Part shown: positions 1 through 50,184 of the stretch, piece after piece | Position numbering within the stretch: position 1 is the first letter of the stretch | Layout: each line of letters opens with the position of its first letter | DNA from: Candidatus Bathyarchaeia archaeon | Lineage (GTDB): Archaea; Thermoproteota; Bathyarchaeia; Bathyarchaeales; Bathycorpusculaceae | Length of the DNA stretch: 50,184 nucleotides | Assembly (NCBI GenBank): GCA_049515895.1 | Contig: JBEKTQ010000026.1 | Coordinates: 1 to 50,184 of the forward strand | Reading direction: 5' to 3' | The notes under the pieces: generated by a model | Database searches by the model: none | The model's input: only the letters and a program-made list of their open reading frames with translations | What the model was told of the DNA's origin: nothing | Program-made: the position numbers and the translations under genes

Positions 1-746
1 CTCAAAAGTCCCTTCTGCTGCCTCATCTGATTCGCAGGATAAGGAATCACAGCCTTCACGCCAGAGTTGGACGCTTGCTCTCTCTGGCCTCGGCATGAAT
101 ACTGAGAGTCAGCGACCAAAAGTTTCATTCTCTTATTCGTCGACCTCAAAGCCTTCTCAAAAAGTGTCGGAGCATGCTTCTTCTCATTGTCATTCGCTGG
201 AGCAGCTACGACAGCTAATGGTAACTCAGACTTTGCATCAATAGCCACGTGCAGCTTGTAGCCAAGCTCATACGTCTTACCGTTTCTTCCCACTCTTGCC
301 TGCGGATCTGAAGCTCCTTTACTGTTATCATGAGGGTCTCGCCTGCTGTAGGCCTTAACGAACGTAGCGTCCAAAACCACGGTCTCACCGCTTATCAATC
401 CAGAATTCAAAAGTTTCCGAATCAGCTTGTTCATTATTTTTTGCAGCCTTCTCGGTCCGATGCGCCTTTTGAACCTTGATAGCTGTGATGGATGATACGG
501 ATTCTGGTCTGCCTCGAGGTCGCAGAGCTCACGCAGGTTCTCGTCTTTCCACAGTCGCCTGCAGAGTTCCCTCTCGCTTGGGATCTGCTGAAAACGCTTA
601 ACCATTAAGGCTTTGAATATGCCCATGGGTTTTCTCGGCGGCCTGCCTGGACTGCCCTCTTTGTGGTAAGCTTCCTTCACGACTTTTTCTATGTCGTCTA
701 GGTTCAGTTTGGACAGGATGGTGCATGAAAAGGTGGGTTCTTCCAT
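1..746 (-). mobile_element. DDE transposase (IS5/IS1182-like), 3' end runs off the window
   Basis: Not in the ORF track; translated by hand from ATG at 746: MEEPTFSCTIL...GRPPRKPMGIFKAL...VVLDATFVKAY...GYKLHVAID...LVADSQYS...VIPYPANQ. Contains the DAT, GYKLH and AD.gY motifs of DDE_Tnp_1-type enzymes. Confidence 0.9.
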
Positions 747-797
747 CTGTCACCCTGAATGGTCAACTCAAACAAACTTAAACACGAATATGTTAAT

Positions 798-826
798 CTC
801 AATGTTTTAGCAACAAACTGGCGCGC
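798..826 (-). repeat. Probable left terminal repeat of the IS (GCGCGCCAGTTTGTTGCTAAAA)
   Basis: Lies 80 bp upstream of the transposase start and resembles the GCGCGC-nnnnTGTtCC ends at 4759, 14886, 45870, 46034 and 49129. Confidence 0.55.
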
Positions 827-1015
827 ACAAAATCTCGTTCAACTCTTGATTAGCAACCACCTTTCTCTCATTCTAGGTCTTCATTTCCTGACTCAAATTT
901 TTGGTTTGTTAGTACATTTCCAATACTCAAATCAAAAGATTCAAGTCCATTTCAAAAAGTGCTTGTTTCATTACGGAAAAAGTATTATGTTTGAACAACT
1001 GATTGAGAACTAACA

Positions 1016-1465
1016 GTGAAAAGAATGTCAAACAAGCCATGGCGACTATCTGTCAGAGTTTTGATTCAAGACGATGAAGGACGATTCCTCATGATGAAGC
1101 GCTCCAACCGTTCAAAAAGCAACATTGGCAGGTGGGAGCCACCAGGCGGCAAAATCGACGCTGGCGAAAGCTTCGACGAAGCTCTAGTTAGAGAGGTCGC
1201 CGAAGAAACAGGTTTAACCATTTCCATTAAGAGTGTGGCTGGTGCGGTAAGCTGGGAAATGACTAAACTGAGGATTATCCAACTGATAATGGAAGGTTCT
1301 GTGGAGTCAGGTCAACTGCATCTCAGTAATGAACACAACGCTTACTCTTGGGTTAGACCTGAAGAGTTTTCAACCTTGGAGTTGGCAGATTGGTTTGAAT
1401 CCTTCGCGATGGAAATGGCAAGAAAAGCCTCCAAAGTTAATATGGTAAAAAATCCCAGCAAATGA
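1016..1465 (+). CDS. NUDIX hydrolase
   Basis: Complete Nudix box G-KIDAG-E-SFDEALV-REVAEETG. The stop codon abuts the GTG of the next gene. Confidence 0.92.
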   Translation: MKRMSNKPWRLSVRVLIQDDEGRFLMMKRSNRSKSNIGRWEPPGGKIDAGESFDEALVREVAEETGLTISIKSVAGAVSWEMTKLRIIQLIMEGSVESGQLHLSNEHNAYSWVRPEEFSTLELADWFESFAMEMARKASKVNMVKNPSK

Positions 1466-4400
1466 GTGAAGAATGAGGACCGCGTAATGACCGAATCTGT
1501 TAAGAAAATCTCAAACAAAATGTTAAACACTGAGGTTGCATTGTACGCACAGCTTTTTCCGCGTTACAAGCTTTACGCTGAAACTCTCTCAAAGGTGCTT
1601 GAGCAAGCTGTAAAGAAATATGCCCCCCAAGCTATGGTGCAAGCTCGGCCCAAAGCTATACCTAGTTTCGCGGAGAAGATCTTGCGAAAAAACATATACA
1701 CGGATCCTGTTAACGAGATGACTGATCTTTGTGGTGCAAGAGTAATAACGCACAGTCCCGAAGAAGTCAAATCGGTTTGTGAGTTTTTGGAGAAAAACTT
1801 TGTAATCGATTGGGACAACAGCGTAGACGTCAGCCAACGACTTAAACCTACAGAGTTTGGATACCGCTCCGTTCATTACATTGTGCAGTTTAAAGACGGC
1901 ATCTTTCCAAACAAGGAAGTGTCGGTTGAGGTGCCACAAGAGGTATTCGGTTTAAAAGCTGAAGTGCAGGTTAGAACCTTGCTGGAGCATTCTTGGGCTG
2001 ATTTCAGCCACGACTTGAGCTACAAAGGCACATTCAAAATCCCAGCAAAATGGGAGCACGAACTCGCAGGCTTGGCAGCTTCGCTCGAATCCGCAGATAG
2101 CACTTTTTCGAGAATTCGTTCGGGTCTTCAACTCTACGCAAGCAATTATGGCGCTTACATGTCTGAGCAACAAATTCGGGATGAGATAAATCTGCAGAAA
2201 CTGGTCTTGGAATATGACCCTGAAAATGTTGAAACAGCGCATCGCATTGGAAAATTGTGGTTAGAGTTGGGCGAATGGCAAAACGCCATTGATATTCTCT
2301 CAAAACATAAAGAATCAGACTACTTGCCATTATTAAGAGATCTTGGCGTTGCCTTGTGCAAGAAAAATAAGGATTACAGACAAAGCTTCGAATACACCGA
2401 AGGACAGAATTATCTGAAGACTGCTAGTGCTCCTCCAAGCAAAGACGTTGATGCTCTAACTTCCCTAGCAGCTACGTACAAAGAGATTGATGAAGACAAG
2501 GTGAGAGAGCTCCACCGCCAAGCATTCATGATTGATCCAACTAACCCCTACGTTTTGGGCAATTACTTGGAATCTGAACTAGTTCACAGACGGGATATTT
2601 CTATTCTATCCTTAATGGGTCCATTGATTGAAGCAGCCATTAGGCGCAGTTCAGACCAAGTCGAAGTCGGCATAAACATGCCCTGGGCGTATTACGACAT
2701 CGGCAAGTTTTACTTGCTCATGAACAAGCCTTATGAGAGTCTGGAAGCTTATGCCAAAGCTATCCAGATTAGTTTGCACGAATGGTTCTTGGATGCAGCT
2801 CTAAAATCCATCGAAAGACTTGCTTCGGTTCAAGACCAATTTCTAGGGTTTGAATGGGCGAAACGATTACTCCTGATCGGATTAGCTGCTAAATTCCCAC
2901 AGGCTGACTCAGGAAAGGCTGCTTTTGCGCAACTGAAGAAACAATCCCCAGCAGACCACAAACCAATCGCAGCGCCAGTGGTCATAGTAGCAGGCGGATG
3001 CAACTCCGAAGATGGAGCCAGAACCCAAGAATACGGTGAGCTGATCTTGGACGCTTTCCAAGACTTTGAAGGCACAATAATTTCCGGGGGAACTATATCG
3101 GGGGTTAGTGGGTTTGTAGGAGAATCACAACAGAAATATCCAAAGACAGTGAAGACGATGGGCTATCTTCCAAAGTCAGTCGAAATCAACATTGTGGACA
3201 AGCGTTATTCCGAAATTCGATTTACGGATGGCAACACTTTCAGTCCAATGGAGGGTCTTCAGTGCTGGACAGACATTCTTGTTTCGGGTATAAGCCCTTC
3301 TGACATCAAATTGTTAGGTCTAAATGGTGGAAAGATAGCAGCCGTCGAATATCGAATTGCAATAGCTCTGGGCGCTAAAGTTGCGATCGTTCAAGGGAGC
3401 GGAATGGAAGCAGCAAGATTAATTGCCGACAAAACTTGGAATACCTCATCGAATCTGGTATTATTACCTAACGATTCGTCAACGGTCTGGGCTTTTGTTC
3501 AATTTGGAACAAAGGCGTTTGACGCAGAAATTCGAGAAATTCTAGGTAAGGCCATTCATGAGAATTACATTACCATCGCAGCAAAAAAGAAGGACCAGGA
3601 CCCATCACAATTGTCCTGGTCCCACCTTCCAGAGTATCTCAAGGAATCAAATTGTCAACAAGCTGACCACATAACGGAGAAGCTTACCCGCATATCGTGT
3701 ATAGTCCACAAGGTGAAAAACCGGGAAGTTGCTCCGGTTAGGTTCACCAAAAGCGAGATAGAAGTTATGGCTGAAATGGAACATGGCCGATGGAACGTTG
3801 AAAGGCTTCTTGATGGTTGGAAAAAAGGTGCTCCAAAAGATATAGCTAGGAAGATTAGCCCGTACATAGTTCCCTGGTCTGAACTGCCCGAAGACATAAA
3901 AGAATATGACAGGGAAACCGTCAAGAAGATTCCGGAGTTCCTGGCGAATGTTTCACTTGAAATCGGGGTCTGCGGTAGAATTAGCAGCGGAAATGCTGAC
4001 CTCGACCGCCTCCTCTTGGGTGGGATACCTGAAGAATATGCAGTATTATTAACTTCACCCTCAAGCGATGAAAGAGAACTCTTGATCAACCGTTTCCTCG
4101 AAGCAGGAATTGATGCTGGAGAGACAACCATATTCATCACCGACAAAACTGTTAACGCGAACGCCTTAGTCCGACGTTCTTTTCCGAACTTCTATCTTCT
4201 CGTTTCAAACTCCAAAACTGAGGCGACCGACTGGAGTTTATCTCATTTGTTCAAATTCGAGGGAATAGACAATCTAACGGATATTGAAATATCTCTAACC
4301 AAGCTTCTCCGAACAATAAACTTCTCAAAGGCGGGTTCGAAGCGAGCTTGCGTCGATCTAATATCAGATGTGTTACTGCAGCACCACCCTATAATAACCA

Positions 4401-4648
4401 AAAAGTGGTTGAACAGTCTTCTGTCTACCTTGAAGTCAAAAGGTTTCACAACACTTGCAATTCTTGATCCCCAAATGCACACGCCAGAAGAGGTAGAGGC
4501 AGTCGCAAGCGTATTTGACGGCGAAATCAAACTCTACGAAAGAGAAAGCGCAAAAGGTCCAGAGAAAGTTCTGAAGATCCGAAAGCTCTACAACCAAAAA
4601 TATCTTGAAGAAGAATCTGTTTTGAGCCGAGAAAACCTCGAACGTTAG
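1466..4648 (+). CDS. Multidomain protein: RelA/SpoT synthetase domain + TPR + SLOG (LSDAT-like) + RyR repeats + degenerate KaiC/RAD55-like domain
   Basis: RPK..SF.EK, DLCGARV, GYRSVHY, EVQVRT..EH.WA..SHD..YK (synthetase); helical TPR-like middle; IISGGT.SGV, NGG.IA..EY.IA, VQGSG.EA (SLOG); AIHENY, EHGRW..ERL.DGW, PYIVPWSELPE..KEYDR (RyR); RISSG..DLDRLL.GGIPE with a non-canonical Walker A (KaiC-like). Confidence 0.85.
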   Translation: MKNEDRVMTESVKKISNKMLNTEVALYAQLFPRYKLYAETLSKVLEQAVKKYAPQAMVQARPKAIPSFAEKILRKNIYTDPVNEMTDLCGARVITHSPEEVKSVCEFLEKNFVIDWDNSVDVSQRLKPTEFGYRSVHYIVQFKDGIFPNKEVSVEVPQEVFGLKAEVQVRTLLEHSWADFSHDLSYKGTFKIPAKWEHELAGLAASLESADSTFSRIRSGLQLYASNYGAYMSEQQIRDEINLQKLVLEYDPENVETAHRIGKLWLELGEWQNAIDILSKHKESDYLPLLRDLGVALCKKNKDYRQSFEYTEGQNYLKTASAPPSKDVDALTSLAATYKEIDEDKVRELHRQAFMIDPTNPYVLGNYLESELVHRRDISILSLMGPLIEAAIRRSSDQVEVGINMPWAYYDIGKFYLLMNKPYESLEAYAKAIQISLHEWFLDAALKSIERLASVQDQFLGFEWAKRLLLIGLAAKFPQADSGKAAFAQLKKQSPADHKPIAAPVVIVAGGCNSEDGARTQEYGELILDAFQDFEGTIISGGTISGVSGFVGESQQKYPKTVKTMGYLPKSVEINIVDKRYSEIRFTDGNTFSPMEGLQCWTDILVSGISPSDIKLLGLNGGKIAAVEYRIAIALGAKVAIVQGSGMEAARLIADKTWNTSSNLVLLPNDSSTVWAFVQFGTKAFDAEIREILGKAIHENYITIAAKKKDQDPSQLSWSHLPEYLKESNCQQADHITEKLTRISCIVHKVKNREVAPVRFTKSEIEVMAEMEHGRWNVERLLDGWKKGAPKDIARKISPYIVPWSELPEDIKEYDRETVKKIPEFLANVSLEIGVCGRISSGNADLDRLLLGGIPEEYAVLLTSPSSDERELLINRFLEAGIDAGETTIFITDKTVNANALVRRSFPNFYLLVSNSKTEATDWSLSHLFKFEGIDNLTDIEISLTKLLRTINFSKAGSKRACVDLISDVLLQHHPIITKKWLNSLLSTLKSKGFTTLAILDPQMHTPEEVEAVASVFDGEIKLYERESAKGPEKVLKIRKLYNQKYLEEESVLSRENLER

Positions 4649-4758
4649 CCATAGAGCAAGAGTTGCCATAAGGGCATACCTGCAAGAAAAAAAGTTTTCA
4701 GCTTAAAAACGTGCCTGAAGAGAACTAGACAAATAGGCAATTTTAATCTCTATTAGAT

Positions 4759-5240
4759 GCGCGCTGGCTTGTCCCTTTAATTGGTGTAAAGTGGTTAAAA
4801 GTCTTATTTTTTAGTTTGGGGACAGATTTGAGGCACGTAATCCTTCCCTGTTTCTTTGCAGTAGCCACCCTTCTCAAACATGCAAACGTACGTAAGCCGA
4901 CTGAACTGCAAGGTCACAAACGCTTCATACGGGTTTTCAAGTGCAGCCTACACCTGCTTAGAGGCTGCAGACGGAACGCGGTAGGTGAATTTAGGTCTTC
5001 CAAGAGTGTTTGAAGCCATCTTCTCCTTAACAAAGAGGCCTCAACCTGTTAACCTTTGAAGATGTCGTTGCAGAGTGTTATGGGTAAAGCCTACTTCGCC
5101 CAGAAGCTCAGAGAAGCCTCCGGGTTTCCCGTCTTTAAGCGCGGCCAAAATGCGTTCCTCAAAGAAGCCCATCACAGGCTTAAACAAGCAACAACGAACT
5201 TACAACCATTTTTAACCATTTATTTAACTCCCCTGCGCGC
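4759..5240. mobile_element. Non-autonomous element with GCGCGC-ended imperfect inverted repeats, carrying a wHTH pseudogene
   Basis: Left end GCGCGC...TGGTGTAAAGTGGTTAAAAGT; right end (reverse complement) GCGCGC...TGGTTAAAAATGGTTGTAAGT. Confidence 0.7.
4804..5172 (-). pseudogene. Winged-helix (ArsR-like) regulator with Cys-rich tail and two in-frame stops
   Basis: Hand translation: MGFFEERILAALKDGKPGGFSELLGEVGFTHNTLQRHLQRLTG*GLFVKEK...GRPKFTY...QV*AALE...CMFEKGGYCKE...ICPQTKK. TGA at 5041-5043, TAG at 4948-4950. Confidence 0.75.
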
Positions 5241-5284
5241 TTGCAACCTATAGAATTGTAATTTATTGTAATTTGTCGTTTAGT

Positions 5285-8200
5285 CTAAATCAAGCGGTCA
5301 CTTTTATCGGTTAGTAACAATTGGATAGTGTCCGCGAGTTCTTGAAAGTGTTTCTCTACCGGGGGTGTCATGGCATCAAGCCAGTGCTTGGCGGATAGCA
5401 AATATTCCATTCCTTCCGTTGGCTCCACGTTTTCAATTCGAAAAGGTATTATTGGAATTCCTTTACGCACGGCTTTTTCGACTTCTCGCATGACTTGACC
5501 AGACTTGTTCGATTCAGTAGAAAAAACCAAAACCAAAATACGACTGTTATTAAGCGCATGTGCCAGTGCCGCTGGATAATCCGCACCTGCTGGTATGTTG
5601 CGCGGCGCTATCCAGCATGGAATTTTTCGACTTTCCAAAGTAGAACACAAAGCGTCGGCTACATTCTTGTCACGGTTTGAATAGGATATAAACACATCAA
5701 AAGGTGTTTCTTGAGGTTTTTCTGCAACGTTTCCAATGGCAGAGGCATCGCCTTTTTGCGCGAGTGCATTTCTTAGTTGTGTTGGTGTGGGTGCTTTTGG
5801 TGGTCTATTCCAAAACTTCTTGTAAACAATTAGTGCGACTACTATTGCCACAGGAATCATAAACAGAAAAAGGTACCCGAATGGAAAACCAGCATTAGAT
5901 TTTGCATTTAATTTTGGTGTTGGCGTAACTATTGGTGTTGGTGTTGGCGTAACTATTGGTGTTGGTGTTGGCGTAACTATTGGTGTTGGTGTTGGCGTAA
6001 CTATTGGTGTTGGTGTTGGCGTAACTATTGGTGTTACAGTAGATTGAGCCGAAGTTGTGCCAAAACTGTCAGTAACTGTTGCAGTAATTGAGTAGGAACC
6101 TGCAGAAGCAGGAGAATAACTAAACGTTGACGCAGTTGCGCCTGACTGAGCAGCCCCACCCACATACCACTGATAACCCGTATAAGAACCTGAACCCCCG
6201 CTAGGAGTAGCAGTAAACAGTTGAGATTGACCAGGAGAGACAGAAACAGTTGGCGCACCATTCACCATAACCGAAATAGCTGTAGATGTAACGACAACCG
6301 GGGTACTGGCGCTGTCAGTTACTTGAAGCTCAAAACTCCACGATCCAGCAGTCGTAGATCCAGTTGTAACAAAAGAATAACCAGAGGAGGTTGCACCCGA
6401 AATAGAAGAGAAACTACCAGCACCGGGAGCCTTCTGAAGCCACTGATAAGTGTAAGGAGAAGTGCCAGTTGTAACCGTCGTCGAACTCAAAGTTGAAGTT
6501 TGACCCTGATCAATTGTAGCTAAAGAAGCAGATGCTGTCGGAACAACAAGAGCAGAATTCACCGTGACCGTTGTAGCAATAGATTGAGTTGAAGTCAAGC
6601 CTAAACTGTCAGTAACAGTCGCAGTAATCGAATAAGAACCAGCAGATGTTGGAGAATAACTAAACGTTGACGCAGTTGCGCCTGACTGAGCAGCCCCACC
6701 CACATACCACTGATAACCCGTATAAGAACCTGAACCCCCGCTAGGAGTAGCAGTAAACAGTTGAGATTGACCTAAACCGTTAGGCGTAAAAGCAATACCA
6801 AGCGGCTCATTTCCAACGGTTACTGTTGCGTTAACCGTATTCGTAGCCGTACTTACAACCGACACTGTACCGCTGCCATAATTCGTAACATAAGCGTATA
6901 AACCGTTAGGCGTAACAGCCACACCATCAGGATTGTTACCAACGGTTATTGCTGCTGTCACCGTATTCGTAGCCGTACTTACAACCGAAACCGAACTGCC
7001 TTGATTGGTAATATAGGCGTATAAGCCATTAGGCGTTACAGCTACACCGTAAGGACTGCTGAAACCGGTTAAGGTAGCCGTAACCGTATTTGTAGCCGTA
7101 CTTATAATTGAAACCGTACCGTCTCCTCGATTTATAACGTAGACGTATGCCCCGTTAGGTGTTATGGCTACACCAACAGGTCCATTTCCAACGGTTATCG
7201 TTGCGGTAACAGAATTCGTGGCTGTACTTATTACCGAAACAGTAGTGCCGCCGGCATTTGTAACATAAGCGTATAAACCGTTAGGCGTAACAGCCACAAA
7301 CTCAGGATTGCCTCCAACGGGTATCGTTGACGTAACCATATTCGTAGCTGTACTTATAACTGAAACCGTGCCGTCACCCCAATTTGTAACATAGGCATAA
7401 GCGCCGTTAGGTGTTATGGCTACACCAACAGGTCCATTTCCAACGGTTATCGTTGCGGTAACAGAATTCGTAGCCGTACTTACAACCGAAACCGAACCAC
7501 CTCCTTCATTTACAACATAGGCATAAGCGCCGTTAGGTGTTACAGCTACACCCCAAGGACTGCTGCCTGCAGGAGCCGTTGCAATAACCGTATTCGTAGC
7601 CGTACTTACAACCGACACTGTACCGCTGCCATAATTCGTAACATAAGCGTATAAACCGTTAGGCGTAACAGCCACACATGAAGGCTTGCTTCCTACGGAC
7701 ACGGTTGCAGTAACCGTATTCGTAGTCGTACTTACAACAGAGACCGAACTGCTGGCGTAATTTGCAACGTAGGTGAACAAGCCGTTAGGAGTTAATGCCA
7801 CACCTCCAGGATAGGTTCCAACGGTCACATTCGTCAAAATAGTATTGGTAGCCGTACTTATCACTGAAATCGTAGTGTCGCCGTCATTGGTGACATAAGC
7901 GTATAAGCCGTTAGGCGTAAAAGCCACACCATATGGATTATTTAAACCGGTTATCGTCGACGTAACTGTGTTCGTGGCTGTACTTATTACCGAAATAGTA
8001 GTGCCGCCGGCATTTGCAACATAAGCATAAGCACCGTTAGGTGTTATAGCCACACCAACAGGAGTGTTTCCAACGGTTACTGTTGCAGTAACCGTATTCG
8101 TAGCCGTGCTTATCACTGAAACCGAACCACTACCAAAATTCGTGACATAGGCGTACAAACCGTTAGGCGTAACAGCCACACCAACAGGAAAGGCTCCAAC

Positions 8201-8560
8201 GGTTACATTCGAGATAACCGTATTCGTAGCTGTGCTTATCACTGAAACCGAACCACTACCAAAATTCGTGACATAGGCGTACAAACCGTCAGGCGTAACA
8301 GCCACACCAAATGGATTATTTAAACCGCTTATCCTCGACGTAACCGTGTTCGTAGCCGTGCTTATCACTGAAACAGTAGTACCGCCCTCATTTGCAACAT
8401 AAGCATAAGCACCGTTAGGTGTTATAGCCACACACTCAGGTTCACTTCCTACGGTAATCGTCGACGTAACCGTATTCGTACCTCGAACCGTGTTGGTTAC
8501 CGACAATACAATAATCACGGCGAATACCAAACCTAAGAGCTTCCAAACCTTAGCTTTCAT
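5285..8560 (-). CDS. Single-pass membrane protein: signal peptide, ~14 YVTN-type beta-propeller blades, Ig/PKD-like repeats, Pro-Thr linker, TM helix, C-terminal TIR domain
   Basis: ATG at 8560 gives a signal peptide (MKAKVWKLLGLVFAVIIVLSV); 14 TP[N/D]G repeats; TM segment FPFGYLFLFMIPVAIVVALIVY followed by KK; TIR motifs DVFISYS..D and S.QV.REVE.A. Confidence 0.9.
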   Translation of the reverse strand: MKAKVWKLLGLVFAVIIVLSVTNTVRGTNTVTSTITVGSEPECVAITPNGAYAYVANEGGTTVSVISTATNTVTSRISGLNNPFGVAVTPDGLYAYVTNFGSGSVSVISTATNTVISNVTVGAFPVGVAVTPNGLYAYVTNFGSGSVSVISTATNTVTATVTVGNTPVGVAITPNGAYAYVANAGGTTISVISTATNTVTSTITGLNNPYGVAFTPNGLYAYVTNDGDTTISVISTATNTILTNVTVGTYPGGVALTPNGLFTYVANYASSSVSVVSTTTNTVTATVSVGSKPSCVAVTPNGLYAYVTNYGSGTVSVVSTATNTVIATAPAGSSPWGVAVTPNGAYAYVVNEGGGSVSVVSTATNSVTATITVGNGPVGVAITPNGAYAYVTNWGDGTVSVISTATNMVTSTIPVGGNPEFVAVTPNGLYAYVTNAGGTTVSVISTATNSVTATITVGNGPVGVAITPNGAYVYVINRGDGTVSIISTATNTVTATLTGFSSPYGVAVTPNGLYAYITNQGSSVSVVSTATNTVTAAITVGNNPDGVAVTPNGLYAYVTNYGSGTVSVVSTATNTVNATVTVGNEPLGIAFTPNGLGQSQLFTATPSGGSGSYTGYQWYVGGAAQSGATASTFSYSPTSAGSYSITATVTDSLGLTSTQSIATTVTVNSALVVPTASASLATIDQGQTSTLSSTTVTTGTSPYTYQWLQKAPGAGSFSSISGATSSGYSFVTTGSTTAGSWSFELQVTDSASTPVVVTSTAISVMVNGAPTVSVSPGQSQLFTATPSGGSGSYTGYQWYVGGAAQSGATASTFSYSPASAGSYSITATVTDSFGTTSAQSTVTPIVTPTPTPIVTPTPTPIVTPTPTPIVTPTPTPIVTPTPKLNAKSNAGFPFGYLFLFMIPVAIVVALIVYKKFWNRPPKAPTPTQLRNALAQKGDASAIGNVAEKPQETPFDVFISYSNRDKNVADALCSTLESRKIPCWIAPRNIPAGADYPAALAHALNNSRILVLVFSTESNKSGQVMREVEKAVRKGIPIIPFRIENVEPTEGMEYLLSAKHWLDAMTPPVEKHFQELADTIQLLLTDKSDRLI
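5916..6035. repeat. 5 x 24-bp perfect tandem repeat encoding the Pro-Thr linker
   Basis: GGTGTTGGCGTAACTATTGGTGTT repeated five times. Confidence 0.95.
6111..6772. repeat. Identical 122-bp direct repeat (6111-6232 and 6651-6772) in the Ig-like domains
   Basis: Base-by-base identity read from the sequence; the copies are 540 bp apart. Confidence 0.9.
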
Positions 8561-9203
8561 AAACAATACCCAACCTTTACTTCGCGCGTGGAATAAACTG
8601 GGAACAGGAATAACACGAGTAAAGCGGAGACGAAAATTGCCTCTGTTTTCATCTTTCTCGCCAGAAGGTACACTATATGCAAAGCCTCTGCTTGCCTTTA
8701 GCTTTTTCCATTTCCAGTTTTTCAGCGTGCACCAAGTTTTTCTGAACTGCCAAAACGTCATCCTTACTAATTGCAAATTTTAAAGCCATTAACTATAGCG
8801 CGATGGTATGGGAAGTGTTTTACGTGAGAGGCGCTCACGCCATGTTAGCGCGCGCGCAAATCAAACTGCCAAAAACATATAAGTCATATTCCAAAAACGT
8901 AACATATCAAAACACTTTATGCCACCATTTCTTTTTCTTCAAAAAGCAGATTTAAAATTTATCATCAATTAAAACTTGGCTAAAATACTACGAGTGATAC
9001 AAAACGTTATGTTTTCTAATCTCTCCAGCAACAATCAGACTTTTTTATTTCAGTTTCTTGAAGTTCGCCTCACGGAGATTTAATTCTTGCTAACATGTAG
9101 ATATATATATAAAATAAGCCAGCGTTTTTTGTGTCAACAAACGATGTTTCTTCTTTTTTTTGTTTCCCATAATCTCTCTAAATTTGGTATTTCCATGTTT
9201 AGG

Positions 9204-9497
9204 CTATTTCTTACGCTATGCAAATTCAAGACTTATCTTAACGAAAACTTGCTAAATATTCTCTTTTAGTTCTTTCCTTAGTTTTTGGATAGCCCTCAAA
9301 GCACCTCTTTCACCTCACTATTTGCTCTTCTTTCTTTTTCTTCATTGAATCTTCGATTTTCTGTGTAGTTTCATTAAGGCATTTTTCACGATATTCTTCA
9401 CAAGTCATTCATTTATTCACCTCACTTTTTTGTCTTTTTACGGAATAATATCTCTGCTATGTTCAAGCTATTTCTACGCTATGCAGATTTAAGACTT
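9204..9497. repeat. Two copies of a 30-bp motif CTATTTCTACGCTATGCAGATTTAAGACTT (variant at 9204-9234, exact at 9468-9497)
   Basis: An identical third copy lies at 41334-41363. Confidence 0.85.
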
Positions 9498-9904
9498 ATC
9501 ATCTATGAAAAGCAACACCAAGAATAACATCCTCTCTAACCGTACCCTTTTCTCTTACTTGACATTATACTGCTAATCATGTTCTCTTTTAGGTATAGAT
9601 TACCGTACCCTTCATCAAAAAGAATCTTGCCTCTTCTCCTACTTGACTCCTGCCCTACGTCCGCGCGAGCAGAGCGAGCATCCCACCGCTACTCACCGTA
9701 ATATTTTTTTTTTGATTAAAACTTAATCCAACCAACCACAACTACTAACAAACTCAAACAAACCTACCTACACACACATACAACAGTTGATCAATTTATC
9801 CTATCTCAATTCTCTATTGACGGAGATAGACAAGGACAGAAAAAATCAGAGCTAAGGCTAGCCTAGATCGCAGACCCCAAAAAGAAAGCGCCCGCACACG
9901 GAGA

Positions 9905-10525
9905 TCAGCTGTACAATTTTCCGTTCAGCCATGTTAAAGGGCCAGTGTACGCTTGAGCTCCGACGTTGACGATGGTGCTGAAAATCGTCGAAGGAAGCGC
10001 TAGAACATAAAGCCCGTTGTCCGCCCCAGAAGTTACGGTATAGTTCACATCTACCTGATGAATGCTAATCAATGTTATGCTTGATATAGTAACCCTTAAT
10101 CCTGAGTCGGCGCCAAGAGTGCCATTCAACAGATTAACCTTAAGCGCGGGAACAGGGTCTGTGAAGAAAGACATTGTTAAATTGTTGGATGAGGTGTACG
10201 AGACCGTGATTTGACCCACGCTGTTAGGTAACAAGACAAATTCAATCGTTCCGGATGTCGGATTCACAACCGTCACAAACCCGCTTTCGCTAGGAAAAGA
10301 CACAGTTGCAAATATGCTGGGACCATTGGACGGACCAACTGTCCCTACAGGAGGTGTTTGGGTAGATGCCTGACCAACTGTTACTTCAGGAGATGTTTGC
10401 GTAGATGCCTGATGTATGTACCCAAGTCCGTAGTAAAGTGAAACCAACAGTAACGCAAAAAGAATCAATGCTATGTCAAATAGGACTACCCGTTTCTTCA
10501 TATCTCTTTGCATTTGAATGATCAC
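9905..10525 (-). CDS. Hypothetical membrane-anchored exported protein
   Basis: N-terminal TM helix, short QASTQT..V.TVG duplication, Ser/Thr/Val-rich beta-type body. Confidence 0.7.
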   Translation of the reverse strand: MIIQMQRDMKKRVVLFDIALILFALLLVSLYYGLGYIHQASTQTSPEVTVGQASTQTPPVGTVGPSNGPSIFATVSFPSESGFVTVVNPTSGTIEFVLLPNSVGQITVSYTSSNNLTMSFFTDPVPALKVNLLNGTLGADSGLRVTISSITLISIHQVDVNYTVTSGADNGLYVLALPSTIFSTIVNVGAQAYTGPLTWLNGKLYS

Positions 10526-10920
10526 TCAACGTTAGTAATAGACCCTGAAGTACTTTATACTATAGCATAGTACATCCTGTGCCAGAAATTGGAACACTTT
10601 TTAGTTTCATCACCTTTCAATTGGTTAGCTCAATTCATGAATGACACACGCGCATGAAAGCGCGCGCTCGGAACCACAATTTTTTTTGAATGTAACTGGG
10701 GACGGAATAATCCCTGCAGTTGCTGGAGGGGGATCCCAGCACCAATTTGCCATGAAAATCGTTGGCTTAACCCGAGAAATTCTCATGCCACTTCTATTGA
10801 AGCTTGCTTACCAGTAAAAGATGTTGAGAATGAATCGGACGTATCCCCTATCACAGCGTTGATTGAGAATCGTGAGCGAACATTCCAACTTAGCGTGTGC
10901 CAAGTGGGCGTCCTTAGGGA

Positions 10921-12870
10921 CTATTGACCGTTGTAGTATCTGATTAACGGTGGATGTAATGGGTCATTTGGATTCATCATTCTAACGAACGCATTAAGCT
11001 CAGTTGGAGGCTCTACATAATCTGTTTCAATTATAATGAATTGAGTATCTTGCAATGGACCTTCAGCAAGTCTATAGAGATATTGATAGAACGATTCAAA
11101 TATCTCTAGATTTACTCCCTTGCCTACATTTTTCATCGGCGAATCAATGATTAGGAAATTAGGAAGGGGCAAGTCATTCTCTGCAGCCACTTTATGGATA
11201 GCAAGCGCATAGCAAACAGTTAAGATGGTTTTTTTACCACCGCTGCCAGCATTAAAAAAATCCAAAACGTTTTCCTTCTTTCCATGCTCTAAAATATATG
11301 GAATCCAATTAGCACGGTCGATTTCAACAACGTCATCCTCATAAATCCCTGGCAACTTGATTGCAATAAGAGCTTCAAGATAGCTTCTAGCTATTTGCTT
11401 GACCAACTGTTCTGAGGTTTTTAGTGTTTTTTCTTCTTGGTCCACTTCAAGTTTCAGTCGCTCTTCTTCTGAGAAAAGTATTGAGAGATCATCCTCCATT
11501 TTGCTAACTTCTTTGGGTAGTTCAATAGTTTTTTTGAGATTTCTGATCCTTTCTTCTAGAGAGGCGACCTCATGTTCCTTCTCTCTTGTTTCAGCGACAA
11601 AGTTAGAATCGTAAGACCTAAGCGCATCTGCAAGTTTTTTGTCAGCTGCATTCTTTTTCTCTCTTAATTCCAAGTATGCCCTTTTTTGCTCTTGCTGAGC
11701 TTTTTTCTGACGTTCAATAGAGTCTTCAAGCTCAAAAATCCTCGAATCTAGATCAAGTTTCAAAGCGTCCTCTTTAACATCTTTACCTTCACTTTCGTTA
11801 GTCGCTTCCTTGCATAATGGGCAAACGCTTTGCCCAGATTGAGCCCTAGTTAAAACCTTGTTACCACAGGCAGGGCATACTTCAAAATGCACGTTTTCGA
11901 ATACGTTTTTTGCCGAAAGAGTACGGACTAACTTGAACTTAGACGCAATAAGCTCCGCCCTCAAGGATTCCTGTTCATTAATCCTTGTTCTGAGGTCAAT
12001 TAAATTTTGTTCGGTATCAGATAATTCCTTTTCTAATCCTCTGAGGAGTTGCCGCTGATCATCAACGAAATGAGTCTCCTTCGCATATCCCTGATGCATT
12101 TGTTGGACTTCCGCGACGGCACTCGATAATTGAAACTCAACTCCCTGTATCTCTTCAAGCAATTGATTCTCAGAGCTATAACCTAATCTTTCCAGAAACA
12201 ATTTGACATTCTCAATTTCGCTCGTTTTCTTTCCTTTTAATTGACGAACCACGTCCAATTGACCCTTGAGTGCTGAAAGCCTATCCGTATATGCTCCCGT
12301 GATGAAATCGAGTATGTAACGGCTATTCCGCAGTTTGTAATCGGTTTTTAGCCAGAAGAATGCTGAATCCATTACGTTTTGCTCTAAGTAGCAATACCAC
12401 ATGAAATTCCGAAAGCTCAGTCTCACTGTCTGCTCCTCGTTGGCAGCCTTGCTTTTTGGTATCCTCAGCGCCTCTTCTCCCGCAAGATAGAAGAGCAAAT
12501 CATTGAGATTTTTTATGTCGTTTTTCCATATAGGAACAGGTGATTCTCCTATCGGTGCAAGCACGCTCCCATATTGACCCTCTCTATTTGTCCAGCTAAC
12601 TTGCACTTGAGAACCATATGCTTGACGTTCAAAGATTGTTTCGTTCTCGCCAATTGTAGCTTTAAGCTCTACTGCAACCATTTCGCTTTTAATTGCGGGG
12701 GTTCTTTCAAGTTCACCACCCAAACAATAGTCAATCAAACGTGCAATCGTGGATTTACCTGACGATAACTTTCCATAGAATAGTGACAGTGTTGAAGAAA
12801 ACTCTATGGTCTCAACGGATTGCTTGCATGTCAATGTAAGAGTTTTAAAACGCACCTTGAACTTGATCAT
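10921..12870 (-). CDS. lmuB: SMC-like ABC ATPase of a Lamassu/ABC-three-component system (LmuB-like)
   Basis: Walker A GKLSSGKST, long coiled coil with central CPAC...CPLC, signature GSGGKK, Walker B LIIDSP; overlaps the upstream gene by 4 bp. Confidence 0.8.
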   Translation of the reverse strand: MIKFKVRFKTLTLTCKQSVETIEFSSTLSLFYGKLSSGKSTIARLIDYCLGGELERTPAIKSEMVAVELKATIGENETIFERQAYGSQVQVSWTNREGQYGSVLAPIGESPVPIWKNDIKNLNDLLFYLAGEEALRIPKSKAANEEQTVRLSFRNFMWYCYLEQNVMDSAFFWLKTDYKLRNSRYILDFITGAYTDRLSALKGQLDVVRQLKGKKTSEIENVKLFLERLGYSSENQLLEEIQGVEFQLSSAVAEVQQMHQGYAKETHFVDDQRQLLRGLEKELSDTEQNLIDLRTRINEQESLRAELIASKFKLVRTLSAKNVFENVHFEVCPACGNKVLTRAQSGQSVCPLCKEATNESEGKDVKEDALKLDLDSRIFELEDSIERQKKAQQEQKRAYLELREKKNAADKKLADALRSYDSNFVAETREKEHEVASLEERIRNLKKTIELPKEVSKMEDDLSILFSEEERLKLEVDQEEKTLKTSEQLVKQIARSYLEALIAIKLPGIYEDDVVEIDRANWIPYILEHGKKENVLDFFNAGSGGKKTILTVCYALAIHKVAAENDLPLPNFLIIDSPMKNVGKGVNLEIFESFYQYLYRLAEGPLQDTQFIIIETDYVEPPTELNAFVRMMNPNDPLHPPLIRYYNGQ

Positions 12871-13415
12871 ATCTTGATTTTCTCCCCGCTCTTTAGTGAG
12901 GTTATCTCTGGAAATGTTTCATAAATAAAAGATCGCAAGTTAGTGCCACTCTCATCAAAAAATCTTTTAAGTATATGGGCCCTGTTGACGGTGATTTCAA
13001 ATTCTTCAGAACGAGTTAGTTCATCAGCGACTTGAATGCCTTTGCAAGTCAGCCCTATATAGACGGTTCGTCCCTCTTTCCTAATTTCGCATAAACCCAT
13101 GCCTATTAGCAAGTTTAGAAAAGTATCATAGCGAGGGTCCCAAGGTCCATACTTGTAGCGTATCATTGCAGATTCAACGCTTCTTCGCTCATATTCCAAA
13201 ATTGCAAGATTATCAATTGGTTGATTTCTTTTCATTAGGGCTTGTTCTAAGTAAACAGGATAGCGAAGTAGAAAATCAAGCTTAACGAGTTTTGTTTTTC
13301 CTGCAACTTCGTCGGTTCCATTCTTGCCTGCAAAGGCCCTAAGAAGAACGAGAAGTCTTGCAGTATGTAACTTAGGGTCATCTTCAAGTTTCGCTAATTC
13401 CTTAAAAAGGCTCAT
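12867..13415 (-). CDS. lmuC: Middle component of the ABC-three-component system (LmuC-like)
   Basis: KLVKLDFLLRYP and MIRYKYGPWDPRY motifs; sits between the effector and the ATPase with overlapping ends. Confidence 0.7.
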   Translation of the reverse strand: MSLFKELAKLEDDPKLHTARLLVLLRAFAGKNGTDEVAGKTKLVKLDFLLRYPVYLEQALMKRNQPIDNLAILEYERRSVESAMIRYKYGPWDPRYDTFLNLLIGMGLCEIRKEGRTVYIGLTCKGIQVADELTRSEEFEITVNRAHILKRFFDESGTNLRSFIYETFPEITSLKSGEKIKI

Positions 13416-14658
13416 TCTCTTCCTCCTTTGTTAGATCAAACCGTTCGCTCCACCAAATTTTGCAATCTTCAGTTAAAATGCCAGCAATCCCTAGCAGTTG
13501 TGGATAACTCATTTCATGGTATTGATTCTTGACTTGAGAGTCAAAGGCAATATGCAATTTATCACGCGCTAGCCCTAGCATTCTCTCTCCGTATAGTTCG
13601 TTAGGCTTTTTAGCAGAGTCATGGGCCTCTTGGCATTCATTCCAAACCAAAACCGAAAGATTGTCTGCATGCTTTTCCGCCTCAATTCTTCCACGCTTAT
13701 GAAGCCATTCAATGAATAGATACTGAGCGGACCAATTGTTATTTTTCATAAGGTCAATGTTGGAGTTGTCGATACCGCCTCGTATCATTTTTCGCTCCAA
13801 TATCTTAGTTGCGTTTTGTGTGAGCAGTATGGGCTTTGGCTCAATACTTTTTAAAAGTATTACAGAATCGGCACACTGACTTAAGCGATTCTCAATCATG
13901 GCAGGAGTAATTCTCTTGTTTTCAATTATCGCTTGATTAACAGTAGCTTGCGGATTTTGAAGCATACCGTAGTAGGAAGGCTTGGATAAATCGGTTGAAC
14001 GGCAGGCTGCGGCAGATGTAAGCCCGATTAACTCTTCAGCCATGTTAGACAAAACATACGCAGGCTGAGTTTGACTGTTTGTTATTTTTGATAAGTCATC
14101 AGCAAGGATAGCTTTGTAGTGGTCAAGGTCTGCCCAATCTACTAACCTCACTTTATTGAGCGTTGACAAAGCTTGCTTCTTACTACAATTTGCCAGCCCA
14201 GTCAAAGTTTCGATTTTGCCGGAAAACATATGACCCTTTTTGTCGATTCGAACTTTGCCTCTCTGCAAAAGATCAAGAGCATGACTCAAGTCTGAGCTAT
14301 CCCTGCTTGACGCAAAACCACAATTTGTTGCAAGATGGAAGCTCCCAAAGGATTTAGGAAAGTCACTATCAAGCCGGATGAATTTCTTCAGACTCTGAAG
14401 TATCTCATCGTCGCCGAATCTGAACGGGCCCAGAGACTTTTGTTTAGTTTTGACTTGGACCCCGATAAATTTGCCACTCTTGCATTTTACCAAAACGTCC
14501 TCATACTGCTCACAATAAATGCATTCATAAGGAGAGCTTTCTCCAAGAAGCTGGAGCGCAACATAGGCTGCATATGCCGCTTGATATCGAAAACGGTTCT
14601 GAGTATTATCCCCTGTGTCACTTGTATCTGTCGACTGGTCAGGGGCTTTATTTGACAA
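13402..14658 (-). CDS. lmuA: Cap4/DUF4297-like PD-(D/E)xK nuclease effector with ABC-3C C-terminal domain (LmuA-like)
   Basis: G....RFRYQ, E.YEDV, QVKT nuclease motifs; C-terminal LGIAGILTEDCKIWWS. Confidence 0.8.
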   Translation of the reverse strand: MSNKAPDQSTDTSDTGDNTQNRFRYQAAYAAYVALQLLGESSPYECIYCEQYEDVLVKCKSGKFIGVQVKTKQKSLGPFRFGDDEILQSLKKFIRLDSDFPKSFGSFHLATNCGFASSRDSSDLSHALDLLQRGKVRIDKKGHMFSGKIETLTGLANCSKKQALSTLNKVRLVDWADLDHYKAILADDLSKITNSQTQPAYVLSNMAEELIGLTSAAACRSTDLSKPSYYGMLQNPQATVNQAIIENKRITPAMIENRLSQCADSVILLKSIEPKPILLTQNATKILERKMIRGGIDNSNIDLMKNNNWSAQYLFIEWLHKRGRIEAEKHADNLSVLVWNECQEAHDSAKKPNELYGERMLGLARDKLHIAFDSQVKNQYHEMSYPQLLGIAGILTEDCKIWWSERFDLTKEEENEPF

Positions 14659-14885
14659 GGTTCCTCTTCAACCGAAGGGTATTATTCAGATGATGAATTG
14701 CTAATTGGAGCAGTTGCAATATAAGTTTTTAGAAAAAAGTATTGTACAAAAAGAGAGACGTGAAAAGGGCGGCTTAAGCTCCCTCTTTTCTATATTTGGT
14801 TGTATCGATTTCTTTGCATTGACTGACTGAGCGGCTGACTGCACTCGGAGGAGTGCGCACTTTCGCTTCCTTCTTTACATGCTCC

Positions 14886-14912
14886 GCGCGCTGGTTTGTC
14901 CCTATTTTAGGT
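14886..14912 (+). repeat. Solo GCGCGC-type element end
   Basis: GCGCGCTGGTTTGTCCCT differs by one base from 4759 (GCGCGCTGGCTTGTCCCT). Confidence 0.7.
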
Positions 14913-15084
14913 ATTGAAGAATAGTCGCTATCGTTGATTATTTGCTGAGCTGGCTACTTCTCCTTCAGAATCAAACATGACCGAATAGGCCATCGAAAGT
15001 CCTGTTCTAAAGAGTGGTGTTAAATACTGCTTAGATTCTAGGTCTTTCCGAGGAAATCATTGGTTAATTCGCTAAAAGCTTAGA

Positions 15085-15630
15085 GTGAGTTTGATGAGAA
15101 TCCGCGCAATAATAATCATTGCCTTAATGGTGATAGCGCCTGTAGTAGGTGTCTTGTTAGCAATAAATCTTACAGAACCACCTTCAAACCTTTCAAACGG
15201 AATCCCCGGACTCCCTTCAAGCTACGTATTACTAGACAGCCCCTCAGGGTACTTCAATGGAACGAAACTCTTTCTGGTCTCAGCCAAGTACACGTATGGA
15301 ACGCATAATGGGCAAGCTTGCTTTATAATATATGCCACGGTTAGAAACGATTACACCGCACAACAGCCGCCTCCAATGGATAACTTCCCCGGTAACAGTT
15401 CAGGGACTGCTTATTTTGGCTTGACAGCGAAGCTTTACGGCCAGACTGGTCTGATTGCGGCAAGGGATGTTACGAGCCCTGGGTCGACGCCATTGGGGGT
15501 TCCTGAAGTTGGTTTGGACAGCGGTCAAACTTACACATACCAGATAGACATGGCGACCTCCAACGCGCGTGCTAATGTTGACAACTACAGTATCGACCTT
15601 GTTGCTATTGCTGGCTATCCGATACCATGA
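15085..15630 (+). CDS. Hypothetical membrane-anchored exported protein
   Basis: N-terminal hydrophobic helix followed by a beta-rich domain. Confidence 0.75.
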   Translation: MSLMRIRAIIIIALMVIAPVVGVLLAINLTEPPSNLSNGIPGLPSSYVLLDSPSGYFNGTKLFLVSAKYTYGTHNGQACFIIYATVRNDYTAQQPPPMDNFPGNSSGTAYFGLTAKLYGQTGLIAARDVTSPGSTPLGVPEVGLDSGQTYTYQIDMATSNARANVDNYSIDLVAIAGYPIP

Positions 15631-15691
15631 GCGAATCAGTTTCGATGGAACCGAATTGCATTTTCCATGCAGGTGCAACCTCATCTCGATA

Positions 15692-16105
15692 TTATGTGTT
15701 GAAATAAGTCGGTGACACAGCTATGTCTTTTCTCCCGGTGTTTTGAGCGGCTTCCCTGTTTAAAACCAAACATAAGATGCTAAACAATGCGTAAGTAGCC
15801 GCCTGCTTCAAACCTCTAACCTTGTTAACAACCATGCTGCACTGAGTCTTTAGGAAACTATTCACTGCTTCAATTGACGGTCGCTTATGATACTCCCGCT
15901 TCTGATCCTCGGGCCCGTAAGTCCTAAACTTCTTATCAACCCGTAAGACACTCCTATCGCCTCGTTTCTGGTTTGTTGGATAAGGAATAACTGTGCTGTC
16001 AACGGCAGCTCTGAGGTTTCCGCCACTATACTGGCCTTCTGCTATCAGGCTTCTCAGCTTTGTCCCCGAGTTCGTAAGAACGCTGCATAAAGTCAGACCA
16101 GCCAA
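15692..16105 (-). pseudogene. C-terminal fragment of a DDE transposase related to 1..746
   Basis: LIAEGQYS and VIPYPTNQ match LVADSQYS and VIPYPANQ; Y.KR.SIE.VNS.LK and VRGL motifs present; N-terminal half absent. Confidence 0.8.
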
Positions 16106-16183
16106 TGGTGCTTATTTTTGAAAGTCTTGATTGTAAGCAGGCCTATCAATTCGATTGATTTCAATTTTGAGTTCTGTAAGGCA

Positions 16184-16636
16184 TTATTGCGTTTTCAGAA
16201 ATGCTTGTTCGCCGCCGTCTTGGCATGGAGTTAATCCAAGTTTCTTGGCCACTCGAAAGCTTGCAGCTTCAATTTCACGCCAGGGCTTGCAGGTCATTTG
16301 CACTAAATGAGCCGAAAGTACGAATTGCCTTTGGCTTAAAAGCTCATGGAAAGCGTCTTCTATTGTCTTTTCTAAGAAATCAAAGTCTGAAAAAGCGTAC
16401 ATTCCGTCAACGCATTTGATAATTTCGTTTTCTTGAAGAAGGCTGACAGTTCGGTAAAAGGTGCTGCCCTGTACGCCGGTGACTTTGCAAAGTTCTTCTT
16501 TGGTTTGGGGCTGCTTCTTCCGAAGGGCCGCCATAATTTTTGCGTCAGAGCTAAGCTCACTTCTTTTGTAGGCTCTTTTCACAAATGTCTTTTCCACTTC
16601 AGGCTGCCTCCCCGGTCCTCCGCTCATGCATAACAC
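16184..16636 (-). CDS. Winged-helix DNA-binding protein (start may be ATG at 16627)
   Basis: KIMAALRKKQPQTKEELCKVTGVQGSTFYRTVSLL HTH pattern; divergent from the terminase operon. Confidence 0.75.
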   Translation of the reverse strand: MLCMSGGPGRQPEVEKTFVKRAYKRSELSSDAKIMAALRKKQPQTKEELCKVTGVQGSTFYRTVSLLQENEIIKCVDGMYAFSDFDFLEKTIEDAFHELLSQRQFVLSAHLVQMTCKPWREIEAASFRVAKKLGLTPCQDGGEQAFLKTQ

Positions 16637-16643
16637 CTCGTAT

Positions 16644-16689
16644 TGTCAAAATTGACACTAAAACTAATGTTAACTTGTCAAGTTTGACA
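16644..16689. promoter_or_regulatory. Two palindromic operators TGTCAA-N2-TTGACA (16644-16657, 16676-16689)
   Basis: Read directly; 32 bp apart in the divergent intergenic region. Confidence 0.7.
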
Positions 16690-16745
16690 CTTAAAGTTTG
16701 AGTATTTTCTCAGCTTATCGAACTTTCAAGAATTGAAGTGGAAAA

Positions 16746-17153
16746 ATGGATCTTAATCTGTTAAGGCGCCGAGTAGAAATGCTGGACACAGTCTGCAAAG
16801 GCTTCCATCCATCGGCTGTGATAAGTCAGCTTGCTGAAAAATATCATGTTTCCGAGGGGTGTCTTTGGACCGATTGGGGACGACGCAAGAAATGGGTTCC
16901 TATAATATTGAACTTGGGGAAGTACGGTGAATTTGCCCAGGACATGGAGACCAAGCTTAATGCTGTCCAGAAAGCGGCGTGGAGCATCTACCTTCGAGCG
17001 GAAAATGATAATGCGCGTGTAGGCGCATTAAAAGTTGTTCTTGAAAGCCTCGAGATCCACAGCAACGCGATCTTGTCAAAAGAAGTTATTTCACGGCTTG
17101 AACGTGTCGAAGGAATTGCTGACAAGAAAGCAAAGGAGACTGAAAAAACTTGA
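16746..17153 (+). CDS. HTH protein, putative terminase small subunit
   Basis: N-terminal HTH (QLAEKYHVSEGCLWTDW), ARVGALK helix, first gene of an operon ending in TerL. Confidence 0.5.
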   Translation: MDLNLLRRRVEMLDTVCKGFHPSAVISQLAEKYHVSEGCLWTDWGRRKKWVPIILNLGKYGEFAQDMETKLNAVQKAAWSIYLRAENDNARVGALKVVLESLEIHSNAILSKEVISRLERVEGIADKKAKETEKT

Positions 17154-17367
17154 ATGCGGAAAAGGTGATGAAGCGTTTAAAGGCAGCAGAAAAAAGTTAG
17201 CCCCCGCAGAGAAAAAATTTGTTATCATGGACTTTGACGGCTCCTACTTTGGCGATTGCGGATCAAGCATTTCTCAAGAACAACTTGCCGGCTGGTTGGA
17301 AAAACAAGAGCCGACTGCCGAGATAACAATCATAAAGTACTTGACCGAGGTGCTGTGTGTTGACTGA
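17150..17367 (+). pseudogene. Small viral-type protein, apparently frameshifted at an A6 run
   Basis: TTG at 17150 gives MNAEKVMKRLKAAEKS*; one extra A at 17190-17195 continues into KLAPAEKKFVIMDFDG... Confidence 0.5.
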
Positions 17368-17926
17368 AAACAAAACAACTATAAAAGTCCCTGATGCGTA
17401 CCTGCCTCTCCTAGAAGACTTAAGGCTCCTGAAAAGCGACGATAACAACCCAAACAAAATGACGCTAAAACAGAAAGGACAGGTCTGGAATAGCCTGCAG
17501 AAATACGGGTGGACTTACCCGATCATAACTAACAAGGACGGCATTTTCGCAGATGGGGAACAAAGAGCAAGCGTCTGCATTGAACATGGCGAGTTTTTCG
17601 CTCCCGTTTTGCGTTTGCCAGTTTCTGACGTTGACCGACGGATACTAAGGCAAATCCTCAATAAACTCAAAGGGACGCACAGCAAGGAACTTGACAGCGC
17701 CGAATACCTTCGCATCATAGAAGCCGGGGAAAAAGACTGCCTAAAAGCCCTGCTCGATTCCATTGGTGAAAAGCTGCCGCAGGAAAACGACCAGGTCTCC
17801 GAAGGTCCAACTACTATACCTGACAGCTATGAGCTACTCATAGAATGTAAGGATGAGACTGAACAAAAGCGTTTCTTTGATACGCTAAAGGCTGAAGGCT
17901 ACCATGTCAGGGTGCTGAATCTATAG
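17357..17926 (+). CDS. ParB/Srx-like N-terminal domain protein
   Basis: NPNKM...SLQKYGW..PII.....ADGEQR pattern. Confidence 0.75.
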   Translation: MLTENKTTIKVPDAYLPLLEDLRLLKSDDNNPNKMTLKQKGQVWNSLQKYGWTYPIITNKDGIFADGEQRASVCIEHGEFFAPVLRLPVSDVDRRILRQILNKLKGTHSKELDSAEYLRIIEAGEKDCLKALLDSIGEKLPQENDQVSEGPTTIPDSYELLIECKDETEQKRFFDTLKAEGYHVRVLNL

Positions 17927-17938
17927 GAGGCGTGCCTT

Positions 17939-18622
17939 ATGAATTTTGAACTTTCATATGATTGGAGTGAGCCGAAAAGTTTCCGAGCTCAAAGCGTTGT
18001 TGGCAGCTTCACGCTGAGCGACGCTAAATTGCAAAAGTGCTTCAAAGGCTCCTTGCCAATAGAAGATTTTGATTGGCAAATTGGTGTAATAGTCGGTCGT
18101 AGCGGCTCAGGCAAATCAAGCATAGCAAAACACGTTTTCCCAGACTGCTACGTTACAGGATTCCAGTACAGCCACCAATGTGTCCTCGACGACTTCCCAG
18201 AAAACTTGCCGACCAGCGAAATCACGCGCCTGCTCTGCAGTGCCGGCTTTGCGTCGCCTCCAGACTGGCTCAAAGCCTACAATTGCCTAAGCCAAGGAGA
18301 AAAGATGCGTGTTGACATCGCCAGAGCGTTATGCCTTCCTCAGCAGTTGATTGTTTTCGACGAGTTTACATCAGTTGTCGATCGTGAGGTTGCAAAGATC
18401 GCTTCTTTTGCAATCAGCAAGGCAATTAGACGGCTGGACGGCAAGAAGTTCATTGCAGTTACCTGTCACTATGATGTTGTAGACTGGCTGGATCCAGATT
18501 GGGTATTCTGTACTGATACGATGGAGTTTGACCGAAAAAAAGAGTGCGGCCGCCCGTTGAACTCCAAGTTTATCGGTGCGGCAGGTCAATGTGGCAAATG
18601 TTTCGGCAATATCATTATCTGA
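17939..18622 (+). CDS. ABC-type ATPase (N-terminal half of an ABC-GNAT fusion)
   Basis: GRSGSGKSS, LSQGEKMR, VFDEFTSVVDR, VTCHYD motifs. Confidence 0.88.
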   Translation: MNFELSYDWSEPKSFRAQSVVGSFTLSDAKLQKCFKGSLPIEDFDWQIGVIVGRSGSGKSSIAKHVFPDCYVTGFQYSHQCVLDDFPENLPTSEITRLLCSAGFASPPDWLKAYNCLSQGEKMRVDIARALCLPQQLIVFDEFTSVVDREVAKIASFAISKAIRRLDGKKFIAVTCHYDVVDWLDPDWVFCTDTMEFDRKKECGRPLNSKFIGAAGQCGKCFGNIII

Positions 18623-19050
18623 ACGGCAAACTCGGCGCAGGCGTCAGATGCTACACAGCCCTCTACCATGAAAAGCCTGTAGCCTTCATCGCAGTCGCGC
18701 ACATCCATATGAGAGCCAACTTGTTCCGTGTTAGCCGCCTAGTGGTTTTGCCAGATTATCAGGGCATAGGCATAGGTAAACGGCTGCTGAATTTTATTGC
18801 TGAACTCTACACGTCACAGATCACTTTGCCGTTCTATCTGGTAACAAGCAATCCACAGTTCATCCATGGAAATATGAATAACTGGAAAGTGAAACGTGTT
18901 GGACATAGCAACACAGGGAAAAAGGCAAACACGCGAATAAATCTGGGTCTTTCCAAGTCTGCTAGTCGGCAGCGCCTAACGGTTTCACTTCAATACATTC
19001 CAATAGCTGAATCAGCAAAACAAAGCGAACTTTTATGCAAGAAACAATAG
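18544..19050 (+). CDS. GNAT acetyltransferase (probably reached by -1 frameshift from the ABC ORF)
   Basis: W.MFRQYHYL; RLVVLPDYQGIGIG acetyl-CoA binding motif; overlaps the ABC ORF in the -1 frame. Confidence 0.85.
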   Translation: MRPPVELQVYRCGRSMWQMFRQYHYLNGKLGAGVRCYTALYHEKPVAFIAVAHIHMRANLFRVSRLVVLPDYQGIGIGKRLLNFIAELYTSQITLPFYLVTSNPQFIHGNMNNWKVKRVGHSNTGKKANTRINLGLSKSASRQRLTVSLQYIPIAESAKQSELLCKKQ

Positions 19051-20300
19051 TCATGCGTTACAAGCCTCATTCGGGGCAGCTTCTATTCCATAGGTGCCCA
19101 GCTAGGTTTAGAGTACTCAATTGCGGGCGACGCTGGGGCAAAACCTTAGCAGGAGCCAATGAGCTCATACGGCAGTTGCTTAAACACGGCCCAAATATAG
19201 TGGCGTTCGCTGTAGCGCCAACCTACTGGCATACAAAGCGCCAGTGGACCGAATTCTTCAACAACTGCCCACTCGAGTTAATAGCGCGAATTCACCGGGC
19301 AAAGAGGCAAGTTATTCTTGAGGGCAACCGCACCATCTGGTTCAAAAGTGCAGATAACCCCGACTCGCTGAGAAGCCAAGGTCTAAAAGTTCTATGGGTT
19401 GACGAGGGTGCCCAAATCGCTGAAGAAGCTTGGACTCTTGCCCTAAGACCAGCGTTGATGGATCAAAAAGGCATAGCCTTTTTCACCGGCACGCCAAGAG
19501 GGCATAACTGGTATTTTCAATTGTGGACCCGAGGACAGGATCCGTCGCAAACCGATTACAAGAGCTGGAGTTTCCCAAGCAGCAGCAACCCGTATTTGGA
19601 TCCTACAGAGATTGCTTCGTTTGCCCGTGACATGCCTGAGCTTGCTTATCGCCAAGAGGTTATGGCTGAGTTTCTTATAGACATTGGCAGCGTCTTCCGT
19701 GAAGTAGACCGCATAGTCAAAGGCACCCTTCAACCGCCCCAACCTGGCAAGCAGTATGTTATGGGCGTTGACTTGGCAAAACTCTGCGACTTCACGGTCC
19801 TAATCATCTTGGATATGGAGGGGCACCTGGTTGCTTTCGACCGCTTCAGCCAGTTAGACTGGGTTTTTCAGCGCAAACGCATAGTTCAACTATCCCAACA
19901 ATACAAAGATGCCCGCTTGCAAATTGACAGTACAGGAGTCGGCGACCCAGTCTGCGATGAACTCCAACGAGAAAACGTCAGAGTGGACCGCTACAAATTC
20001 ACCAATGCAACCAAGAAGGATCTGATTGAAAACCTGAGCATGATGATTGAGAACCAACAGATCACTATACCACAGATCCCCGAGTTAATCAACGAGCTCA
20101 AGCTATATGGCTACAAGACCTCGCCAAGCGGCAACGTGCAGTACGGAGCACCCGAAGGCTACCACGACGACTGTGTAATCGCTTTAGCATTAGCAGCATG
20201 GCAACTAAAACGCACTCCACCACCAGGCATAGGAGTCTTATTTGGGCCACCCCCGAAGCCAATCAATCCTTATAACTCGTTTGACAACCCACTGTTTTGA
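19035..20300 (+). CDS. Phage terminase large subunit
   Basis: GRRWGKT Walker A, WVDE Walker B, GTPRG, GVDLA, IDSTGVG and HDDCV nuclease motifs. Confidence 0.92.
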   Translation: MQETIVMRYKPHSGQLLFHRCPARFRVLNCGRRWGKTLAGANELIRQLLKHGPNIVAFAVAPTYWHTKRQWTEFFNNCPLELIARIHRAKRQVILEGNRTIWFKSADNPDSLRSQGLKVLWVDEGAQIAEEAWTLALRPALMDQKGIAFFTGTPRGHNWYFQLWTRGQDPSQTDYKSWSFPSSSNPYLDPTEIASFARDMPELAYRQEVMAEFLIDIGSVFREVDRIVKGTLQPPQPGKQYVMGVDLAKLCDFTVLIILDMEGHLVAFDRFSQLDWVFQRKRIVQLSQQYKDARLQIDSTGVGDPVCDELQRENVRVDRYKFTNATKKDLIENLSMMIENQQITIPQIPELINELKLYGYKTSPSGNVQYGAPEGYHDDCVIALALAAWQLKRTPPPGIGVLFGPPPKPINPYNSFDNPLF

Positions 20301-20459
20301 TAACTTCAAAGTTGCTGGTTTTTGTACGCCTGTAGCTATCTGTTTTAAGCATAATCATTGCTGGTTTCTAAATAGGTTAACTAAAATAGCCCAGCATAAC
20401 CATGATAGATAAGCCTTAAAACCTCAACCCCCATTTTAAAGCCAGAGGAAAGCACCAAA

Positions 20460-21341
20460 ATGAAGATTATCTCTGGTCCAGTGTCTAAGGAACTTGCTGA
20501 AAAGGTTTCAGCCAAAACTGGCTTTGCCAATATTCCTGTCGTGTTCAAGATTTTCCCTGATGGCGAATCATACATTCGTTTGGTGGATAGTGTGCAGGGT
20601 GAGGATGTGGCTGTTGTGCAGACGACTTGTCCGCCTGGGCAGGACGGACGGCTTTTTCAGCTAGCGTTTATGGCAGATGCGGCACGTCGGGGCGGCGCCA
20701 AAAAAGTCACGGCGGTCGTTCCCTACTTGGCGTATGCGCGGCAGGACAAGATGTTTCTGGCAGGCGAAGGCATAAGCGTGGAAACCGTTGCCCGGATGCT
20801 TGGGGCAGCTGGAGTCGACGAGCTCCTGACGGTTAACATTCACTCTGAACCCGCGCTAGCTCAGTTTCCGTTTCCGGCCAAAACAGTCAGCGCCATCCCG
20901 CTGATAGCAGAGTACTTTGTGCAGAAGGGCTGCAAAGGCGCATTTGCCCTCTCGCCTGACAAGGGCGCTATGTACATTGCTCAGCAGGCGCAGGCGGTTC
21001 TGGGCGGCGACTGCGGCCACCTAAACAAGACCCGAGACCGATACACAGGGCAAACCCTGCAAACAGCAGAGGGCTTAAACATAAAGGATCAAACCGTCAT
21101 CATATTTGACGACATCATCAGCACAGGCGGCACCATCGTTGGCGCAGCGAAGATCCTACGTGAACAAGGCGCCAAACACGTCTTCTGCGCATGCGTGCAC
21201 GGCTTACTAATCGGCGACGCAGAGAAACGGATTCTTGACGCAGGCGTCGAGGAAATCGTGGGAACGGACAGTGTGCCGGGAAACGTCAGCAAAGTTTCGT
21301 TGGCGCCGCTTCTAAGCAGAGAACTTAAGGCGCAAAACTAG
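20460..21341 (+). CDS. prs: Ribose-phosphate pyrophosphokinase
   Basis: FPDGE, PYLAYARQDK, DDIISTGGT motifs. Confidence 0.96.
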   Translation: MKIISGPVSKELAEKVSAKTGFANIPVVFKIFPDGESYIRLVDSVQGEDVAVVQTTCPPGQDGRLFQLAFMADAARRGGAKKVTAVVPYLAYARQDKMFLAGEGISVETVARMLGAAGVDELLTVNIHSEPALAQFPFPAKTVSAIPLIAEYFVQKGCKGAFALSPDKGAMYIAQQAQAVLGGDCGHLNKTRDRYTGQTLQTAEGLNIKDQTVIIFDDIISTGGTIVGAAKILREQGAKHVFCACVHGLLIGDAEKRILDAGVEEIVGTDSVPGNVSKVSLAPLLSRELKAQN

Positions 21342-22414
21342 TGGCAAAACTCTTCTTTCTCCTCTCAGGCGAAAGCCAAACTCTGCCCCCCGCGGAGGTC
21401 AAGGCAATCCTTGAGTCGGAAGGTTACAGTCAATCGAACCCAGAGGTCTTGGACCAGACCCTGCGGCTGGAAGCAGACCCCGGCTGCGTTAAGGCGGTAC
21501 ATGTACGAGCTGCTTTCACTAGACTTTGTGCCTTAGAGATTTTCGTTTCAGACGCTACCGAAGCAGCCGCAATCCATGCCGCAGGCGACTCCGACTTTGA
21601 GGCTGTACTAAAACCAGGCGAAAGCTTCTCGGTTCGAGTCAACCGAATAAAAAACTACGCTGACCAAGCCATAGACACTATGAGGTTAGAGGGCAAACTT
21701 GGCAAAGCAATACTTGCCCGGGCGCCCAAAGCCAAAGTAAATCTGAAATGCCCAGACAAAACCTTCATCGGAGTAGTCACCAACGAAAAACTCGTCTTCG
21801 GATTGAAGCTTACTGAAATCCAAACCAAAACCTTCAGCGAACGCAGACCCCGCAAGAAACCTTTTTTCCATCCGTCTGCTATGCCGTCGAAGCTTGCCCG
21901 CTGCATGGTGAACCTGGCACATGGGGAAGCTGAAGGCTTGATGCTTGACCCCTTCTGCGGGACGGGCACGTCGCTCATAGAAGCCGTGTACATCGGCTGC
22001 AGGGCTTTGGGTGCGGATGCTCAGAGACGAATGATCTTGGGTTGCAAAAGGAACCTGGCCCACTTCGACATTACTGCTGAAGGCCTCGCGTTGGCGGATG
22101 CTCGTCACCTGCCCTTCTTTAGGGTTGACTGCGTAGTTACTGACCCGCCTTATGGGCGGTCGGCAAGCACTTTGAAATCGACGACTAAGCAGCTAGTACA
22201 AGAGGTTCTGGTTGCCTCACACGGTTTGCTTGCGGCGGGACAAAGAATCTGCATAGCTCTCCCCATAAAGGTGAACGAGCAGGGGCAAGAGGAACACATG
22301 TCAAGAGACTTATCGGATTTCATCGAGAGACTCGGGTTCGAAACGATTGAATCCCACACATTGTATGTTCATCGAACCTTAACTAGAGAAATAATGGTTT
22401 ACCAAAAAACATAA
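21341..22414 (+). CDS. THUMP-domain tRNA (guanine-10) methyltransferase, Trm11/TrmG10-like
   Basis: RRPRKKPFFHP, DPFCGTG and TDPPYG motifs. Confidence 0.88.
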   Translation: MAKLFFLLSGESQTLPPAEVKAILESEGYSQSNPEVLDQTLRLEADPGCVKAVHVRAAFTRLCALEIFVSDATEAAAIHAAGDSDFEAVLKPGESFSVRVNRIKNYADQAIDTMRLEGKLGKAILARAPKAKVNLKCPDKTFIGVVTNEKLVFGLKLTEIQTKTFSERRPRKKPFFHPSAMPSKLARCMVNLAHGEAEGLMLDPFCGTGTSLIEAVYIGCRALGADAQRRMILGCKRNLAHFDITAEGLALADARHLPFFRVDCVVTDPPYGRSASTLKSTTKQLVQEVLVASHGLLAAGQRICIALPIKVNEQGQEEHMSRDLSDFIERLGFETIESHTLYVHRTLTREIMVYQKT

Positions 22415-22504
22415 CCGCCTTTCCTTGGTTCGAATCCCAGCGAACACGCCACCCTACGCATGATCTATTTTTGAGTCCCACAGAAAACAAAAGTGGAGAG
22501 CCAT

Positions 22505-22990
22505 TTAGTCTTGATGTTGATGTTGGCAAGCCAACCGTTCCGATTCTACCTTACTTATGTAGATATGCCCAATGGCAAGAACAACGGCAAATGCACCCAA
22601 AAACCATGAACTAAGAAAAACCGAAGCTGCCAGAAAATATGCAATCGGACTAACAACCATGGGCAGAGGCAAACCCATCAGAGGCGAATATAGAAGCACG
22701 TACTGTCTGCCTTTCAAGAAGAACCTCAACCATGCCACGTAGTAAATCAACAAGAATACAATCATGACTGACAGACTGATTTTCTGCAGCACAGTTTGAA
22801 CACTAGTTTGGTAGATGAAAGGAATAGCAAACACTCCAACTTGTCCAATTCGCTCAAGATATTCCATAAGTTTCATGACCGAACTTTTGGAACTCCCCTG
22901 CGATTTTGGCGATGATCTAGCGGGTAAAAACTTGAAGAAAATGAGGTTTGGCACCAAAACCAGGACAGATACCAGCCAACCAAGATACAT
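22505..22990 (-). CDS. Hypothetical multi-pass membrane protein
   Basis: Four to five hydrophobic segments. Confidence 0.75.
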   Translation of the reverse strand: MYLGWLVSVLVLVPNLIFFKFLPARSSPKSQGSSKSSVMKLMEYLERIGQVGVFAIPFIYQTSVQTVLQKISLSVMIVFLLIYYVAWLRFFLKGRQYVLLYSPLMGLPLPMVVSPIAYFLAASVFLSSWFLGAFAVVLAIGHIYISKVESERLACQHQHQD

Positions 22991-23208
22991 GAATGTCCAT
23001 TGTCAATTTTTCTTTTTAAGACTTTATGCCGACGAATGAAAAAAGAGGGGTAGGCGGGAGATATCTCCACTTGTGCCTGGGTTCAAATCCCAGCGGCCCA
23101 CTATTCGTTTGTAGTTAGGAAAAGGATTCGCTTAAATAATTAAGCGAGTCCCAGCGGGCCCGCCATCCCACAAACGAATTTATCCGTTTTCTCGCTATGA
23201 CATAAGCT

Positions 23209-23637
23209 TTAGTTTAATTTAGTTATATAATCTAAAAACTCTCTAGGTGAAAGTACCCTTGTTTTCCTGAACGTGCCAAGCTTAAGAAGATGCTTATCTC
23301 CAGAAACGACAAAAACTGCGCCAGCCGCCTCTGCACACTCCAATATTTTGTTGTCTTCAACATCTTCCTCTATAATGTTTAGTTTTACCTTAGGCTTAAC
23401 CAGTATCGATTTTTCCTTGATGGCTTCTAAGATTTCTTTTTCATTTATGTTTGCTTTTCTCAGAATTTTGGCGATTTTTGGGTATAGTAGAACTTTTGAT
23501 ATTTCCAGTATTATTTCTTCGCTGATGTAAACGGTTAAGTTTTTGTTTGCTCGCGAGAATTCGTCAGCAAGAATCTTTTGCAAAAAGATAGAAACCCAAA
23601 CATTTGTGTCAAGAACTACTTTGACTTTCGTGCCCAC
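23209..23637 (-). CDS. PIN-domain toxin (PIN_3 type)
   Basis: VVLDTNV, D.EDNKILECA, VSGDKHLL motifs. Confidence 0.9.
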   Translation of the reverse strand: MGTKVKVVLDTNVWVSIFLQKILADEFSRANKNLTVYISEEIILEISKVLLYPKIAKILRKANINEKEILEAIKEKSILVKPKVKLNIIEEDVEDNKILECAEAAGAVFVVSGDKHLLKLGTFRKTRVLSPREFLDYITKLN

Positions 23638-23879
23638 TCGACTGCCTCAGCCACAATTTTATCAATGTCGATTGATTCTTCTCGGGTTGCCTTGTCAATC
23701 TTATTTGCAATATCCTCGATAGAGACGTTCTTGGTCTTTCTAAGCAGTATGTCCCCATCGCGGGTAAGCAACAGAAGCTTCTCGCCGCCGTTTACGCCCA
23801 GTTTCTTGCGAATCTCTCGGGGAATAACTATTTGCCCTTTAGACGAAACCTTGATGACATCTTCAATTTGTTCTGTCAT
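23616..23879 (-). CDS. AbrB/MazE-family antitoxin
   Basis: KVSSKGQIVIPREIRKKLG; overlaps the PIN gene. Confidence 0.92.
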   Translation of the reverse strand: MTEQIEDVIKVSSKGQIVIPREIRKKLGVNGGEKLLLLTRDGDILLRKTKNVSIEDIANKIDKATREESIDIDKIVAEAVEWARKSK

Positions 23880-24029
23880 AAATTTCTAATACATTTTACA
23901 AGTAAATAAATTTTTACCTTCTGACAACAACATTAAGTCATTCGAAGATGCCGGTTCAAATCCCAGCGGGCCCGCCACTGGCGTTAAGTATTGTCTTTCG
24001 ACATTGGCTTGTCTGGGAAAATGCTTATC

Positions 24030-24054
24030 TGTGTACGTGTACACATACATGTAT
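24030..24054. promoter_or_regulatory. Palindromes upstream of vapB (probable autoregulatory operator)
   Basis: TGTGTAC-GT-GTACACA (24030-24045) and ATACATGTAT (24045-24054) directly before the ATG. Confidence 0.55.
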
Positions 24055-24285
24055 ATGGGCACAAAGACAATTTCAATAAAGGACGAAGCGTATCAAGCGT
24101 TGCTTCGAGAAAAAATAGACAAAGAAAGTTTCACGGAAACCATTTTGCGTTTAACAAAGTCAGGCAGAATCTCCGATTGCTTCGGAGCATGGAAAATGAC
24201 CGACCGAGAAGAAGAGACCTTCAAAGTCGAACTCGCTACGGGATGGCACCGAGTTCAAGAGAGAATTTCACATGAAATGCCTTGA
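24055..24285 (+). CDS. vapB: VapB-family antitoxin (DUF217-like)
   Basis: MGTKTISIKDEAY..L...K...ESFTETILRL; start reassigned to ATG 24055. Confidence 0.85.
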   Translation: MGTKTISIKDEAYQALLREKIDKESFTETILRLTKSGRISDCFGAWKMTDREEETFKVELATGWHRVQERISHEMP

Positions 24286-24664
24286 AACGGACTTTCTTGT
24301 CGCTACTTTGCGAGGCAAGAAAGAAGCCGAGAGAATAGTTAAAGAGCTCGACGAGGAAGGCAAAGGCGCAACCACAGCCATTAATTCCTTCGAACTTTTC
24401 TTCGGCGCTAACAGATCAGAAAGGAAAAATGAAAACGTAAAGCAGACTTCAAAACTACTAGAAAGACTCATAGTATTTCCTTTGGACTTCGCATCCTCAC
24501 GGAAAGCAGCCGACATTTCTGCGAAGTTGGCGGCAGAAGGCGAAAAAATCGATTTTAGAGACGCCATGATAGCGGCAATAGCCATAGAGAACGGTTTGAC
24601 GCTAGTCAGTCGCAACGAGGCTCACTTTAAGAGAGTAAAAGGCCTAAAATTGGAAGTTTGGTGA
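24272..24664 (+). CDS. vapC: VapC PIN-domain toxin
   Basis: CLETDFL, FEL..G, DAMIAAIA, SRN..HF. The first acidic residue is E rather than the usual D. Confidence 0.88.
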   Translation: MKCLETDFLVATLRGKKEAERIVKELDEEGKGATTAINSFELFFGANRSERKNENVKQTSKLLERLIVFPLDFASSRKAADISAKLAAEGEKIDFRDAMIAAIAIENGLTLVSRNEAHFKRVKGLKLEVW

Positions 24665-24753
24665 CATGCAGGGGAGCGCATTCAAATTCGTTTCCAAGAC
24701 ACGTGTAAAACTTTGACGAGAGAAATTGCAATGCTCGAGAAGGGCCAAACCTG

Positions 24754-25677
24754 ATGAGTATCCGCGTGGTTTTTCTGGGAACAAGCGGCAGCGTGCCAAC
24801 ACTTAAGCGGAGCTTGCCATGCGTTGTTGTGGATTGTCCGAGGCAAATGTGGATGTTTGACTGCGGAGAAAACACTCAGCGGCAAATGATGCAGGCAAAA
24901 GTAAGCTTCCACAAGAAACTAAAAGTTTTCCTGACTCACCTGCACGGAGACCACGTGCTCGGGTTGCCTGGTGTTTTGCAGACGATGGCGCTGATGGACC
25001 GGAAGGAACCCGTTCAGGTTTTTGGTCCGCCGGGAATTAAGGATTTTCTTGTCTGCACTAAAGAAACCCTTAATTTCGGCTTAACTTTCCCAGTTGAAAT
25101 CAACGAAATTCTAAGCGAAGGTACCCTGGTCGATGAAGAAGGGTACAGCCTTGTGGCTACCAAATCGAATCACGCCATAGAAGGTTATGCTTACGCTTTT
25201 ATTGAAAAACCGCGAGCGGGAAAGTTCTACCCGAAAAAAGCGCAGGCGCTCGGAATTCCAGTTGGCGAACTGTGGTCTAAGCTTCAAAGCGGACAAGAAA
25301 TAACGTTGCATGACGGTAGAGTAGTGAAGCCAAGCGACGTGATGGGTCCACTTAGAGCGGGACGCAAGATTGTTTACACAGGCGACACAAGACCCTTTGA
25401 TGGGTTCGCCAGATTCGCTGCAGACGCTGACTTGGTTATTCACGAGAGCACTTTTGACGATTCGTTGGGTGAGAAAGCTGCGTTGGATGGTCATTCAACT
25501 CCTAGTCAAGCTGCTGAAGAAGCAAAGGCGGCGGGGGCTAAGCAGTTGGTTCTAACGCACATTAGCGCTAGATACCCTGACGCGACATTATTGCTTGAGC
25601 AGGCGAAAAAGGTATTTAGGAACACTGTGGTCGCTGATGATTTTATGAATCTTGAATTACCACTCAAATCTAGCTAA
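24754..25677 (+). CDS. rnz: Ribonuclease Z
   Basis: FLGTS, DCGE.TQ, THLHGDH, YTGDT, HEST, HST, THISARY motifs. Confidence 0.96.
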   Translation: MSIRVVFLGTSGSVPTLKRSLPCVVVDCPRQMWMFDCGENTQRQMMQAKVSFHKKLKVFLTHLHGDHVLGLPGVLQTMALMDRKEPVQVFGPPGIKDFLVCTKETLNFGLTFPVEINEILSEGTLVDEEGYSLVATKSNHAIEGYAYAFIEKPRAGKFYPKKAQALGIPVGELWSKLQSGQEITLHDGRVVKPSDVMGPLRAGRKIVYTGDTRPFDGFARFAADADLVIHESTFDDSLGEKAALDGHSTPSQAAEEAKAAGAKQLVLTHISARYPDATLLLEQAKKVFRNTVVADDFMNLELPLKSS

Positions 25678-26471
25678 GCGAGAAGATGCCTTAGTTTTTG
25701 AATGCTCTCAGTCACGTCTGTTACCGACTCAATAATTATTGTCTTCTCATAACCTGTTTTGATTATGGTTTGCTTAAACCAGTCGTAGTCTATTTTTCCT
25801 TTCCCAATCCCCAAATGTTGGTCGTCTGAACCATCGTTGTCGCTTGCGTGAACATGCCCTATTTTGTCAGCCAACAAGTTAAAGAAAGGTTCTATCTGAG
25901 CTTCAAGATGTGCATGCCCGAGATCCAAGGCGATGCCGATGGGCAGGTTTGTTTCGCGGTAAAACCGCATAAATTCCTCAGGTTTATGCATCAGAAACCA
26001 GTATTTTCCCGGCAAATTCTCCAGCGCAATGTTCAAGCCGTATTCTTCCGCTGCCTTGTAGAGTTCTTGGACGCTTGCAGCGTTTTGCTTCCATTCAGCT
26101 CCCGGATAAAATTGGCTGATGCCTGTTTTTGCGCCTGGGTGAAAAACCCACACTTTGGCATTTAGTTCATTTGCGTAAGCCATTGATTGTTTAAGGCGTT
26201 TCAATGAGGCATGCAAAATGCTTGTTGATGGAGAAGCAATGTTGATGTCTGCGAAGGGTGCATGCACCGAAAATTCTAAGCTGAATTTCTTAGCTTCGTC
26301 TTTGAGAGCTACGACTCTTTTTTTGTTGAGCTCCTGCACGCCGTCATCCACGATTTCGATATAGCGTGTTTGCATTGTGCCTAAACGCTTAACCATTCGA
26401 TTGAAAGACTCGCCCAAGCAAAAAAGCATTGAAACACCAACTTTAGCCTTAGACATAACACATAACCTCAC
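25674..26471 (-). CDS. Sugar phosphate isomerase/epimerase (AP endonuclease 2 TIM barrel)
   Basis: VHAPF.DIN, LENLP, LDLGH, H.SDN.G..D.H motifs. Confidence 0.88.
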   Translation of the reverse strand: MRLCVMSKAKVGVSMLFCLGESFNRMVKRLGTMQTRYIEIVDDGVQELNKKRVVALKDEAKKFSLEFSVHAPFADINIASPSTSILHASLKRLKQSMAYANELNAKVWVFHPGAKTGISQFYPGAEWKQNAASVQELYKAAEEYGLNIALENLPGKYWFLMHKPEEFMRFYRETNLPIGIALDLGHAHLEAQIEPFFNLLADKIGHVHASDNDGSDDQHLGIGKGKIDYDWFKQTIIKTGYEKTIIIESVTDVTESIQKLRHLLA

Positions 26472-26545
26472 ATATCGAAAGGATAATTGTTGGTTAACAG
26501 ACAGAATCGCTTAAAAACTTAGCCTATGCAATCGGTGAAAAAGTC

Positions 26546-27064
26546 TCAGGGAAATAGTTGTCTACCCCATCTATACTGAGGTCCGTGGGTTTTAGTTCGG
26601 GTGGTTTTGTTCTGTACGTTCCTCAAGCCGAGGGCTATTTCTGCGAACTCTCTGATTGTTGTATGTTGGAAGTCCCATGTCGGAGTCCCGAAGCGTAAGC
26701 CGCAGCACATGTCGTCGCCGTAAATGTAGAAACGGAAGCCACGGTAGTCGTAGGTCGCCTGCTTTGCTTCGCCGTATTTCGGTTCTGTGAGAACTTTAAA
26801 GGGCCATATTTTGCATGCATCAGGTTTCATGTTTTGCAATCCGCAAAAGTAGTTGTTTGCATCGTTGCAGAGGAACGTGCATGAGCCGTCGCCTGCCCGT
26901 TTGATGTAAAAACGGTCTATGCCTGTAATGGTGGTTTCAACGCCGAAAGTTTTCGTGAGCCGTAGCCATTCCGGGAAATTTAAGGCTACGCTGTAAAGTT
27001 TGCAACAGTAGCCGCATGCTTTGCAATGCCAGTCAGCTATATTTTGCCATGGAATAAACTGCAT
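26546..27064 (-). CDS. YkgJ-family cysteine cluster protein
   Basis: C..CG.CC, C.FL, KP.AC.IWPF motifs. Confidence 0.85.
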   Translation of the reverse strand: MQFIPWQNIADWHCKACGYCCKLYSVALNFPEWLRLTKTFGVETTITGIDRFYIKRAGDGSCTFLCNDANNYFCGLQNMKPDACKIWPFKVLTEPKYGEAKQATYDYRGFRFYIYGDDMCCGLRFGTPTWDFQHTTIREFAEIALGLRNVQNKTTRTKTHGPQYRWGRQLFP

Positions 27065-27151
27065 TTGTAGGTTACGCTCACGGAAAGGTCAAGAAATAAA
27101 GGAAGACTAAAAATGTTTTCCCAGCAAAAAACTTGTATTTTTCCAATAAAG

Positions 27152-27628
27152 TTAAGGTTTTCGGTAGAGATAGATTGTGTGTGACGGGTAGCCGAGCTGT
27201 GGGTTTTCGCAGAAGTTCTCGACTTTCTCTGGATGCCAACCGATGATTTCGTAGTCATGCGACACGACGCGTGCGCCTTTTTTTAGGTCGCTGTCAAGTT
27301 TCGGTCTGATCTTCTCGTTCGCGCTAGTTGTCAAGTACAGGTAGACCACGTCGGCTTCAGTTAGGTTAACGTTGAACATGTCACTGTTCACGATAGTAAC
27401 CCTATCTTCAAGCCCGTTTTCGTGGATTGTTCCCATTGCTTTCTTCGCCAAATCCTCGCGAAGTTCGACACCGACGCCGCGGGCACCGTAGATTTTAGCA
27501 GCCATTATTACGGTTCTGCCGTCTCCCGAGCCAAGATCGAAAATTACTTCGCCAGCCCTCAAACCAGATAGCTTCAGCATGTATTCTACCACGGTGTTTG
27601 GGCTTGGAACAAAGGGTGCGATAAACAT
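27152..27628 (-). CDS. Class I SAM-dependent methyltransferase
   Basis: APFVPSP, DLGSGDGR, VVSHDY motifs. Confidence 0.9.
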   Translation of the reverse strand: MFIAPFVPSPNTVVEYMLKLSGLRAGEVIFDLGSGDGRTVIMAAKIYGARGVGVELREDLAKKAMGTIHENGLEDRVTIVNSDMFNVNLTEADVVYLYLTTSANEKIRPKLDSDLKKGARVVSHDYEIIGWHPEKVENFCENPQLGYPSHTIYLYRKP

Positions 27629-27654
27629 GATTTCACCTGTTTAACAAATTGCCT

Positions 27655-27981
27655 CTATGCCACGTAACCATCTTTTTTCGGAAGTGGTCTTCTTGCTTCG
27701 CCGCATTTAACGCAGCTTTGAGCGCATAGGTCAAGGTATTTTTCTTCGTCTGCGGAGTCGACTGCGCTGGCTGCTTTCATACACAGTTCGCTTGGTTCGC
27801 TGCAACCTTCTGTTTTGCATAGAGTTGAAATGTAGTTGCAGACTTCCTGTACGTCTTTGGGTTCCAAGACAGCCCTGTTGGTGCGGACAAGCAGGCAAAG
27901 CTCTCTTGCCATTACACAGGTTTTCACGTATTTGATGCGTTCGAGAACTTCGTTGCGTAAATTCCGACGGCTTATTTCCAC
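27655..27981 (-). CDS. Hypothetical Cys-rich protein
   Basis: Clean ORF co-oriented with its neighbours; multiple cysteines. Confidence 0.7.
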   Translation of the reverse strand: MEISRRNLRNEVLERIKYVKTCVMARELCLLVRTNRAVLEPKDVQEVCNYISTLCKTEGCSEPSELCMKAASAVDSADEEKYLDLCAQSCVKCGEARRPLPKKDGYVA

Positions 27982-28132
27982 GTTTCTTTTTCTCCTACTG
28001 GTATAGTAAGCAGATAGGCAAAATTAAGCGGTTCTTGACTTAAAAAGTTAATGTTACTAAAAGTTCTTGATTCGAAATTGATTTTCCAACAGAATTCTGT
28101 GGTGTATTAACGAAAAGAAACGGGATAACTCT

Positions 28133-31036
28133 TCAAAATCGTTTGCTGAGTGATTTGCGTTCAGCTTCCATAACTAGCTCGTAGAAATTATCCGAAAGCT
28201 TAGGCTCCTTCGTCAGAACGCCGGTTATATCGGAAATGTAAACACGCCGTGCACTCAAAGCCACAGCCGCCGCCTTCCCATATCTTTCAATCAGCTCCGC
28301 GGTTTGTTTAGCGTGAAGTTGAAGTTTTTCCTCGTCCTTCGCCAAGTGAACTTTCTTCTCAATCAAAGGTAGCGCCTTCTCTTCTTCAACCTTCAATAGT
28401 CCCAACGCATAGGAGCCGCATCTTGGACACTTGGGTTTGTCAGGAAGATCTTTTATGCGAATTGTTTCCATGTAGTCCCAGCAGTTTGTGCATATGAAGT
28501 TGCCTGTTTCATTTAACAATCGGGCTTTGGCTGCGGCAATTAACACAGCACGCATTTTCTCAGGCGGGATAAGGTCAGTTTTCATACTTACCCGTTCGAT
28601 TCCGACTCTAGCAACAGGAGTTGCGTTGCCGCCTGTCTCAACAATTTGGAAACCAACTTCGCCGCTGCGAATCCGATTAACGGTGCTTACTAACCCGTCT
28701 GCATCAAGGTCTTTGCTAAAGACCTCTTTCAAGCCTTCCTCGTAAATCGGCGTGCCTTCAAAACTTGAAATCAACTTTTGTATGCTGACGTTGCTGAAGT
28801 CAGCCCACTTTTTCAGTGCTCCGAAACGCCTTGCCACCTGTATTACTCGTCGCTTGAATAAGCCCGTCTTTATCGTTGAGCGGGTCAAGGTGGCTTTAAC
28901 CGTTTGGTCGCTCATCCTTTTTATTTCTTCAAAGACTTCAACCAACCCTTCGGCGCCCATGCTGCCCATAGTTTGGACAAAAATGCGGAAGGGATCGTGT
29001 TGAACGACGATGCCTCTTCCAAGCTTATCAGATAGCACTTCACCCAAAAATTGAGCCATAGCACGATTAACCAGAGAGCCAAAGTTAGTGTGAATAATAA
29101 CGAATTCGCCCCAATCCTCCACTATAATTCGGTTCGGAGTGGGAACGGCCAAACCAGAATTCACCTGCTCCGACGTTTCAGCTAAAGCTAGCAAAATAGT
29201 TTCTTTGTCGGCTGGGTAACGTTCAGAAAGCAAAGCACTTACCTCTTCAGCCGAGAGCCCCGAATGCATTTTTTCTTCAGTGAATCCACGGATTTCCGCC
29301 AGCTCCTGCGCTACCTCGTAGGGCACAGGTATTTCTTCCCCTATCCAACTCGGAATTGAACCTGCTGGGTCATCAACTGGGCGCACGTAAACCTTGTCTT
29401 CCGTAGCATGCATTATTTGCCAAGGGCTACCCCGTATGATGAATTTTGTTCCAGGCTTCCCGTATTCAGCCATGAAAGCTTCGTCTAAAACGCCTATTGA
29501 AGTGTCAGTTGACTCGTCAACGACAAGGAATTGTTTCTCCTCAGGAATCATCGACAGGTTATCAAAATAGTACTCGAACAAAGCCTTGGAACGCTGAGGC
29601 TTCAGGGCGACTTGGTCCTCAAAGCTCACCCACGCCAAGCGAGGAAAGCGCTCATGCATGTACTTGAAAGCTTTGCAAACGTCCTCCAAAGTAAGGTTCT
29701 GGAACGGTGCAGCGTTGCGCGCTAACTCCAAAACGTCATTAAATTCCAGGCGCCTGCTCTTGAGCATTAACCCAGCTATCTGATGAACCAAAACATCATA
29801 GGGTTTGTCGGGAATTTCAACCGGTTCCAAAGCTTCAACGAGTGCTCTGCGGGCAATGACCAAGGCTTCAAGCGTGTCGTCAGAATCCATGCCTATGATT
29901 AGGCCTTCCGCCACGTGGCCGTAAGTGTGGCCTGCCCGCCCGACCCGCTGGATCAGTCTGGTTACTTGCCGCGGACTCATGTACTGAATGACGAGGTCAA
30001 TTCGTCCAACGTCTATGCCAAGTTCGAGGCTGCTTGTGGCGATTAAACCTTTCAGTTCACCTCGCTTCAATCCTTGTTCAGCGGTTATCCTTGAAAGTTT
30101 AGCTAAGGACCCATGATGGATTGAAATTGGAAAATCGATGTCCCAAACTTTGAAGCGTGATGCCAAAACTTCTGATATTGACCGAGTATTTGTGAATAGT
30201 AGCACGGATTTGCGTTTGCTCATGTAGTCGCGGATAATGCGTAGTCTAGCAGCTACTTCTGGGTGCGTGTAGATTTTAGAGGCGAACCTCACGTCTTCTT
30301 CGCTTGGCTTAGGGTAAATCACTTGCAGCTTGACCATCTTCGCGACGGGTACACGGATAATCTCGACGGGGCGCTTGCTTCCCACGAGGAATTGGGCCAC
30401 TTTTTCTGGGCTGCCGATGGTGGCTGATAACCCGATCATTTGAAAGTCTTTTCCGATTAGGCTCCTTACCCGTTCCAGTGCCAGTGATAGCTGGCTTCCC
30501 CGTTTGCTGTCAGCTAACTCGTGGACTTCGTCGATGATTACCCACCGTAGGCTTTGTAGGTGCTGGCGCAGGACCCAGCCTGAAAGAATAGCTTGCAGGG
30601 TTTCAGGCGTTGTTATCAAGATGTCAGGTGGGCTTCGGGATTGACGCACGCGTTCTTTAGTTTCGGTGTCCCCGTGCCGAACAGCCAGCTTGATGTCTAG
30701 GCTGTTGCACCACCATTGAAGACGATCAAGAATGTCCCTGTTCAGAGCCCTAAGCGGCGTGATGTAGAGGACTTTTATGCCGGGAGTTTTGGGCTCTCGA
30801 AGAAGACTGCTAAGTACCGGCAAGAAGGCAGCTTCCGTTTTCCCAGTAGCCGTGGGTGAAATTAACAGGACATTTTTACCCTCGAGTATTCTCGGGATCG
30901 TTTTCTCCTGAGGCTCAGTTGGCCTTGAAAATCCCCTCTGTTCAACAAGCCTTCGAACCGGCTTAACAAGCATGTCAAAAGCGTTTTCAGAATCTGCCTG
31001 CAATACAAAGTGGACCTCGAATGATGAAGTAAGCAA
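28133..31036 (-). CDS. Lhr-like DEAD/DEAH-box helicase (true start probably slightly downstream)
   Basis: PTATGKT, DEVH, SAT, SSLELGID, QRVGRAGH motifs; C-terminal Zn ribbon. Confidence 0.93.
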   Translation of the reverse strand: MLTSSFEVHFVLQADSENAFDMLVKPVRRLVEQRGFSRPTEPQEKTIPRILEGKNVLLISPTATGKTEAAFLPVLSSLLREPKTPGIKVLYITPLRALNRDILDRLQWWCNSLDIKLAVRHGDTETKERVRQSRSPPDILITTPETLQAILSGWVLRQHLQSLRWVIIDEVHELADSKRGSQLSLALERVRSLIGKDFQMIGLSATIGSPEKVAQFLVGSKRPVEIIRVPVAKMVKLQVIYPKPSEEDVRFASKIYTHPEVAARLRIIRDYMSKRKSVLLFTNTRSISEVLASRFKVWDIDFPISIHHGSLAKLSRITAEQGLKRGELKGLIATSSLELGIDVGRIDLVIQYMSPRQVTRLIQRVGRAGHTYGHVAEGLIIGMDSDDTLEALVIARRALVEALEPVEIPDKPYDVLVHQIAGLMLKSRRLEFNDVLELARNAAPFQNLTLEDVCKAFKYMHERFPRLAWVSFEDQVALKPQRSKALFEYYFDNLSMIPEEKQFLVVDESTDTSIGVLDEAFMAEYGKPGTKFIIRGSPWQIMHATEDKVYVRPVDDPAGSIPSWIGEEIPVPYEVAQELAEIRGFTEEKMHSGLSAEEVSALLSERYPADKETILLALAETSEQVNSGLAVPTPNRIIVEDWGEFVIIHTNFGSLVNRAMAQFLGEVLSDKLGRGIVVQHDPFRIFVQTMGSMGAEGLVEVFEEIKRMSDQTVKATLTRSTIKTGLFKRRVIQVARRFGALKKWADFSNVSIQKLISSFEGTPIYEEGLKEVFSKDLDADGLVSTVNRIRSGEVGFQIVETGGNATPVARVGIERVSMKTDLIPPEKMRAVLIAAAKARLLNETGNFICTNCWDYMETIRIKDLPDKPKCPRCGSYALGLLKVEEEKALPLIEKKVHLAKDEEKLQLHAKQTAELIERYGKAAAVALSARRVYISDITGVLTKEPKLSDNFYELVMEAERKSLSKRF

Positions 31037-31180
31037 AGAGGCAAGTATTTAAAAAATATTGTTCAGAACTTAATCATTGCGCCTGAAAAATTTCGGCGGC
31101 GTGTTGTCGCTCTCTTTCCAATATTTGCTTAGCTTTATGACAGGAAGATTTGCTTTGTTTTTGGGCGAGGTTTTTTGTTG

Positions 31181-31300
31181 TTTGTGCTTTGGGTTGCTTT
31201 TCTGGTTTGGGGTTTGGATTGGCTGCAGGTTGCGGTTAGAAATCTCCCTAAATCTCCCGAATTCTCTCAAAATCTCCTTAAATCTCCCCAAATCTCCCCA
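31181..31300. repeat. 47-bp G/T-rich block followed by 6 x 10-bp tandem array (AATCTCCCyA)
   Basis: Block matches 36044-36090 at 41/47 positions; array spans 31241-31300. Confidence 0.8.
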
Positions 31301-31383
31301 AAATCGCTGCTTAGTCAAGCCAATGTGAAATCGCCGAGAAAAAAATGACACCTAACTAATCGGTTGAGAGTTGTCTTTTATTT

Positions 31384-31704
31384 TTACCATCCGTGCCTAA
31401 TCGTTGATGCGGTTTGAGGATGCTTGTTTTTCTTTTCGTCTTTTTTCCGATTGAACCTGTTGATTTTAACCACTTTGCCTTCCACAGCCGCCCAATGAGT
31501 GCTGTTTAGTTTCTTGCTGTTAACAAATTTGGTGACCATACGCTGCAATTCAAAAGTTGAAACGTCCTCGCCATCCAGTTCTAAACCGTCAGAGATTAAC
31601 TTGCTTTTTAACTTGAAGTGCTTTAGCAAAAAGTTGGAGAGGCTCTCTTTCTCGCCGTTTAAGTCGGGCATTTCAACTCTTACGGGGGTATGGCTCTTTG
31701 ACAT
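31384..31704 (-). CDS. Small basic protein, possibly ribosomal eL22-like
   Basis: L.NFL...F...S..ELQRMVTKFV..KKL...HW pattern resembles eL22; resemblance by eye only. Confidence 0.45.
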   Translation of the reverse strand: MSKSHTPVRVEMPDLNGEKESLSNFLLKHFKLKSKLISDGLELDGEDVSTFELQRMVTKFVNSKKLNSTHWAAVEGKVVKINRFNRKKDEKKNKHPQTASTIRHGW

Positions 31705-31865
31705 TAAATGTTCGCCACTCTACTTGTATGGCATTAGTTCAGCTAATAAAGGCTACTCACATAAAATGTCAGGCAAACATTTTTTGATCCTAGAATGATT
31801 CAGTTTACCGCCAACTTTAACTTTGAAAACACACAACGTTTAAGGCGAAAGGAAAGTGACGTTTC

Positions 31866-33239
31866 GTGAAGAAAACCAAAATTGTCTGTACTGTTGGGCC
31901 CACAAGCTTTTCCAAGCATGTTATCGAAAAAATGTTTCATGCCGGCATGAACGGCGCAAGAATAAACACTGCATACGGAAGCCTCCCTCAATACCAATCT
32001 GCAATAGAGACTGTTCGTGAAGTTGCCGACATAGCCGTCATGGTCGACATCAAAGGACCAGAAATCAGAATCAGGGCATCTCAACCGAAAACCTTTGCCA
32101 AAGGAGACGTTTTGGAAGTTGGTCCTAACGGTGAAGATTTCTGTTTCAATCATGATTTGTACGATAAAATGGCAACCAATGACTTAGTCTTAATTGACAA
32201 CGGCAAAATCAGGGCGCACGTGGTTGAAAAAGTGAACGGCAGGCTGCGCTTAAAATTTGCCAACTGCGGCACAATAGAAGACGGGAAAGGAGTCAACATA
32301 CCGAACAAGCGTCTGTCTGTTCCTACCCTTTGCGAGCGTGACCTGGAAATCCTCAAGCTTTGCAAGAAACTTGATGTGGAATATGTTGCGCTTTCATTCA
32401 CACGAAACGCTAGGGACGTTGAAAACCTGCTTCAAGCGCACAGGTTTGAAGGCGGTGTCATCGCGAAGATCGAGAATTCTGAAGGCGTTGAAAACGTGGA
32501 GGAGATTCAGGCTGTTGCAAGCGGGATAATGGTTGCTAGAGGCGACTTGGGGATTGAAATTGAACCTGAGAAGGTTCCTCTTGTTCAGAAGTCACTAATT
32601 AAATTGTGTAACCAGAAGGGCAAGCTGGTTGTCACGGCCACGGAGATGCTTGAATCGATGATTCAACAACCCTTCCCCACAAGAGCTGAAGTGAGCGACG
32701 TCGCCAACGCAATACTGGACGGCTCTGATGCCGTTATGCTTTCTGGAGAAACCGCTGTCGGTGCGTACCCTGTTGAAGCGGTTAAGATGATGACTAGGAT
32801 AGCTTATGAAACCGAAAAAGTCGTGAAGAGCAACGTTGAAGATAGCACTTTTATCAACGTTTCCGACACTGTCAGCAAGGCAATCCAGAGGATTTGTCAA
32901 AGCATGCCTGTTCACAAAGTTGTAACCTTAACTAGGTCAGGGTACACAGCGCGGATGATCGCTCGCTTCAAGATAAGTCAGCCAGTGATTGCCGTGACGC
33001 CGGATTCAAAAGTCAAAAGGCAGCTGGAACTGATATTCGGCGTGGAACCAGTTCTGATAAATTATCTCGACGAGAAAGACAGGATTACGTATGTTGCAAA
33101 TCAGCTATGCGCTATGGGTCTGGTGAACGAGAAAGAAACCGTTTTGTTCACTTCAGGGGTAAGGACAACGATGAAGCACGCGAGCAACTCGATTGAAATT
33201 CACAAAATAGAAGAACTGAGACAGTTCTCTTCTACCTAA
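31866..33239 (+). CDS. pyk: Pyruvate kinase
   Basis: KTKIVCTVGP, DIKGPEIR, IAKIE, MVARGDLG, PTRAEVSDVANA, MLSGETA motifs. Confidence 0.97.
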   Translation: MKKTKIVCTVGPTSFSKHVIEKMFHAGMNGARINTAYGSLPQYQSAIETVREVADIAVMVDIKGPEIRIRASQPKTFAKGDVLEVGPNGEDFCFNHDLYDKMATNDLVLIDNGKIRAHVVEKVNGRLRLKFANCGTIEDGKGVNIPNKRLSVPTLCERDLEILKLCKKLDVEYVALSFTRNARDVENLLQAHRFEGGVIAKIENSEGVENVEEIQAVASGIMVARGDLGIEIEPEKVPLVQKSLIKLCNQKGKLVVTATEMLESMIQQPFPTRAEVSDVANAILDGSDAVMLSGETAVGAYPVEAVKMMTRIAYETEKVVKSNVEDSTFINVSDTVSKAIQRICQSMPVHKVVTLTRSGYTARMIARFKISQPVIAVTPDSKVKRQLELIFGVEPVLINYLDEKDRITYVANQLCAMGLVNEKETVLFTSGVRTTMKHASNSIEIHKIEELRQFSST

Positions 33240-33439
33240 GAAGCCGTTTGAGTCGGGTTACCTTTTGTACCTTAGCTGGAAAGGCTAAATTCTTGAGTTT
33301 GGCCGGAGCAGCTCCAAAGAGTTTAGACAAAAACATGTCTAAATGTGACATTGAAACGTGAAATATCCATTCGAAAACTATGGAAAGTTTTTTATTCTAT
33401 AATGATAAAGCATGGAAGTTGTAATACGGAGGAAAAAGT

Positions 33440-33610
33440 ATGGCTAAATGTCCAAAATGCGGAACCGAAATTATAAAGGCAAAAAAGACTTGGAAAATGG
33501 CTGGTCGTCCAGATAAAGCAGGAAAACGCATGCAACTCGAAATCGGACTTTACGAATGCGGGAAATGCGAAAACACCTTCCGCGAAGTTTTAAGCAAAAA
33601 GAAAATCTAA
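33440..33610 (+). CDS. 56-aa Zn-ribbon, Cren7-like chromatin protein
   Basis: Below the ORF-track cutoff: MAKCPKCGTEIIKAKKTWKMAGRPDKAGKRMQLEIGLYECGKCENTFREVLSKKKI; GGAGG RBS upstream, T-tract downstream. Confidence 0.75.
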   Translation: MAKCPKCGTEIIKAKKTWKMAGRPDKAGKRMQLEIGLYECGKCENTFREVLSKKKI

Positions 33611-33642
33611 ACTTGCAACCAATCTGCAGTTGCATTTCCTGT

Positions 33643-33662
33643 CCTTTTTATTTTTCTTTTTT
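33643..33662 (+). terminator. Oligo-T archaeal terminator
   Basis: T-rich tract ~35 bp after the Cren7-like stop codon. Confidence 0.55.
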
Positions 33663-33903
33663 GGCTAGGTAACTTTAAGACTAGAAATCCGTGCTGAAGG
33701 AAAATCCCCGTTAAGGCAAGAGCCCGAGTTCGCTACTGTGAATGTGGAAAAGTGAGTTCTTTCAAAACTTAGTCACCATCCCCCTGATTGCGGCGGTTAT
33801 TTTTGTGTTGATGGTGGCTTGAGCAGCTGCTGCTCAATGATCCTGAGCTGAGCAATAAAAGACAAAAACAACAGAACTGGACTTCTCGCTGGGCACAGAT
33901 GTC

Positions 33904-33911
33904 TTTATAAA
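33904..33911 (+). promoter_or_regulatory. TATA box upstream of tbp
   Basis: TTTATAAA about 55 bp before the start codon. Confidence 0.5.
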
Positions 33912-33963
33912 GTAAGTTTTTGATATCAGAATATTTAAGGGCGGTTAATGAAAAGGGGGAAAC

Positions 33964-34527
33964 TTGTTGCCGAAGGTTAAAGCTACAATAAGCGTTGAAA
34001 ACGTGGTCGCTTCCGCAACGCTCAACCAGAAAGTTGATTTGAACGCCGTCGTCAAAGGTTACCCAGGCGTTGAGTATCGCCCTGAACAGTTTCCTGGCTT
34101 AGTTTTCAGGTTAAAACGTCCCAAGACTGCGACTTTGATTTTTAGTTCTGGAAAGATGGTTTGCACGGGGGCTAAATCCGAGAAGGAAGCTCGTCGGGCC
34201 GTCATGAAAGTGGTTAAGGAACTGAAGAAAGGGGGCATCATAATAATCAGCAAGCCCGAGATGAAAATACAAAACATCGTGGCTTCGGGTGGTTTAGGCG
34301 GCATGATCGACTTGGAGAAGGCTGCTTACACTTTGGGTCACGCTATGTATGAACCCGAGCAGTTCCCAGGATTAATCTATAGGATGCAAGAGCCGAAAGT
34401 TGTGATTTTATTGTTTGCAAGTGGAAAACTTGTCTGCACGGGAGCCAAACAGGAACAAGATGTTTACATTGCCGTAGAAAAATTGCATACGCTACTGGAA
34501 GAAACCAGCCTGATATTCTACGAATAA
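33964..34527 (+). CDS. tbp: TATA-box binding protein
   Basis: Two repeats NVVAS/NIVAS...Y.PEQFPGL...F.SGK.VCTGAK. Confidence 0.98.
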   Translation: MLPKVKATISVENVVASATLNQKVDLNAVVKGYPGVEYRPEQFPGLVFRLKRPKTATLIFSSGKMVCTGAKSEKEARRAVMKVVKELKKGGIIIISKPEMKIQNIVASGGLGGMIDLEKAAYTLGHAMYEPEQFPGLIYRMQEPKVVILLFASGKLVCTGAKQEQDVYIAVEKLHTLLEETSLIFYE

Positions 34528-34537
34528 AACGTGCGTT

Positions 34538-35176
34538 TTACTGCTTTTTTATTTGTTTCAGGATTGTTTTTAGGCTTTCCTTGTCCATTAGGCCCGAGTC
34601 GTACAGCACATTTGCTATTTCGCTGATTTTCAGCATGGGATGAAGTTTGATTCCGATTTTTTCAAGTTGCCCTCTTCCGCCTTCTTCCCGATCAAGGAAT
34701 ACAATGGCGTCTGTTACCACGCCGCCTTCTGCTCTGACGATTTGAGCGGCTTTTTTCAGGGTTAATCCAGTGGTTACTAGATCGTCGACTAAGAGAGCTC
34801 TGTCTCCCGACACCAAGATTCCTTCTACACGCCTTTCTCTGCCGCGAAGTCGAACACCTCTTCGAACGTAAAGGAACGGTTTTTCAAGGTTATAGGCAAC
34901 TTGAGACGCAAAAACGATGCCGGTTAATGGTACACCTGCGATTCTGTCAAAGCTTTTTGCCCCGACTTCGGTTTGGATGTATTGGGCGTAGAAGTCGCAG
35001 ATTTCTCGGAAGGCATCTGGAAAACTGGGGATAACCCGCAAGTCAACGTAGTATGGGCTGGATTTTCCGCTTGAGAGTTTGAAAACCCCAAATTTCACTG
35101 CGTCGATTTTGAAGAGGATGTTTGCCATTTTTTCCTTTTTTTCTTGAACTGCCTGGTCAGTTTTCATTTTTTTCAC
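34538..35176 (-). CDS. pyrE: Orotate phosphoribosyltransferase
   Basis: FKLSSGKSSPYYVDLR and VDDLVTTG motifs. Confidence 0.92.
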   Translation of the reverse strand: MKKMKTDQAVQEKKEKMANILFKIDAVKFGVFKLSSGKSSPYYVDLRVIPSFPDAFREICDFYAQYIQTEVGAKSFDRIAGVPLTGIVFASQVAYNLEKPFLYVRRGVRLRGRERRVEGILVSGDRALLVDDLVTTGLTLKKAAQIVRAEGGVVTDAIVFLDREEGGRGQLEKIGIKLHPMLKISEIANVLYDSGLMDKESLKTILKQIKKQ

Positions 35177-35877
35177 TTCCTTTTTGACACTTGGTAAATT
35201 TTGTTTTGTTCAGGGATCAAGCATGTTGTCCTCGGCAGCTCCTTCTTCATCATCTGAGCGAATTCTGTTTGGCTTGCTGCGGAGGCTGTGTGGTAAGGCA
35301 CGGCAACCTGTGGCTTCGTTAAGCGTGCTATTTCGAAGCCTGTCTGCGGCGTGGAGGCTGGAGCTATGCCCACGGTGCAGAAGACCATGTCGAATTTTTC
35401 TTTTTGACCCATAACCGCCATCTCTGGAAAAGGCAAGCTGTCTGCTGTGTGGTAGGTTTTGACGCCGTCTTCACTGGTTACTATGTAGGTTACGGGTGCT
35501 TGGGCTGGGTGGTTGCATTTTTCTGCCTTGACTGAGACTTCGCCGATTTTGATTTCTGCGCCTGGTTTGGCTTCTTGCAGTTTACCCATGGCTATGACAT
35601 GTTGGAGTTTTTTTGTTGAAGCTGAATCAGCGATTATGGCGCAGTTTGTTTCTTTGTGGATTTCTGCTATTAGTCTTGGGTCAAGATGGTCATAGTGCTC
35701 ATGCGTTATAAGGATTGCATCCACGTTTTGGAGGCTTCTGGATTTGATGTCAACTGGGTCTATGACGACGGTTTTACTGGGTGTTTTCAGAAGTATTCCA
35801 GCGTACTGGTTGAACCAAACGAATAGAATAGCGTTCTTTTCCGGTATTTTCTGTATTGACATAACTTGATTCCTCAA
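35173..35877 (-). CDS. Metallo-beta-lactamase-fold hydrolase
   Basis: IDP, THEHYDH, YHTAD, PYH motifs. Confidence 0.9.
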   Translation of the reverse strand: MRNQVMSIQKIPEKNAILFVWFNQYAGILLKTPSKTVVIDPVDIKSRSLQNVDAILITHEHYDHLDPRLIAEIHKETNCAIIADSASTKKLQHVIAMGKLQEAKPGAEIKIGEVSVKAEKCNHPAQAPVTYIVTSEDGVKTYHTADSLPFPEMAVMGQKEKFDMVFCTVGIAPASTPQTGFEIARLTKPQVAVPYHTASAASQTEFAQMMKKELPRTTCLIPEQNKIYQVSKRK

Positions 35878-36043
35878 AATGATAATGTAAATAGCGTTTT
35901 AAAGAACTATCGTTAATCAGCGGCTGACAAAAGGCTTCTGAATATGAAAAAAGCAAAGCCTTCATTGATTTCTAGAACACTTCCTGTAAGCTTCATTACG
36001 CAAGCGCCCCTCGCAAGTGATGAAGTCGAACGCGATTTTGTTC

Positions 36044-36177
36044 TTTGTGTTTTGGGTTGCTTTCTTGGTATGGGGCTTGGATCGGCTGCAACTGTCATCT
36101 AGAAACATGTAAAAACATCTATAAAGCTCTAGAATAATCTAGAAACATCTAGAAAAATCTAAAAAGATCTAAAAAAG
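36044..36177. repeat. Second copy of the 47-bp block followed by 8 x 10-bp tandem array (TCTAGAAAcA)
   Basis: Block spans 36044-36090; array spans 36098-36177. Confidence 0.8.
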
Positions 36178-36347
36178 TCAATGCCCGAGATATTTTTTAC
36201 CCTTGAAATTTTTTGATTGCATACTCACAGTCACATACATTTAATTCTCTCAATTTTAAAAGAATACTCCACAATAGAGTAGCGTGAAACTCCAAAACTC
36301 TAGATAATAAGATTAAACTTCTAAGCCTTAAGGGAGACAAATTTGAT

Positions 36348-37493
36348 ATGACTCAACCTTCTGCGAAGAAAGATGAAGATTTAAACCAAAGGTACGTCCG
36401 CCCAATAAACGAACTGTGGGAAATGTGGAAACCCAGAGTAAAAATGAGAATCTACCCCTTCACTTACGCCTCTTATGAAGACGTGGAGCGGGTAATGACC
36501 AGCCTGACTTCCTATGACAGGGACAAGTGGGCAGCCGCTTTCAGCTCTGCAGCAAAACCCTACGAAGAAAAAGCTGCCCTAGCCGAAAAAGCAGGCGATT
36601 CGCCAAACGCAAAAGAAAACTATCTTAAAGCCTACCAATATTACAGGCTCGCTCGGTACCCAACAATCAACTCTCAGGGAAAGAAAGAAGCTTACCGGAA
36701 GTCACAGGAAATGCTGTTTAAGGCTTCCCATTATTTTGACGCCCCACTTCAACGGGTAGAAATACCCTTCACGGGAAAGGTCGGGGAAGGGAACAAGATT
36801 ATTGCTTACTTGCGAGTGCCCAAAAAGGGTTCTGCACCTTTTCCTCTACTTTTGAGTTGGGGTGGAATCGACGGTTTCAAGGAGGAACAGCTAAACGATC
36901 CTGCCTTAGAGCATGGTTTAGCAACTCTAGCAATTGATGGTCCCGGAGTTGGTGACTCGCCAATCAAAGGCTCAGAGGATGCCGAAAGAATATTTGGAGC
37001 CGTGTTGGATTGGGTTGGCACAAATAAAAACTTGGATCCTAAAAAGGTTGGAGTATGGGGTTATAGCACTGGCGGTTATTGGGCTGTCAAAGTGGCCCAC
37101 GTTTACAGAGATAGAATAGCTTGTGCAGTGAGCCAAGGAGGACCAGTCCATTACGCATTTGAACTTGACTGGATTCAAAAGCAAGAGAAAGGAGAATATC
37201 CCTTCGAATTCTTTGAAACCATCACTTACGCGTTCGGCCTGTCAAGCTACGAGGAGTGGGTTGAATACGCGCCTAAGCTTTCCCTCCTAAGACAAGGCAT
37301 CTTAGATAAGCCAAGCGCACCATTATTGCTTGTAAACGGAATATACGATTCAGTGTTCCCAATCAAAGATTATTATTTGTTGCTCGAGCATGGCAGTCCA
37401 AAATGCGCCAGATTTTACGAATCGGGACACATGGGCTTCACCAAGGACACTTTTGATACTATAATGAACTGGATCTACGGAAAATTAATATGA
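36348..37493 (+). CDS. Alpha/beta hydrolase (FrsA/DUF1100-like)
   Basis: GGIDG.KE, GYSTGG nucleophile elbow, D in NGIYD, H in SGHMG. Confidence 0.88.
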   Translation: MTQPSAKKDEDLNQRYVRPINELWEMWKPRVKMRIYPFTYASYEDVERVMTSLTSYDRDKWAAAFSSAAKPYEEKAALAEKAGDSPNAKENYLKAYQYYRLARYPTINSQGKKEAYRKSQEMLFKASHYFDAPLQRVEIPFTGKVGEGNKIIAYLRVPKKGSAPFPLLLSWGGIDGFKEEQLNDPALEHGLATLAIDGPGVGDSPIKGSEDAERIFGAVLDWVGTNKNLDPKKVGVWGYSTGGYWAVKVAHVYRDRIACAVSQGGPVHYAFELDWIQKQEKGEYPFEFFETITYAFGLSSYEEWVEYAPKLSLLRQGILDKPSAPLLLVNGIYDSVFPIKDYYLLLEHGSPKCARFYESGHMGFTKDTFDTIMNWIYGKLI

Positions 37494-37669
37494 AAGATTC
37501 AGAAATCCCATACAGTAAAGTCAACAAAACTACAAGTTCAATCATGTATATCCATGAGAAAATCATAAAATTATTGAACCTTCTCGAACGTGAGGTTGTT
37601 GGAACCTGAATTGATTAAGCGTTCCTTTTCATGAGAATATTTAGAACCGTTTAGGTCGCTTTGCCGCAT

Positions 37670-38224
37670 TTACTTAATCCATTTCAGGATATTCGGTTTC
37701 TTTCTCTTTCCTGCTGCTTGTTTGGTTTTGGGATGCCCTAAGATTAAGGGCACCATCATATCATGGTTCTCAGGGACTCCAATCTTCTTAAGAACGTCCG
37801 GCTTGCTGTTTAAAAGTGAAACGAAACCCATATAGCAGGTTCCAAGCCCAAGCTCATACGCCTTCAAAAACATATTCTGTGCAGCAAGAACACTGTCTAT
37901 TAAGTTCCAGCTAGCCCTTTGTTGGTCTTTTTCTGCACATACCAAAACGAGCACAGGCGCATTATAGCAGATTAAATCAGACTCTGAAGAATATCGCTGG
38001 GCTGAAGAGGGGAACATCTGCTTAATCAAAGCTTTCGTTTCATCAGAGACATACTTAATTAACTCTCTATTTTCGATGACGATGAACTTGCAAGGCTGTC
38101 TGTTCATAGCTGTTGGAGCCCAAACGCCCGCTTCCAGAACAGCCTCAACTTGTTCCTTCGAAACAGGCTCATCCGTATAACTTCTAACGCTTCTCCTACC
38201 TTTAATGCAAACATCAAGTTCCAT
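37670..38224 (-). CDS. Nitroreductase family protein
   Basis: RRSVRSY, APTAMNRQP, QNMFLKA..LGLGTC motifs. Confidence 0.93.
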   Translation of the reverse strand: MELDVCIKGRRSVRSYTDEPVSKEQVEAVLEAGVWAPTAMNRQPCKFIVIENRELIKYVSDETKALIKQMFPSSAQRYSSESDLICYNAPVLVLVCAEKDQQRASWNLIDSVLAAQNMFLKAYELGLGTCYMGFVSLLNSKPDVLKKIGVPENHDMMVPLILGHPKTKQAAGKRKKPNILKWIK

Positions 38225-38471
38225 TGTTCGTTCCTCTGAATATTTAGTACCATATCAAATGTATTTATCGCTAGCGCTAAAAATAGGTTCATGCAAATAG
38301 GGTAGAAAGAAATCCGTGTTTGAGAGCAGGTCGAGAACTCAGCGATTACGGCCTAACCCAATTCTTCATGCTTAGTCAAGAAACCTTGATTAAAATCAGT
38401 CAAGAAACTTTTACGGTTTAGAAAAAAATGCTGATTTAATTCGCCTGTTAGTTACTCAGAAATTTGAAGAG

Positions 38472-38741
38472 TTGAAAAAAGAAAATTCACTAATAGAAAA
38501 ACCAATCGTACCGCATTTCGAAATGCGCAACCATGATGACAGAGGCGTCAAAGTTTGGGATAGCCAATGGAATAACGGCAAAGGATTCCATGCACAAATT
38601 CAATTTACACCCGAGGGCAAGGTTTACTGTAGTCTTTGCGATGCGTTCAAATGTGAGCACATACGTTTCGCGTTGGAACAAGAGGATGTACGAAAAATAC
38701 TTAAAGAAAAAGGTTGGAAATTGCCTGATGCTTATTTCTGA
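38472..38741 (+). CDS. Small Zn-finger protein (CxxC-x4-CxH)
   Basis: VYCSLCDAFKCEHIRFAL. Confidence 0.7.
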   Translation: MKKENSLIEKPIVPHFEMRNHDDRGVKVWDSQWNNGKGFHAQIQFTPEGKVYCSLCDAFKCEHIRFALEQEDVRKILKEKGWKLPDAYF

Positions 38742-38890
38742 CATTACAATTCTATAGTATGGTGGTCGTAGCCATCGGTAAAAAACGTAATTGTTAAAGT
38801 TTGGGTTTGGATTAAAAATTACCTGTAAAAGTTACGGGTTTTCGAAACTTAGTTTAACTCCCAAAAAGTATAAAGGAGATGTAAAAGAAA

Positions 38891-40198
38891 TTGAGTTTCG
38901 AAATGAAAAGCAACCTGAACGACAAAGTTGTCGATGAATTCCTTAATTCACAAACAAAACAAGGCACTTTTAAAAGTTACAAAACCGTGATGAAACAATA
39001 TCTCGAATTCACTGGCAAAACAGGGCAAGAACTGTTAGACATTAAACGAAACGACAAAGATTTTGCCGTTGAAAATTCGATGCTGGCTTACCGCAAATAT
39101 ATCTTGAGCAAAGGCAAATCAGAGAATTATGCTGTAGGTTGCGTAATGACAGTTCGAGGTTTTTACAGTTATTACCGTTTGCCTCTGATGTTCAGAAGAC
39201 AAGAATCAAAAAAACTTGGAGAGAAAAATCGGACTACACAAGACTACCTTTTTGACAAAGAAGATTTAGCGAAAATGGCTTTGGCTGGAAACTTGAAGGA
39301 ACGCTACATTCTGCTCGTGGGCAAATCTGTTGGGCTTAGAGCAAGTGATTTTATATGCTTAACCTATGGAACGTTTAGAAGTGTTAAACTTGAAAATGAA
39401 GCACCGTTAAGTTTAGGGCAAATCAACACAAAAAAGGAAAGTGTGAAAGCATATCCATTTCTCGACAGCGATGCAATACCGATAGTTAAGCAGATACTTG
39501 AAAGCAACAAAGACAAAAAAGACAATGAGCGAGTTTTAACTGACACCGAAGATAACCTTAGCGTTATACTGCAAACTTTAGCGAAAAAAGCTGGAATGGA
39601 AATTGACGACCACGGCACAATACACGGCAAACGTGTACGGTTTCACTGTCTAAGGAAGTTCCTAATTGACCGTTTGAGTGCTTATGCAGGTGAAAGCCAA
39701 TGGAAACAGATAGTCGGCAAGGCAATTGATGAAGGAGCTTATGTTAGCCAAGATCAACTTAGAGGCGTTTACGCGAGAGCGATGAAGGACATTTTGATTA
39801 ACGGCAATGGGATGAAGGTTAAAAAACTGATTGAGTTGGAGAATGCCCTTTTAGATTCTCAGAAAAGGCTTACGAACGTGGAGACTACTAATGAGGTATT
39901 GCGGAAGGAACTGGGGAAAGTTGCAAACAAAAATGAAGAGCTTGAAGGAAAAGTGAGTAGCCAACAAAAACAAATCGACGACATAAACGTCTATCTTCAA
40001 AAGCAAGAGCAAATCCGAATTAAGAAACAACAAACCGAAAATGAAAACCTATATTCAAAACAAAACGTTGAAATCCGACAGAAAGAAAACTTGGATGAGG
40101 AAGAAAAACAAGCACCTGATAGACTAGGCGAATACTTAAGAAAGCAAAAAGAAGACACCCAAAACAAGGAAAGGGAAGCATCGGGCACTTCCCATTAA
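38891..40198 (+). CDS. Tyrosine recombinase/integrase with C-terminal coiled coil
   Basis: GLRASD (R), TKKE (K), FHCLRK (HxxR), AYV (Y); long charged heptad tail. Confidence 0.88.
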   Translation: MSFEMKSNLNDKVVDEFLNSQTKQGTFKSYKTVMKQYLEFTGKTGQELLDIKRNDKDFAVENSMLAYRKYILSKGKSENYAVGCVMTVRGFYSYYRLPLMFRRQESKKLGEKNRTTQDYLFDKEDLAKMALAGNLKERYILLVGKSVGLRASDFICLTYGTFRSVKLENEAPLSLGQINTKKESVKAYPFLDSDAIPIVKQILESNKDKKDNERVLTDTEDNLSVILQTLAKKAGMEIDDHGTIHGKRVRFHCLRKFLIDRLSAYAGESQWKQIVGKAIDEGAYVSQDQLRGVYARAMKDILINGNGMKVKKLIELENALLDSQKRLTNVETTNEVLRKELGKVANKNEELEGKVSSQQKQIDDINVYLQKQEQIRIKKQQTENENLYSKQNVEIRQKENLDEEEKQAPDRLGEYLRKQKEDTQNKEREASGTSH

Positions 40199-40452
40199 AT
40201 TTCTTACACAAGCCAGCGCAATGGAGAAAACTCTCCCCGCAATAAAAAAACTTGGAAAGATTTGACTGTTATTCGGAGCACACAGAAAAAAGAACGCTTA
40301 GAGATTACATACTAAGCGACTAGCTGAAGGGGTCTGAAAACCCTTCATAGCCACATTTACTTAAGGTCGAACCATTCTTAAGAAAAATAGTGCATTCAAA
40401 AATAATACATACATCTTAACCCTTGAATGTACTCGTAAATAGCCATAACCGT

Positions 40453-41229
40453 TTAATGCATTCTGAAACTTGAAAAAATAAGAGGAGAAGCTATTTTTTC
40501 GGTTATTCTCTTTCTGATAAATACAATGGATAGCAGTATTATTACTGCAAAAAGTGGCAGAATTATGCAAGTTGGAAACTCTGGAACTGTTGGAGTTGAG
40601 GTTGGAGTTATGATTGAAGTAGGATTAGGTGAAACAGAACTCGCTGGAACAGTTACTGTTTGTGTGTTGCTCCATCCGCTCTCTTGACCAGTAAAATACC
40701 AAGAAGCAAATCCTATAGTACGACCAATATATCCTATCAAAGCTTCTACTTGAAAATCTAATTGACCGCCTGAAGGTAAGTTGTTATCCAACCATGGGGG
40801 AGCATTTGGGTCTAACGAGTAAGTTAATGTAGTGTAAATGGTGTTTGACGGAGCAGTAAAATAATTGTCTACAGTGTAAATTGTAGTCCAGTTTTCCTCA
40901 TAATGACCTTTCTCTCTTACGTTGTAGTAGAAGGAAACGCCTTCTCCGTTTTGTCTGTATGAGGTTAATGGCTGGTTCTTAATGATAAGCTCAATCGTTC
41001 TATTTTCAACATGATAACCTTCAACGGTAACATTCTGACCTGTATATGGATCAATCGAAGAAGTTGTGGGCACGTTGTACGATGCATCAACAAATTTAAG
41101 GGTAAATTCTGGAACAGACGGTGTAGGTATAGACTGAGCACTTGCAGGCTTGACGATAAGCAAACTTGCAATTGAAAGAGCCATAATAAGAATCAGAGCT
41201 AAAGCCAAACTTTTGACTAAGTTGCCCAT
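40453..41229 (-). CDS. Surface protein with PEF-CTERM-like sorting signal
   Basis: Signal peptide, Pro/Thr linker, VPEFP followed by a TM helix and RKR. Confidence 0.85.
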   Translation of the reverse strand: MGNLVKSLALALILIMALSIASLLIVKPASAQSIPTPSVPEFTLKFVDASYNVPTTSSIDPYTGQNVTVEGYHVENRTIELIIKNQPLTSYRQNGEGVSFYYNVREKGHYEENWTTIYTVDNYFTAPSNTIYTTLTYSLDPNAPPWLDNNLPSGGQLDFQVEALIGYIGRTIGFASWYFTGQESGWSNTQTVTVPASSVSPNPTSIITPTSTPTVPEFPTCIILPLFAVIILLSIVFIRKRITEKIASPLIFSSFRMH

Positions 41230-41333
41230 CTCTGCCGCCTTGTAGTAAGTATTACTATACTATTAAAGATAAAAGGCTATTCGTAAAAGTTCCTTGACTA
41301 AGTTGAGTCAAAGTTTCTTGACTAAGAACTAGT

Positions 41334-41363
41334 CTATTTCTACGCTATGCAGATTTAAGACTT
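41334..41363 (-). promoter_or_regulatory. Third copy of the 30-bp motif; promoter-like on the minus strand (AAGTCTTAAAT...)
   Basis: Identical to 9468-9497; 7 bp outside the right inverted repeat. Promoter function is inferred. Confidence 0.45.
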
Positions 41364-41422
41364 TTTATCAGTAAAAACATGGCAATATGTTCTAAGTGAA
41401 ACTGAATTTTTAAGGTGTTAGA

Positions 41423-41966
41423 TTAGGGTATAAAATAGCCCTCTTCCGCTTTCTTTGCAAGAGTTTCAATAAACGCATTTGAAATTACGTTAATCCTTCT
41501 AATCCTTTTCCAAAAATCGATCAAGGGTAATTTTTCTACTTCAGCATCAGCCAAATAACTATTTTCAGCTAGGAAAACCATATCACTTTCAAACCAAAAA
41601 GTGCCATGAGCTATCGAATTTCTGAGATTAACATCCAAGAGATCATCAAGCTTTTGCCCTTAAATGGGAAGAATTTTTTTGAGATTGGCAAGCAATCTAC
41701 TCAAAGCCATTTTCTTGCAAATAGTAACACTGTTTTTTTTTGTCAGAAAATTCCTTTAAAATAAACACAAAGGATGTTTTCAAGACACCCTCAAAATAAT
41801 AGAGAGCGTTCCCTACCAGTTGAGAATAAACCCTATATGTCATAACGAAGGGTTCTTTGTCAGACTTTATTGCAGACTTAATTTCTGGAAAATTCTCAAA
41901 ATTATTTACCGTATCACTAAAAGCATATCCAAAGAATCGGCTACTATCCCAAATTTTGACCAACAA
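41423..41966 (-). pseudogene. Decayed HEPN-like protein
   Basis: RNSIAH (Rx4H) motif; the two track ORFs join via a frameshift in an A9 run plus an in-frame TAA; 5' end missing. Confidence 0.6.
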
Positions 41967-43108
41967 CGTCCTATGAATATCATGAGAAGGCTAAAGTTCC
42001 GACAGACATACCGATTCGTAATCCAGCCTTCATAAACATTGAACGGCTTGGCTTCAACAAGTTTCAGAAATTGCTAACGACAAACACCTATTTTTCGCAG
42101 CTTTTGAGAAGACTTGACATGAACAACAGAATAGCACAATATGCAGATTTGAGATTAACACTTATACAGCCTACAGTTACTCAAAAAACAGACCCCAACA
42201 CACACGAAATAATCCAGCCTTCTCCCATGAATTTATTAAAAGAAGACAAAGCTCTTCGCGATAGGTTTTTGCGTTTTGTTATTAGGTTGCAGGAAGAAGC
42301 GGGAATTAGCCAAATTTCAATTCCTTTTATAGAATTACCCTTTTCTTCTTTTAGAGAAATGTTATTAGGAATTAAAAGAAGTTGTGAAAGAAGCAACCAA
42401 CAACCTATCTTTTTTGTTGATCCCAGCTATTTAGACTTTGAAGCTGCAATAGATTTTATTACAAAGGAGCTACAAGCTAAGATAGTGGGTCTAATTTATA
42501 GACCGTATAGAAATGTCCCGCTAAGCTATGAAACGTTGTTTAAGTATGTTGATAAAGACGTGGCATTCCTTAATACCCAAGTTTACAGGTTGGACACACA
42601 GAACCGCGACATATCTACAATGCACTATTTGCCATTTCTGGGGAACGACCTATATTCTGTTATGATACCAATACCTTTTGGGAAAAGTGACAAAAATTCA
42701 CCCAAAATTGAAGGAGAAAGCATTAAACCTCCTAAACCACCTAAAGACAAGTTGGATTATGTAAAATTCTTCGACAGAAAAAGCTTACAAGTCAATGCTC
42801 TCTCCGATGAACTTTCTATAATATCAGAGCTTAGGAATCAATACGAAAAAGATAGCATAATTGAAAATATTCTCGAACACTATGGAGAAGCTAGGACAAA
42901 CGAAAAAATATACACAGTATTAACCGCCCTTTCAAAAGTAAATGAACTTAATTCAAGCTTCGCTGAATTCAATAGTTTTCAGAAATATGTTAATAACAAT
43001 TCAACGAAAGACTATTTGCAAGAGAAAAAAGTGCTACAAGAGGCATTAAGAAAAGAACGGCAGTATTCTACTGGGACAAACACCTTTAACCAAAGCCGAC
43101 TTGGCTGA
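41960..43108 (+). CDS. Hypothetical protein, apparently 5'-truncated
   Basis: The frame of 42071..43108 stays open back to 41960 without a start codon; AT-rich. Confidence 0.6.
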   Translation, partial: PTTSYEYHEKAKVPTDIPIRNPAFINIERLGFNKFQKLLTTNTYFSQLLRRLDMNNRIAQYADLRLTLIQPTVTQKTDPNTHEIIQPSPMNLLKEDKALRDRFLRFVIRLQEEAGISQISIPFIELPFSSFREMLLGIKRSCERSNQQPIFFVDPSYLDFEAAIDFITKELQAKIVGLIYRPYRNVPLSYETLFKYVDKDVAFLNTQVYRLDTQNRDISTMHYLPFLGNDLYSVMIPIPFGKSDKNSPKIEGESIKPPKPPKDKLDYVKFFDRKSLQVNALSDELSIISELRNQYEKDSIIENILEHYGEARTNEKIYTVLTALSKVNELNSSFAEFNSFQKYVNNNSTKDYLQEKKVLQEALRKERQYSTGTNTFNQSRLG

Positions 43109-43145
43109 AACAACTCGCTATTCACCCATAAGCCCACCCACTTTT

Positions 43146-43565
43146 TCATTTGGGTAGAATTAACTTGTGCAATTTTACCTTGGGGTTTTCTGGTGAAACC
43201 CAAATTTTTTCTTCTACAAAACCGTTTTTCTTAAACAACCCTATGCTTTTACCATTAGTTATCCTCACTTGAGCCCAAATTTGTTTATCACTTGTACCTT
43301 GCAAAAACGTTACAGAAGTCCTAACTAATTTGCTTCCTATACCCTTTCTACGACAATTGGGATGAACAACTACATGCCCTATTTCGCATCTATCTTTTTT
43401 TGCTACAACACAATCACATATTACCCCATCTTGTTCGAAGACAAACCACTGATGATTAACATTCTTAATCTCTTCTGGAAGTGGAACATGAGTTAAGTCA
43501 ATATTTTCTAAAAGACTCTGTATGCATGGCATGTCTTTTGTTAAATCAGCCGCTCTGATGCTCAC
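43146..43565 (-). CDS. GNAT acetyltransferase
   Basis: VVHPNCRRKGIGSKL and N.KSI.LF.KNGF motifs. Confidence 0.88.
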   Translation of the reverse strand: MSIRAADLTKDMPCIQSLLENIDLTHVPLPEEIKNVNHQWFVFEQDGVICDCVVAKKDRCEIGHVVVHPNCRRKGIGSKLVRTSVTFLQGTSDKQIWAQVRITNGKSIGLFKKNGFVEEKIWVSPENPKVKLHKLILPK

Positions 43566-43693
43566 ATGTTTTTGCTCCTTTAGATGCTATGATCAATTCC
43601 GTCCTAAAAGACTTAGCCAAGGTCACATATGGCATTTAGCCCCTAAACGCTTAAGGCTGAAATGATACACAATGTGACAAGAGGAAAATACAA

Positions 43694-44219
43694 ATGCCCC
43701 AATCCCGAGAAATCCCAAAATTGAAGGTTCAAGCGGGCATTGACCTTTGCAAGAAGAACGTTTACGTTTTCCTTGAGACCGCTGAAATTCTCATAAAATC
43801 GGGCAACTTAAACCATGCAGCCATAAACTTGGAGTTCGGAATAGAGGAGTATGGCAAAATCCTTATGCTAAAAGACGAATTCGCAAAAAGCGCCGACCCA
43901 ATGCAAGTTCAAGAAAGAGTATTTAGGAGCCACAAGAACAAGTCAGAAAGAGCTTGGAGAATAGGCGATCCAGATAGTCTTGATGTTAAATATAAAATGA
44001 TTAGTGAAAGGTGGTTTTGAAAGAAGTGATAACGGAAAACAAGGCTTTTCGCGTGCCTTTTCGCAAGTAATCAACATTACTCATTTCATAAGGATGGAAT
44101 GCGCTTTCGTTGACTTTGACGAAACCGAAAAGGATTGGTTTTTGGGTCATGGACAACTTGTTAAAGAAAGAATGCTTTCCCTGCTCGAGCATGTAAGAGA
44201 AAAAACGAACAAAATCTAA
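43694..44219 (+). pseudogene. AbiV/HEPN-like abortive infection protein split by a one-base frameshift
   Basis: EEYGK and FRSHKNK in the first ORF, R....FVDF in the second; removing one A near 44007-44009 fuses them (MISEGGFERSD). Confidence 0.65.
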
Positions 44220-44275
44220 CTGCTATAAGCATTTTGCCGAAGACCACAAATGACAGAACAAATTACCCTTAGCCT

Positions 44276-44602
44276 ATGCCGAAAAAGCTATTGTTCGTCT
44301 GTGGCAGGAACGTTGACAGGTCGCCAACAGCAGAAAACATTTTCAAAGGCATCGCAGGTTTAGAAGTGAAATCTGCAGGCGTTTCGATTGGTGCCACAGT
44401 TCCATTAACAAGGGAATTGGTTAAGTGGGCTGACGAAATCTATTGTATGGAATTCAAGCATCAGCAAATCGTGCTTAAAATGGTGCCGTCAGCCTGGAAA
44501 AAAGTCGAAAGCCTTGGAATCCCCGACATATACTACAGAGATCAACCTGAACTAAGGCAGCTTATGTTAGAAAAAATGAAGCGCTTCAGCCATTTGCGCT
44601 AA
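44276..44602 (+). CDS. Low-molecular-weight phosphotyrosine phosphatase-like protein
   Basis: LFVCGRNVDRSPTAE P-loop; IPD.Y. Confidence 0.88.
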   Translation: MPKKLLFVCGRNVDRSPTAENIFKGIAGLEVKSAGVSIGATVPLTRELVKWADEIYCMEFKHQQIVLKMVPSAWKKVESLGIPDIYYRDQPELRQLMLEKMKRFSHLR

Positions 44603-44673
44603 TGTGTATTTAAACAATCATTCAGCAAAGAGTTATTAGTGTTGTACGTCCATAAGGGATTTGGGGAAAGCAA

Positions 44674-44883
44674 GTGAAAAGAGAAGAGTCCATCGCTCTT
44701 CTAAAAGAATTAGGTGCCAACCAGCTTGTTAGCCCTACTGTTGTAAGCATTGAACATGGATTACCAGATGCATACCTGCTTAAAATTAAAGGCGATTATG
44801 ACCTTTCAGCAATGAAGATATTTCTCAAGGACAAATTCTCGGTAGAAGAGAACAAGGATTATGTAGTTATTTCCAAGGCTTAA
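44674..44883 (+). CDS. Hypothetical protein
   Basis: Short ORF with plausible composition. Confidence 0.55.
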   Translation: MKREESIALLKELGANQLVSPTVVSIEHGLPDAYLLKIKGDYDLSAMKIFLKDKFSVEENKDYVVISKA

Positions 44884-44887
44884 CAGT

Positions 44888-45337
44888 CTATTCTTGGCTT
44901 CCAAACCTTTTCTTCATGCATTCTTCACAAAAATTGCTCTTGAACTTCCTTATCCGTTTGGGCTGGAACAGTTTTCCGCATCTGCTGCACTTTATTTGAT
45001 TACCTCCTTTAGGCTCAAGCAGTTTGAGTCTTCTCTCAATCTCAGCTTTAACATCGGAATCATCCTCCTCCTCCCAAGCAGCTTTCAACAAGGATTTGGC
45101 TTGTTCCGAGCTTTTGTCTCCGAATAATTTTAGGAAAGCACTATCTGTTTTTCCTTTTCCGAATTGTGAAGGCAGCATACAAACAAAATTCTGAGGATAA
45201 CTCTTAGATTTACTAGAGTTAACAACAGCGAAGCGAAAGTTCTTTCGCGTGCCAATATTGTCATCCGCGTAATACTCGAAAACTTGCAGCCTCATATCCA
45301 AGTTGATTAAACCTTGAGCGGAAGAAACAAAAAACAT
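44888..45337 (-). CDS. Hypothetical protein with C-terminal Zn finger
   Basis: CSRCGK...FCEEC. Confidence 0.7.
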   Translation of the reverse strand: MFFVSSAQGLINLDMRLQVFEYYADDNIGTRKNFRFAVVNSSKSKSYPQNFVCMLPSQFGKGKTDSAFLKLFGDKSSEQAKSLLKAAWEEEDDSDVKAEIERRLKLLEPKGGNQIKCSRCGKLFQPKRIRKFKSNFCEECMKKRFGSQE

Positions 45338-45564
45338 GTTATATAAGATTGTGGATCGCTTGGGATTACCTGAACAATGAACAGCTTACCGTATTTCCCA
45401 TGTGTGTCTTTAAGATCTGCAAACTCGCTTCAACGTTATGTTTTTGCGCGCGCGAAATTGCAATTGAAAAAAAGGAAGAGTAGAGCTTTAAGGGAATCGT
45501 TGCTCTCTTGCAGCTTTTCCTTTAGCTCTCAGCAACCATTGTTTCTTTGGTTTTTTGGTTCTGC

Positions 45565-45759
45565 TTACTCTTTTGCTTCCACTATTTTGGCTATTGCAGC
45601 GTTCTTCTTGACAGATTCAATTCCGCCTACACAGCCCTCTTTTGAGTTATAGCCTTCACTTACCGCGATTATTTCTCCGTTGGCTGCTTTCAATCTGAAG
45701 CGATACTTTCCTGCTTTGTCTTTATACCACTCAAAAACTGGTTCAGGCACAAATATCAC
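45565..45759 (-). CDS. YegP/DUF1508-family protein
   Basis: FEWYKDKAGKYRFRLKAANGEIIAVSEGY. Confidence 0.9.
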   Translation of the reverse strand: MIFVPEPVFEWYKDKAGKYRFRLKAANGEIIAVSEGYNSKEGCVGGIESVKKNAAIAKIVEAKE

Positions 45760-45869
45760 CTACTTCTAATATTTGTTGCGTCAACTTATAAAATTAATCC
45801 TCATTTTGGAGAAAGTTTGGTCCATATTCAAAATTAAAAGCTTATAAACGCATTAATGAGATACTTTTA

Positions 45870-46034
45870 GCGCGCATGCTTGTTCCTGAAATGGTTAAAA
45901 GTGGTTAAAAGTCCACTCTCCGCGTTTAGGTTGCACGTCAAAGCATGAACTCTGAATGGAAACAGTAAGCTGGTTGAACAAACAAAAGGGGAATTATAAC
46001 CATTTTTAACCAATTTCGGAACAGCCATGCGCGC
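45870..46034. mobile_element. 165-bp MITE with ~40-bp imperfect terminal inverted repeats
   Basis: GCGCGCATGCTTGTTCCTGAAATGGTTAAAAGTGGTTAAAAGT versus reverse-complemented GCGCGCATGGCTGTTCCGAAATTGGTTAAAAATGGTTATAATT; flanked by TA on both sides. Confidence 0.82.
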
Positions 46035-46198
46035 TAGTGGCACTTATCGTGTTCCTTATAGTGAAGATAGCCAAAAAATGGAAAATAGATTAAACCTTCT
46101 ACTCTTTTTTTCTTTTTTTGGATTAGCTTAACGCAATAGAGAAAGGTTAAAAACATATTTTAGGCGGTTTCGCCCTTAAGTATCTAGGGGAACCTCGG

Positions 46199-46471
46199 TT
46201 GGAGCAAGATAAAGTGGCGTGCGGTTTAATCTTTAATCGTCACGACTGGAAATATCCAACAAGTGTGCATAGAGTTTGCGGTAAATGTGGAGATATGCAG
46301 GTTCTAAAAAGTGACAACCTGAACACCTATTTCCATGACGCGGAGGATTTTGAAGCGTTTATACGGAGCATTATTGAGTTTCAAGAGGCACAACGCAAAT
46401 ATGCGGTTGCAGTCCAGGAAGGGCGTAATAGAGCTTTGGCATGGTTGAAGCGTGCGCAGCATGTAGAATGA
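46199..46471 (+). CDS. Hypothetical small Cys/His protein
   Basis: C.....RHDW.......CGKCG pattern. Confidence 0.55.
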   Translation: MEQDKVACGLIFNRHDWKYPTSVHRVCGKCGDMQVLKSDNLNTYFHDAEDFEAFIRSIIEFQEAQRKYAVAVQEGRNRALAWLKRAQHVE

Positions 46472-46572
46472 TGAAGATTGTTAGAGTTGGCGTGTCAACG
46501 GTTAAAACCGCAGCGCGAATTCACAGCTAGCAAAAATTAGGAGAGTATGCTTTAGCTCTCCGTTTTAACAGG

Positions 46573-47529
46573 TTAATTTATTATGACCGGTTGAATGCTG
46601 CTTTTCGAAGATTTCCCTATTTCATTTCCATAAAATGTTGCATAGATGTTTCCTATATTTTTTCGCCAAGTTAAAGGTTTAGCTTTCCAGACGATATTGA
46701 AATATCCATGTTCCCCGGTCACTCCTTGGGCTAAGTATGCGTCGCCTAATATTGATGTGTCTCGTTCGTGAATCCTGATTCTGGCTCCAGATATGCCCTT
46801 TCCTGAATCGCTCTCAGAAAGTTTTCCCTTCAAAGTTACGGTGTCACCTTTGTTCATCTTTTCGGTGACGGTGAAGAGTTCTAACTTGGTTTCAGTTGGA
46901 TAATTAGTCTTCGGAACTTTTGTTTCAACTGTTGGAATTGGCGTGGGTTGAGGCATTTCTTCCGTTTTGGCTTCAGGCAAAACAGTTTCTGTTTTAGTTG
47001 TTTCTGCAGTTGAGGGTGCCATTGGAGTTTCGATTTTTGGAGTGGCAGCCACCTCTACCTCTTTTGCTGTTTCGGAGCCTAACGTGGCTTCAGGCTCTAC
47101 TGTTGGGGAACCTGTTTCTTCCATTTTAGGCGGAACAACGTTTTCCTGAGTTGTTTCCTTTGGGATTGATAAATCCTCAATTTCTGCATCACAGCTGCTT
47201 CTTACAACTTTGATGCCGTTTAGGCATCCTTCCTTTGATTCGTATCCTTCTCCTTCAGCAATAATCTCTCCGTTTGCAGCTTTTAGGCGAAACCTGAACT
47301 TGTCTGCGGCATCCTTGTAGATTTGGTATTTCGGGTTAGGCACTTTGCGATCATTTATGGTTAGGTCTTCAATTTCTGAATTGCAATTCTTCTGTATGCT
47401 TTTTATTCCATTGATGCAGCTTGCATGTTGCTCGTAGGCTTCTCCTACGGCGACTATTTGATTGTTTCCAGCTCTCAGACGAAAACGAAATTTGCCCGCA
47501 GCATCCTTGTACACTTGAAATTTCGACAT
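46573..47529 (-). CDS. Tandem YegP/DUF1508 domains + Pro/Thr/Glu linker + Ig-like domain
   Basis: Two YKDAA.KFRFRL.A.N..I.A.GE.Y repeats. Confidence 0.85.
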   Translation of the reverse strand: MSKFQVYKDAAGKFRFRLRAGNNQIVAVGEAYEQHASCINGIKSIQKNCNSEIEDLTINDRKVPNPKYQIYKDAADKFRFRLKAANGEIIAEGEGYESKEGCLNGIKVVRSSCDAEIEDLSIPKETTQENVVPPKMEETGSPTVEPEATLGSETAKEVEVAATPKIETPMAPSTAETTKTETVLPEAKTEEMPQPTPIPTVETKVPKTNYPTETKLELFTVTEKMNKGDTVTLKGKLSESDSGKGISGARIRIHERDTSILGDAYLAQGVTGEHGYFNIVWKAKPLTWRKNIGNIYATFYGNEIGKSSKSSIQPVIIN

Positions 47530-47622
47530 AAGAAAACCCCAATTTTCTATTGAATGCTAGTTGTACAAAAGCTTTTTCCTTAACTGTTCATGCAGCTGCG
47601 CATGCTTCTTAAGAAAATTGAG

Positions 47623-48618
47623 CTAAAACGTCAATAGCACATAAACCACAAAGAAGGCTAATCCGAAAACCAGACCGTACCACGGTATTCTCTTTCTGGA
47701 GACAAAGAAAAGCATCAAAAGTGAGACGACCGAAGTGGCTAGAACGCTCAGATAAACTTGGGTATCCAGCGTCCATGAAGTAACAAACAGCCCGATCGCA
47801 GGGTACAGAGTGGAATAAAGGACTTTCTCGCCAACCAGTGACCCTATGCTTAACGTGTCTTTTCCTCTAAAACCCCAGATCAAAGCGCTTGCGGTCTCTG
47901 GAACGGCTGTTGCGGCGGGTATCACAATTATCGCCAATCCCAACACGCTGACTCCAAAGCTGACGGCTATTTGGTTTACGGCAGCAACCAACTGGCTTGC
48001 TCCAAAATAGAGGATAACAACTGAAACAATCAACTGGACAAAACCAGCAATCTCTCTTTTTGGGAGAACTCGATAAAAGTAAGGTTGCTCAGCTTCGCTG
48101 ATGGCTTCAAGCGACCGTCTTTTGTACATTATTGTTAGGTAAATCAGATATGAGCTTAGGAAAATTAACCCAAAAACAAAACGCACCAACATGGACGAGA
48201 AGAAAGAGGGTAAAAGAGTCAACGGAAACAGGATCGTAACGAAAATAAATGGGATCGCTAAGGTGCGGCTTACTTCCATGTAACCGTGGTTTCGCTTCTT
48301 TAAGAAGAAACTTAACAGAACCAAAACCCCGACCAAACCATACGAGAGACTAGAAGCCATAAACGGCTGACCAAATATTGTGCCCACACCTATTGCAGAG
48401 CCGTTGGCTCCTCCAAACTCAAAAACAGCGATTAACAGAATGATGAGTTCAGGAAGCGAAGTGAAAAGCGGAGACAAAATTGCTCCAACAAAAGAGCTGC
48501 CCATTTTGTATCTGTAACCCAGAAACTCGATGGAGTTAACGTACAACATAGCAGAAACAAGAACAGTCAGAATGCTGAATATCAAGAGCAGAACGGAGTT
48601 TATCATTGCAATTTTCAA
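47623..48618 (-). CDS. Sodium/calcium exchanger family membrane protein
   Basis: TSLPE and TAVPE alpha-repeats; about 10 TM segments. Confidence 0.88.
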   Translation of the reverse strand: MKIAMINSVLLLIFSILTVLVSAMLYVNSIEFLGYRYKMGSSFVGAILSPLFTSLPELIILLIAVFEFGGANGSAIGVGTIFGQPFMASSLSYGLVGVLVLLSFFLKKRNHGYMEVSRTLAIPFIFVTILFPLTLLPSFFSSMLVRFVFGLIFLSSYLIYLTIMYKRRSLEAISEAEQPYFYRVLPKREIAGFVQLIVSVVILYFGASQLVAAVNQIAVSFGVSVLGLAIIVIPAATAVPETASALIWGFRGKDTLSIGSLVGEKVLYSTLYPAIGLFVTSWTLDTQVYLSVLATSVVSLLMLFFVSRKRIPWYGLVFGLAFFVVYVLLTF

Positions 48619-48734
48619 GTTGAACCGAAGGTCTATATCTGTTTATCTTTTCTTGCTAGTGTAGTGGTAGTGTGTGCTAGCCACAATGCTTAATGTTTCT
48701 GGGCGAGAATATTTTGACAAACTCGTAGCTTTAG

Positions 48735-49052
48735 GTGGTGAATGTTTTGGTGAAGAAAGAAATGGATCCGTTGGTGGCGGCGTCTAATGTTTACAAGTGC
48801 TTAAATGAGAATGAAAAGGTGCGTGTTTTGGAGGTAGTTTTTAAGCCGAATGACGTTGCGAAGATGCATCATCATCCTGACCACGTGGTCTATGCTTTGA
48901 AGGGCGGCAAGGCAAGCTTTAATTCTGGAGGTAAGACTCAAGAGATGGACATTAAGACTGGTTCGGTGCTTTTCCTCGATGCGCAAGATCATGAAGTGAA
49001 GAACATTGGAAAGACAACGTTAGACCTAATAGTAATGGAACTGAAGAAGTAA
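48735..49052 (+). CDS. Cupin-domain protein
   Basis: MHHHPDHVVY...HEVKNIG. Confidence 0.85.
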   Translation: MVNVLVKKEMDPLVAASNVYKCLNENEKVRVLEVVFKPNDVAKMHHHPDHVVYALKGGKASFNSGGKTQEMDIKTGSVLFLDAQDHEVKNIGKTTLDLIVMELKK

Positions 49053-49103
49053 TCTTCGGCTTCTTTTTGTAGCTTCTTGCAGAAGCAACCACAAAATAAA
49101 TGT

Positions 49104-49129
49104 ACCAATTTCGGGACAAACCAGCGCGT
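49104..49129 (-). repeat. Solo GCGCGC-type element end
   Basis: Reverse complement reads ACGCGCTGGTTTGTCCCGAAATTGGT. Confidence 0.7.
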
Positions 49130-49210
49130 ACTTGGTTAGCAATTCAGATTAGTAGTTCATAAAACATACTAATCGGATTTCTCAATGATGGATGAGAAGG
49201 AAACCTGAAT

Positions 49211-50184
49211 ATGCAAAGAGGTCGACTAAAGGCAAGCTTAATCCTTACCGTGCTTGTAATATGCTTCATTTTTCCAGTTTTGAAGCCTGTACATGCTCAG
49301 GAAGCTGGCTATTCACATATGTGTTACATGACTTATACTGTCCCAACGATTAATGGACAGTGGAGTTCAGACTGGAACAGTGGTTTGCAAACCACTTTTG
49401 GAGCGAACGCCGCTTTTACTGACGAATGGTACCTGGCCGCGACTAATCCCGAAACTGTTTATTATTACCTCATGATCGAGACCATGGATAACACGAATGA
49501 CTCAAAGGATTTTATCCAAATAAACTTGGACGGCGGCATGACCGCTGATTCCGCTCCCACATCAACTGATTTTGCAATAAATTTCACGAGTAATGCGGTC
49601 TGCACGTGGTATCAAGGAAATGGTGTAGGATGGACTAAAATAGCCACGCCAACATCGGATGTCTTCCAATGGGGCGAATCGTTTGGTTCATCACCGACAT
49701 ACCAAACACCACATTTGATACTTGAATTGAGTCTGTTAAAAACCTCAACAGTACTTGGGGGTACACAAATTCTTGGTCCAGAATTTTGGATGCTTATCGA
49801 AACCTACGACGCGAACTCTGCTGGCTATGGGCTTCAATCGTGGCCCGCCGTGCCATCTTCTAACCCCGACGTCCCAAGTACTTATGGAGATATACCATAT
49901 ACGAGGACGGTAAACCCTGCTTCCACGCCTACTTCGACATCTTCCTCAGCACCCACTCCGCCTCCAACACCCAATCCGACTCTAGCACGCACTCCTAGTC
50001 CAACGCCATCACCTAGTCCAAGTTCGTCACCCACATCATCACGAACTCCCACTCCTACTCCATCTCCCACGACTGCCCATCCGAATTCCGATACTCAAAC
50101 ATCAAGTTTTGGGGATACTCTTTTCATATTAGGGGTTATAGGAATGGAAACCTTAATTGTGGCAACTCATCAAGCCTCCGGCAG
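49211..50184 (+). CDS. Exported surface protein with Pro/Ser/Thr linker, truncated by the window end
   Basis: Not in the track: MQRGRLKASLILTVLVICFIFPVLKPVHAQEAGY...VPTINGQWSSDW...; PT-rich linker, then a hydrophobic segment. Confidence 0.8.
   Translation, partial: MQRGRLKASLILTVLVICFIFPVLKPVHAQEAGYSHMCYMTYTVPTINGQWSSDWNSGLQTTFGANAAFTDEWYLAATNPETVYYYLMIETMDNTNDSKDFIQINLDGGMTADSAPTSTDFAINFTSNAVCTWYQGNGVGWTKIATPTSDVFQWGESFGSSPTYQTPHLILELSLLKTSTVLGGTQILGPEFWMLIETYDANSAGYGLQSWPAVPSSNPDVPSTYGDIPYTRTVNPASTPTSTSSSAPTPPPTPNPTLARTPSPTPSPSPSSSPTSSRTPTPTPSPTTAHPNSDTQTSSFGDTLFILGVIGMETLIVATHQASG

Follow-up and report, generated by a model that had tools for sequence, protein, structure and literature searches.

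A RelA/SpoT-SLOG protein with NUDIX and membrane TIR neighbours in an archaeal defence island: a possible Thoeris-like conflict module

Do a membrane TIR protein, a large protein combining RelA/SpoT and SLOG domains, and a NUDIX hydrolase encoded side by side in a Candidatus Bathyarchaeia archaeon form a single nucleotide-signalling module? The question is raised by positions 1016-8560 of the 50,184-nucleotide stretch analysed here, referred to in its entirety as the window. An initial annotation proposed that an extracellular cue activates the TIR receptor, that the TIR product gates alarmone synthesis through SLOG, and that NUDIX resets the signal. The three genes and their domains are confirmed by profile matches, every domain call in that annotation being right. 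Its interpretation is partly supported overall; which way the signal flows, and what the ligand is, we only infer. The features are as follows, the central 1060-aa protein being termed the core.

3..746, minus strand: IS4/IS5-type DDE transposase, truncated at the window edge and flanking the module (PF01609 5.2e-16, PF05598 1.2e-13)
1016..1465, plus strand: gene for a MutT-like NUDIX hydrolase of 149 aa, its stop abutting the core gene start (PF00293 4.9e-21, PDC-S07 1.7e-21)
1466..4648, plus strand: core gene, 1060 aa, with RelA/SpoT, TPR, SLOG, RyR and KaiC-like parts (profile matches)
1646..2029, plus strand: RelA/SpoT nucleotide pyrophosphokinase domain, residues 61-188 (PF04607 1.2e-17)
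2153..2905, plus strand: helical TPR region, residues about 230-480 (TPR_1/TPR_2 match at residues 407-435)
2972..3514, plus strand: SLOG domain of TRPM type, LSDAT_prok, residues about 503-683 (PF18171 and structure model)
3521..3973, plus strand: helical and RyR-repeat module, residues about 686-836 (PF02026 1.8e-11, residues 765-832)
3986..4591, plus strand: KaiC/RecA-like tail with degenerate P-loop, residues 841-1042 (PF06745 2.2e-12)
about 4759-5221, minus strand: degenerate repeated element between the core and TIR genes, a small wHTH pseudogene with two in-frame stops (translation)
5285..8560, minus strand: membrane TIR protein gene, encoding signal peptide, YVTN beta-propellers, PKD, Pro/Thr linker, one TM helix and cytoplasmic TIR (profiles and hydropathy)
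5336..5695, minus strand: TIR domain (TIR_2) with conserved active-site-motif Glu, frame residues 1028-1147 (PF13676 2e-20)
5825..5881, minus strand: TM helix between ectodomain and TIR domain, frame residues 966-984 (Kyte-Doolittle 19-residue mean 2.75)
about 6032-6600, minus strand: two PKD domains, following the propellers in the protein (PF00801)
6827..8479, minus strand: extracytoplasmic YVTN/lactonase-type beta-propeller repeats (PF10282, PF21783)

Adjacency of the core and TIR genes is not an assembly artefact, because one contig of run X2 spans 3421-5601 with zero differences and the gene order of metagenome contig L089 is the same as that of the window. The small inserted element described initially is real, being the wHTH pseudogene, of which a 75%-identical copy occurs on another contig (C12) and partial copies on two more (C18 and C28) and at 45870-46035 of the window; contig depth spikes over the element (4759..5221). 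The TIR gene is convergent to the core gene and separated from it by 636 bp containing the pseudogene, and is therefore not co-transcribed with it. Near the module lie an IS, a complete Lamassu system and a terminase, and the setting is an archaeal defence island.

The nearest solved relatives of the RelA/SpoT head are RelQ/YjbM and RelP. Its synthetase motifs, RxKxxxSxxEKxxRK, DxxGxR, GYRSxH and ExQxRT, align with RelQ and are intact, the motif residues being invariant in 22/22 homologues. The core may start at Met codon 8 (1487), which is near-invariant among homologues. PF18171 matched the window core only narrowly (26.6 bits where the cut-off is 25.4, residues 504-571) and 19/22 family members, and TPR-S (PF20308) matched 10/22, with a best E of 2.2e-4; LSDAT and TPR-S were reportedly defined by Burroughs et al. 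in 2015. Folding of residues ~500-670 as SLOG had been set as a check, and the weak profile call was confirmed by the predicted structure, as an AlphaFold2 model of residues 480-836 (pLDDT 89.9) matches LOG, TRPM2 and ThsA. In VIA-align, model residues 24-204 aligned with LOG-family 1rcu (Z 17.4), TRPM2 8sr7 (Z 14.1), ThsA 7uxs/7uxt (Z 11.2-11.3, including the BcThsA SLOG with 3'cADPR) and also DprA, and the N-termini of TRPM2/4/8 were among the Foldseek matches. Thus, the model confirms a predicted SLOG fold for residues about 503-683. SLOG domains are enzymes in some cases, such as LOG, and sensors in others, and the motifs kept in the core do not separate the two roles.

The initial annotation had overlooked both the RyR module and the tail resembling KaiC. 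The modelled RyR module aligns with 3nrt (Z 9.4), its top Foldseek matches being crystal structures of RyR3 Repeat12 with ATP, ADP or AMP-PCP, and it recurs in a separate TrkA_N-RyR partner protein encoded in other genomes (41% identity to residues 452-601 of one such protein). The translation of the tail reads TSPSSDER in place of the expected GxxGxGKT. A KaiC-like tail is present in 3 among the 120 core homologues listed and is also fused to other large proteins of the same genus and order, which marks it as a lineage-specific add-on.

The NUDIX hydrolase was described as intact, and its box, read directly from the translation as GKIDAGESFDEALVREVAEETGL, indeed fits GX5EX7REUXEEXGU. Among 47 core-adjacent NUDIX domains, the strict box is kept in 35, the E-x2-EE glutamates are kept in the other 11 with the box region covered, and one is cut by a contig end inside the box. 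NUDIX adjoins the core in 45/80 species-level loci (36/64 where both flanks reach 500 bp or more) and is fused N-terminally to it in 3/21 sampled relatives. NUDIX is thus strongly linked to the core. Its nearest solved relative is 3grn, a 'MutT related protein' (4.8e-28), and the enzyme resembles the NTP pyrophosphohydrolases MutT, NudG and NudI rather than ADP-ribose pyrophosphatases. It may therefore erase what the RelA/SpoT domain makes and not the TIR signal.

The TIR protein begins at the ATG at 8560 with the signal-peptide-like MKAKVWKLLGLVFAVIIVLSV, in a frame that stays open to 8776. TIGR02276 matched its YVTN repeats in 13 stretches (1.8e-143), and its TM helix is followed by KKFWNRPPK. 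The helix-C glutamate (REVE) noted initially holds up, as the first Glu of 'MREVE' aligns to the Glu of the WDELE motif in the solved TIR Cat1, which we take to be the catalytic residue of that enzyme, and this column is invariant in 17/17 core-adjacent TIR domains aligned. The window TIR domain is 41-69% identical to core-adjacent TIR domains in other phyla. A chance TIR neighbour is unlikely because the entire 3.18-Mb genome contains only 2 TIR_2 matches.

Our preferred explanation, tentative and falling a little short of probable, is a Thoeris-like conflict module in which an NAD-derived signal from the TIR protein has SLOG/RyR as its sensor, with the RelA/SpoT head serving as output and NUDIX as buffer. 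The constant unit would be a two-gene operon of the MutT-like NUDIX and a large effector, with a RelQ-like pyrophosphokinase head on a scaffold of TPR(-S), SLOG and RyR that would sense the ligand. Its partner, a TIR protein, would be the variable component, predicted in the window and its nearest clade to be single-pass membrane-bound with a variable outer domain. An envelope cue would trigger the TIR partner, whose domain with the putative catalytic Glu would, by analogy with Thoeris, convert NAD+ into an ADP-ribose-derived messenger. Judging from fold, this messenger would bind the SLOG pocket and possibly also the adenine-nucleotide-type RyR module, releasing the RelA/SpoT head. The intact motifs suggest that the head would then pyrophosphorylate a purine nucleotide to (p)ppNpp, causing growth arrest; modification of the tRNA 3' end is a less likely activity. 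The co-translated NUDIX, linked to the core by adjacency and fusion, would continuously hydrolyse the nucleoside-polyphosphate product or the messenger, setting a threshold and preventing self-intoxication, while the degenerate KaiC-like tail may be a lineage-specific docking or oligomerisation add-on. We counted in favour of this module the domains and fold, the invariant RelA/SpoT motifs, NUDIX linkage, TIR/DUF4062 enrichment, the island setting, sensor-type TIR partners, swappable heads and the gene set of a 75%-identical relative. Against it we counted the facultative TIR link with its reverse test and lack of co-phylogeny, the convergent TIR, the NTP-pyrophosphohydrolase-like NUDIX, DUF4062 being unlinked by hhalign, a SLOG that is possibly an enzyme, and a closest core (77% identity) paired with a TIR only 24% identical to that of the window.

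The strongest challenge comes from the possibility, which we consider rather unlikely, that two independent units share one island, NUDIX and core being self-contained (toxin/antitoxin-like or a single effector, its trigger sensed by the core's own TPR/SLOG/RyR body) and the TIR protein a separate NADase or receptor. Islands gather defence genes, Lamassu lies next door, and the window TIR gene is convergent behind a pseudogene spacer. In a census of 80 species-level core loci, TIR_2 occurred within 3.5 kb of the core in 17, making NUDIX adjacency far more constant; DUF4062, which we take to be TIR-like, did so in 15, either in 31, and neither in 49, many of these flanks being short. Co-occurrence with TIR, proposed as a check in the initial annotation, is far above background. 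The two proteins do not co-diverge, Mantel r being 0.25 for 16 TIR-core pairs (274/5000 permutations as high) and 0.01 for the 11 window-type pairs. In the reverse test, an unbiased sample of 401 genomes of another phylum contained 10 TIR-clade genes in 7 genomes, of which 1 lies beside a full core and 6 beside unrelated genes. Independence is less easily reconciled with the other 3, which adjoin proteins sharing only RyR and/or TPR-S, or with the placement of TIR_2 or DUF4062 directly downstream of the core (≤350 bp) in 15/80 loci from many phyla, 30/35 of the domains within 3.5 kb being on the core strand. Furthermore, the best TIR-clade match adjoins the core in 5/5 genomes with core and TIR, and the 75%-identical relative retains the core together with a NUDIX of 74% identity and a convergent gene whose C-terminal TIR is TM-anchored. 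Where at least 5 kb was available on both sides, TIR_2 or DUF4062 lay within 5 kb in 17/33 loci, and their density over the first kb reached 1.18 per 10 kb, as against 0.1-0.7 farther away. The TIR link to the core is facultative. Profile-profile comparison by hhalign of DUF4062 with the TIR clade returned no link (probability 0.9%).

Both core and TIR also appear foreign to the lineage, a further point against independent units. The rarity in archaea suggested initially did not hold, as members of the RelA-TPR-SLOG-RyR family number in the thousands across bacteria and archaea (2080 clusters at E ≤1e-30). The core was not detected in the 24 same-genus genomes searched, yet cores are 46-64% identical between phyla among the homologues listed, and within its own phylum the window TIR clade gave 1 weak match among 400 other genomes, consistent with both genes coming from outside. 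The core in this genus looks like a recent import, and the data are consistent with the gene set being horizontally acquired. Such patchy spread, together with the island context of IS, Lamassu and terminase, renders improbable a role in physiology rather than immunity, in which a surface cue (polymer, neighbour cell or metal) would elicit a TIR messenger and a stringent-response-like alarmone, with NUDIX as off-switch. This corresponds to the literal reading of the initial annotation. It would account for the large ectodomain of the window TIR and of most TIR_2 partners, unusual for intracellular sensors of phage components; the membrane receptor idea itself gains support, as 17/25 TIR_2-type partners have a predicted TM helix, in most cases with a variable outer domain after it, compared with 0/22 DUF4062 partners. 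The lack of a match between the core and any known defence system model in PADLOC also agrees with physiology, candidate families aside (PDC-S07 matched by the NUDIX part, PDC-S33 by the RelA part). Close relatives, however, freely swap ectodomains and STAND sensors, as is typical of conflict systems, and DUF4062-STAND/WD40/TPR proteins fill the partner position in other clades.

A reverse flow is decidedly improbable; here the core would sense the trigger and its head would make a messenger, degraded by NUDIX, to activate TIR NADase effectors as well as the TrkA_N-RyR membrane protein of other genomes. In its favour, RelA/SpoT enzymes are classic signal makers, the head resembles RelQ/RelP, TIR domains joined to STAND NTPases frequently act as NADase effectors, a nucleoside-polyphosphate messenger suits a MutT-like NUDIX, and the channel-like TrkA_N-RyR protein accompanying 24/80 cores shares a RyR module whose Repeat12 relatives bind adenine nucleotides. 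Against it, the sensor-type parts (propellers and other ectodomains, TPR, WD40, NACHT, PPC) sit in TIR partners with no recognisable nucleotide-sensor domain, SLOG, the known receptor of Thoeris TIR products, sits in the RelA/SpoT protein, and the head varies on the SLOG/RyR/TPR-S scaffold as expected of an output (RelA/SpoT; a protein kinase on SLOG-RyR in P0233; a cyclase with RyR and TPR-S, adjoining a TIR, in G814).

The Thoeris-like module that we prefer resembles Thoeris (TIR protein ThsB with SIR2-SLOG effector ThsA in type I, TIRs with a SLOG effector in type III) in its TIR with a putative catalytic Glu, separate SLOG effector of ThsA-like fold, island setting and variable TIR partners. 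In contrast to Thoeris, the proposed output is a RelA/SpoT pyrophosphokinase rather than SIR2, SLOG is of TRPM/LSDAT type between TPR and RyR modules, the near-constant third part is a NUDIX gene, and the TIR protein is anchored in the membrane and carries an ectodomain; in PADLOC, no ThsA model was matched by the core and ThsB models were matched weakly by the TIR (5.4e-4). The output enzyme is probably new for Thoeris-like systems. Alarmone, ppGpp and NUDIX are absent from the main text of a 2025 preprint with 29 putative Thoeris effector types, and no description of this TIR, RelA/SpoT-SLOG and NUDIX system was found in the searchable literature.

With toxSAS (FaRel, PhRel, CapRel) and Tas1, the locus would share a RelA/SpoT-fold enzyme as growth-arresting conflict output, and it shares a tightly linked upstream gene that could neutralise this enzyme. 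CapRel is a fused form with its sensor part attached to the enzyme. Unlike these systems, the 1060-aa core has a body that is predicted to sense a ligand, its linked gene encodes a NUDIX hydrolase, and the proposed activator is a small molecule rather than a phage capsid protein. No toxSAS or Tas1 structure was retrieved with the head at E ≤0.01 in a search of solved structures, and a literature search returned no paper combining 'toxSAS' and 'NUDIX'. The Bacillus cereus anti-phage pair BcTir/BcTpr, as described in the available part of a preprint, and the TPR-S systems of Burroughs et al. likewise pair a TIR gene with a TPR-bearing protein, as reflected here in the TPR-S matches of core homologues, and the survey in that preprint names SLOG domains, LSDAT included, as companions of its core Tpr architecture. 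There the TPR protein itself is reported as a NADase, and RelA/SpoT, RyR and NUDIX parts are not described in that part of the source.

TRPM2, an ADP-ribose-gated channel combining an LSDAT SLOG (MHR1-2) with a NUDT9-H NUDIX domain, has a SLOG of the same subfamily, the core model aligning to the TRPM2 chanzyme and also to TRPM4/5/7/8, and a linked NUDIX partner. In prokaryotes, the counterpart of the TRPM domain is Pfam LSDAT_prok. In the core family, unlike TRPM2, NUDIX is a separate gene or N-terminal fusion and is MutT-like rather than NUDT9-like, and the output is an enzyme rather than an ion channel; the extra channel-like TrkA_N-RyR partner, without a counterpart found in the window's own genome, belongs to other loci of the family.

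The constant element of this module is a pair, the NUDIX gene and the adjoining core, a RelA/SpoT-TPR-SLOG-RyR protein that carries an additional KaiC-like tail in the window, while the TIR partners of the core are frequent, close and mostly co-oriented, yet exchangeable. The three neighbouring genes proposed in the initial annotation, NUDIX, core and TIR, were recovered from the ORF list and by Pfam and PADLOC scans. The module is located in a mobile defence island, as its flanks hold an IS transposase, a Lamassu system and a terminase.

Features of the window (coordinates, strand, description).
3-746, IS transposase
1016-1465, + strand, NUDIX hydrolase gene, 149 aa (PF00293, 4.9e-21)
1466-4648, + strand, core gene, 1060 aa
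core residues 61-188, RelA_SpoT domain (Pfam)
core, between RelA_SpoT and SLOG, TPR region
core residues 765-832, RyR (PF02026, 44.5 bits, cut-off 27.4)
core residues 841-1042, window 3986-4591, KaiC-like tail (Pfam KaiC, 2.2e-12)
4759-5221, spacer pseudogene, decayed copy (~460 bp element) of a small wHTH gene with two in-frame stops
5285-8560, - strand, TIR gene, its open frame continuing to 8776
10921-12870, - strand, LmuB (8.7e-85)
12867-13415, - strand, LmuC (1.1e-14)
13402-14658, - strand, LmuA, Cap4-nuclease type (1.2e-25; PF14130, 5.3e-23)
19035-20300, terminase large subunit

The nearest solved relatives of the RelA/SpoT head are RelQ/YjbM and RelP. The synthetase motifs are intact, lining up with those of RelQ, with residues invariant in 22 of 22 homologues, and the NCBIfam RelQ/YjbM equivalog model (NF053588) reaches 61.5 bits, far below its cut-off of 320, indicating a related protein and not an equivalog. 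The SLOG domain claimed from the sequence is supported by LSDAT_prok (PF18171), which matches the core just above its gathering cut-off (26.6 versus 25.4 bits) and also matches 19 of 22 homologues, and by its predicted fold. An AF2 model of core residues 480-836 (20-row alignment, pLDDT 89.9) was compared to 48,161 representative chains, and model residues 24-204 match the LOG family best (1rcu, Z 17.4) followed by the TRPM2 chanzyme (Z 14.1), with further matches to DprA, TRPM5/7/8 and YpsA and to ThsA (Z 11.2-11.3), one ThsA structure having 3'cADPR bound. The RyR part, model residues 207-357, matches the bacterial RyR domain 3nrt (Z 9.4), and PF02026 is found in all 22 core homologues. Foldseek on the core model returned as top matches RyR3 Repeat12 crystals with ATP, ADP or AMP-PCP, together with TRPM N-termini. 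The Walker A motif GxxGxGK[ST] is absent from the KaiC-like tail, the aligned site being LLTSPSSDEREL (TSPSSDER), and by sequence the tail is therefore not an ATPase; a paralogue has the same degenerate P-loop motif. In this degenerate tail SPS[SC]DE stands in place of the P-loop. Within the genus and order of the window it forms a movable C-terminal module, with further copies in the window's own genome, G000 (C3:67139-67852, -; C14:5822-6532, +), and at three other loci (L123, L124, L125), its partners in the genus and order being 1306-1375-aa proteins of no known kind, an AAA_16/BrxC-like protein and an HTH_45 protein.

Relatives of the core form a large family, almost wholly from uncultured lineages. 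A word-indexed search identified 275 relatives among 8000 candidates scored; in the best 120 of these the KaiC-like tail is present in three, the other 117 being tail-less proteins of about 790-900 aa (typically ~830) with 46-64% identity across bacterial and archaeal phyla. At E<=1e-30 a SLOG-RyR profile detected 2080 cluster representatives, a number that rises to 6243 at E<=1e-10. Within the genus, the core was found in 0 of 24 genomes, where only the KaiC-like tail recurs, on other large proteins. Among 21 members sampled for odd lengths, NUDIX is fused ahead of RelA/SpoT in three, SLOG-RyR is joined to a protein kinase in one, TrkA_N occurs with several RyR repeats in two, and the RelA/SpoT head is missing in seven, which are possibly fragments or split genes. 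The fused forms show that NUDIX and core work together.

The NUDIX hydrolase had been described as intact, and the Pfam match and the box read from the translation, GKIDAGESFDEALVREVAEETGL, which agrees with GX5EX7REUXEEXGU, bear this out; its stop codon directly abuts the core gene start. Its similarities bear less clearly on its proposed role as eraser of an ADP-ribose-type signal. The nearest solved relative is 3grn, a 'MutT related protein' (4.8e-28), followed by MutT, a NudG-like CTP pyrophosphohydrolase and NudI, and among the 60 structure matches listed there is one 'ADP-ribose pyrophosphatase MutT' chain (9.7e-6) and no NUDT9. Since the protein is MutT-like, its sequence points to a nucleoside polyphosphate as putative substrate, most simply the RelA/SpoT product, in which case NUDIX would set a threshold or act as an antitoxin and would not be an eraser of ADP-ribose. 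A complex prediction for NUDIX and core residues 1-240 (the RelA/SpoT head), each supplied as an alignment, gave no answer (score 0.14, mark 0.32) and points neither way. On a contig of run X4 representing a variant strain (depth 8.8), GT is inserted at window 1465/1466, between the NUDIX stop and the first start codon of the core, and the same contig carries 8-9 base differences across each of two pieces (1.5 and 2.3 kb).

From its signal peptide onward, the TIR protein has YVTN beta-propellers with 13 repeats, PKD domains and a Pro/Thr linker; a single strongly hydrophobic helix then leads to the TIR_2 domain (Pfam, 2e-20) at its C-terminus. The glutamate singled out in the initial annotation lines up with the Glu in the WDELE motif of Cat1, the catalytic residue of that enzyme, and is kept without exception in the 17 partner TIRs aligned. 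Other copies of the wHTH element that separates core and TIR genes are present in the window (45870-46035) and on three contigs of the same genome (C12:24594-25055, C18:60116-60275, C28:12156-12228). Contig depth peaks at the spacer copy in all four runs compared; a single contig of run X2 bridges 3421-5601 with zero differences, and the gene order is repeated on a metagenome contig (L089). The run contigs compared here are all DNA, and no RNA set was among the 17 runs listed.

The surroundings of the family were investigated in 308 stretches encoding core relatives, taken from one-genome-per-species contigs, the best 80 being kept for counts. HMMs for NUDIX, TIR and DUF4062 were built from few seeds and run on all stop-to-stop frames, such that divergent members may escape. 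DUF4062 proteins are counted apart from TIR_2 because hhalign gave no significant match between DUF4062 and the clade of TIR relatives to which the window's TIR belongs.

Partner domains near core genes (best 80 of 308 loci, or the subset stated).
NUDIX within 350 bp: 45/80
NUDIX within 350 bp, among loci flanked by 500 bp or more on each side: 36/64
NUDIX anywhere in flanks: 53/80
TIR_2 within 3.5 kb: 17/80
DUF4062 within 3.5 kb: 15/80
TIR_2 or DUF4062 within 3.5 kb: 31/80
TIR_2 or DUF4062 within 350 bp: 15/80
TIR_2 or DUF4062 within 5 kb, among loci flanked by 5 kb or more on each side: 17/33
TIR or DUF4062 domains within 3.5 kb on the same strand as the core: 30/35

The ORF caller gave no core ORF in two loci (L029, L057). 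Pfam was run on 95 of 275 called flanking proteins (L001-L026), in which the partners combine TIR or DUF4062 with propeller-like, TPR, WD40, NACHT/STAND or PPC parts in one protein, and SLATT proteins also occur. A crude hydropathy scan predicted a membrane helix in 17 of 25 TIR_2-type partners versus 0 of 22 of the DUF4062 type. A fourth partner, a TrkA_N + RyR protein of ~600 aa with hydrophobic N-terminal segments, is present at 24 of the best 80 of 308 loci (L009:3938-5755, L111:9105-10943, L012:7362-9062 and 21 further loci) and was not found in the window's genome; it looks like a channel-like effector sharing the RyR module of the core. In a metagenome relative with 75% identity (L090-L094), NUDIX, located by tblastn and 74% identical, is directly upstream of the core. 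Downstream comes first a secreted protein with collagen-like Gly-X-Y repeats (L093:7232-7981, +) and next a convergent membrane TIR protein, which is 252 aa long, has two hydrophobic segments and carries its TIR at the C-terminus.

An obligate pairing of TIR and core is not what these loci indicate. With the window's TIR as query, one weak match was obtained in 400 other genomes of its own phylum and 10 matches, in seven genomes, in 401 genomes of the phylum of another core-bearing genome, G431. A full core adjoins one of these 10 genes, that of G431 itself; single TIR-clade genes elsewhere adjoin a TrkA_N-RyR protein without a core (G576), an RyR + TPR-S + cyclase protein (G814), a TPR-S protein (G566) and LemA with a weak NUDIX (G621), and the remaining five have neighbours that are unrelated or without family match. 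An extra strong TIR of G434 likewise has unrelated neighbours. Core and TIR identities showed weak or no correlation (Mantel), the TIR partner of the closest core is only 24% identical to that of the window, and the TIR and core genes of the window are convergent. Viewed from the core, TIR_2 lies within 3.5 kb in 17 of the best 80 of 308 loci; viewed from the TIR clade, a full core adjoins one gene in 10. At L115, a TIR of the same clade as the window's (1617-2816, -) directly follows a 949-aa protein with RyR, TPR-S and nucleotide cyclase (2838-5687, -), the latter having the scaffold logic of the core with a different enzymatic head.

The TPR-S/SLOG/RyR scaffold bears differing enzymatic heads and sensor-like parts lie on the TIR proteins, and a Thoeris-like order of events therefore fits the module. 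In this order the TIR protein would make a signal, the SLOG/RyR part of the core would read it, the RelA/SpoT head would provide the output, and the MutT-like NUDIX would hydrolyse a nucleoside polyphosphate, for which the RelA/SpoT product is the simplest candidate; beyond gene content, each of these steps is inferred. We consider unlikely a bolder reading, in which prokaryotic Toll-like-receptor-style single-pass receptors (hypervariable ectodomain, one helix, cytoplasmic enzymatic TIR) launch a two-tier nucleotide relay: a TIR-made, NAD-derived messenger would switch on the RelA/SpoT enzyme through a TRPM-type SLOG, the RelA/SpoT product would be a second messenger for RyR modules in the core and in the channel-like TrkA_N-RyR partner, and NUDIX would be the eraser. 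Were this relay true, the SLOG-NUDIX pairing of TRPM2 and the nucleotide-binding RyR repeat of eukaryotes would descend from such modules. The module also places the SLOG, NUDIX and RyR components found in animal TRPM2 and ryanodine receptors in a concrete prokaryotic setting.

TIR-to-SLOG signalling logic is already known from Thoeris, and toxSAS, CapRel and Tas1 are RelA/SpoT toxins. The module resembles Thoeris in its TIR protein with an active-site-motif Glu and, for types I and III, in an effector whose SLOG signal-binding domain has a ThsA-like fold. It differs in that the core has no ThsA match in PADLOC, the window's TIR matches ThsB only at 5.4e-4 and 4.6e-3, and NCBIfam Thoeris_type3_ThcB4 reaches 23.6 bits where its cut-off is 220. 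A RelA/SpoT synthetase domain with intact catalytic motifs is shared with toxSAS, but toxSAS are small, essentially single-domain toxins whereas the core has five modules in 1060 aa; NUDIX abuts the core here and would correspond to the adjacent neutralising gene of toxSAS if it counteracts the core. LSDAT and TPR-S are credited by citing papers to Burroughs et al. 2015, and a 2025 preprint (10.64898/2025.12.03.692087) presents 29 putative Thoeris effector types, its main text containing no mention of alarmone, ppGpp or NUDIX. Full-text literature searches returned no description of a RelA/SpoT-SLOG protein partnered by TIR and NUDIX, although Burroughs et al. 2015 or the preprint supplements may mention one. 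If TIR products gate the RelA/SpoT enzyme, TIR/NAD-derived immune signalling and alarmone/toxSAS growth control would be joined, and a further enzymatic output would be added to those listed for Thoeris-type systems. Of particular interest are this putative new output and the membrane-anchored TIR partners, which with their variable ectodomains would offer a testable case of an enzymatic TIR that senses at the cell surface in prokaryotes, including archaea. A cloned operon would open an unexplored system, as the family is large and nearly all uncultured, and no plasmid record covers at least 80% of the core, 14 records matching the RelA/SpoT head only.

The complete Lamassu (10921-14658, -) lies ~2 kb past the TIR gene, and between them, at 9905-10525 (-), is a gene for a protein of 206 aa that has a hydrophobic segment at its N-terminus and no Pfam or PADLOC match. 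Besides the terminase, the regions 17357-22414 and 28133-31036 contain methyltransferase-like genes (mad2/mad3 and MTase_II matches), a PRPP-synthetase-like gene and an Lhr/BrxHI-like helicase (3.3e-97), which suggests a prophage remnant plus more defence genes. A tRNA scan found no tRNA genes in the window, and promoter and terminator counts over 700-9300 were at the level of shuffled sequence under a sigma-70 model unsuited to an archaeon. The only other TIR of the window's genome is a 159-aa ThsB_TIR protein (4.8e-20; C14:48198-48494, L126:4124-4603, -), which directly adjoins an 8xMP octameric membrane protein (1.8e-27), the two likely forming a small Thoeris-like pair.

Follow-up and report, generated by a model that had tools for sequence, protein, structure and literature searches.

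The window analysed here is a 50,184-nucleotide stretch of a Candidatus Bathyarchaeia genome (assembly GCA_049515895.1, contig JBEKTQ010000026.1, positions 1 to 50,184). On its minus strand, a reading frame open from 8776 to 5285 holds an ATG at 8560 and encodes an intact protein of 1091 aa, P0001, whose N-terminus, MKAKVWKLLGLVFAVIIVLSVTNTVRG, is of the type found in its paralogues and relatives. A plus-strand gene pair converges on it, the nearer gene ending 636 bp away. The features are as follows:

1016..1465, plus strand: NUDIX hydrolase directly upstream of the probable partner (Pfam E 4.9e-21; PADLOC PDC-S07)
1466..4648, plus strand: probable partner, 1060 aa, with RelA/SpoT synthetase, TPR, SLOG (LSDAT_prok), RyR module and KaiC-like domain (Pfam, PADLOC)
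3503..3970, plus strand: RyR (R12-type) module of the partner, residues 680-835, two half repeats (profile matches)
5285..8560, minus strand: whole TIR receptor gene, 1091 codons and stop, encoding signal peptide, YVTN repeats, three PKD/Ig modules, stalk, predicted transmembrane (TM) helix and TIR
5312..5704, minus strand: TIR_2 domain, residues 953-1083 (Pfam, AF2 model, structural matches, dN/dS)
5705..5821, minus strand: predicted cytoplasmic linker, residues 914-952, not conserved with relatives
5822..5890, minus strand: predicted single TM helix, residues 891-913, then KKFWNRPPK (top hydropathy segment, KD 2.75)
5906..6016, minus strand: Thr/Pro stalk, residues 849-885, of TPTPIVTP units (TRF repeat)
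6017..6772, minus strand: three PKD/Ig-like modules, about residues 597-668, 669-776 and 777-848 (Pfam, motif positions)
6773..8479, minus strand: YVTN beta-propeller repeats, residues 28-596, 13 full 42-aa repeats and a truncated 14th
8480..8560, minus strand: signal peptide, residues 1-27 (MKAK, hydrophobic core, TNTVRG), from the hydropathy scan, with a putative cleavage site

Profile matches, TRF and a hydropathy scan bore out the original prediction, which had read P0001 as a signal peptide, about 14 propeller blades, Ig-like repeats, a stalk, one TM helix and a TIR domain in the cytoplasm. TIGR02276 (the NCBIfam YVTN repeat) matched in 13 stretches (E 5.9e-144; 467.9 bits against a cut-off of 27.85), 14 TPNG/TPDG motifs follow a 42-aa period with the 14th repeat shortened, and TRF found a 126-bp unit in 13.6 copies at 6773-8480. 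Two closed 7-bladed propellers, as had been proposed, are a possible arrangement of these repeats. Pfam PKD matched in two stretches (E 8e-8), with a weak Y_Y_Y match; PKD modules 1 and 3 open with 41 identical residues (at 597 and 777), and an Ig-like module lies between them. The stalk is built of a 24-bp unit in 5.1 copies at 5914-6035, with 100% matches in this assembly, and public short contigs break here. Strongly hydrophobic 19-mers occur at two places only, residues 3-21 and 894-912, and a signal-peptide-type N-terminus is likewise present in the paralogue L091 and in P0112 and P0119. From the Kyte-Doolittle scan, the positive-inside pattern and signal-peptide logic, the TIR domain, within the 178 residues C-terminal of the TM helix, is predicted to lie on the cytoplasmic and not the extracellular side of the membrane, given the signal peptide, the single TM helix and the KK..R..K stretch behind it. 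A PGF-CTERM/archaeosortase sorting signal, sought in residues 851-1091, gave no NCBIfam match at E<=0.01. The Toll-receptor-like layout of repeat ectodomain, TM helix and cytoplasmic TIR, the last by predicted topology, holds for P0001.

Judged by its domains, the chassis of P0001 is that of an ordinary archaeal surface protein. The nearest solved relative of the YVTN ectodomain is PDB 1l0q, a 'surface layer protein' (E 1.3e-67), and the PKD modules have 35 matches elsewhere in the same genome, which holds many paralogues with the same PKD modules, stalk and anchor. One of them, L091 (498 aa), comprises a signal peptide, four PKD-like modules, a stalk and a TM helix with a 16-aa basic tail at the end. 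The nearest YVTN+PKD relatives P0119 and P0187 end like L091, and P0112 has a zinc-ribbon tail; all four share the chassis without a TIR domain. Unlike P0001, these surface-layer-type YVTN-PKD proteins (1l0q; TIGR02276) carry short tails or the zinc ribbon, and a TIR domain was found in none of the 120 best ectodomain relatives listed. The best explanation is that an archaeal surface-protein chassis, with YVTN propellers, PKD modules, a stalk of glycoprotein type and a C-terminal anchor, would have gained a catalytic-type TIR on its cytoplasmic tail.

The TIR domain itself matched Pfam TIR_2 (PF13676) over residues 956-1075 (E 1.9e-20; 74 bits against a cut-off of 28; profile positions 1-121 of 122). 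In the AF2 model (pLDDT 89.1, pTM 0.85), it adopts the flavodoxin-like TIR fold, with the SARM1 TIR as best structural match (Z 17.9, rmsd 1.9 A over 126 residues), followed by SPARTA (Z 17.5), TRR-2 (Z 17.4) and AbTir (Z 15.6); the top Foldseek match was 7uxu_A (E 1.1e-7). A profile search put Hydra Toll-receptor-related 2 (6.5e-8) and TLR6 (2.3e-6) among the solved structures closest to it in sequence. The model places a catalytic-type glutamate, E1026 in MREVEKA (encoded at 5483-5485), in helix 76-88, which follows strand 63-68 and precedes strand 92-96. In alignments, E1026 corresponds to the Glu of Cat1, TIR-STING and TLR6, and Glu is at least 90% conserved at this position among 76 clade sequences; the catalytic role of the conserved TIR Glu is described in passages of PMC7075850. 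Both the sequence and the genes around it favour a TIR of the enzymatic type, which would make a nucleotide signal. The domain is 84% identical to that of P0004 and 81% to that of L003, with unrelated ectodomains, stalks and TM helices, and the similarity to P0004, P0005, L003, P0310 and P0323 begins just a few residues before DVFISYS. Comparison with L003 gave a dN of 0.082, a dS of 1.09 and a dN/dS of 0.076, indicating strong purifying selection on the TIR domain.

The TM-TIR join is real, and the misassembly or dead fusion that the original prediction had named as its possible undoing is not what we found. Contig X1 (record 2) covers 4768-5943 with 0 differences, and contig X2 (record 10), from another study, covers 5584-5943, again with 0 differences; both cross from the TIR over the linker and TM helix to the start of the stalk. 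A metagenome contig, L095, is collinear with positions 1-6233 of the window at 99.6%; it extends from the neighbour across the TIR and reaches into the third PKD module, and it includes the ectodomain-to-stalk junction (5943-6231), which the listed short contigs of the two runs do not. RNA-library contigs cover only 5500-5708 and 8452-8758, are from a slightly different strain and may reflect DNA carry-over. It is hardly credible that the gene is an artefact or in decay, through chimeric assembly across the repeats or as an unmaintained recent fusion. Such a reading could appeal to the 53 contigs of the source assembly, to the long repeats, to public short contigs that stop at 5943 and within the repeats, with odd joints at 6233/7942 and 6259/7617, and to the YVTN+TIR combination, found in no other protein by architecture searches that included the 79 clade loci and the 120 best ectodomain relatives listed. 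However, it has to contend with an intact frame, the bridging in two studies, L095, the low dN/dS and five further close relatives that share the C-terminal layout with other or unassigned ectodomains, one of them named Bathyarchaeia.

The clade that includes the TIR of P0001 has at least 8,618 cluster representatives (E<=1e-30), and a literature search found no paper on it. In 71 of 79 genome loci, the TIR goes together with a membrane helix and an outer domain that varies. The TIR is N-terminal in 76 of the 79, with a strong hydrophobic helix after it in 68 of these, and C-terminal in three, where the helix precedes it in every case; the commonest order is inverted, TIR-TM-ectodomain, with the same predicted topology as P0001. 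Outer domains include WD40, solute-binding proteins (Peripla_BP_6, Bmp, SBP_bac_5), FGE-sulfatase, Sel1, LVIVD, BNR, Kelch, RCC1, C-type lectin and other lectin folds, LRR and SH3. Among the nearest relatives, this TIR is joined to four different recognisable ectodomains, a pattern suggesting that sensor heads have been swapped. Tandem paralogues are found in 24 loci and two-component genes in nine; together with the solute-binding ectodomains, these fit environmental sensing as well as immunity. Few copies were found on viral contigs. Neighbours in 16 loci fall into one BLAST cluster of 16 members, five of which gave a SLATT-type Pfam match, and SLATT-type proteins are cell-killing effectors according to passages of 10.64898/2025.12.03.692087. 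In this prokaryotic TIR_2 clade, which is very large, such a receptor layout is the norm and not peculiar to P0001.

The mirroring of TLR/IL-1R organisation that had been proposed stands as far as the layout goes, but it is not distinctive, and a search for YVTN+TM+TIR proteins recovered TM-TIR pairs with other ectodomains and no second YVTN version. Animal TLR/IL-1R proteins and Hydra TRR share with P0001 the signal peptide, the repeat or Ig-like ectodomain, one TM helix and a predicted cytoplasmic C-terminal TIR. However, TLRs have LRR and IL-1R has Ig ectodomains where P0001 has YVTN and PKD, and no MyD88-like adaptor is present; the context of P0001 suggests enzymatic nucleotide signalling. 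The tree places the P0001 TIR among prokaryotic sequences only, but included no eukaryotic rows and hence is no test of descent. What these data show is a resemblance of architecture, to be kept apart from common descent of the whole receptor and from adaptor-type signalling.

The linked neighbour genes were missing from the original prediction. The NUDIX stop codon abuts the partner start codon with no spacer, and both are PADLOC candidates (partner PDC-S33, E 9.8e-20; NUDIX PDC-S07, E 1.7e-21). The nearest solved relatives of the partner's N-terminal part are RelQ/YjbM (E 1e-12), members of the small alarmone synthetases/toxSAS (RelQ/YjbM, RelP/YwaC); unlike these, it joins its synthetase-like domain to TPR, SLOG and RyR modules and to a KaiC-like domain with no visible Walker A. 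The RyR module matched Pfam PF02026 (E 1.8e-11; 44.5 bits against a cut-off of 27.4; 46 bits in the genome scan) and RyR repeat domains by profile (E 1e-37), is the only RyR domain in its genome and is separated by about 1.3 kb from the TIR gene's end. According to passages of a 2026 preprint, PMC13232231, proteins with the PF02026 domain either cleave 2'cADPR and 3'cADPR or bind them with nanomolar affinity, and the ligand residues of the phage protein RyDEP are H75, W78, H100 and D117. H773, W776, S798 and D815 of the partner stand at the same spacing, the second His being replaced by Ser, in a comparison of motif spacing only and not a direct alignment; in a 23-row RyR alignment, the His is present in 23 rows, an aromatic residue at +3 in 23 and Asp at +42 in 15. 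The RyDEP catalytic dyad (H, D) is retained in full, so the module could destroy the signal rather than sense it. RyDEP is described there as a small viral counter-defence protein, whereas the RyR of the window, also a PF02026 member, sits in a 1060-aa cellular multidomain protein and in relatives the module is part of channel-like and AAA proteins.

A new observation is that the convergent neighbour (NUDIX plus RelA/SpoT-TPR-SLOG-RyR-KaiC-like) is repeatedly found next to TIR genes of this clade. NUDIX and partner genes co-occur in L004, L022, L024, L096-L099, L101-L104 and L114. NUDIX, RelA-SLOG-RyR and TIR genes are adjacent in L024, L101, L104 and, without an RyR match, L004, and lie 6 kb apart in L022; the set recurs in distant phyla. 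The candidate effector and the TIR gene are co-oriented in L024 and L101 and divergent in L104; in the window they are convergent and not co-transcribed, a point against coupling. Across the clade, the RyR module matched in 22 of 79 TIR loci, in 18 of them less than 500 bp from the TIR gene, and Pfam confirmed RyR in 22 of the 27 matching ORFs; partners in the clade include 2TM-RCK-RyR channel-like proteins and a PAS-HisKA-RyR protein. In five other genomes, picked because each had a TIR-RyR locus, all 14 RyR matches fell inside TIR loci, and RyR genes were limited to TIR loci in all six genomes examined, these five included. A reverse scan from the partner found an adjacent TIR in 5 of 19 non-self loci. 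The partner's closest relatives, L096-L100 (77% identity), have no TIR in their 3-7 kb flanks, and L102, L105 and L112/113 have no adjacent TIR; the remaining loci are too short to tell. Coupling of TIR to RyR genes is facultative, with no RyR match in 57 of the 79 loci.

Pfam and PADLOC place the receptor gene inside a defence island, between Lamassu and the two PADLOC candidates and flanked by transposases. Of the 200 family genomes sampled, 199 lack the gene, as would be expected of accessory defence cargo. No second TIR protein is encoded in the window; the genome's second TIR is on a different contig with its own 2-TM neighbour. The anti-phage system Thoeris, a ThsB TIR sensor with a signal-gated effector (types I-XI in passages of 10.64898/2025.12.03.692087), shares with the locus a catalytic-type TIR beside a putative nucleotide-signal sensor, a SLOG domain as ThsA has, the SLATT-type neighbours found in clade relatives and the defence-island location. 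However, those passages apply 'transmembrane' to effectors only and do not present Thoeris TIRs as membrane receptors with outer domains, the main-text passages name no RyR, RelA/SpoT or Nudix component, and the TIR and partner genes of the window are not co-oriented. P0001 falls outside the curated ThsB models, with a weak match to PADLOC ThsB1 (E 5e-4, 17 bits), 23.7 bits for the type III ThcB4 (NCBIfam), far below the cut-off of 220, and a partial match to Pfam ThsB_TIR at 21.2 bits, equal to its cut-off.

We give a probability of about 0.5 to the reading that P0001 is a type-I membrane receptor forming an outward-looking, Thoeris-like TIR signalling module with the neighbour as its partner. 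A multivalent ligand, such as a virus particle, a polymer or the surface of another cell, would be bound outside, clustering the receptors and bringing the TIR domains together. By analogy with other enzymatic TIRs, oligomerisation would then lead to NAD+ cleavage and an ADP-ribose-derived signal, which the RyR and SLOG modules of the neighbour may read or clear; its alarmone-synthetase-like domain could then shut down growth, and the adjacent NUDIX enzyme may reset the system. A wider proposal, possible but doubtful, is that pattern-recognition-type receptors widespread in archaea and bacteria, each with an outer sensor, a single helix and an inner TIR enzyme, emit a cADPR-type messenger on contact with viruses or foreign surfaces, to be read by RyR effectors: 2TM-RCK-RyR channels, AAA-RyR proteins and, here, the alarmone synthetase.

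The receptor might instead act alone, its clustered TIR domains burning NAD+ like SARM1 with no messenger and no partner. The many clade loci without an RyR match, the TIR-free flanks of L096-L100, the convergent gene orientation and SARM1 as best structural match all favour this. We consider it unlikely nonetheless, given the confinement of RyR genes to TIR loci in the genomes examined, the 18 loci with RyR less than 500 bp away, the 16-locus neighbour cluster with its SLATT-type matches and the recurrence of the gene set in distant phyla. Equally improbable, in our judgement, is a general transmembrane signalling role in which environmental or surface cues raise a TIR nucleotide as an ordinary messenger for channels and alarmones. 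The solute-binding, lectin-fold and SH3 ectodomains, the channel-like and PAS-HisKA partners, the tandem paralogues and two-component genes, the great size of the clade and its scarcity on viral contigs would suit such a role; the island setting with flanking transposases, the absence from nearly all sampled family genomes and the cell-killing SLATT-type neighbours (10.64898/2025.12.03.692087, in the passages cited) argue for defence.

That the TIR is non-enzymatic, serving as an adaptor or anchor as in animal TLRs or as a passenger in an adhesin or S-layer component, is very unlikely. The Hydra and TLR6 profile relatives and the surface-layer-type ectodomain speak for it, but the glutamate is conserved across the clade, enzymatic TIRs tie for the top structural matches, the surroundings are nucleotide-centred (NUDIX, SLOG, RyR, SLATT) and no adaptor-like TIR partner lies nearby.

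TIR signalling is familiar from sensors in the cytoplasm, those of Thoeris, plant NLRs and SARM1. A membrane TIR receptor with an outward sensor would add a surface or environmental input route to prokaryotic TIR chemistry, in a clade that is large and little studied. The archaeal example is unusually clean: the same genome encodes TIR-less paralogues of the chassis to which the TIR has been added. The conserved RyR linkage gives a testable cellular role to a domain shown, in passages of PMC13232231, to bind TIR-made cADPR in phages, and provides a simple system in which to ask whether RyR-type domains gate channels or enzymes through cADPR isomers. If the pattern-recognition reading is true, these receptors would provide outside-in innate immunity before an invader's genome enters the cell, and would represent a prokaryotic forerunner of both the Toll-receptor layout and the disputed link between cADPR and the ryanodine receptor in animals.

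The open frame of the receptor gene runs from 8776 to 5285 on the minus strand, and the ATG at 8560 was taken as its start, giving a protein of 1091 residues (P0001) with the following parts:

6773–8480, minus strand: YVTN repeats (TIGR02276, E 5.9e-144, 13 stretches; 13.6 copies of a 126-bp unit by TRF)
Minus strand: three PKD/Ig-like modules, modules 1 and 3 sharing identical first 41 residues
Minus strand: stalk of five perfect 24-bp repeats encoding TPTPIVTP, a copy number as assembled, since short contigs break there
Residues 891–913, minus strand: membrane helix, the sole strongly hydrophobic segment apart from the N-terminus, with KKFWNRPPK directly after it
Minus strand: linker of 39 residues between helix and TIR_2
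C-terminal, minus strand: TIR_2 domain (E 1.9e-20)

The protein begins with a short Lys-rich stretch followed by a hydrophobic core and TNTVRG, and the N-termini of L091, a paralogue without TIR in the same genome, and of the relatives P0112 and P0119 are of the same type, while the 72 codons upstream of the ATG at 8560 show no likeness to any known protein start. P0001 carries 14 TPNG/TPDG motifs at a spacing of 42 residues, the last YVTN repeat being shortened, and the solved structure closest to this part is 1l0q, a 'surface layer protein' (E 1.3e-67). Because a cleavable signal peptide is combined with a single helix that has positive charges behind it, the TIR domain is predicted to lie in the cytoplasm. 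The signal peptide, YVTN repeats, Ig-like repeats, stalk, single membrane helix and C-terminal TIR of the original prediction were borne out by the TIGR02276, PKD and TIR_2 matches, TRF and hydropathy, and its topology, for which the side of the membrane that holds the TIR is decisive, agrees with this predicted placement. The mature ectodomain (6773–8479, minus strand, residues 28–851) is very low in charge (D 1.2%, E 0.8%, K 0.2%, R 0.2%) and abundant in Thr, Val, Ser, Gly and Ala. Sorting of the receptor by a PGF-CTERM/archaeosortase route was considered and dropped, as no sorting-signal model matched.

The join between membrane helix and TIR had been flagged as a possible misassembly or a dead fusion, and the data exclude both. 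At least 81% of the sampled words of the window are present in two peat-metagenome runs from different studies, and contigs of these runs (X1 record 2, 4768–5943; X2 record 10, 5584–5943) span the TIR, the linker, the helix and the first stalk repeats with zero differences to the window. L095, a metagenome contig from an independent assembly, follows window positions 1–6233 collinearly at 99.6%; it covers the neighbour genes and the TIR and reaches the third PKD module. The receptor TIR is 84% identical to that of P0004 and 81% to that of L003, two relatives whose ectodomains, stalks and helices are unrelated to it, and comparison with L003 gave a dN of 0.082 and a dS of 1.09 (ratio 0.076); dS was saturated in comparisons with the loci L004, L101 and L104. 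The bridging contigs, together with this conservation, therefore show that the join is not a misassembly and the fusion is not dead. Short public contigs end at the stalk repeat and within the propeller repeats, as expected, so the repeat copy numbers come from the window assembly alone.

Several further observations concern the DNA flanking the gene. At 4760–4790, four runs show many loose ends and a depth 2–4 times that of the surroundings over about 30 bp, which is a short repeat common to other places or genomes. Directly downstream of the TIR gene, 4804–5187 (minus strand) holds three ORF pieces of 48, 39 and 37 aa in three frames, which look like the pieces of a single small winged-helix regulator disrupted by frameshifts. 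Upstream, in an RNA-library contig whose strain differs slightly, 8586 connects directly to 8688, so that 101 nt just before the start codon are missing; this may be a strain-level deletion. A TTTAAAAT box lies at about 8778–8785. A terminator and promoter scan of 4600–5320 gave nothing above chance, tRNA and Rfam scans of the window found none, and RNA evidence from one metatranscriptome run was too thin for any claim on receptor expression.

The TIR domain resembles TIRs of the enzymatic type. Alignment of 76 clade members showed that DVFISYS, CWIAPRD and HWLDAxTPP are nearly fixed, and that E1026, the Glu of MREVEKA, is conserved in at least 90% of them. In the predicted model (pLDDT 89.1) E1026 sits on the helix linking strands C and D, which is where the NADase Glu of TIRs is located (PMC7075850). 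E1026 aligns with the Glu of Cat1, oyster TIR-STING and TLR6. The model superimposes on the SARM1 TIR with a Z of 17.9 (rmsd 1.9 A, 126 residues), followed by SPARTA TIR-APAZ (Z 17.5), Hydra TRR-2 (Z 17.4) and AbTir (Z 15.6), and the top Foldseek match was AbTir with 3AD.

When each species was represented by one genome, a scan found 111 TIR relatives, from which 79 loci were retained. The TIR is N-terminal in 76 of the 79, and a strong hydrophobic 19-mer follows it in 68 of these 76, at a median of 40 residues past the TIR and with a median of 312 residues beyond the helix; among the eight loci lacking such a helix are fusions with nSTAND2 and with TrmB, a double TIR and an ORF that encodes TIR alone. 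The remaining three (Bathyarchaeia L003, Methanolinea L025 and Methanoperedens L027) have a C-terminal TIR, preceded by a helix in all three. In 78 proteins surveyed beyond the helix (L021 was left out for an internal stop in frame), the outer domains comprised WD40, Peripla_BP_6, Bmp, 3-keto-disaccharide-hydrolase and GH43_C2 lectin folds, FGE-sulfatase, Sel1, TPR, LVIVD, BNR/sortilin, Kelch, RCC1, C-type lectin, LRR_5, DUF5050, SH3_3, PPC and ankyrin. A profile search of 1.84 billion representatives returned 8,618 TIR relatives at E<=1e-30, and in most of the best 150 of these the TIR occupies residues 4–132. Thus, of the YVTN–membrane helix–TIR architecture that the original prediction proposed to search for, the membrane-anchored TIR with an outer domain recurred widely, but its combination with YVTN did not: no other case was found in 101 long TIR-sharing proteins, the 78 locus proteins or the best 120 of 4,302 ectodomain relatives. 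These searches, bounded by a length window, a word index and the best-120 list, show the combination to be rare; absence elsewhere does not follow.

The closest kin of the receptor in a quick tree form a small group of C-terminal-TIR rows, in which the receptor TIR, L003 and P0004 group at an SH-aLRT of 93 and are joined by P0005 and P0012/P0015 at 83. P0012 and P0015 are long proteins in which TIR_2 is the sole Pfam family seen. Five membrane-anchored relatives have the layout of the receptor with other heads:

P0004: NosD/beta-helix head, C-terminal TIR
P0005: NHL propeller and Ig head, C-terminal TIR
P0310: Laminin_G_3 head, C-terminal TIR
P0323 and L003: heads without a Pfam match, C-terminal TIR

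The TBP gene at 33964–34527 shows the host to be an archaeon, probably a member of Bathyarchaeia: of the TIR relatives with named records, the nearest are MAGs of this group, and one ectodomain relative carries the name as well. Among 200 other genomes of the family a TIR was found in one, at 34% identity. Viral contigs yielded 13 TIR-clade loci at no more than 40% identity and two weak RyR-module loci, in a search with few peptide patterns that can miss relatives. The genome itself has 35 matches to the PKD module, and L091 consists of P0001-type modules, stalk and anchor followed by a 16-aa tail. These sequences suggest a picture in which a TIR cassette became attached at the cytoplasmic end of ordinary surface proteins whose heads are exchanged. 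The YVTN-PKD surface protein P0112 carries a zinc-ribbon-like CxxC...CxxC motif at the end of its cytoplasmic tail, so that here too the chassis has gained a small domain behind the anchor.

The first 20 kb of the window form an island of mobile and defence genes; its features, and a TBP gene beyond it, are as follows:

First 20 kb: IS transposase
First 20 kb: NUDIX gene (PADLOC candidate defence model PDC-S07)
1466–4648, plus strand: RelA/SpoT-TPR-SLOG-RyR-KaiC-like protein of 1060 aa (PDC-S33), convergent with the receptor gene
10921–14658, minus strand: complete Lamassu system (LmuB E 8.7e-85; LmuC 1.1e-14; LmuA 1.2e-25)
First 20 kb: transposase fragment
17357–20300, plus strand: ParB-like nuclease-domain protein, split ABC-type ATPase and large terminase (phrog_2, E 9.1e-43)
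33964–34527: TBP gene

The LmuA has a Cap4-type nuclease domain (Pfam 5.3e-23). Two overlapping ORFs, which match both halves of phrog_11143, make up the split ABC-type ATPase. With no further virion genes near 17357–20300, this segment is either what is left of a provirus or an island that bears a terminase. In the 1060-aa neighbour, the RelA part is similar to YjbM/RelQ, which are small alarmone synthetases (E 1e-12). Compared by sequence with solved structures, the SLOG part gave only chance-level matches, and it had an Atlas score of 0.89 to LSDAT_prok clusters, which we take as a lead only. Its C-terminal KaiC-like domain (3972–4648, plus strand; Pfam E 2.2e-12) has LLTSPSSDE at the expected Walker A loop and is therefore probably not an ATPase. 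Elsewhere in the genome (L084, contig C14, 958–1905, minus strand), the only other TIR_2 gene encodes a 159-aa TIR and is followed at once by a gene for a 155-aa protein with hydrophobic segments, apparently a small Thoeris-like pair of TIR and membrane effector.

When the neighbour genes of the window were used as queries on the 79 TIR loci, the RyR part matched 22, and in 18 of these 22 it lies within 500 bp of the TIR gene; Pfam confirmed RyR in 22 of the 27 matched ORFs. Larger parts of the partner set recurred at three loci:

L024 (Anaerolineae): NUDIX and RelA-TPR-SLOG-RyR (56% identity over 810 residues), ending 17 bp before a TIR-TM gene on the shared strand
L004 (Bathyarchaeia): NUDIX and a 687-aa RelA-SLOG homologue without RyR match, 1.2 kb upstream of a TIR-TM-WD40 gene
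L022: NUDIX and RelA-SLOG-RyR-type pair, 6 kb from the TIR

The RyR architectures are TrkA_N...RyR (about 600 aa; two hydrophobic segments near the N-terminus in most, an Ion_trans_2 pore in one), AAA...RyR x2 (about 880 aa), RelA-TPR-SLOG-RyR and PAS-HisKA-RyR. TrkA_N (RCK)-RyR proteins of about 600 aa stand beside TIR-TM genes at L009, L010, L011, L014, L024, L025, L026, L065, L066 and L068, and from their domains may be K+ channels gated by cADPR-type signals. Other neighbours were TIR paralogues in 24 loci (TIR_2 shown in 9 of 11 tested), one BLAST cluster in 16 loci (5 of 16 members matching SLATT_1, SLATT_3 or DUF4231) and two-component genes in 9 loci. The genome of the window has exactly one RyR domain, that of the 1060-aa neighbour, and in five other genomes with TIR-RyR loci all 14 RyR matches fall inside TIR loci; as these five were picked for having such a locus, the point is limited to there being no RyR gene elsewhere in them. 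A reverse scan that started from the neighbour protein found 20 loci in metagenomes, one being the window's own sequence. TIR genes adjoin at L101, L104, L108, L109 and L111, the L104 TIR being 69% identical and divergent, in the order TIR-TM-ectodomain; an adjacent TIR is absent from L096–L100 (one population, 77% identity, 3–7 kb of flank), L102, L105 and L112/113, and the remaining loci are too short to judge. From this mixed result, the link between TIR and neighbour is strong but facultative. Among 200 other genomes of the family the full RelA-SLOG-RyR architecture was found in none, with partial matches in 9.

The RyR modules may bind or cleave a nucleotide signal. For phage proteins with this domain (PF02026), cleavage of 2'cADPR and 3'cADPR or binding with nanomolar affinity has been shown, and the ligand contacts of one of them, RyDEP, conserved in the family, are H75, W78, H100 and D117 (PMC13232231). 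A 23-row alignment of TIR-linked RyR modules has His in 23/23, an aromatic residue at +3 in 23/23, H/N/S/G at +25, and D (15), N (7) or E (1) at +42, and the neighbour has H773, W776, S798 and D815, the correspondence being one of spacing, as the alignment holds no RyDEP sequence. The RyR R12 domain is reported to bind ADP or AMP-PCP (PMC13642953, PMC12627627).

Taken together, the best-supported explanation is that an outward-looking TIR receptor would feed an NAD-derived signal to effectors bearing RyR or SLOG domains. The effector in the window would be the alarmone-synthetase-like neighbour, and the NUDIX enzyme would reset the system. The receptor would be switched on by clustering, given its single-helix design and the oligomerisation that TIR enzymes are reported to need (PMC10899771). 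Four other explanations have to be weighed against it. A sensor that stands alone and depletes NAD+ would fit the SARM1-like fold and the reverse-scan loci with no adjacent TIR; set beside the RyR genes within 500 bp of the TIR gene in 18 loci, it is unlikely. We regard a general signalling receptor with no immune role as similarly improbable: two-component genes beside the TIR in some loci speak for it, the island of mobile and defence genes around the receptor itself against it. That the TIR is a non-enzymatic adaptor, as its alignment with TLR6 might bring to mind, is very improbable alongside the conservation of E1026, and an artefact, for all the repeats at which contigs break, is hardly credible next to the bridged join.

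Our literature search, with preprint supplements outside it, found no paper on membrane-tethered TIR receptors of prokaryotes or on TIR-RyR gene linkage. To the receptor-to-effector explanation, the window contributes an archaeal, C-terminal-TIR, YVTN-PKD form of such a receptor, a partner set of RelA/SpoT-SLOG-RyR and NUDIX genes, and a clear origin of the receptor from chassis plus cassette.

Follow-up and report, generated by a model that had tools for sequence, protein, structure and literature searches.

The window, a stretch of 50,184 nucleotides on one contig (C26) of a Candidatus Bathyarchaeia archaeon, carries between trm11 and rnz a 2.3-kb interval of low GC content (35-46% versus 51-59% in prs and trm11), hereafter the islet. 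The features of this region are the following.

21341..22414, plus strand: gene for a trm11-like tRNA methyltransferase with THUMP and UPF0020 domains (Pfam; NCBIfam TIGR01177; relatives)
22375..22396, plus strand: left-hand member of the pair of trm11 3'-end direct repeats flanking the islet (repeat search; pairwise alignment)
22427..22451, plus strand: c1, a decayed Arg-type tRNA 3' piece, GGTTCGAATCCCAGCGAACACGCCA, 12 nt past the trm11 stop codon
22505..22990, minus strand: membrane-protein ORF of 161 aa, no family match (Pfam, NCBIfam)
23054..23077, plus strand: arm GCGGGAGATATCTCCACTTGTGCC, immediately 5' of c2 (alignments)
23076..23101, plus strand: c2, a tRNA-Pro(GGG)-type 3' piece lacking one base, CCTGGGTTCAAATCCCAGCGGCCCAC
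23102..23123, plus strand: 22-nt spacer TATTCGTTTGTAGTTAGGAAAA (alignment; fold)
23124..23151, strand not assigned: 28-nt perfect palindrome GGATTCGCTTAAATAATTAAGCGAGTCC with a 12-bp stem and a 4-nt loop
23149..23165, plus strand: c3, an exact 17-nt tRNA-Arg(CCG/GCG) 3' core with CCA, fused to the palindrome
23209..23637, minus strand: PIN_3 toxin gene, 142 aa (Pfam PF13470; TIGR00305)
23616..23879, minus strand: AbrB/MazE-type antitoxin gene, 87 aa (Pfam PF04014; NCBIfam)
23953..23977, plus strand: c4, an exact 25-nt tRNA-Arg(CCG) 3' end with CCA
24055..24285, plus strand: vapB antitoxin gene (Pfam PF02697)
24272..24664, plus strand: vapC PIN toxin gene, 130 aa (Pfam PF01850; NCBIfam VapC)
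24705..24752, plus strand: pseudo-copy of the displaced ancestral trm11 3' end, reading ..TLTREIAMLEKGQT and then a stop, and ending 1 nt before the rnz start codon
24754..25677, plus strand: rnz (RNase Z), the right-hand core neighbour (Pfam; TIGR02651)

The names given to these genes in the first-pass annotation (a membrane protein, an AbrB-PIN pair, vapBC, trm11 and rnz) were confirmed by Pfam and NCBIfam. The listed ORF of vapB starts at 24004, and the ATG at 24055 agrees with the Pfam match. In both toxin-antitoxin pairs a gene for a small antitoxin overlaps one for a PIN toxin, which is the arrangement of type II systems; their activity is predicted. The three units of the islet lie on the minus, minus and plus strands, each beside an intergenic stretch that has room for a promoter of its own. 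The units between the repeats are small and free of recombinase genes, as had been reported before, and no integrase or integrase fragment was found in the islet by Pfam (32 window ORFs spanning 759-33236). The interval previously taken for a 41-bp spacer actually measures 47 nt (23102-23148) and is not inert, since it holds the palindrome, whose last 3 nt overlap c3. This is the only palindrome in the islet, the remaining borders being plain tRNA pieces.

Sequence reading and a search for repeat families in the window located four tRNA 3'-like pieces on the same strand at the coordinates first assigned to them. Such displaced, same-orientation tRNA 3' fragments at unit borders are a mark of islands at tRNA genes. 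The pieces are heterogeneous rather than copies of one sequence. The full Arg 25-mer, with at most 3 mismatches allowed, matches the window once, at c4 (0 matches expected from 100 shuffles). The 17 nt of c3 comprise the 3' strand of the T stem, the acceptor strand and CCA, and form with c4 an exact direct repeat around the AbrB-PIN pair. The decayed piece c1 has 4 mismatches to the 25 positions of the Arg 25-mer; when 101 genomes of the genus were compared, the ends nearest to it were of Arg type, at 3 mismatches. A tRNA-Pro(GGG) parent fits c2 best: it equals the tRNA-Pro(GGG) gene on contig C14 over 24/24 nt, versus only 21/21 nt for two tRNA-Arg genes. Derivation of att-type sequences from tRNA-Arg, one of the two parents first proposed, is supported, although the pieces come from at least two tRNA types.

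No tRNA was detected in the window by ARAGORN or by Rfam at gathering thresholds, and neither side of the array shows an intact, regenerated target tRNA. The reported absence of the parent tRNA holds at the locus but not in the genome: tRNA-Arg(CCG) (C2:20339-20417) and tRNA-Arg(GCG) (C1:125666-125743), both intact, have the same terminal sequence as c3 and c4, and therefore the parent tRNAs are missing only locally.

Comparison with relatives, whose records are titled Bathyarchaeota or Bathyarchaeia, covered 20 loci of the same genus. In 12 of them trm11 abuts rnz; in the other 8 the two genes are separated by 0.33 to >6 kb of inserted DNA, whose cargo is unrelated and differs in nearly every species. 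A pseudo-copy of the trm11 3' end precedes rnz in the window and in five of the eight insert-bearing relatives, and the final ~60 codons of the live trm11 in the window are of a 'replacement' type common to the insert-bearing relatives. No integrase was found at the trm11 site in the eight insert-bearing loci (13 ORFs chosen from 19 listed), nor any tRNA piece in the trm11-rnz interval of the 20. The earlier expectation was that gene content among relatives would break at the tRNA repeats; in these loci, where Trm11 is at most 77% identical and gain or loss of single cassettes is beyond resolution, the breaks lie at the trm11 3'-end duplication instead. Judged by these alignments, the whole 2.3-kb interval appears to have inserted into the trm11 3' end, with the trm11-rnz junction being a recurrent insertion spot in the genus, which supports the view of the site as an accretion spot.

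A trivial explanation would be that the contig was mis-joined across the multi-copy palindrome module and that the array is not one locus. In one sequencing run, a possible source of the assembly, the module-bearing bin has a depth of 341 versus ~45 beside it, and the contigs of this run break at the module. However, the repeat is only ~110 nt, overlapping pieces from the same run tile the whole interval at an even depth of ~45, and exact-match pieces of the same strain from a second run occur in every islet unit, with gaps between them. In addition, the gene order prs-trm11 ... rnz-AP endonuclease-CxxC-methyltransferase matches that of relatives on both sides, and the live trm11 at the left has its counterpart in the remnant that precedes rnz. 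We regard a mis-join as scarcely credible.

The explanation we favor, at somewhat better than even confidence, is that the pieces are att-site scars left by serial site-specific integration and decay, with the toxin-antitoxin pairs as survivors. By this account the islet would be a small foreign segment that inserted into the trm11 3' end and supplied the gene with a replacement terminus, the displaced end persisting as a 45-nt pseudo-copy abutting rnz. Pieces c1-c4 would be scars of attachment-site cores from at least two kinds of tRNA-targeting, site-specific integrative elements. Together with its 24-nt upstream arm, c2 may mark where an element bearing the membrane-protein gene ended on the right; arms like GCGGGAGATATCTCCACTTGTGCC also precede orphan Ala and Cys pieces elsewhere in this genome. 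The spacer, palindrome and c3 may form one module, which in other species is found immediately after tRNA-Pro(GGG) or a Pro piece. The c3/c4 repeat around AbrB-PIN has the pattern expected from a single integration at such a palindrome-core module, and c1 would be an older, decayed Arg-type core. With no local recombinase left, what persists would be decay residue, in which toxin-antitoxin pairs, being resistant to loss, make up two of the three units. The tRNA-type att pieces were possibly carried to this non-tRNA site with an element or with a piece of a tRNA-Pro locus. The recombination events, their order and this arrival are what we infer from the sequence relations, layouts and comparisons observed here. 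Several observations speak against scars: no intact tRNA heads the array, though the classical model expects one; the vapBC end has no tRNA piece after it; the islet retains no integrase fragment recognizable by Pfam; c3 and c4 are exact beside a decayed c1, which would also fit sites that are kept in use; and neither AbrB-PIN nor vapBC was seen travelling with att pieces elsewhere.

The last point comes from the contexts in which the cargo occurs in other genomes and metagenomes. Orthologues of the AbrB-PIN pair have a conserved chromosomal context and an upstream region conserved with that of the window's pair, with a tRNA piece or palindrome nearby in 0/11 loci inspected; a tRNA-like piece lies upstream of vapBC orthologues in 1/13 loci. 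Cassettes moving together with att pieces were therefore not observed for the first pair and barely for the second. The membrane-protein gene recurs at ~93% identity in another context in other peat metagenomes, including a 3-kb contig on which the gene, the arm and a core are followed by unrelated DNA, so that these three constitute a unit in a second context.

Several kinds of mobile systems share parts of this layout. Integrons have an IntI tyrosine integrase, an imperfect-palindrome attC site closing each cassette, and mostly promoterless, co-oriented cassettes. The islet resembles them in having small units without a recombinase of their own and a palindromic element at a unit border; it differs in lacking an integrase beside the array and a palindromic site after each unit, in having units on both strands, and in the tRNA origin of its repeat. 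The array is not an integron, and the former comparison with an integron-like site does not stand, as the adjacent integrase, the palindrome after each cassette and the co-orientation are all missing. Prophages 21 and e14 insert into the 3' end of the protein-coding gene icd of E. coli and bring a replacement end. The trm11 islet is similar in having a live gene with a functional but altered 3' end and the displaced end as a pseudo-copy on the far side, but differs in the lack of an integrase in the eight insert-bearing loci and in cargo that varies in nearly every species.

That elements accrete in tandem at genes such as those for tRNA and tmRNA is already known. According to the passages of PMC5704250 on tandem accretion and cis-mobilizable elements (CIMEs), units are separated by same-orientation copies of the target 3' end, CIMEs have lost their recombination genes and kept their att sites, and new elements enter at an att site of the resident. 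The islet has the same copies of target 3' ends between units, with att sites kept and recombination genes gone, as in the AbrB-PIN unit, where c3 and c4 are retained with only the two toxin-antitoxin genes between them. In contrast to such elements, its array has no intact target gene at its head and lies inside an insertion at a protein gene, its pieces are of at least two tRNA types, and its units measure 0.65-0.8 kb. Tycheposon-built islands of Prochlorococcus, as outlined in part of bioRxiv 10.1101/2020.12.28.424599, likewise contain scattered remnants and partial tRNAs along with adaptive cargo; they differ in being bacterial, in lying beside a full-length tRNA and in having been found via integrases, and those sections of the preprint make no mention of a palindrome next to the core. 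For archaeal integrated elements, the relevant portions of PMC8371274 describe a tyrosine recombinase, the tRNA 3' end as target, tandem integration at one locus and occasional integrase loss. Tandem integration, integrase loss and scattered partial tRNAs are described between them in the sections concerned of these three sources and of PMC3146451. The literature searched yielded no description in archaea of a core joined to a conserved 28-nt palindrome, and the word 'hairpin' is absent from the text available of PMC8371274. On sequence grounds, what appears to be new here is the fusion of c3 to a perfect 28-nt palindrome that borders recombinase-less cassettes across the genus.

The palindrome belongs to a longer composite of arm, c2, spacer, palindrome and c3. 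Positions 23054-23165 of the window have a counterpart (89% identity over 113 nt) in relative G003, in which trm11 and rnz abut. In G044 the composite follows an intact tRNA-Pro(GGG) and a 1.25-kb two-gene unit, in G016 a 476-aa weak homologue of tyrosine integrases and a Pro piece; the spacer TATTCGTTTGTAGTTAGGAAAA is conserved after Pro pieces in G003, G004 and G044. In the window's own genome the tRNA-Pro(GGG) gene on C14 lacks the flank of spacer, palindrome and Arg core and is directly followed by a 432-aa ORF matching the integrase family PF00589. These contexts are the basis of an alternative in which the tRNA-Pro(GGG) region donated a segment to the trm11 hotspot, comprising a portion of an integrated element, the right junction of that element and native flank with palindrome and Arg core. 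The transfer could have been an aberrant excision or a recombination event involving att-like sites of the two loci, and the array would record events that took place elsewhere. Integrase-driven rearrangements between archaeal att-like sites are the subject of PMC5495485, as far as its available text goes. Such a transfer leaves c1, c4 and the exact c3/c4 repeat around one unit unexplained, and with the assembly in 53 contigs the far end of the C14 element is out of reach. We consider it improbable.

The first-pass annotation had found no integrase, and this holds for the window's contig: PF00589 has 13 matches in the genome, several beside tRNA genes and none on C26; among these tyrosine recombinases, a group of 432-476 aa occurs next to tRNA-Pro and tRNA-Gly. 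A strict 20-mer census of 35 tRNA ends counted 14 orphan tRNA 3' pieces genome-wide, and a looser scan gave more. Elsewhere in the genome an intact tRNA-Ala(TGC) heads an array with four Ala pieces within the annotated stretch and a fifth beyond it. The units of that array include a PIN gene accompanied by small partner ORFs; of its 26 ORFs, the 16 tested gave no recombinase domain. Casposons are characterized by a Cas1-type integrase, terminal inverted repeats and a target duplication of 14-15 bp, and were hinted at by an 11-14 nt repeat and terminal palindromes. They were ruled out because Cas1 lies away from the palindromes. The only solo Cas1 of the genome (C34:4766-5950) is on a contig without a palindrome, and its homologues in relatives do not adjoin palindromes; full-length or near-full homologues occur in six genomes, all with the palindrome and all kin, and the 17 other palindrome genomes have none. 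An IS200/IS605-type hairpin transposon was also rejected, the Y1 (HUH) transposase family PF01797 having 0 matches in this genome (100% complete by marker genes), as was a serine recombinase, for which only a sub-threshold match was obtained.

Across the genus, the palindrome was found in 23 of 61 genomes, in several copies each (0 matches for a reversed control), and it is strongly conserved among species whose proteins are 65-77% identical. Among 24 sampled loci, one of them from the window's own genome, it is fused to the Arg core at no fewer than 15 of 25 sites. Ten loci in nine relatives contain paired palindromes 1.6-7.5 kb apart around cargo, with an intact tRNA-Arg adjoining the left palindrome in 6/10. 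The cargo is diverse (kinases, transporters, phosphofructokinase, redox enzymes and surface proteins), and 0/40 ORFs, which we chose from 78 listed in the ten loci, have an integrase or transposase domain. In the window's genome, a ~370-nt non-coding repeat (six copies, 92-96% identity) takes its start at the exact end of an Arg- or Lys-type core, with the palindrome alongside in four cases, and contigs C12 and C32 have the left flank, palindrome and core in common and diverge right past the core.

These findings can also be explained by an active cassette platform served in trans. In this possible but unlikely scenario, the palindrome and Arg core would be a docking (att) site, beside which small circular units without a recombinase are inserted, and removed, by an enzyme encoded elsewhere. 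The logic would resemble that of integron cassettes, Xer-dependent elements or cis-mobilizable elements, and the AbrB-PIN pair, flanked by c3 and c4, would be a cassette of this kind. The exact c3/c4 repeat is consistent with it, as is the absence of AbrB-PIN from its usual place beside an aminoacyl-tRNA synthetase gene in the window's genome, and the proposal gains some weight from the varied recombinase-less cargo. A broader version appears doubtful to us: throughout the genus, cassettes without a recombinase would use the palindrome with its tRNA-Arg core to recombine or dock, an enzyme encoded elsewhere would insert them at tRNA-Arg genes, at near-cognate tRNA ends and at further copies of the module, and AbrB-PIN would be a recently captured chromosomal pair. 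Against the trans platform, the palindrome is linked to no recombinase, the islet has just the one palindrome, and integrase loss after integration is common according to the pertinent part of PMC8371274. A search of IMG/VR for a free element with the palindrome-core, using one exact IUPAC pattern that misses variants, gave 0 matches; contigs of four runs, in which rare forms are poorly represented, contained no excised, circle or empty-site junction for the window's strain, and portions that lack coverage in runs X3-X5 were given no weight. The central bases of the two palindromes of a pair differ, which disfavors dif/lox-like exchange inside the palindrome.

The same conservation could alternatively reflect a functional RNA or regulatory element, in which the palindrome and the tRNA-Arg 3' strand with CCA would be repeats kept for their role, for example as a 3' module resembling tRNA or as a signal for processing or termination behind tRNA genes. 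The palindrome often lies 5-54 nt past a tRNA 3' end, and the palindrome-core folds stably (z = -3.7); in the window, 23103-23112 pairs with 23170-23179. Yet stem changes are one-sided rather than compensatory, the palindrome also occurs at sites without a tRNA and at both ends of cargo blocks, and its absence from 38/61 genomes of the genus would be odd for a housekeeping RNA. Known RNA families were rejected as the identity of the module, as Rfam gave no match in the window or in 11 palindrome loci, and a split or intron-bearing tRNA because complete tRNA-Arg genes precede the module. We find a role of this kind very improbable.

If the favored reading of the array as integration scars holds, the islet provides an example of how uncultured peat archaea accumulate small islets of toxin-antitoxin and accessory genes. 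Of greater use is a result from beyond the window's array: in many species, a sharply conserved palindrome and tRNA-Arg core border varied recombinase-less cargo. Should this cargo be moved in trans, it would represent a new route of gene exchange in an abundant, uncultured archaeal group, and the palindrome-core would offer a defined DNA site for fishing out the enzyme.

Reading the sequence over 21800-24600, together with a repeat search, confirmed the four same-strand tRNA-3'-like repeats that the first-pass annotation had described between trm11 and rnz, as unequal pieces (c1 to c4) rather than uniform copies. The 25-mer of that annotation matches the window at up to three mismatches only in c4, against a chance expectation of 0 (100 shuffles). 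Its gene assignments for this islet of ~2.3 kb were also borne out by Pfam and NCBIfam.

Features of the islet and its borders (genes by Pfam and NCBIfam; c1 to c4 by sequence reading and repeat search)
21341-22414, trm11-like THUMP methyltransferase
22427-22451, plus strand, c1, tRNA-3'-like piece GGTTCGAATCCCAGCGAACACGCCA
22505-22990, minus strand, membrane ORF of 161 aa without a family
23076-23101, plus strand, c2, tRNA-3'-like piece CCTGGGTTCAAATCCCAGCGGCCCAC
23124-23151, palindrome GGATTCGCTTAAATAATTAAGCGAGTCC between c2 and c3, with a perfect 12-bp stem, a 4-nt loop and its last three bases in c3
23149-23165, plus strand, c3, exact 17-nt copy of T-stem 3' strand, acceptor strand and CCA
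23209-23637, minus strand, PIN_3 gene
23616-23879, minus strand, AbrB/MazE antitoxin gene, partner of PIN_3
23953-23977, plus strand, c4, tRNA-3'-like piece
24055-24664, plus strand, VapB and VapC
from 24754, RNase Z (rnz)

The parent tRNA had been thought absent. This is true of the window, where ARAGORN called no tRNA and Rfam found no RNA family, but parents are present on other contigs of the genome (3.18 Mb in 53 contigs, the window being the whole of contig C26). The 17-mer shared by c3 and c4 has four exact copies genome-wide; the third is the end of tRNA-Arg(CCG) (C2:20339-20417), and the fourth lies 52 nt behind tRNA-Arg(GCG) (C1:125666-125743), whose own end has the same core without CCA. 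c2 matches Arg genes over 21/21 nt and a gene on contig C14 over 24/24 nt. We read the latter as a tRNA-Pro(GGG) gene whose D region holds an intron (C14:67897-68036, minus strand); ARAGORN missed it even with intron search, and called its intron-less orthologue in G044, a genome of the same genus, as tRNA-Pro(ggg). No exact parent of c1 was found in 101 genomes of the genus, where the nearest matches are Arg-type ends with three mismatches.

The islet is part of an insertion into trm11, and is not at a tRNA gene. In a comparison of 20 trm11 loci from 19 genomes of the genus (Trm11 63-77% identical to that of the window), trm11 and rnz abut in 12, where rnz starts directly after the trm11 stop (tblastn ends 9-13 nt apart), and are parted in the other eight by an insert whose length ranges from 0.33 to over 6.1 kb. 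In five of these eight, 18-54 codons of an ancestral-type trm11 end persist as a pseudo-copy directly before rnz. The window is arranged likewise: 24705-24742 is 79% identical (30/38) to the ancestral-type end, reads in frame TLTREIAMLEKGQT*, ends 1 nt before the rnz start, and is repeated directly, in diverged form, by the live trm11 end at 22375-22396. GC content is 35-46% in the islet versus 51-59% in prs and trm11.

The inserts of the relatives carry surface proteins of the PQQ/beta-propeller type, a polyprenyl synthase together with a histidine kinase, or a pair of small ORFs with a DDE transposase. Of the 19 ORFs listed there, 13 were tested and none proved to be an integrase; none of the window's five cassette proteins has a homologue in the inserts at 1e-5. 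Their borders hold no tRNA-like pieces. The first-pass annotation had expected gene content to break at the tRNA repeats; since the relatives' inserts have neither tRNA-like pieces nor shared cassettes, the comparison goes against such breaks as far as it reaches, these relatives being too distant to reveal single-cassette events. The trm11/rnz junction is a recurrent insertion spot (loci L020-L029, in genomes G019, G020, G013, G011, G010, G023 and G015) with different cargo in nearly every species, and Trm11 of insert-bearing genomes is ~11 residues longer at its replaced C-terminal part.

Orthologues of the AbrB-PIN pair (54-71% identical) are found in ~35 of 101 genomes, and those of vapBC (55-77%) in 17 of 100 other genomes. 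At the 11 AbrB-PIN loci inspected, the neighbour of the pair is a gene for a membrane transporter or for an aminoacyl-tRNA synthetase, and neither a tRNA piece nor the palindrome is present. Its upstream region is conserved between the orthologues and the window to ~20 nt before c4, and its usual place in the window genome lacks the pair and holds tRNA-Cys and a Cys piece instead. Among 13 vapBC loci inspected, none has the palindrome and one has a tRNA-like piece ~100 nt upstream of vapB.

Elsewhere in the window, 1466-14658 is a defence-island-like run, with several ORFs without a family between its three assigned genes, and 17357-20300 is a phage-like remnant directly upstream of prs, which includes a ParB-like ORF and has no capsid or integrase gene beside it.

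Features of the flanking regions (first three by Pfam)
1466-4648, RelA/SpoT, SLOG, RyR and KaiC-type ATPase protein, 1060 aa
5285-8776, minus strand, beta-propeller/PKD protein ending in a TIR domain, 1163 aa
13402-14658, minus strand, Cap4-type nuclease-domain protein
17939-18622 and 18544-19050, phrog_11143 homologue split over two overlapping ORFs, possibly frameshifted
19035-20300, large terminase, complete

The stretch with c2, palindrome and c3 (23054-23165) shares 89% identity with one in genome G003 across 113 nt, far above the expected retention for non-coding DNA between these species. In G044 this composite stands behind an intact tRNA-Pro(GGG) gene and a unit of 1.25 kb (cupin, methyltransferase). 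In genome G016 it is preceded by an ORF of 476 aa, which matches Phage_integrase and archaeal integrases weakly, and by 15 nt of a Pro end. On C14 of the window genome, the ORF behind tRNA-Pro(GGG) has 432 aa and is likewise of this weak integrase type, and the composite flank is lacking. On the basis of these layouts, c2 is read as a probable displaced tRNA-Pro end with a flank natively downstream of tRNA-Pro(GGG) in the genus. The 24-nt arm before c2, GCGGGAGATATCTCCACTTGTGCC, is similar to the sequences that precede the orphan Ala pieces of C23 and one Cys piece of C8, a likeness that fits a shared element-side arm.

When contigs of four public runs were aligned to the window stretch, the membrane gene was covered at 26-47x in two other peat metagenomes, with ~7% differences, and the rest of the islet at 0-3x. 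One 3,028-nt contig carries the membrane gene, arm and core, matches 20 nt of the end of c4, and continues for ~2.6 kb unlike the window; therefore gene, arm and core exist as a unit in a second context, with an Arg-type core there. Loose contig ends cluster at 23054, 23096-23099, 23124 and 23164-23165, the boundaries of the arm, of c2, of the palindrome and of c3, which mainly restates the repeat nature of these parts. For the window's strain, the contigs of the four runs gave no junction of an excised or an empty form; contigs show such forms poorly.

The palindrome, which the first-pass annotation had not noted, is found at ~8-10 places in the window genome (up to two mismatches). Within the genus, 23 of 61 genomes carry it, mostly in several copies; the reversed palindrome, used as control, has no match in the 61. 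An Arg-type core (CA-N-CGG-R-CCCG) stands directly behind it at no fewer than 15 of 25 sites (24 loci sampled, one from the window genome); at most remaining sites the core is degenerate, or a tRNA 3' end lies 5-46 nt ahead of the palindrome. The exact palindrome-core pattern has no match in IMG/VR and 34 in one-genome-per-species contigs, 33 under Bathyarchaeota/Bathyarchaeia MAG titles and one under a Nitrososphaerales title. At the tRNA-Arg(GCG) locus on C1 (125666-125811, L013), 27 nt separate the intact gene from the palindrome, behind which stands a second, CCA-bearing Arg core; G016 has a like 27-nt spacer behind tRNA-Arg(GCG), and cargo there between two palindromes. In the window, a 10-bp inverted repeat (ATTCGTTTGT, 23103-23112; ACAAACGAAT, 23170-23179) encloses palindrome and c3, and its right arm is not seen in four aligned relatives.

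Paired palindromes 1.6-7.5 kb apart occur at ten loci in nine genomes. An intact tRNA-Arg (CCG, GCG, TCG or TCT) lies 5-46 nt before the left palindrome at six of the ten; behind the right palindrome stands a core, identical to the local tRNA-Arg core in three of these six and two bases off in a fourth. The cargo includes histidine kinases, PQQ propellers, NosD, an ABC transporter, phosphofructokinase, FMN reductase with HxlR, molybdopterin enzymes with MobB, and a PKD protein; none of 40 ORFs chosen from 78 has an integrase or transposase domain (Pfam, E <=0.001). Left and right palindromes are unlike in one arm and in their centres, which speaks against strand exchange within the palindrome. 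We found no description of such a conserved module with recombinase-less cargo in the portions of the literature consulted.

Contigs C12 and C32 share ~70 nt of left flank, palindrome and core, and diverge exactly after the core, where a ~370-nt repeat begins on C32. Its six copies (C20:41695-42110, C13:11769, C32:21940-22354, C2:122757-123124, C22:21100 and C17:59359) are 92-96% identical, non-coding (no ORF reaches 80 aa) and without an Rfam match. All start right after an Arg- or Lys-type core, four of them beside the palindrome, and two end at another tRNA piece. The repeat looks like a recently spread non-autonomous element.

An array on C23 and the census of orphan pieces make small recombinase-less units between tRNA pieces a habit of the window genome, of which the window array is a variant without a tRNA at its head. 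On C23 (11311-32156, L092), Ala pieces in the same orientation stand 0.8, 2.3, 8.5 and 11.7 kb behind an intact tRNA-Ala(TGC), with a fifth beyond. The first unit, of 0.8 kb, has a PIN gene and two small ORFs; the 16 ORFs scanned of 26 listed include a GNAT with DUF6855, regulators and a PQQ protein, and have no recombinase domain. A strict census (20-mers of 35 tRNA 3' ends, up to two mismatches) gave 14 orphan pieces, and a loose scan many more. The genome has 13 PF00589 matches, several adjoining tRNA genes and none on C26, in agreement with the earlier remark that the units have no integrase.

Three other kinds of mobilizing enzyme were considered and rejected: no Y1 transposase is present in the genome, a serine recombinase gave a sub-threshold match only, and a solo Cas1 has no linkage to the palindromes. 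This Cas1 (394 aa, C34:4766-5950, L091) has no adjoining cas genes. Within the genus, only six of 61 genomes have a full or near-full homologue; many hold just isolated pieces of the C-terminal third, which may point to decayed casposon-like elements.

The islet had been proposed to be an integron-like site. No defining integron feature tested was found, and the array is not an integron. Movement of cassettes by a trans-acting enzyme is a less likely alternative. The simplest account is that an islet entered trm11 at its 3' end and that site-specific integrations took place in series, and decayed, within it. The tRNA pieces would be att-core scars of these integrations, c1 the oldest and the exact 17-nt c3/c4 repeat the mark of the youngest event, and the toxin-antitoxin pairs would be survivors of decay.

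Serial integration and decay of this sort is of a known kind. Earlier reports describe tandem elements parted by partial tRNAs, with remnants scattered in islands (bioRxiv 10.1101/2020.12.28.424599), tandem integration and integrase loss in archaea (PMC8371274), and accretion and decay to att-flanked cis-mobilizable elements (PMC5704250). What is unusual here is the missing head tRNA, the location at the 3' end of a protein gene, a hotspot recurring in 8 of 20 relatives' loci, the mixed tRNA types among the pieces, and a palindrome-core module, conserved across the genus, that comes with recombinase-less cargo.
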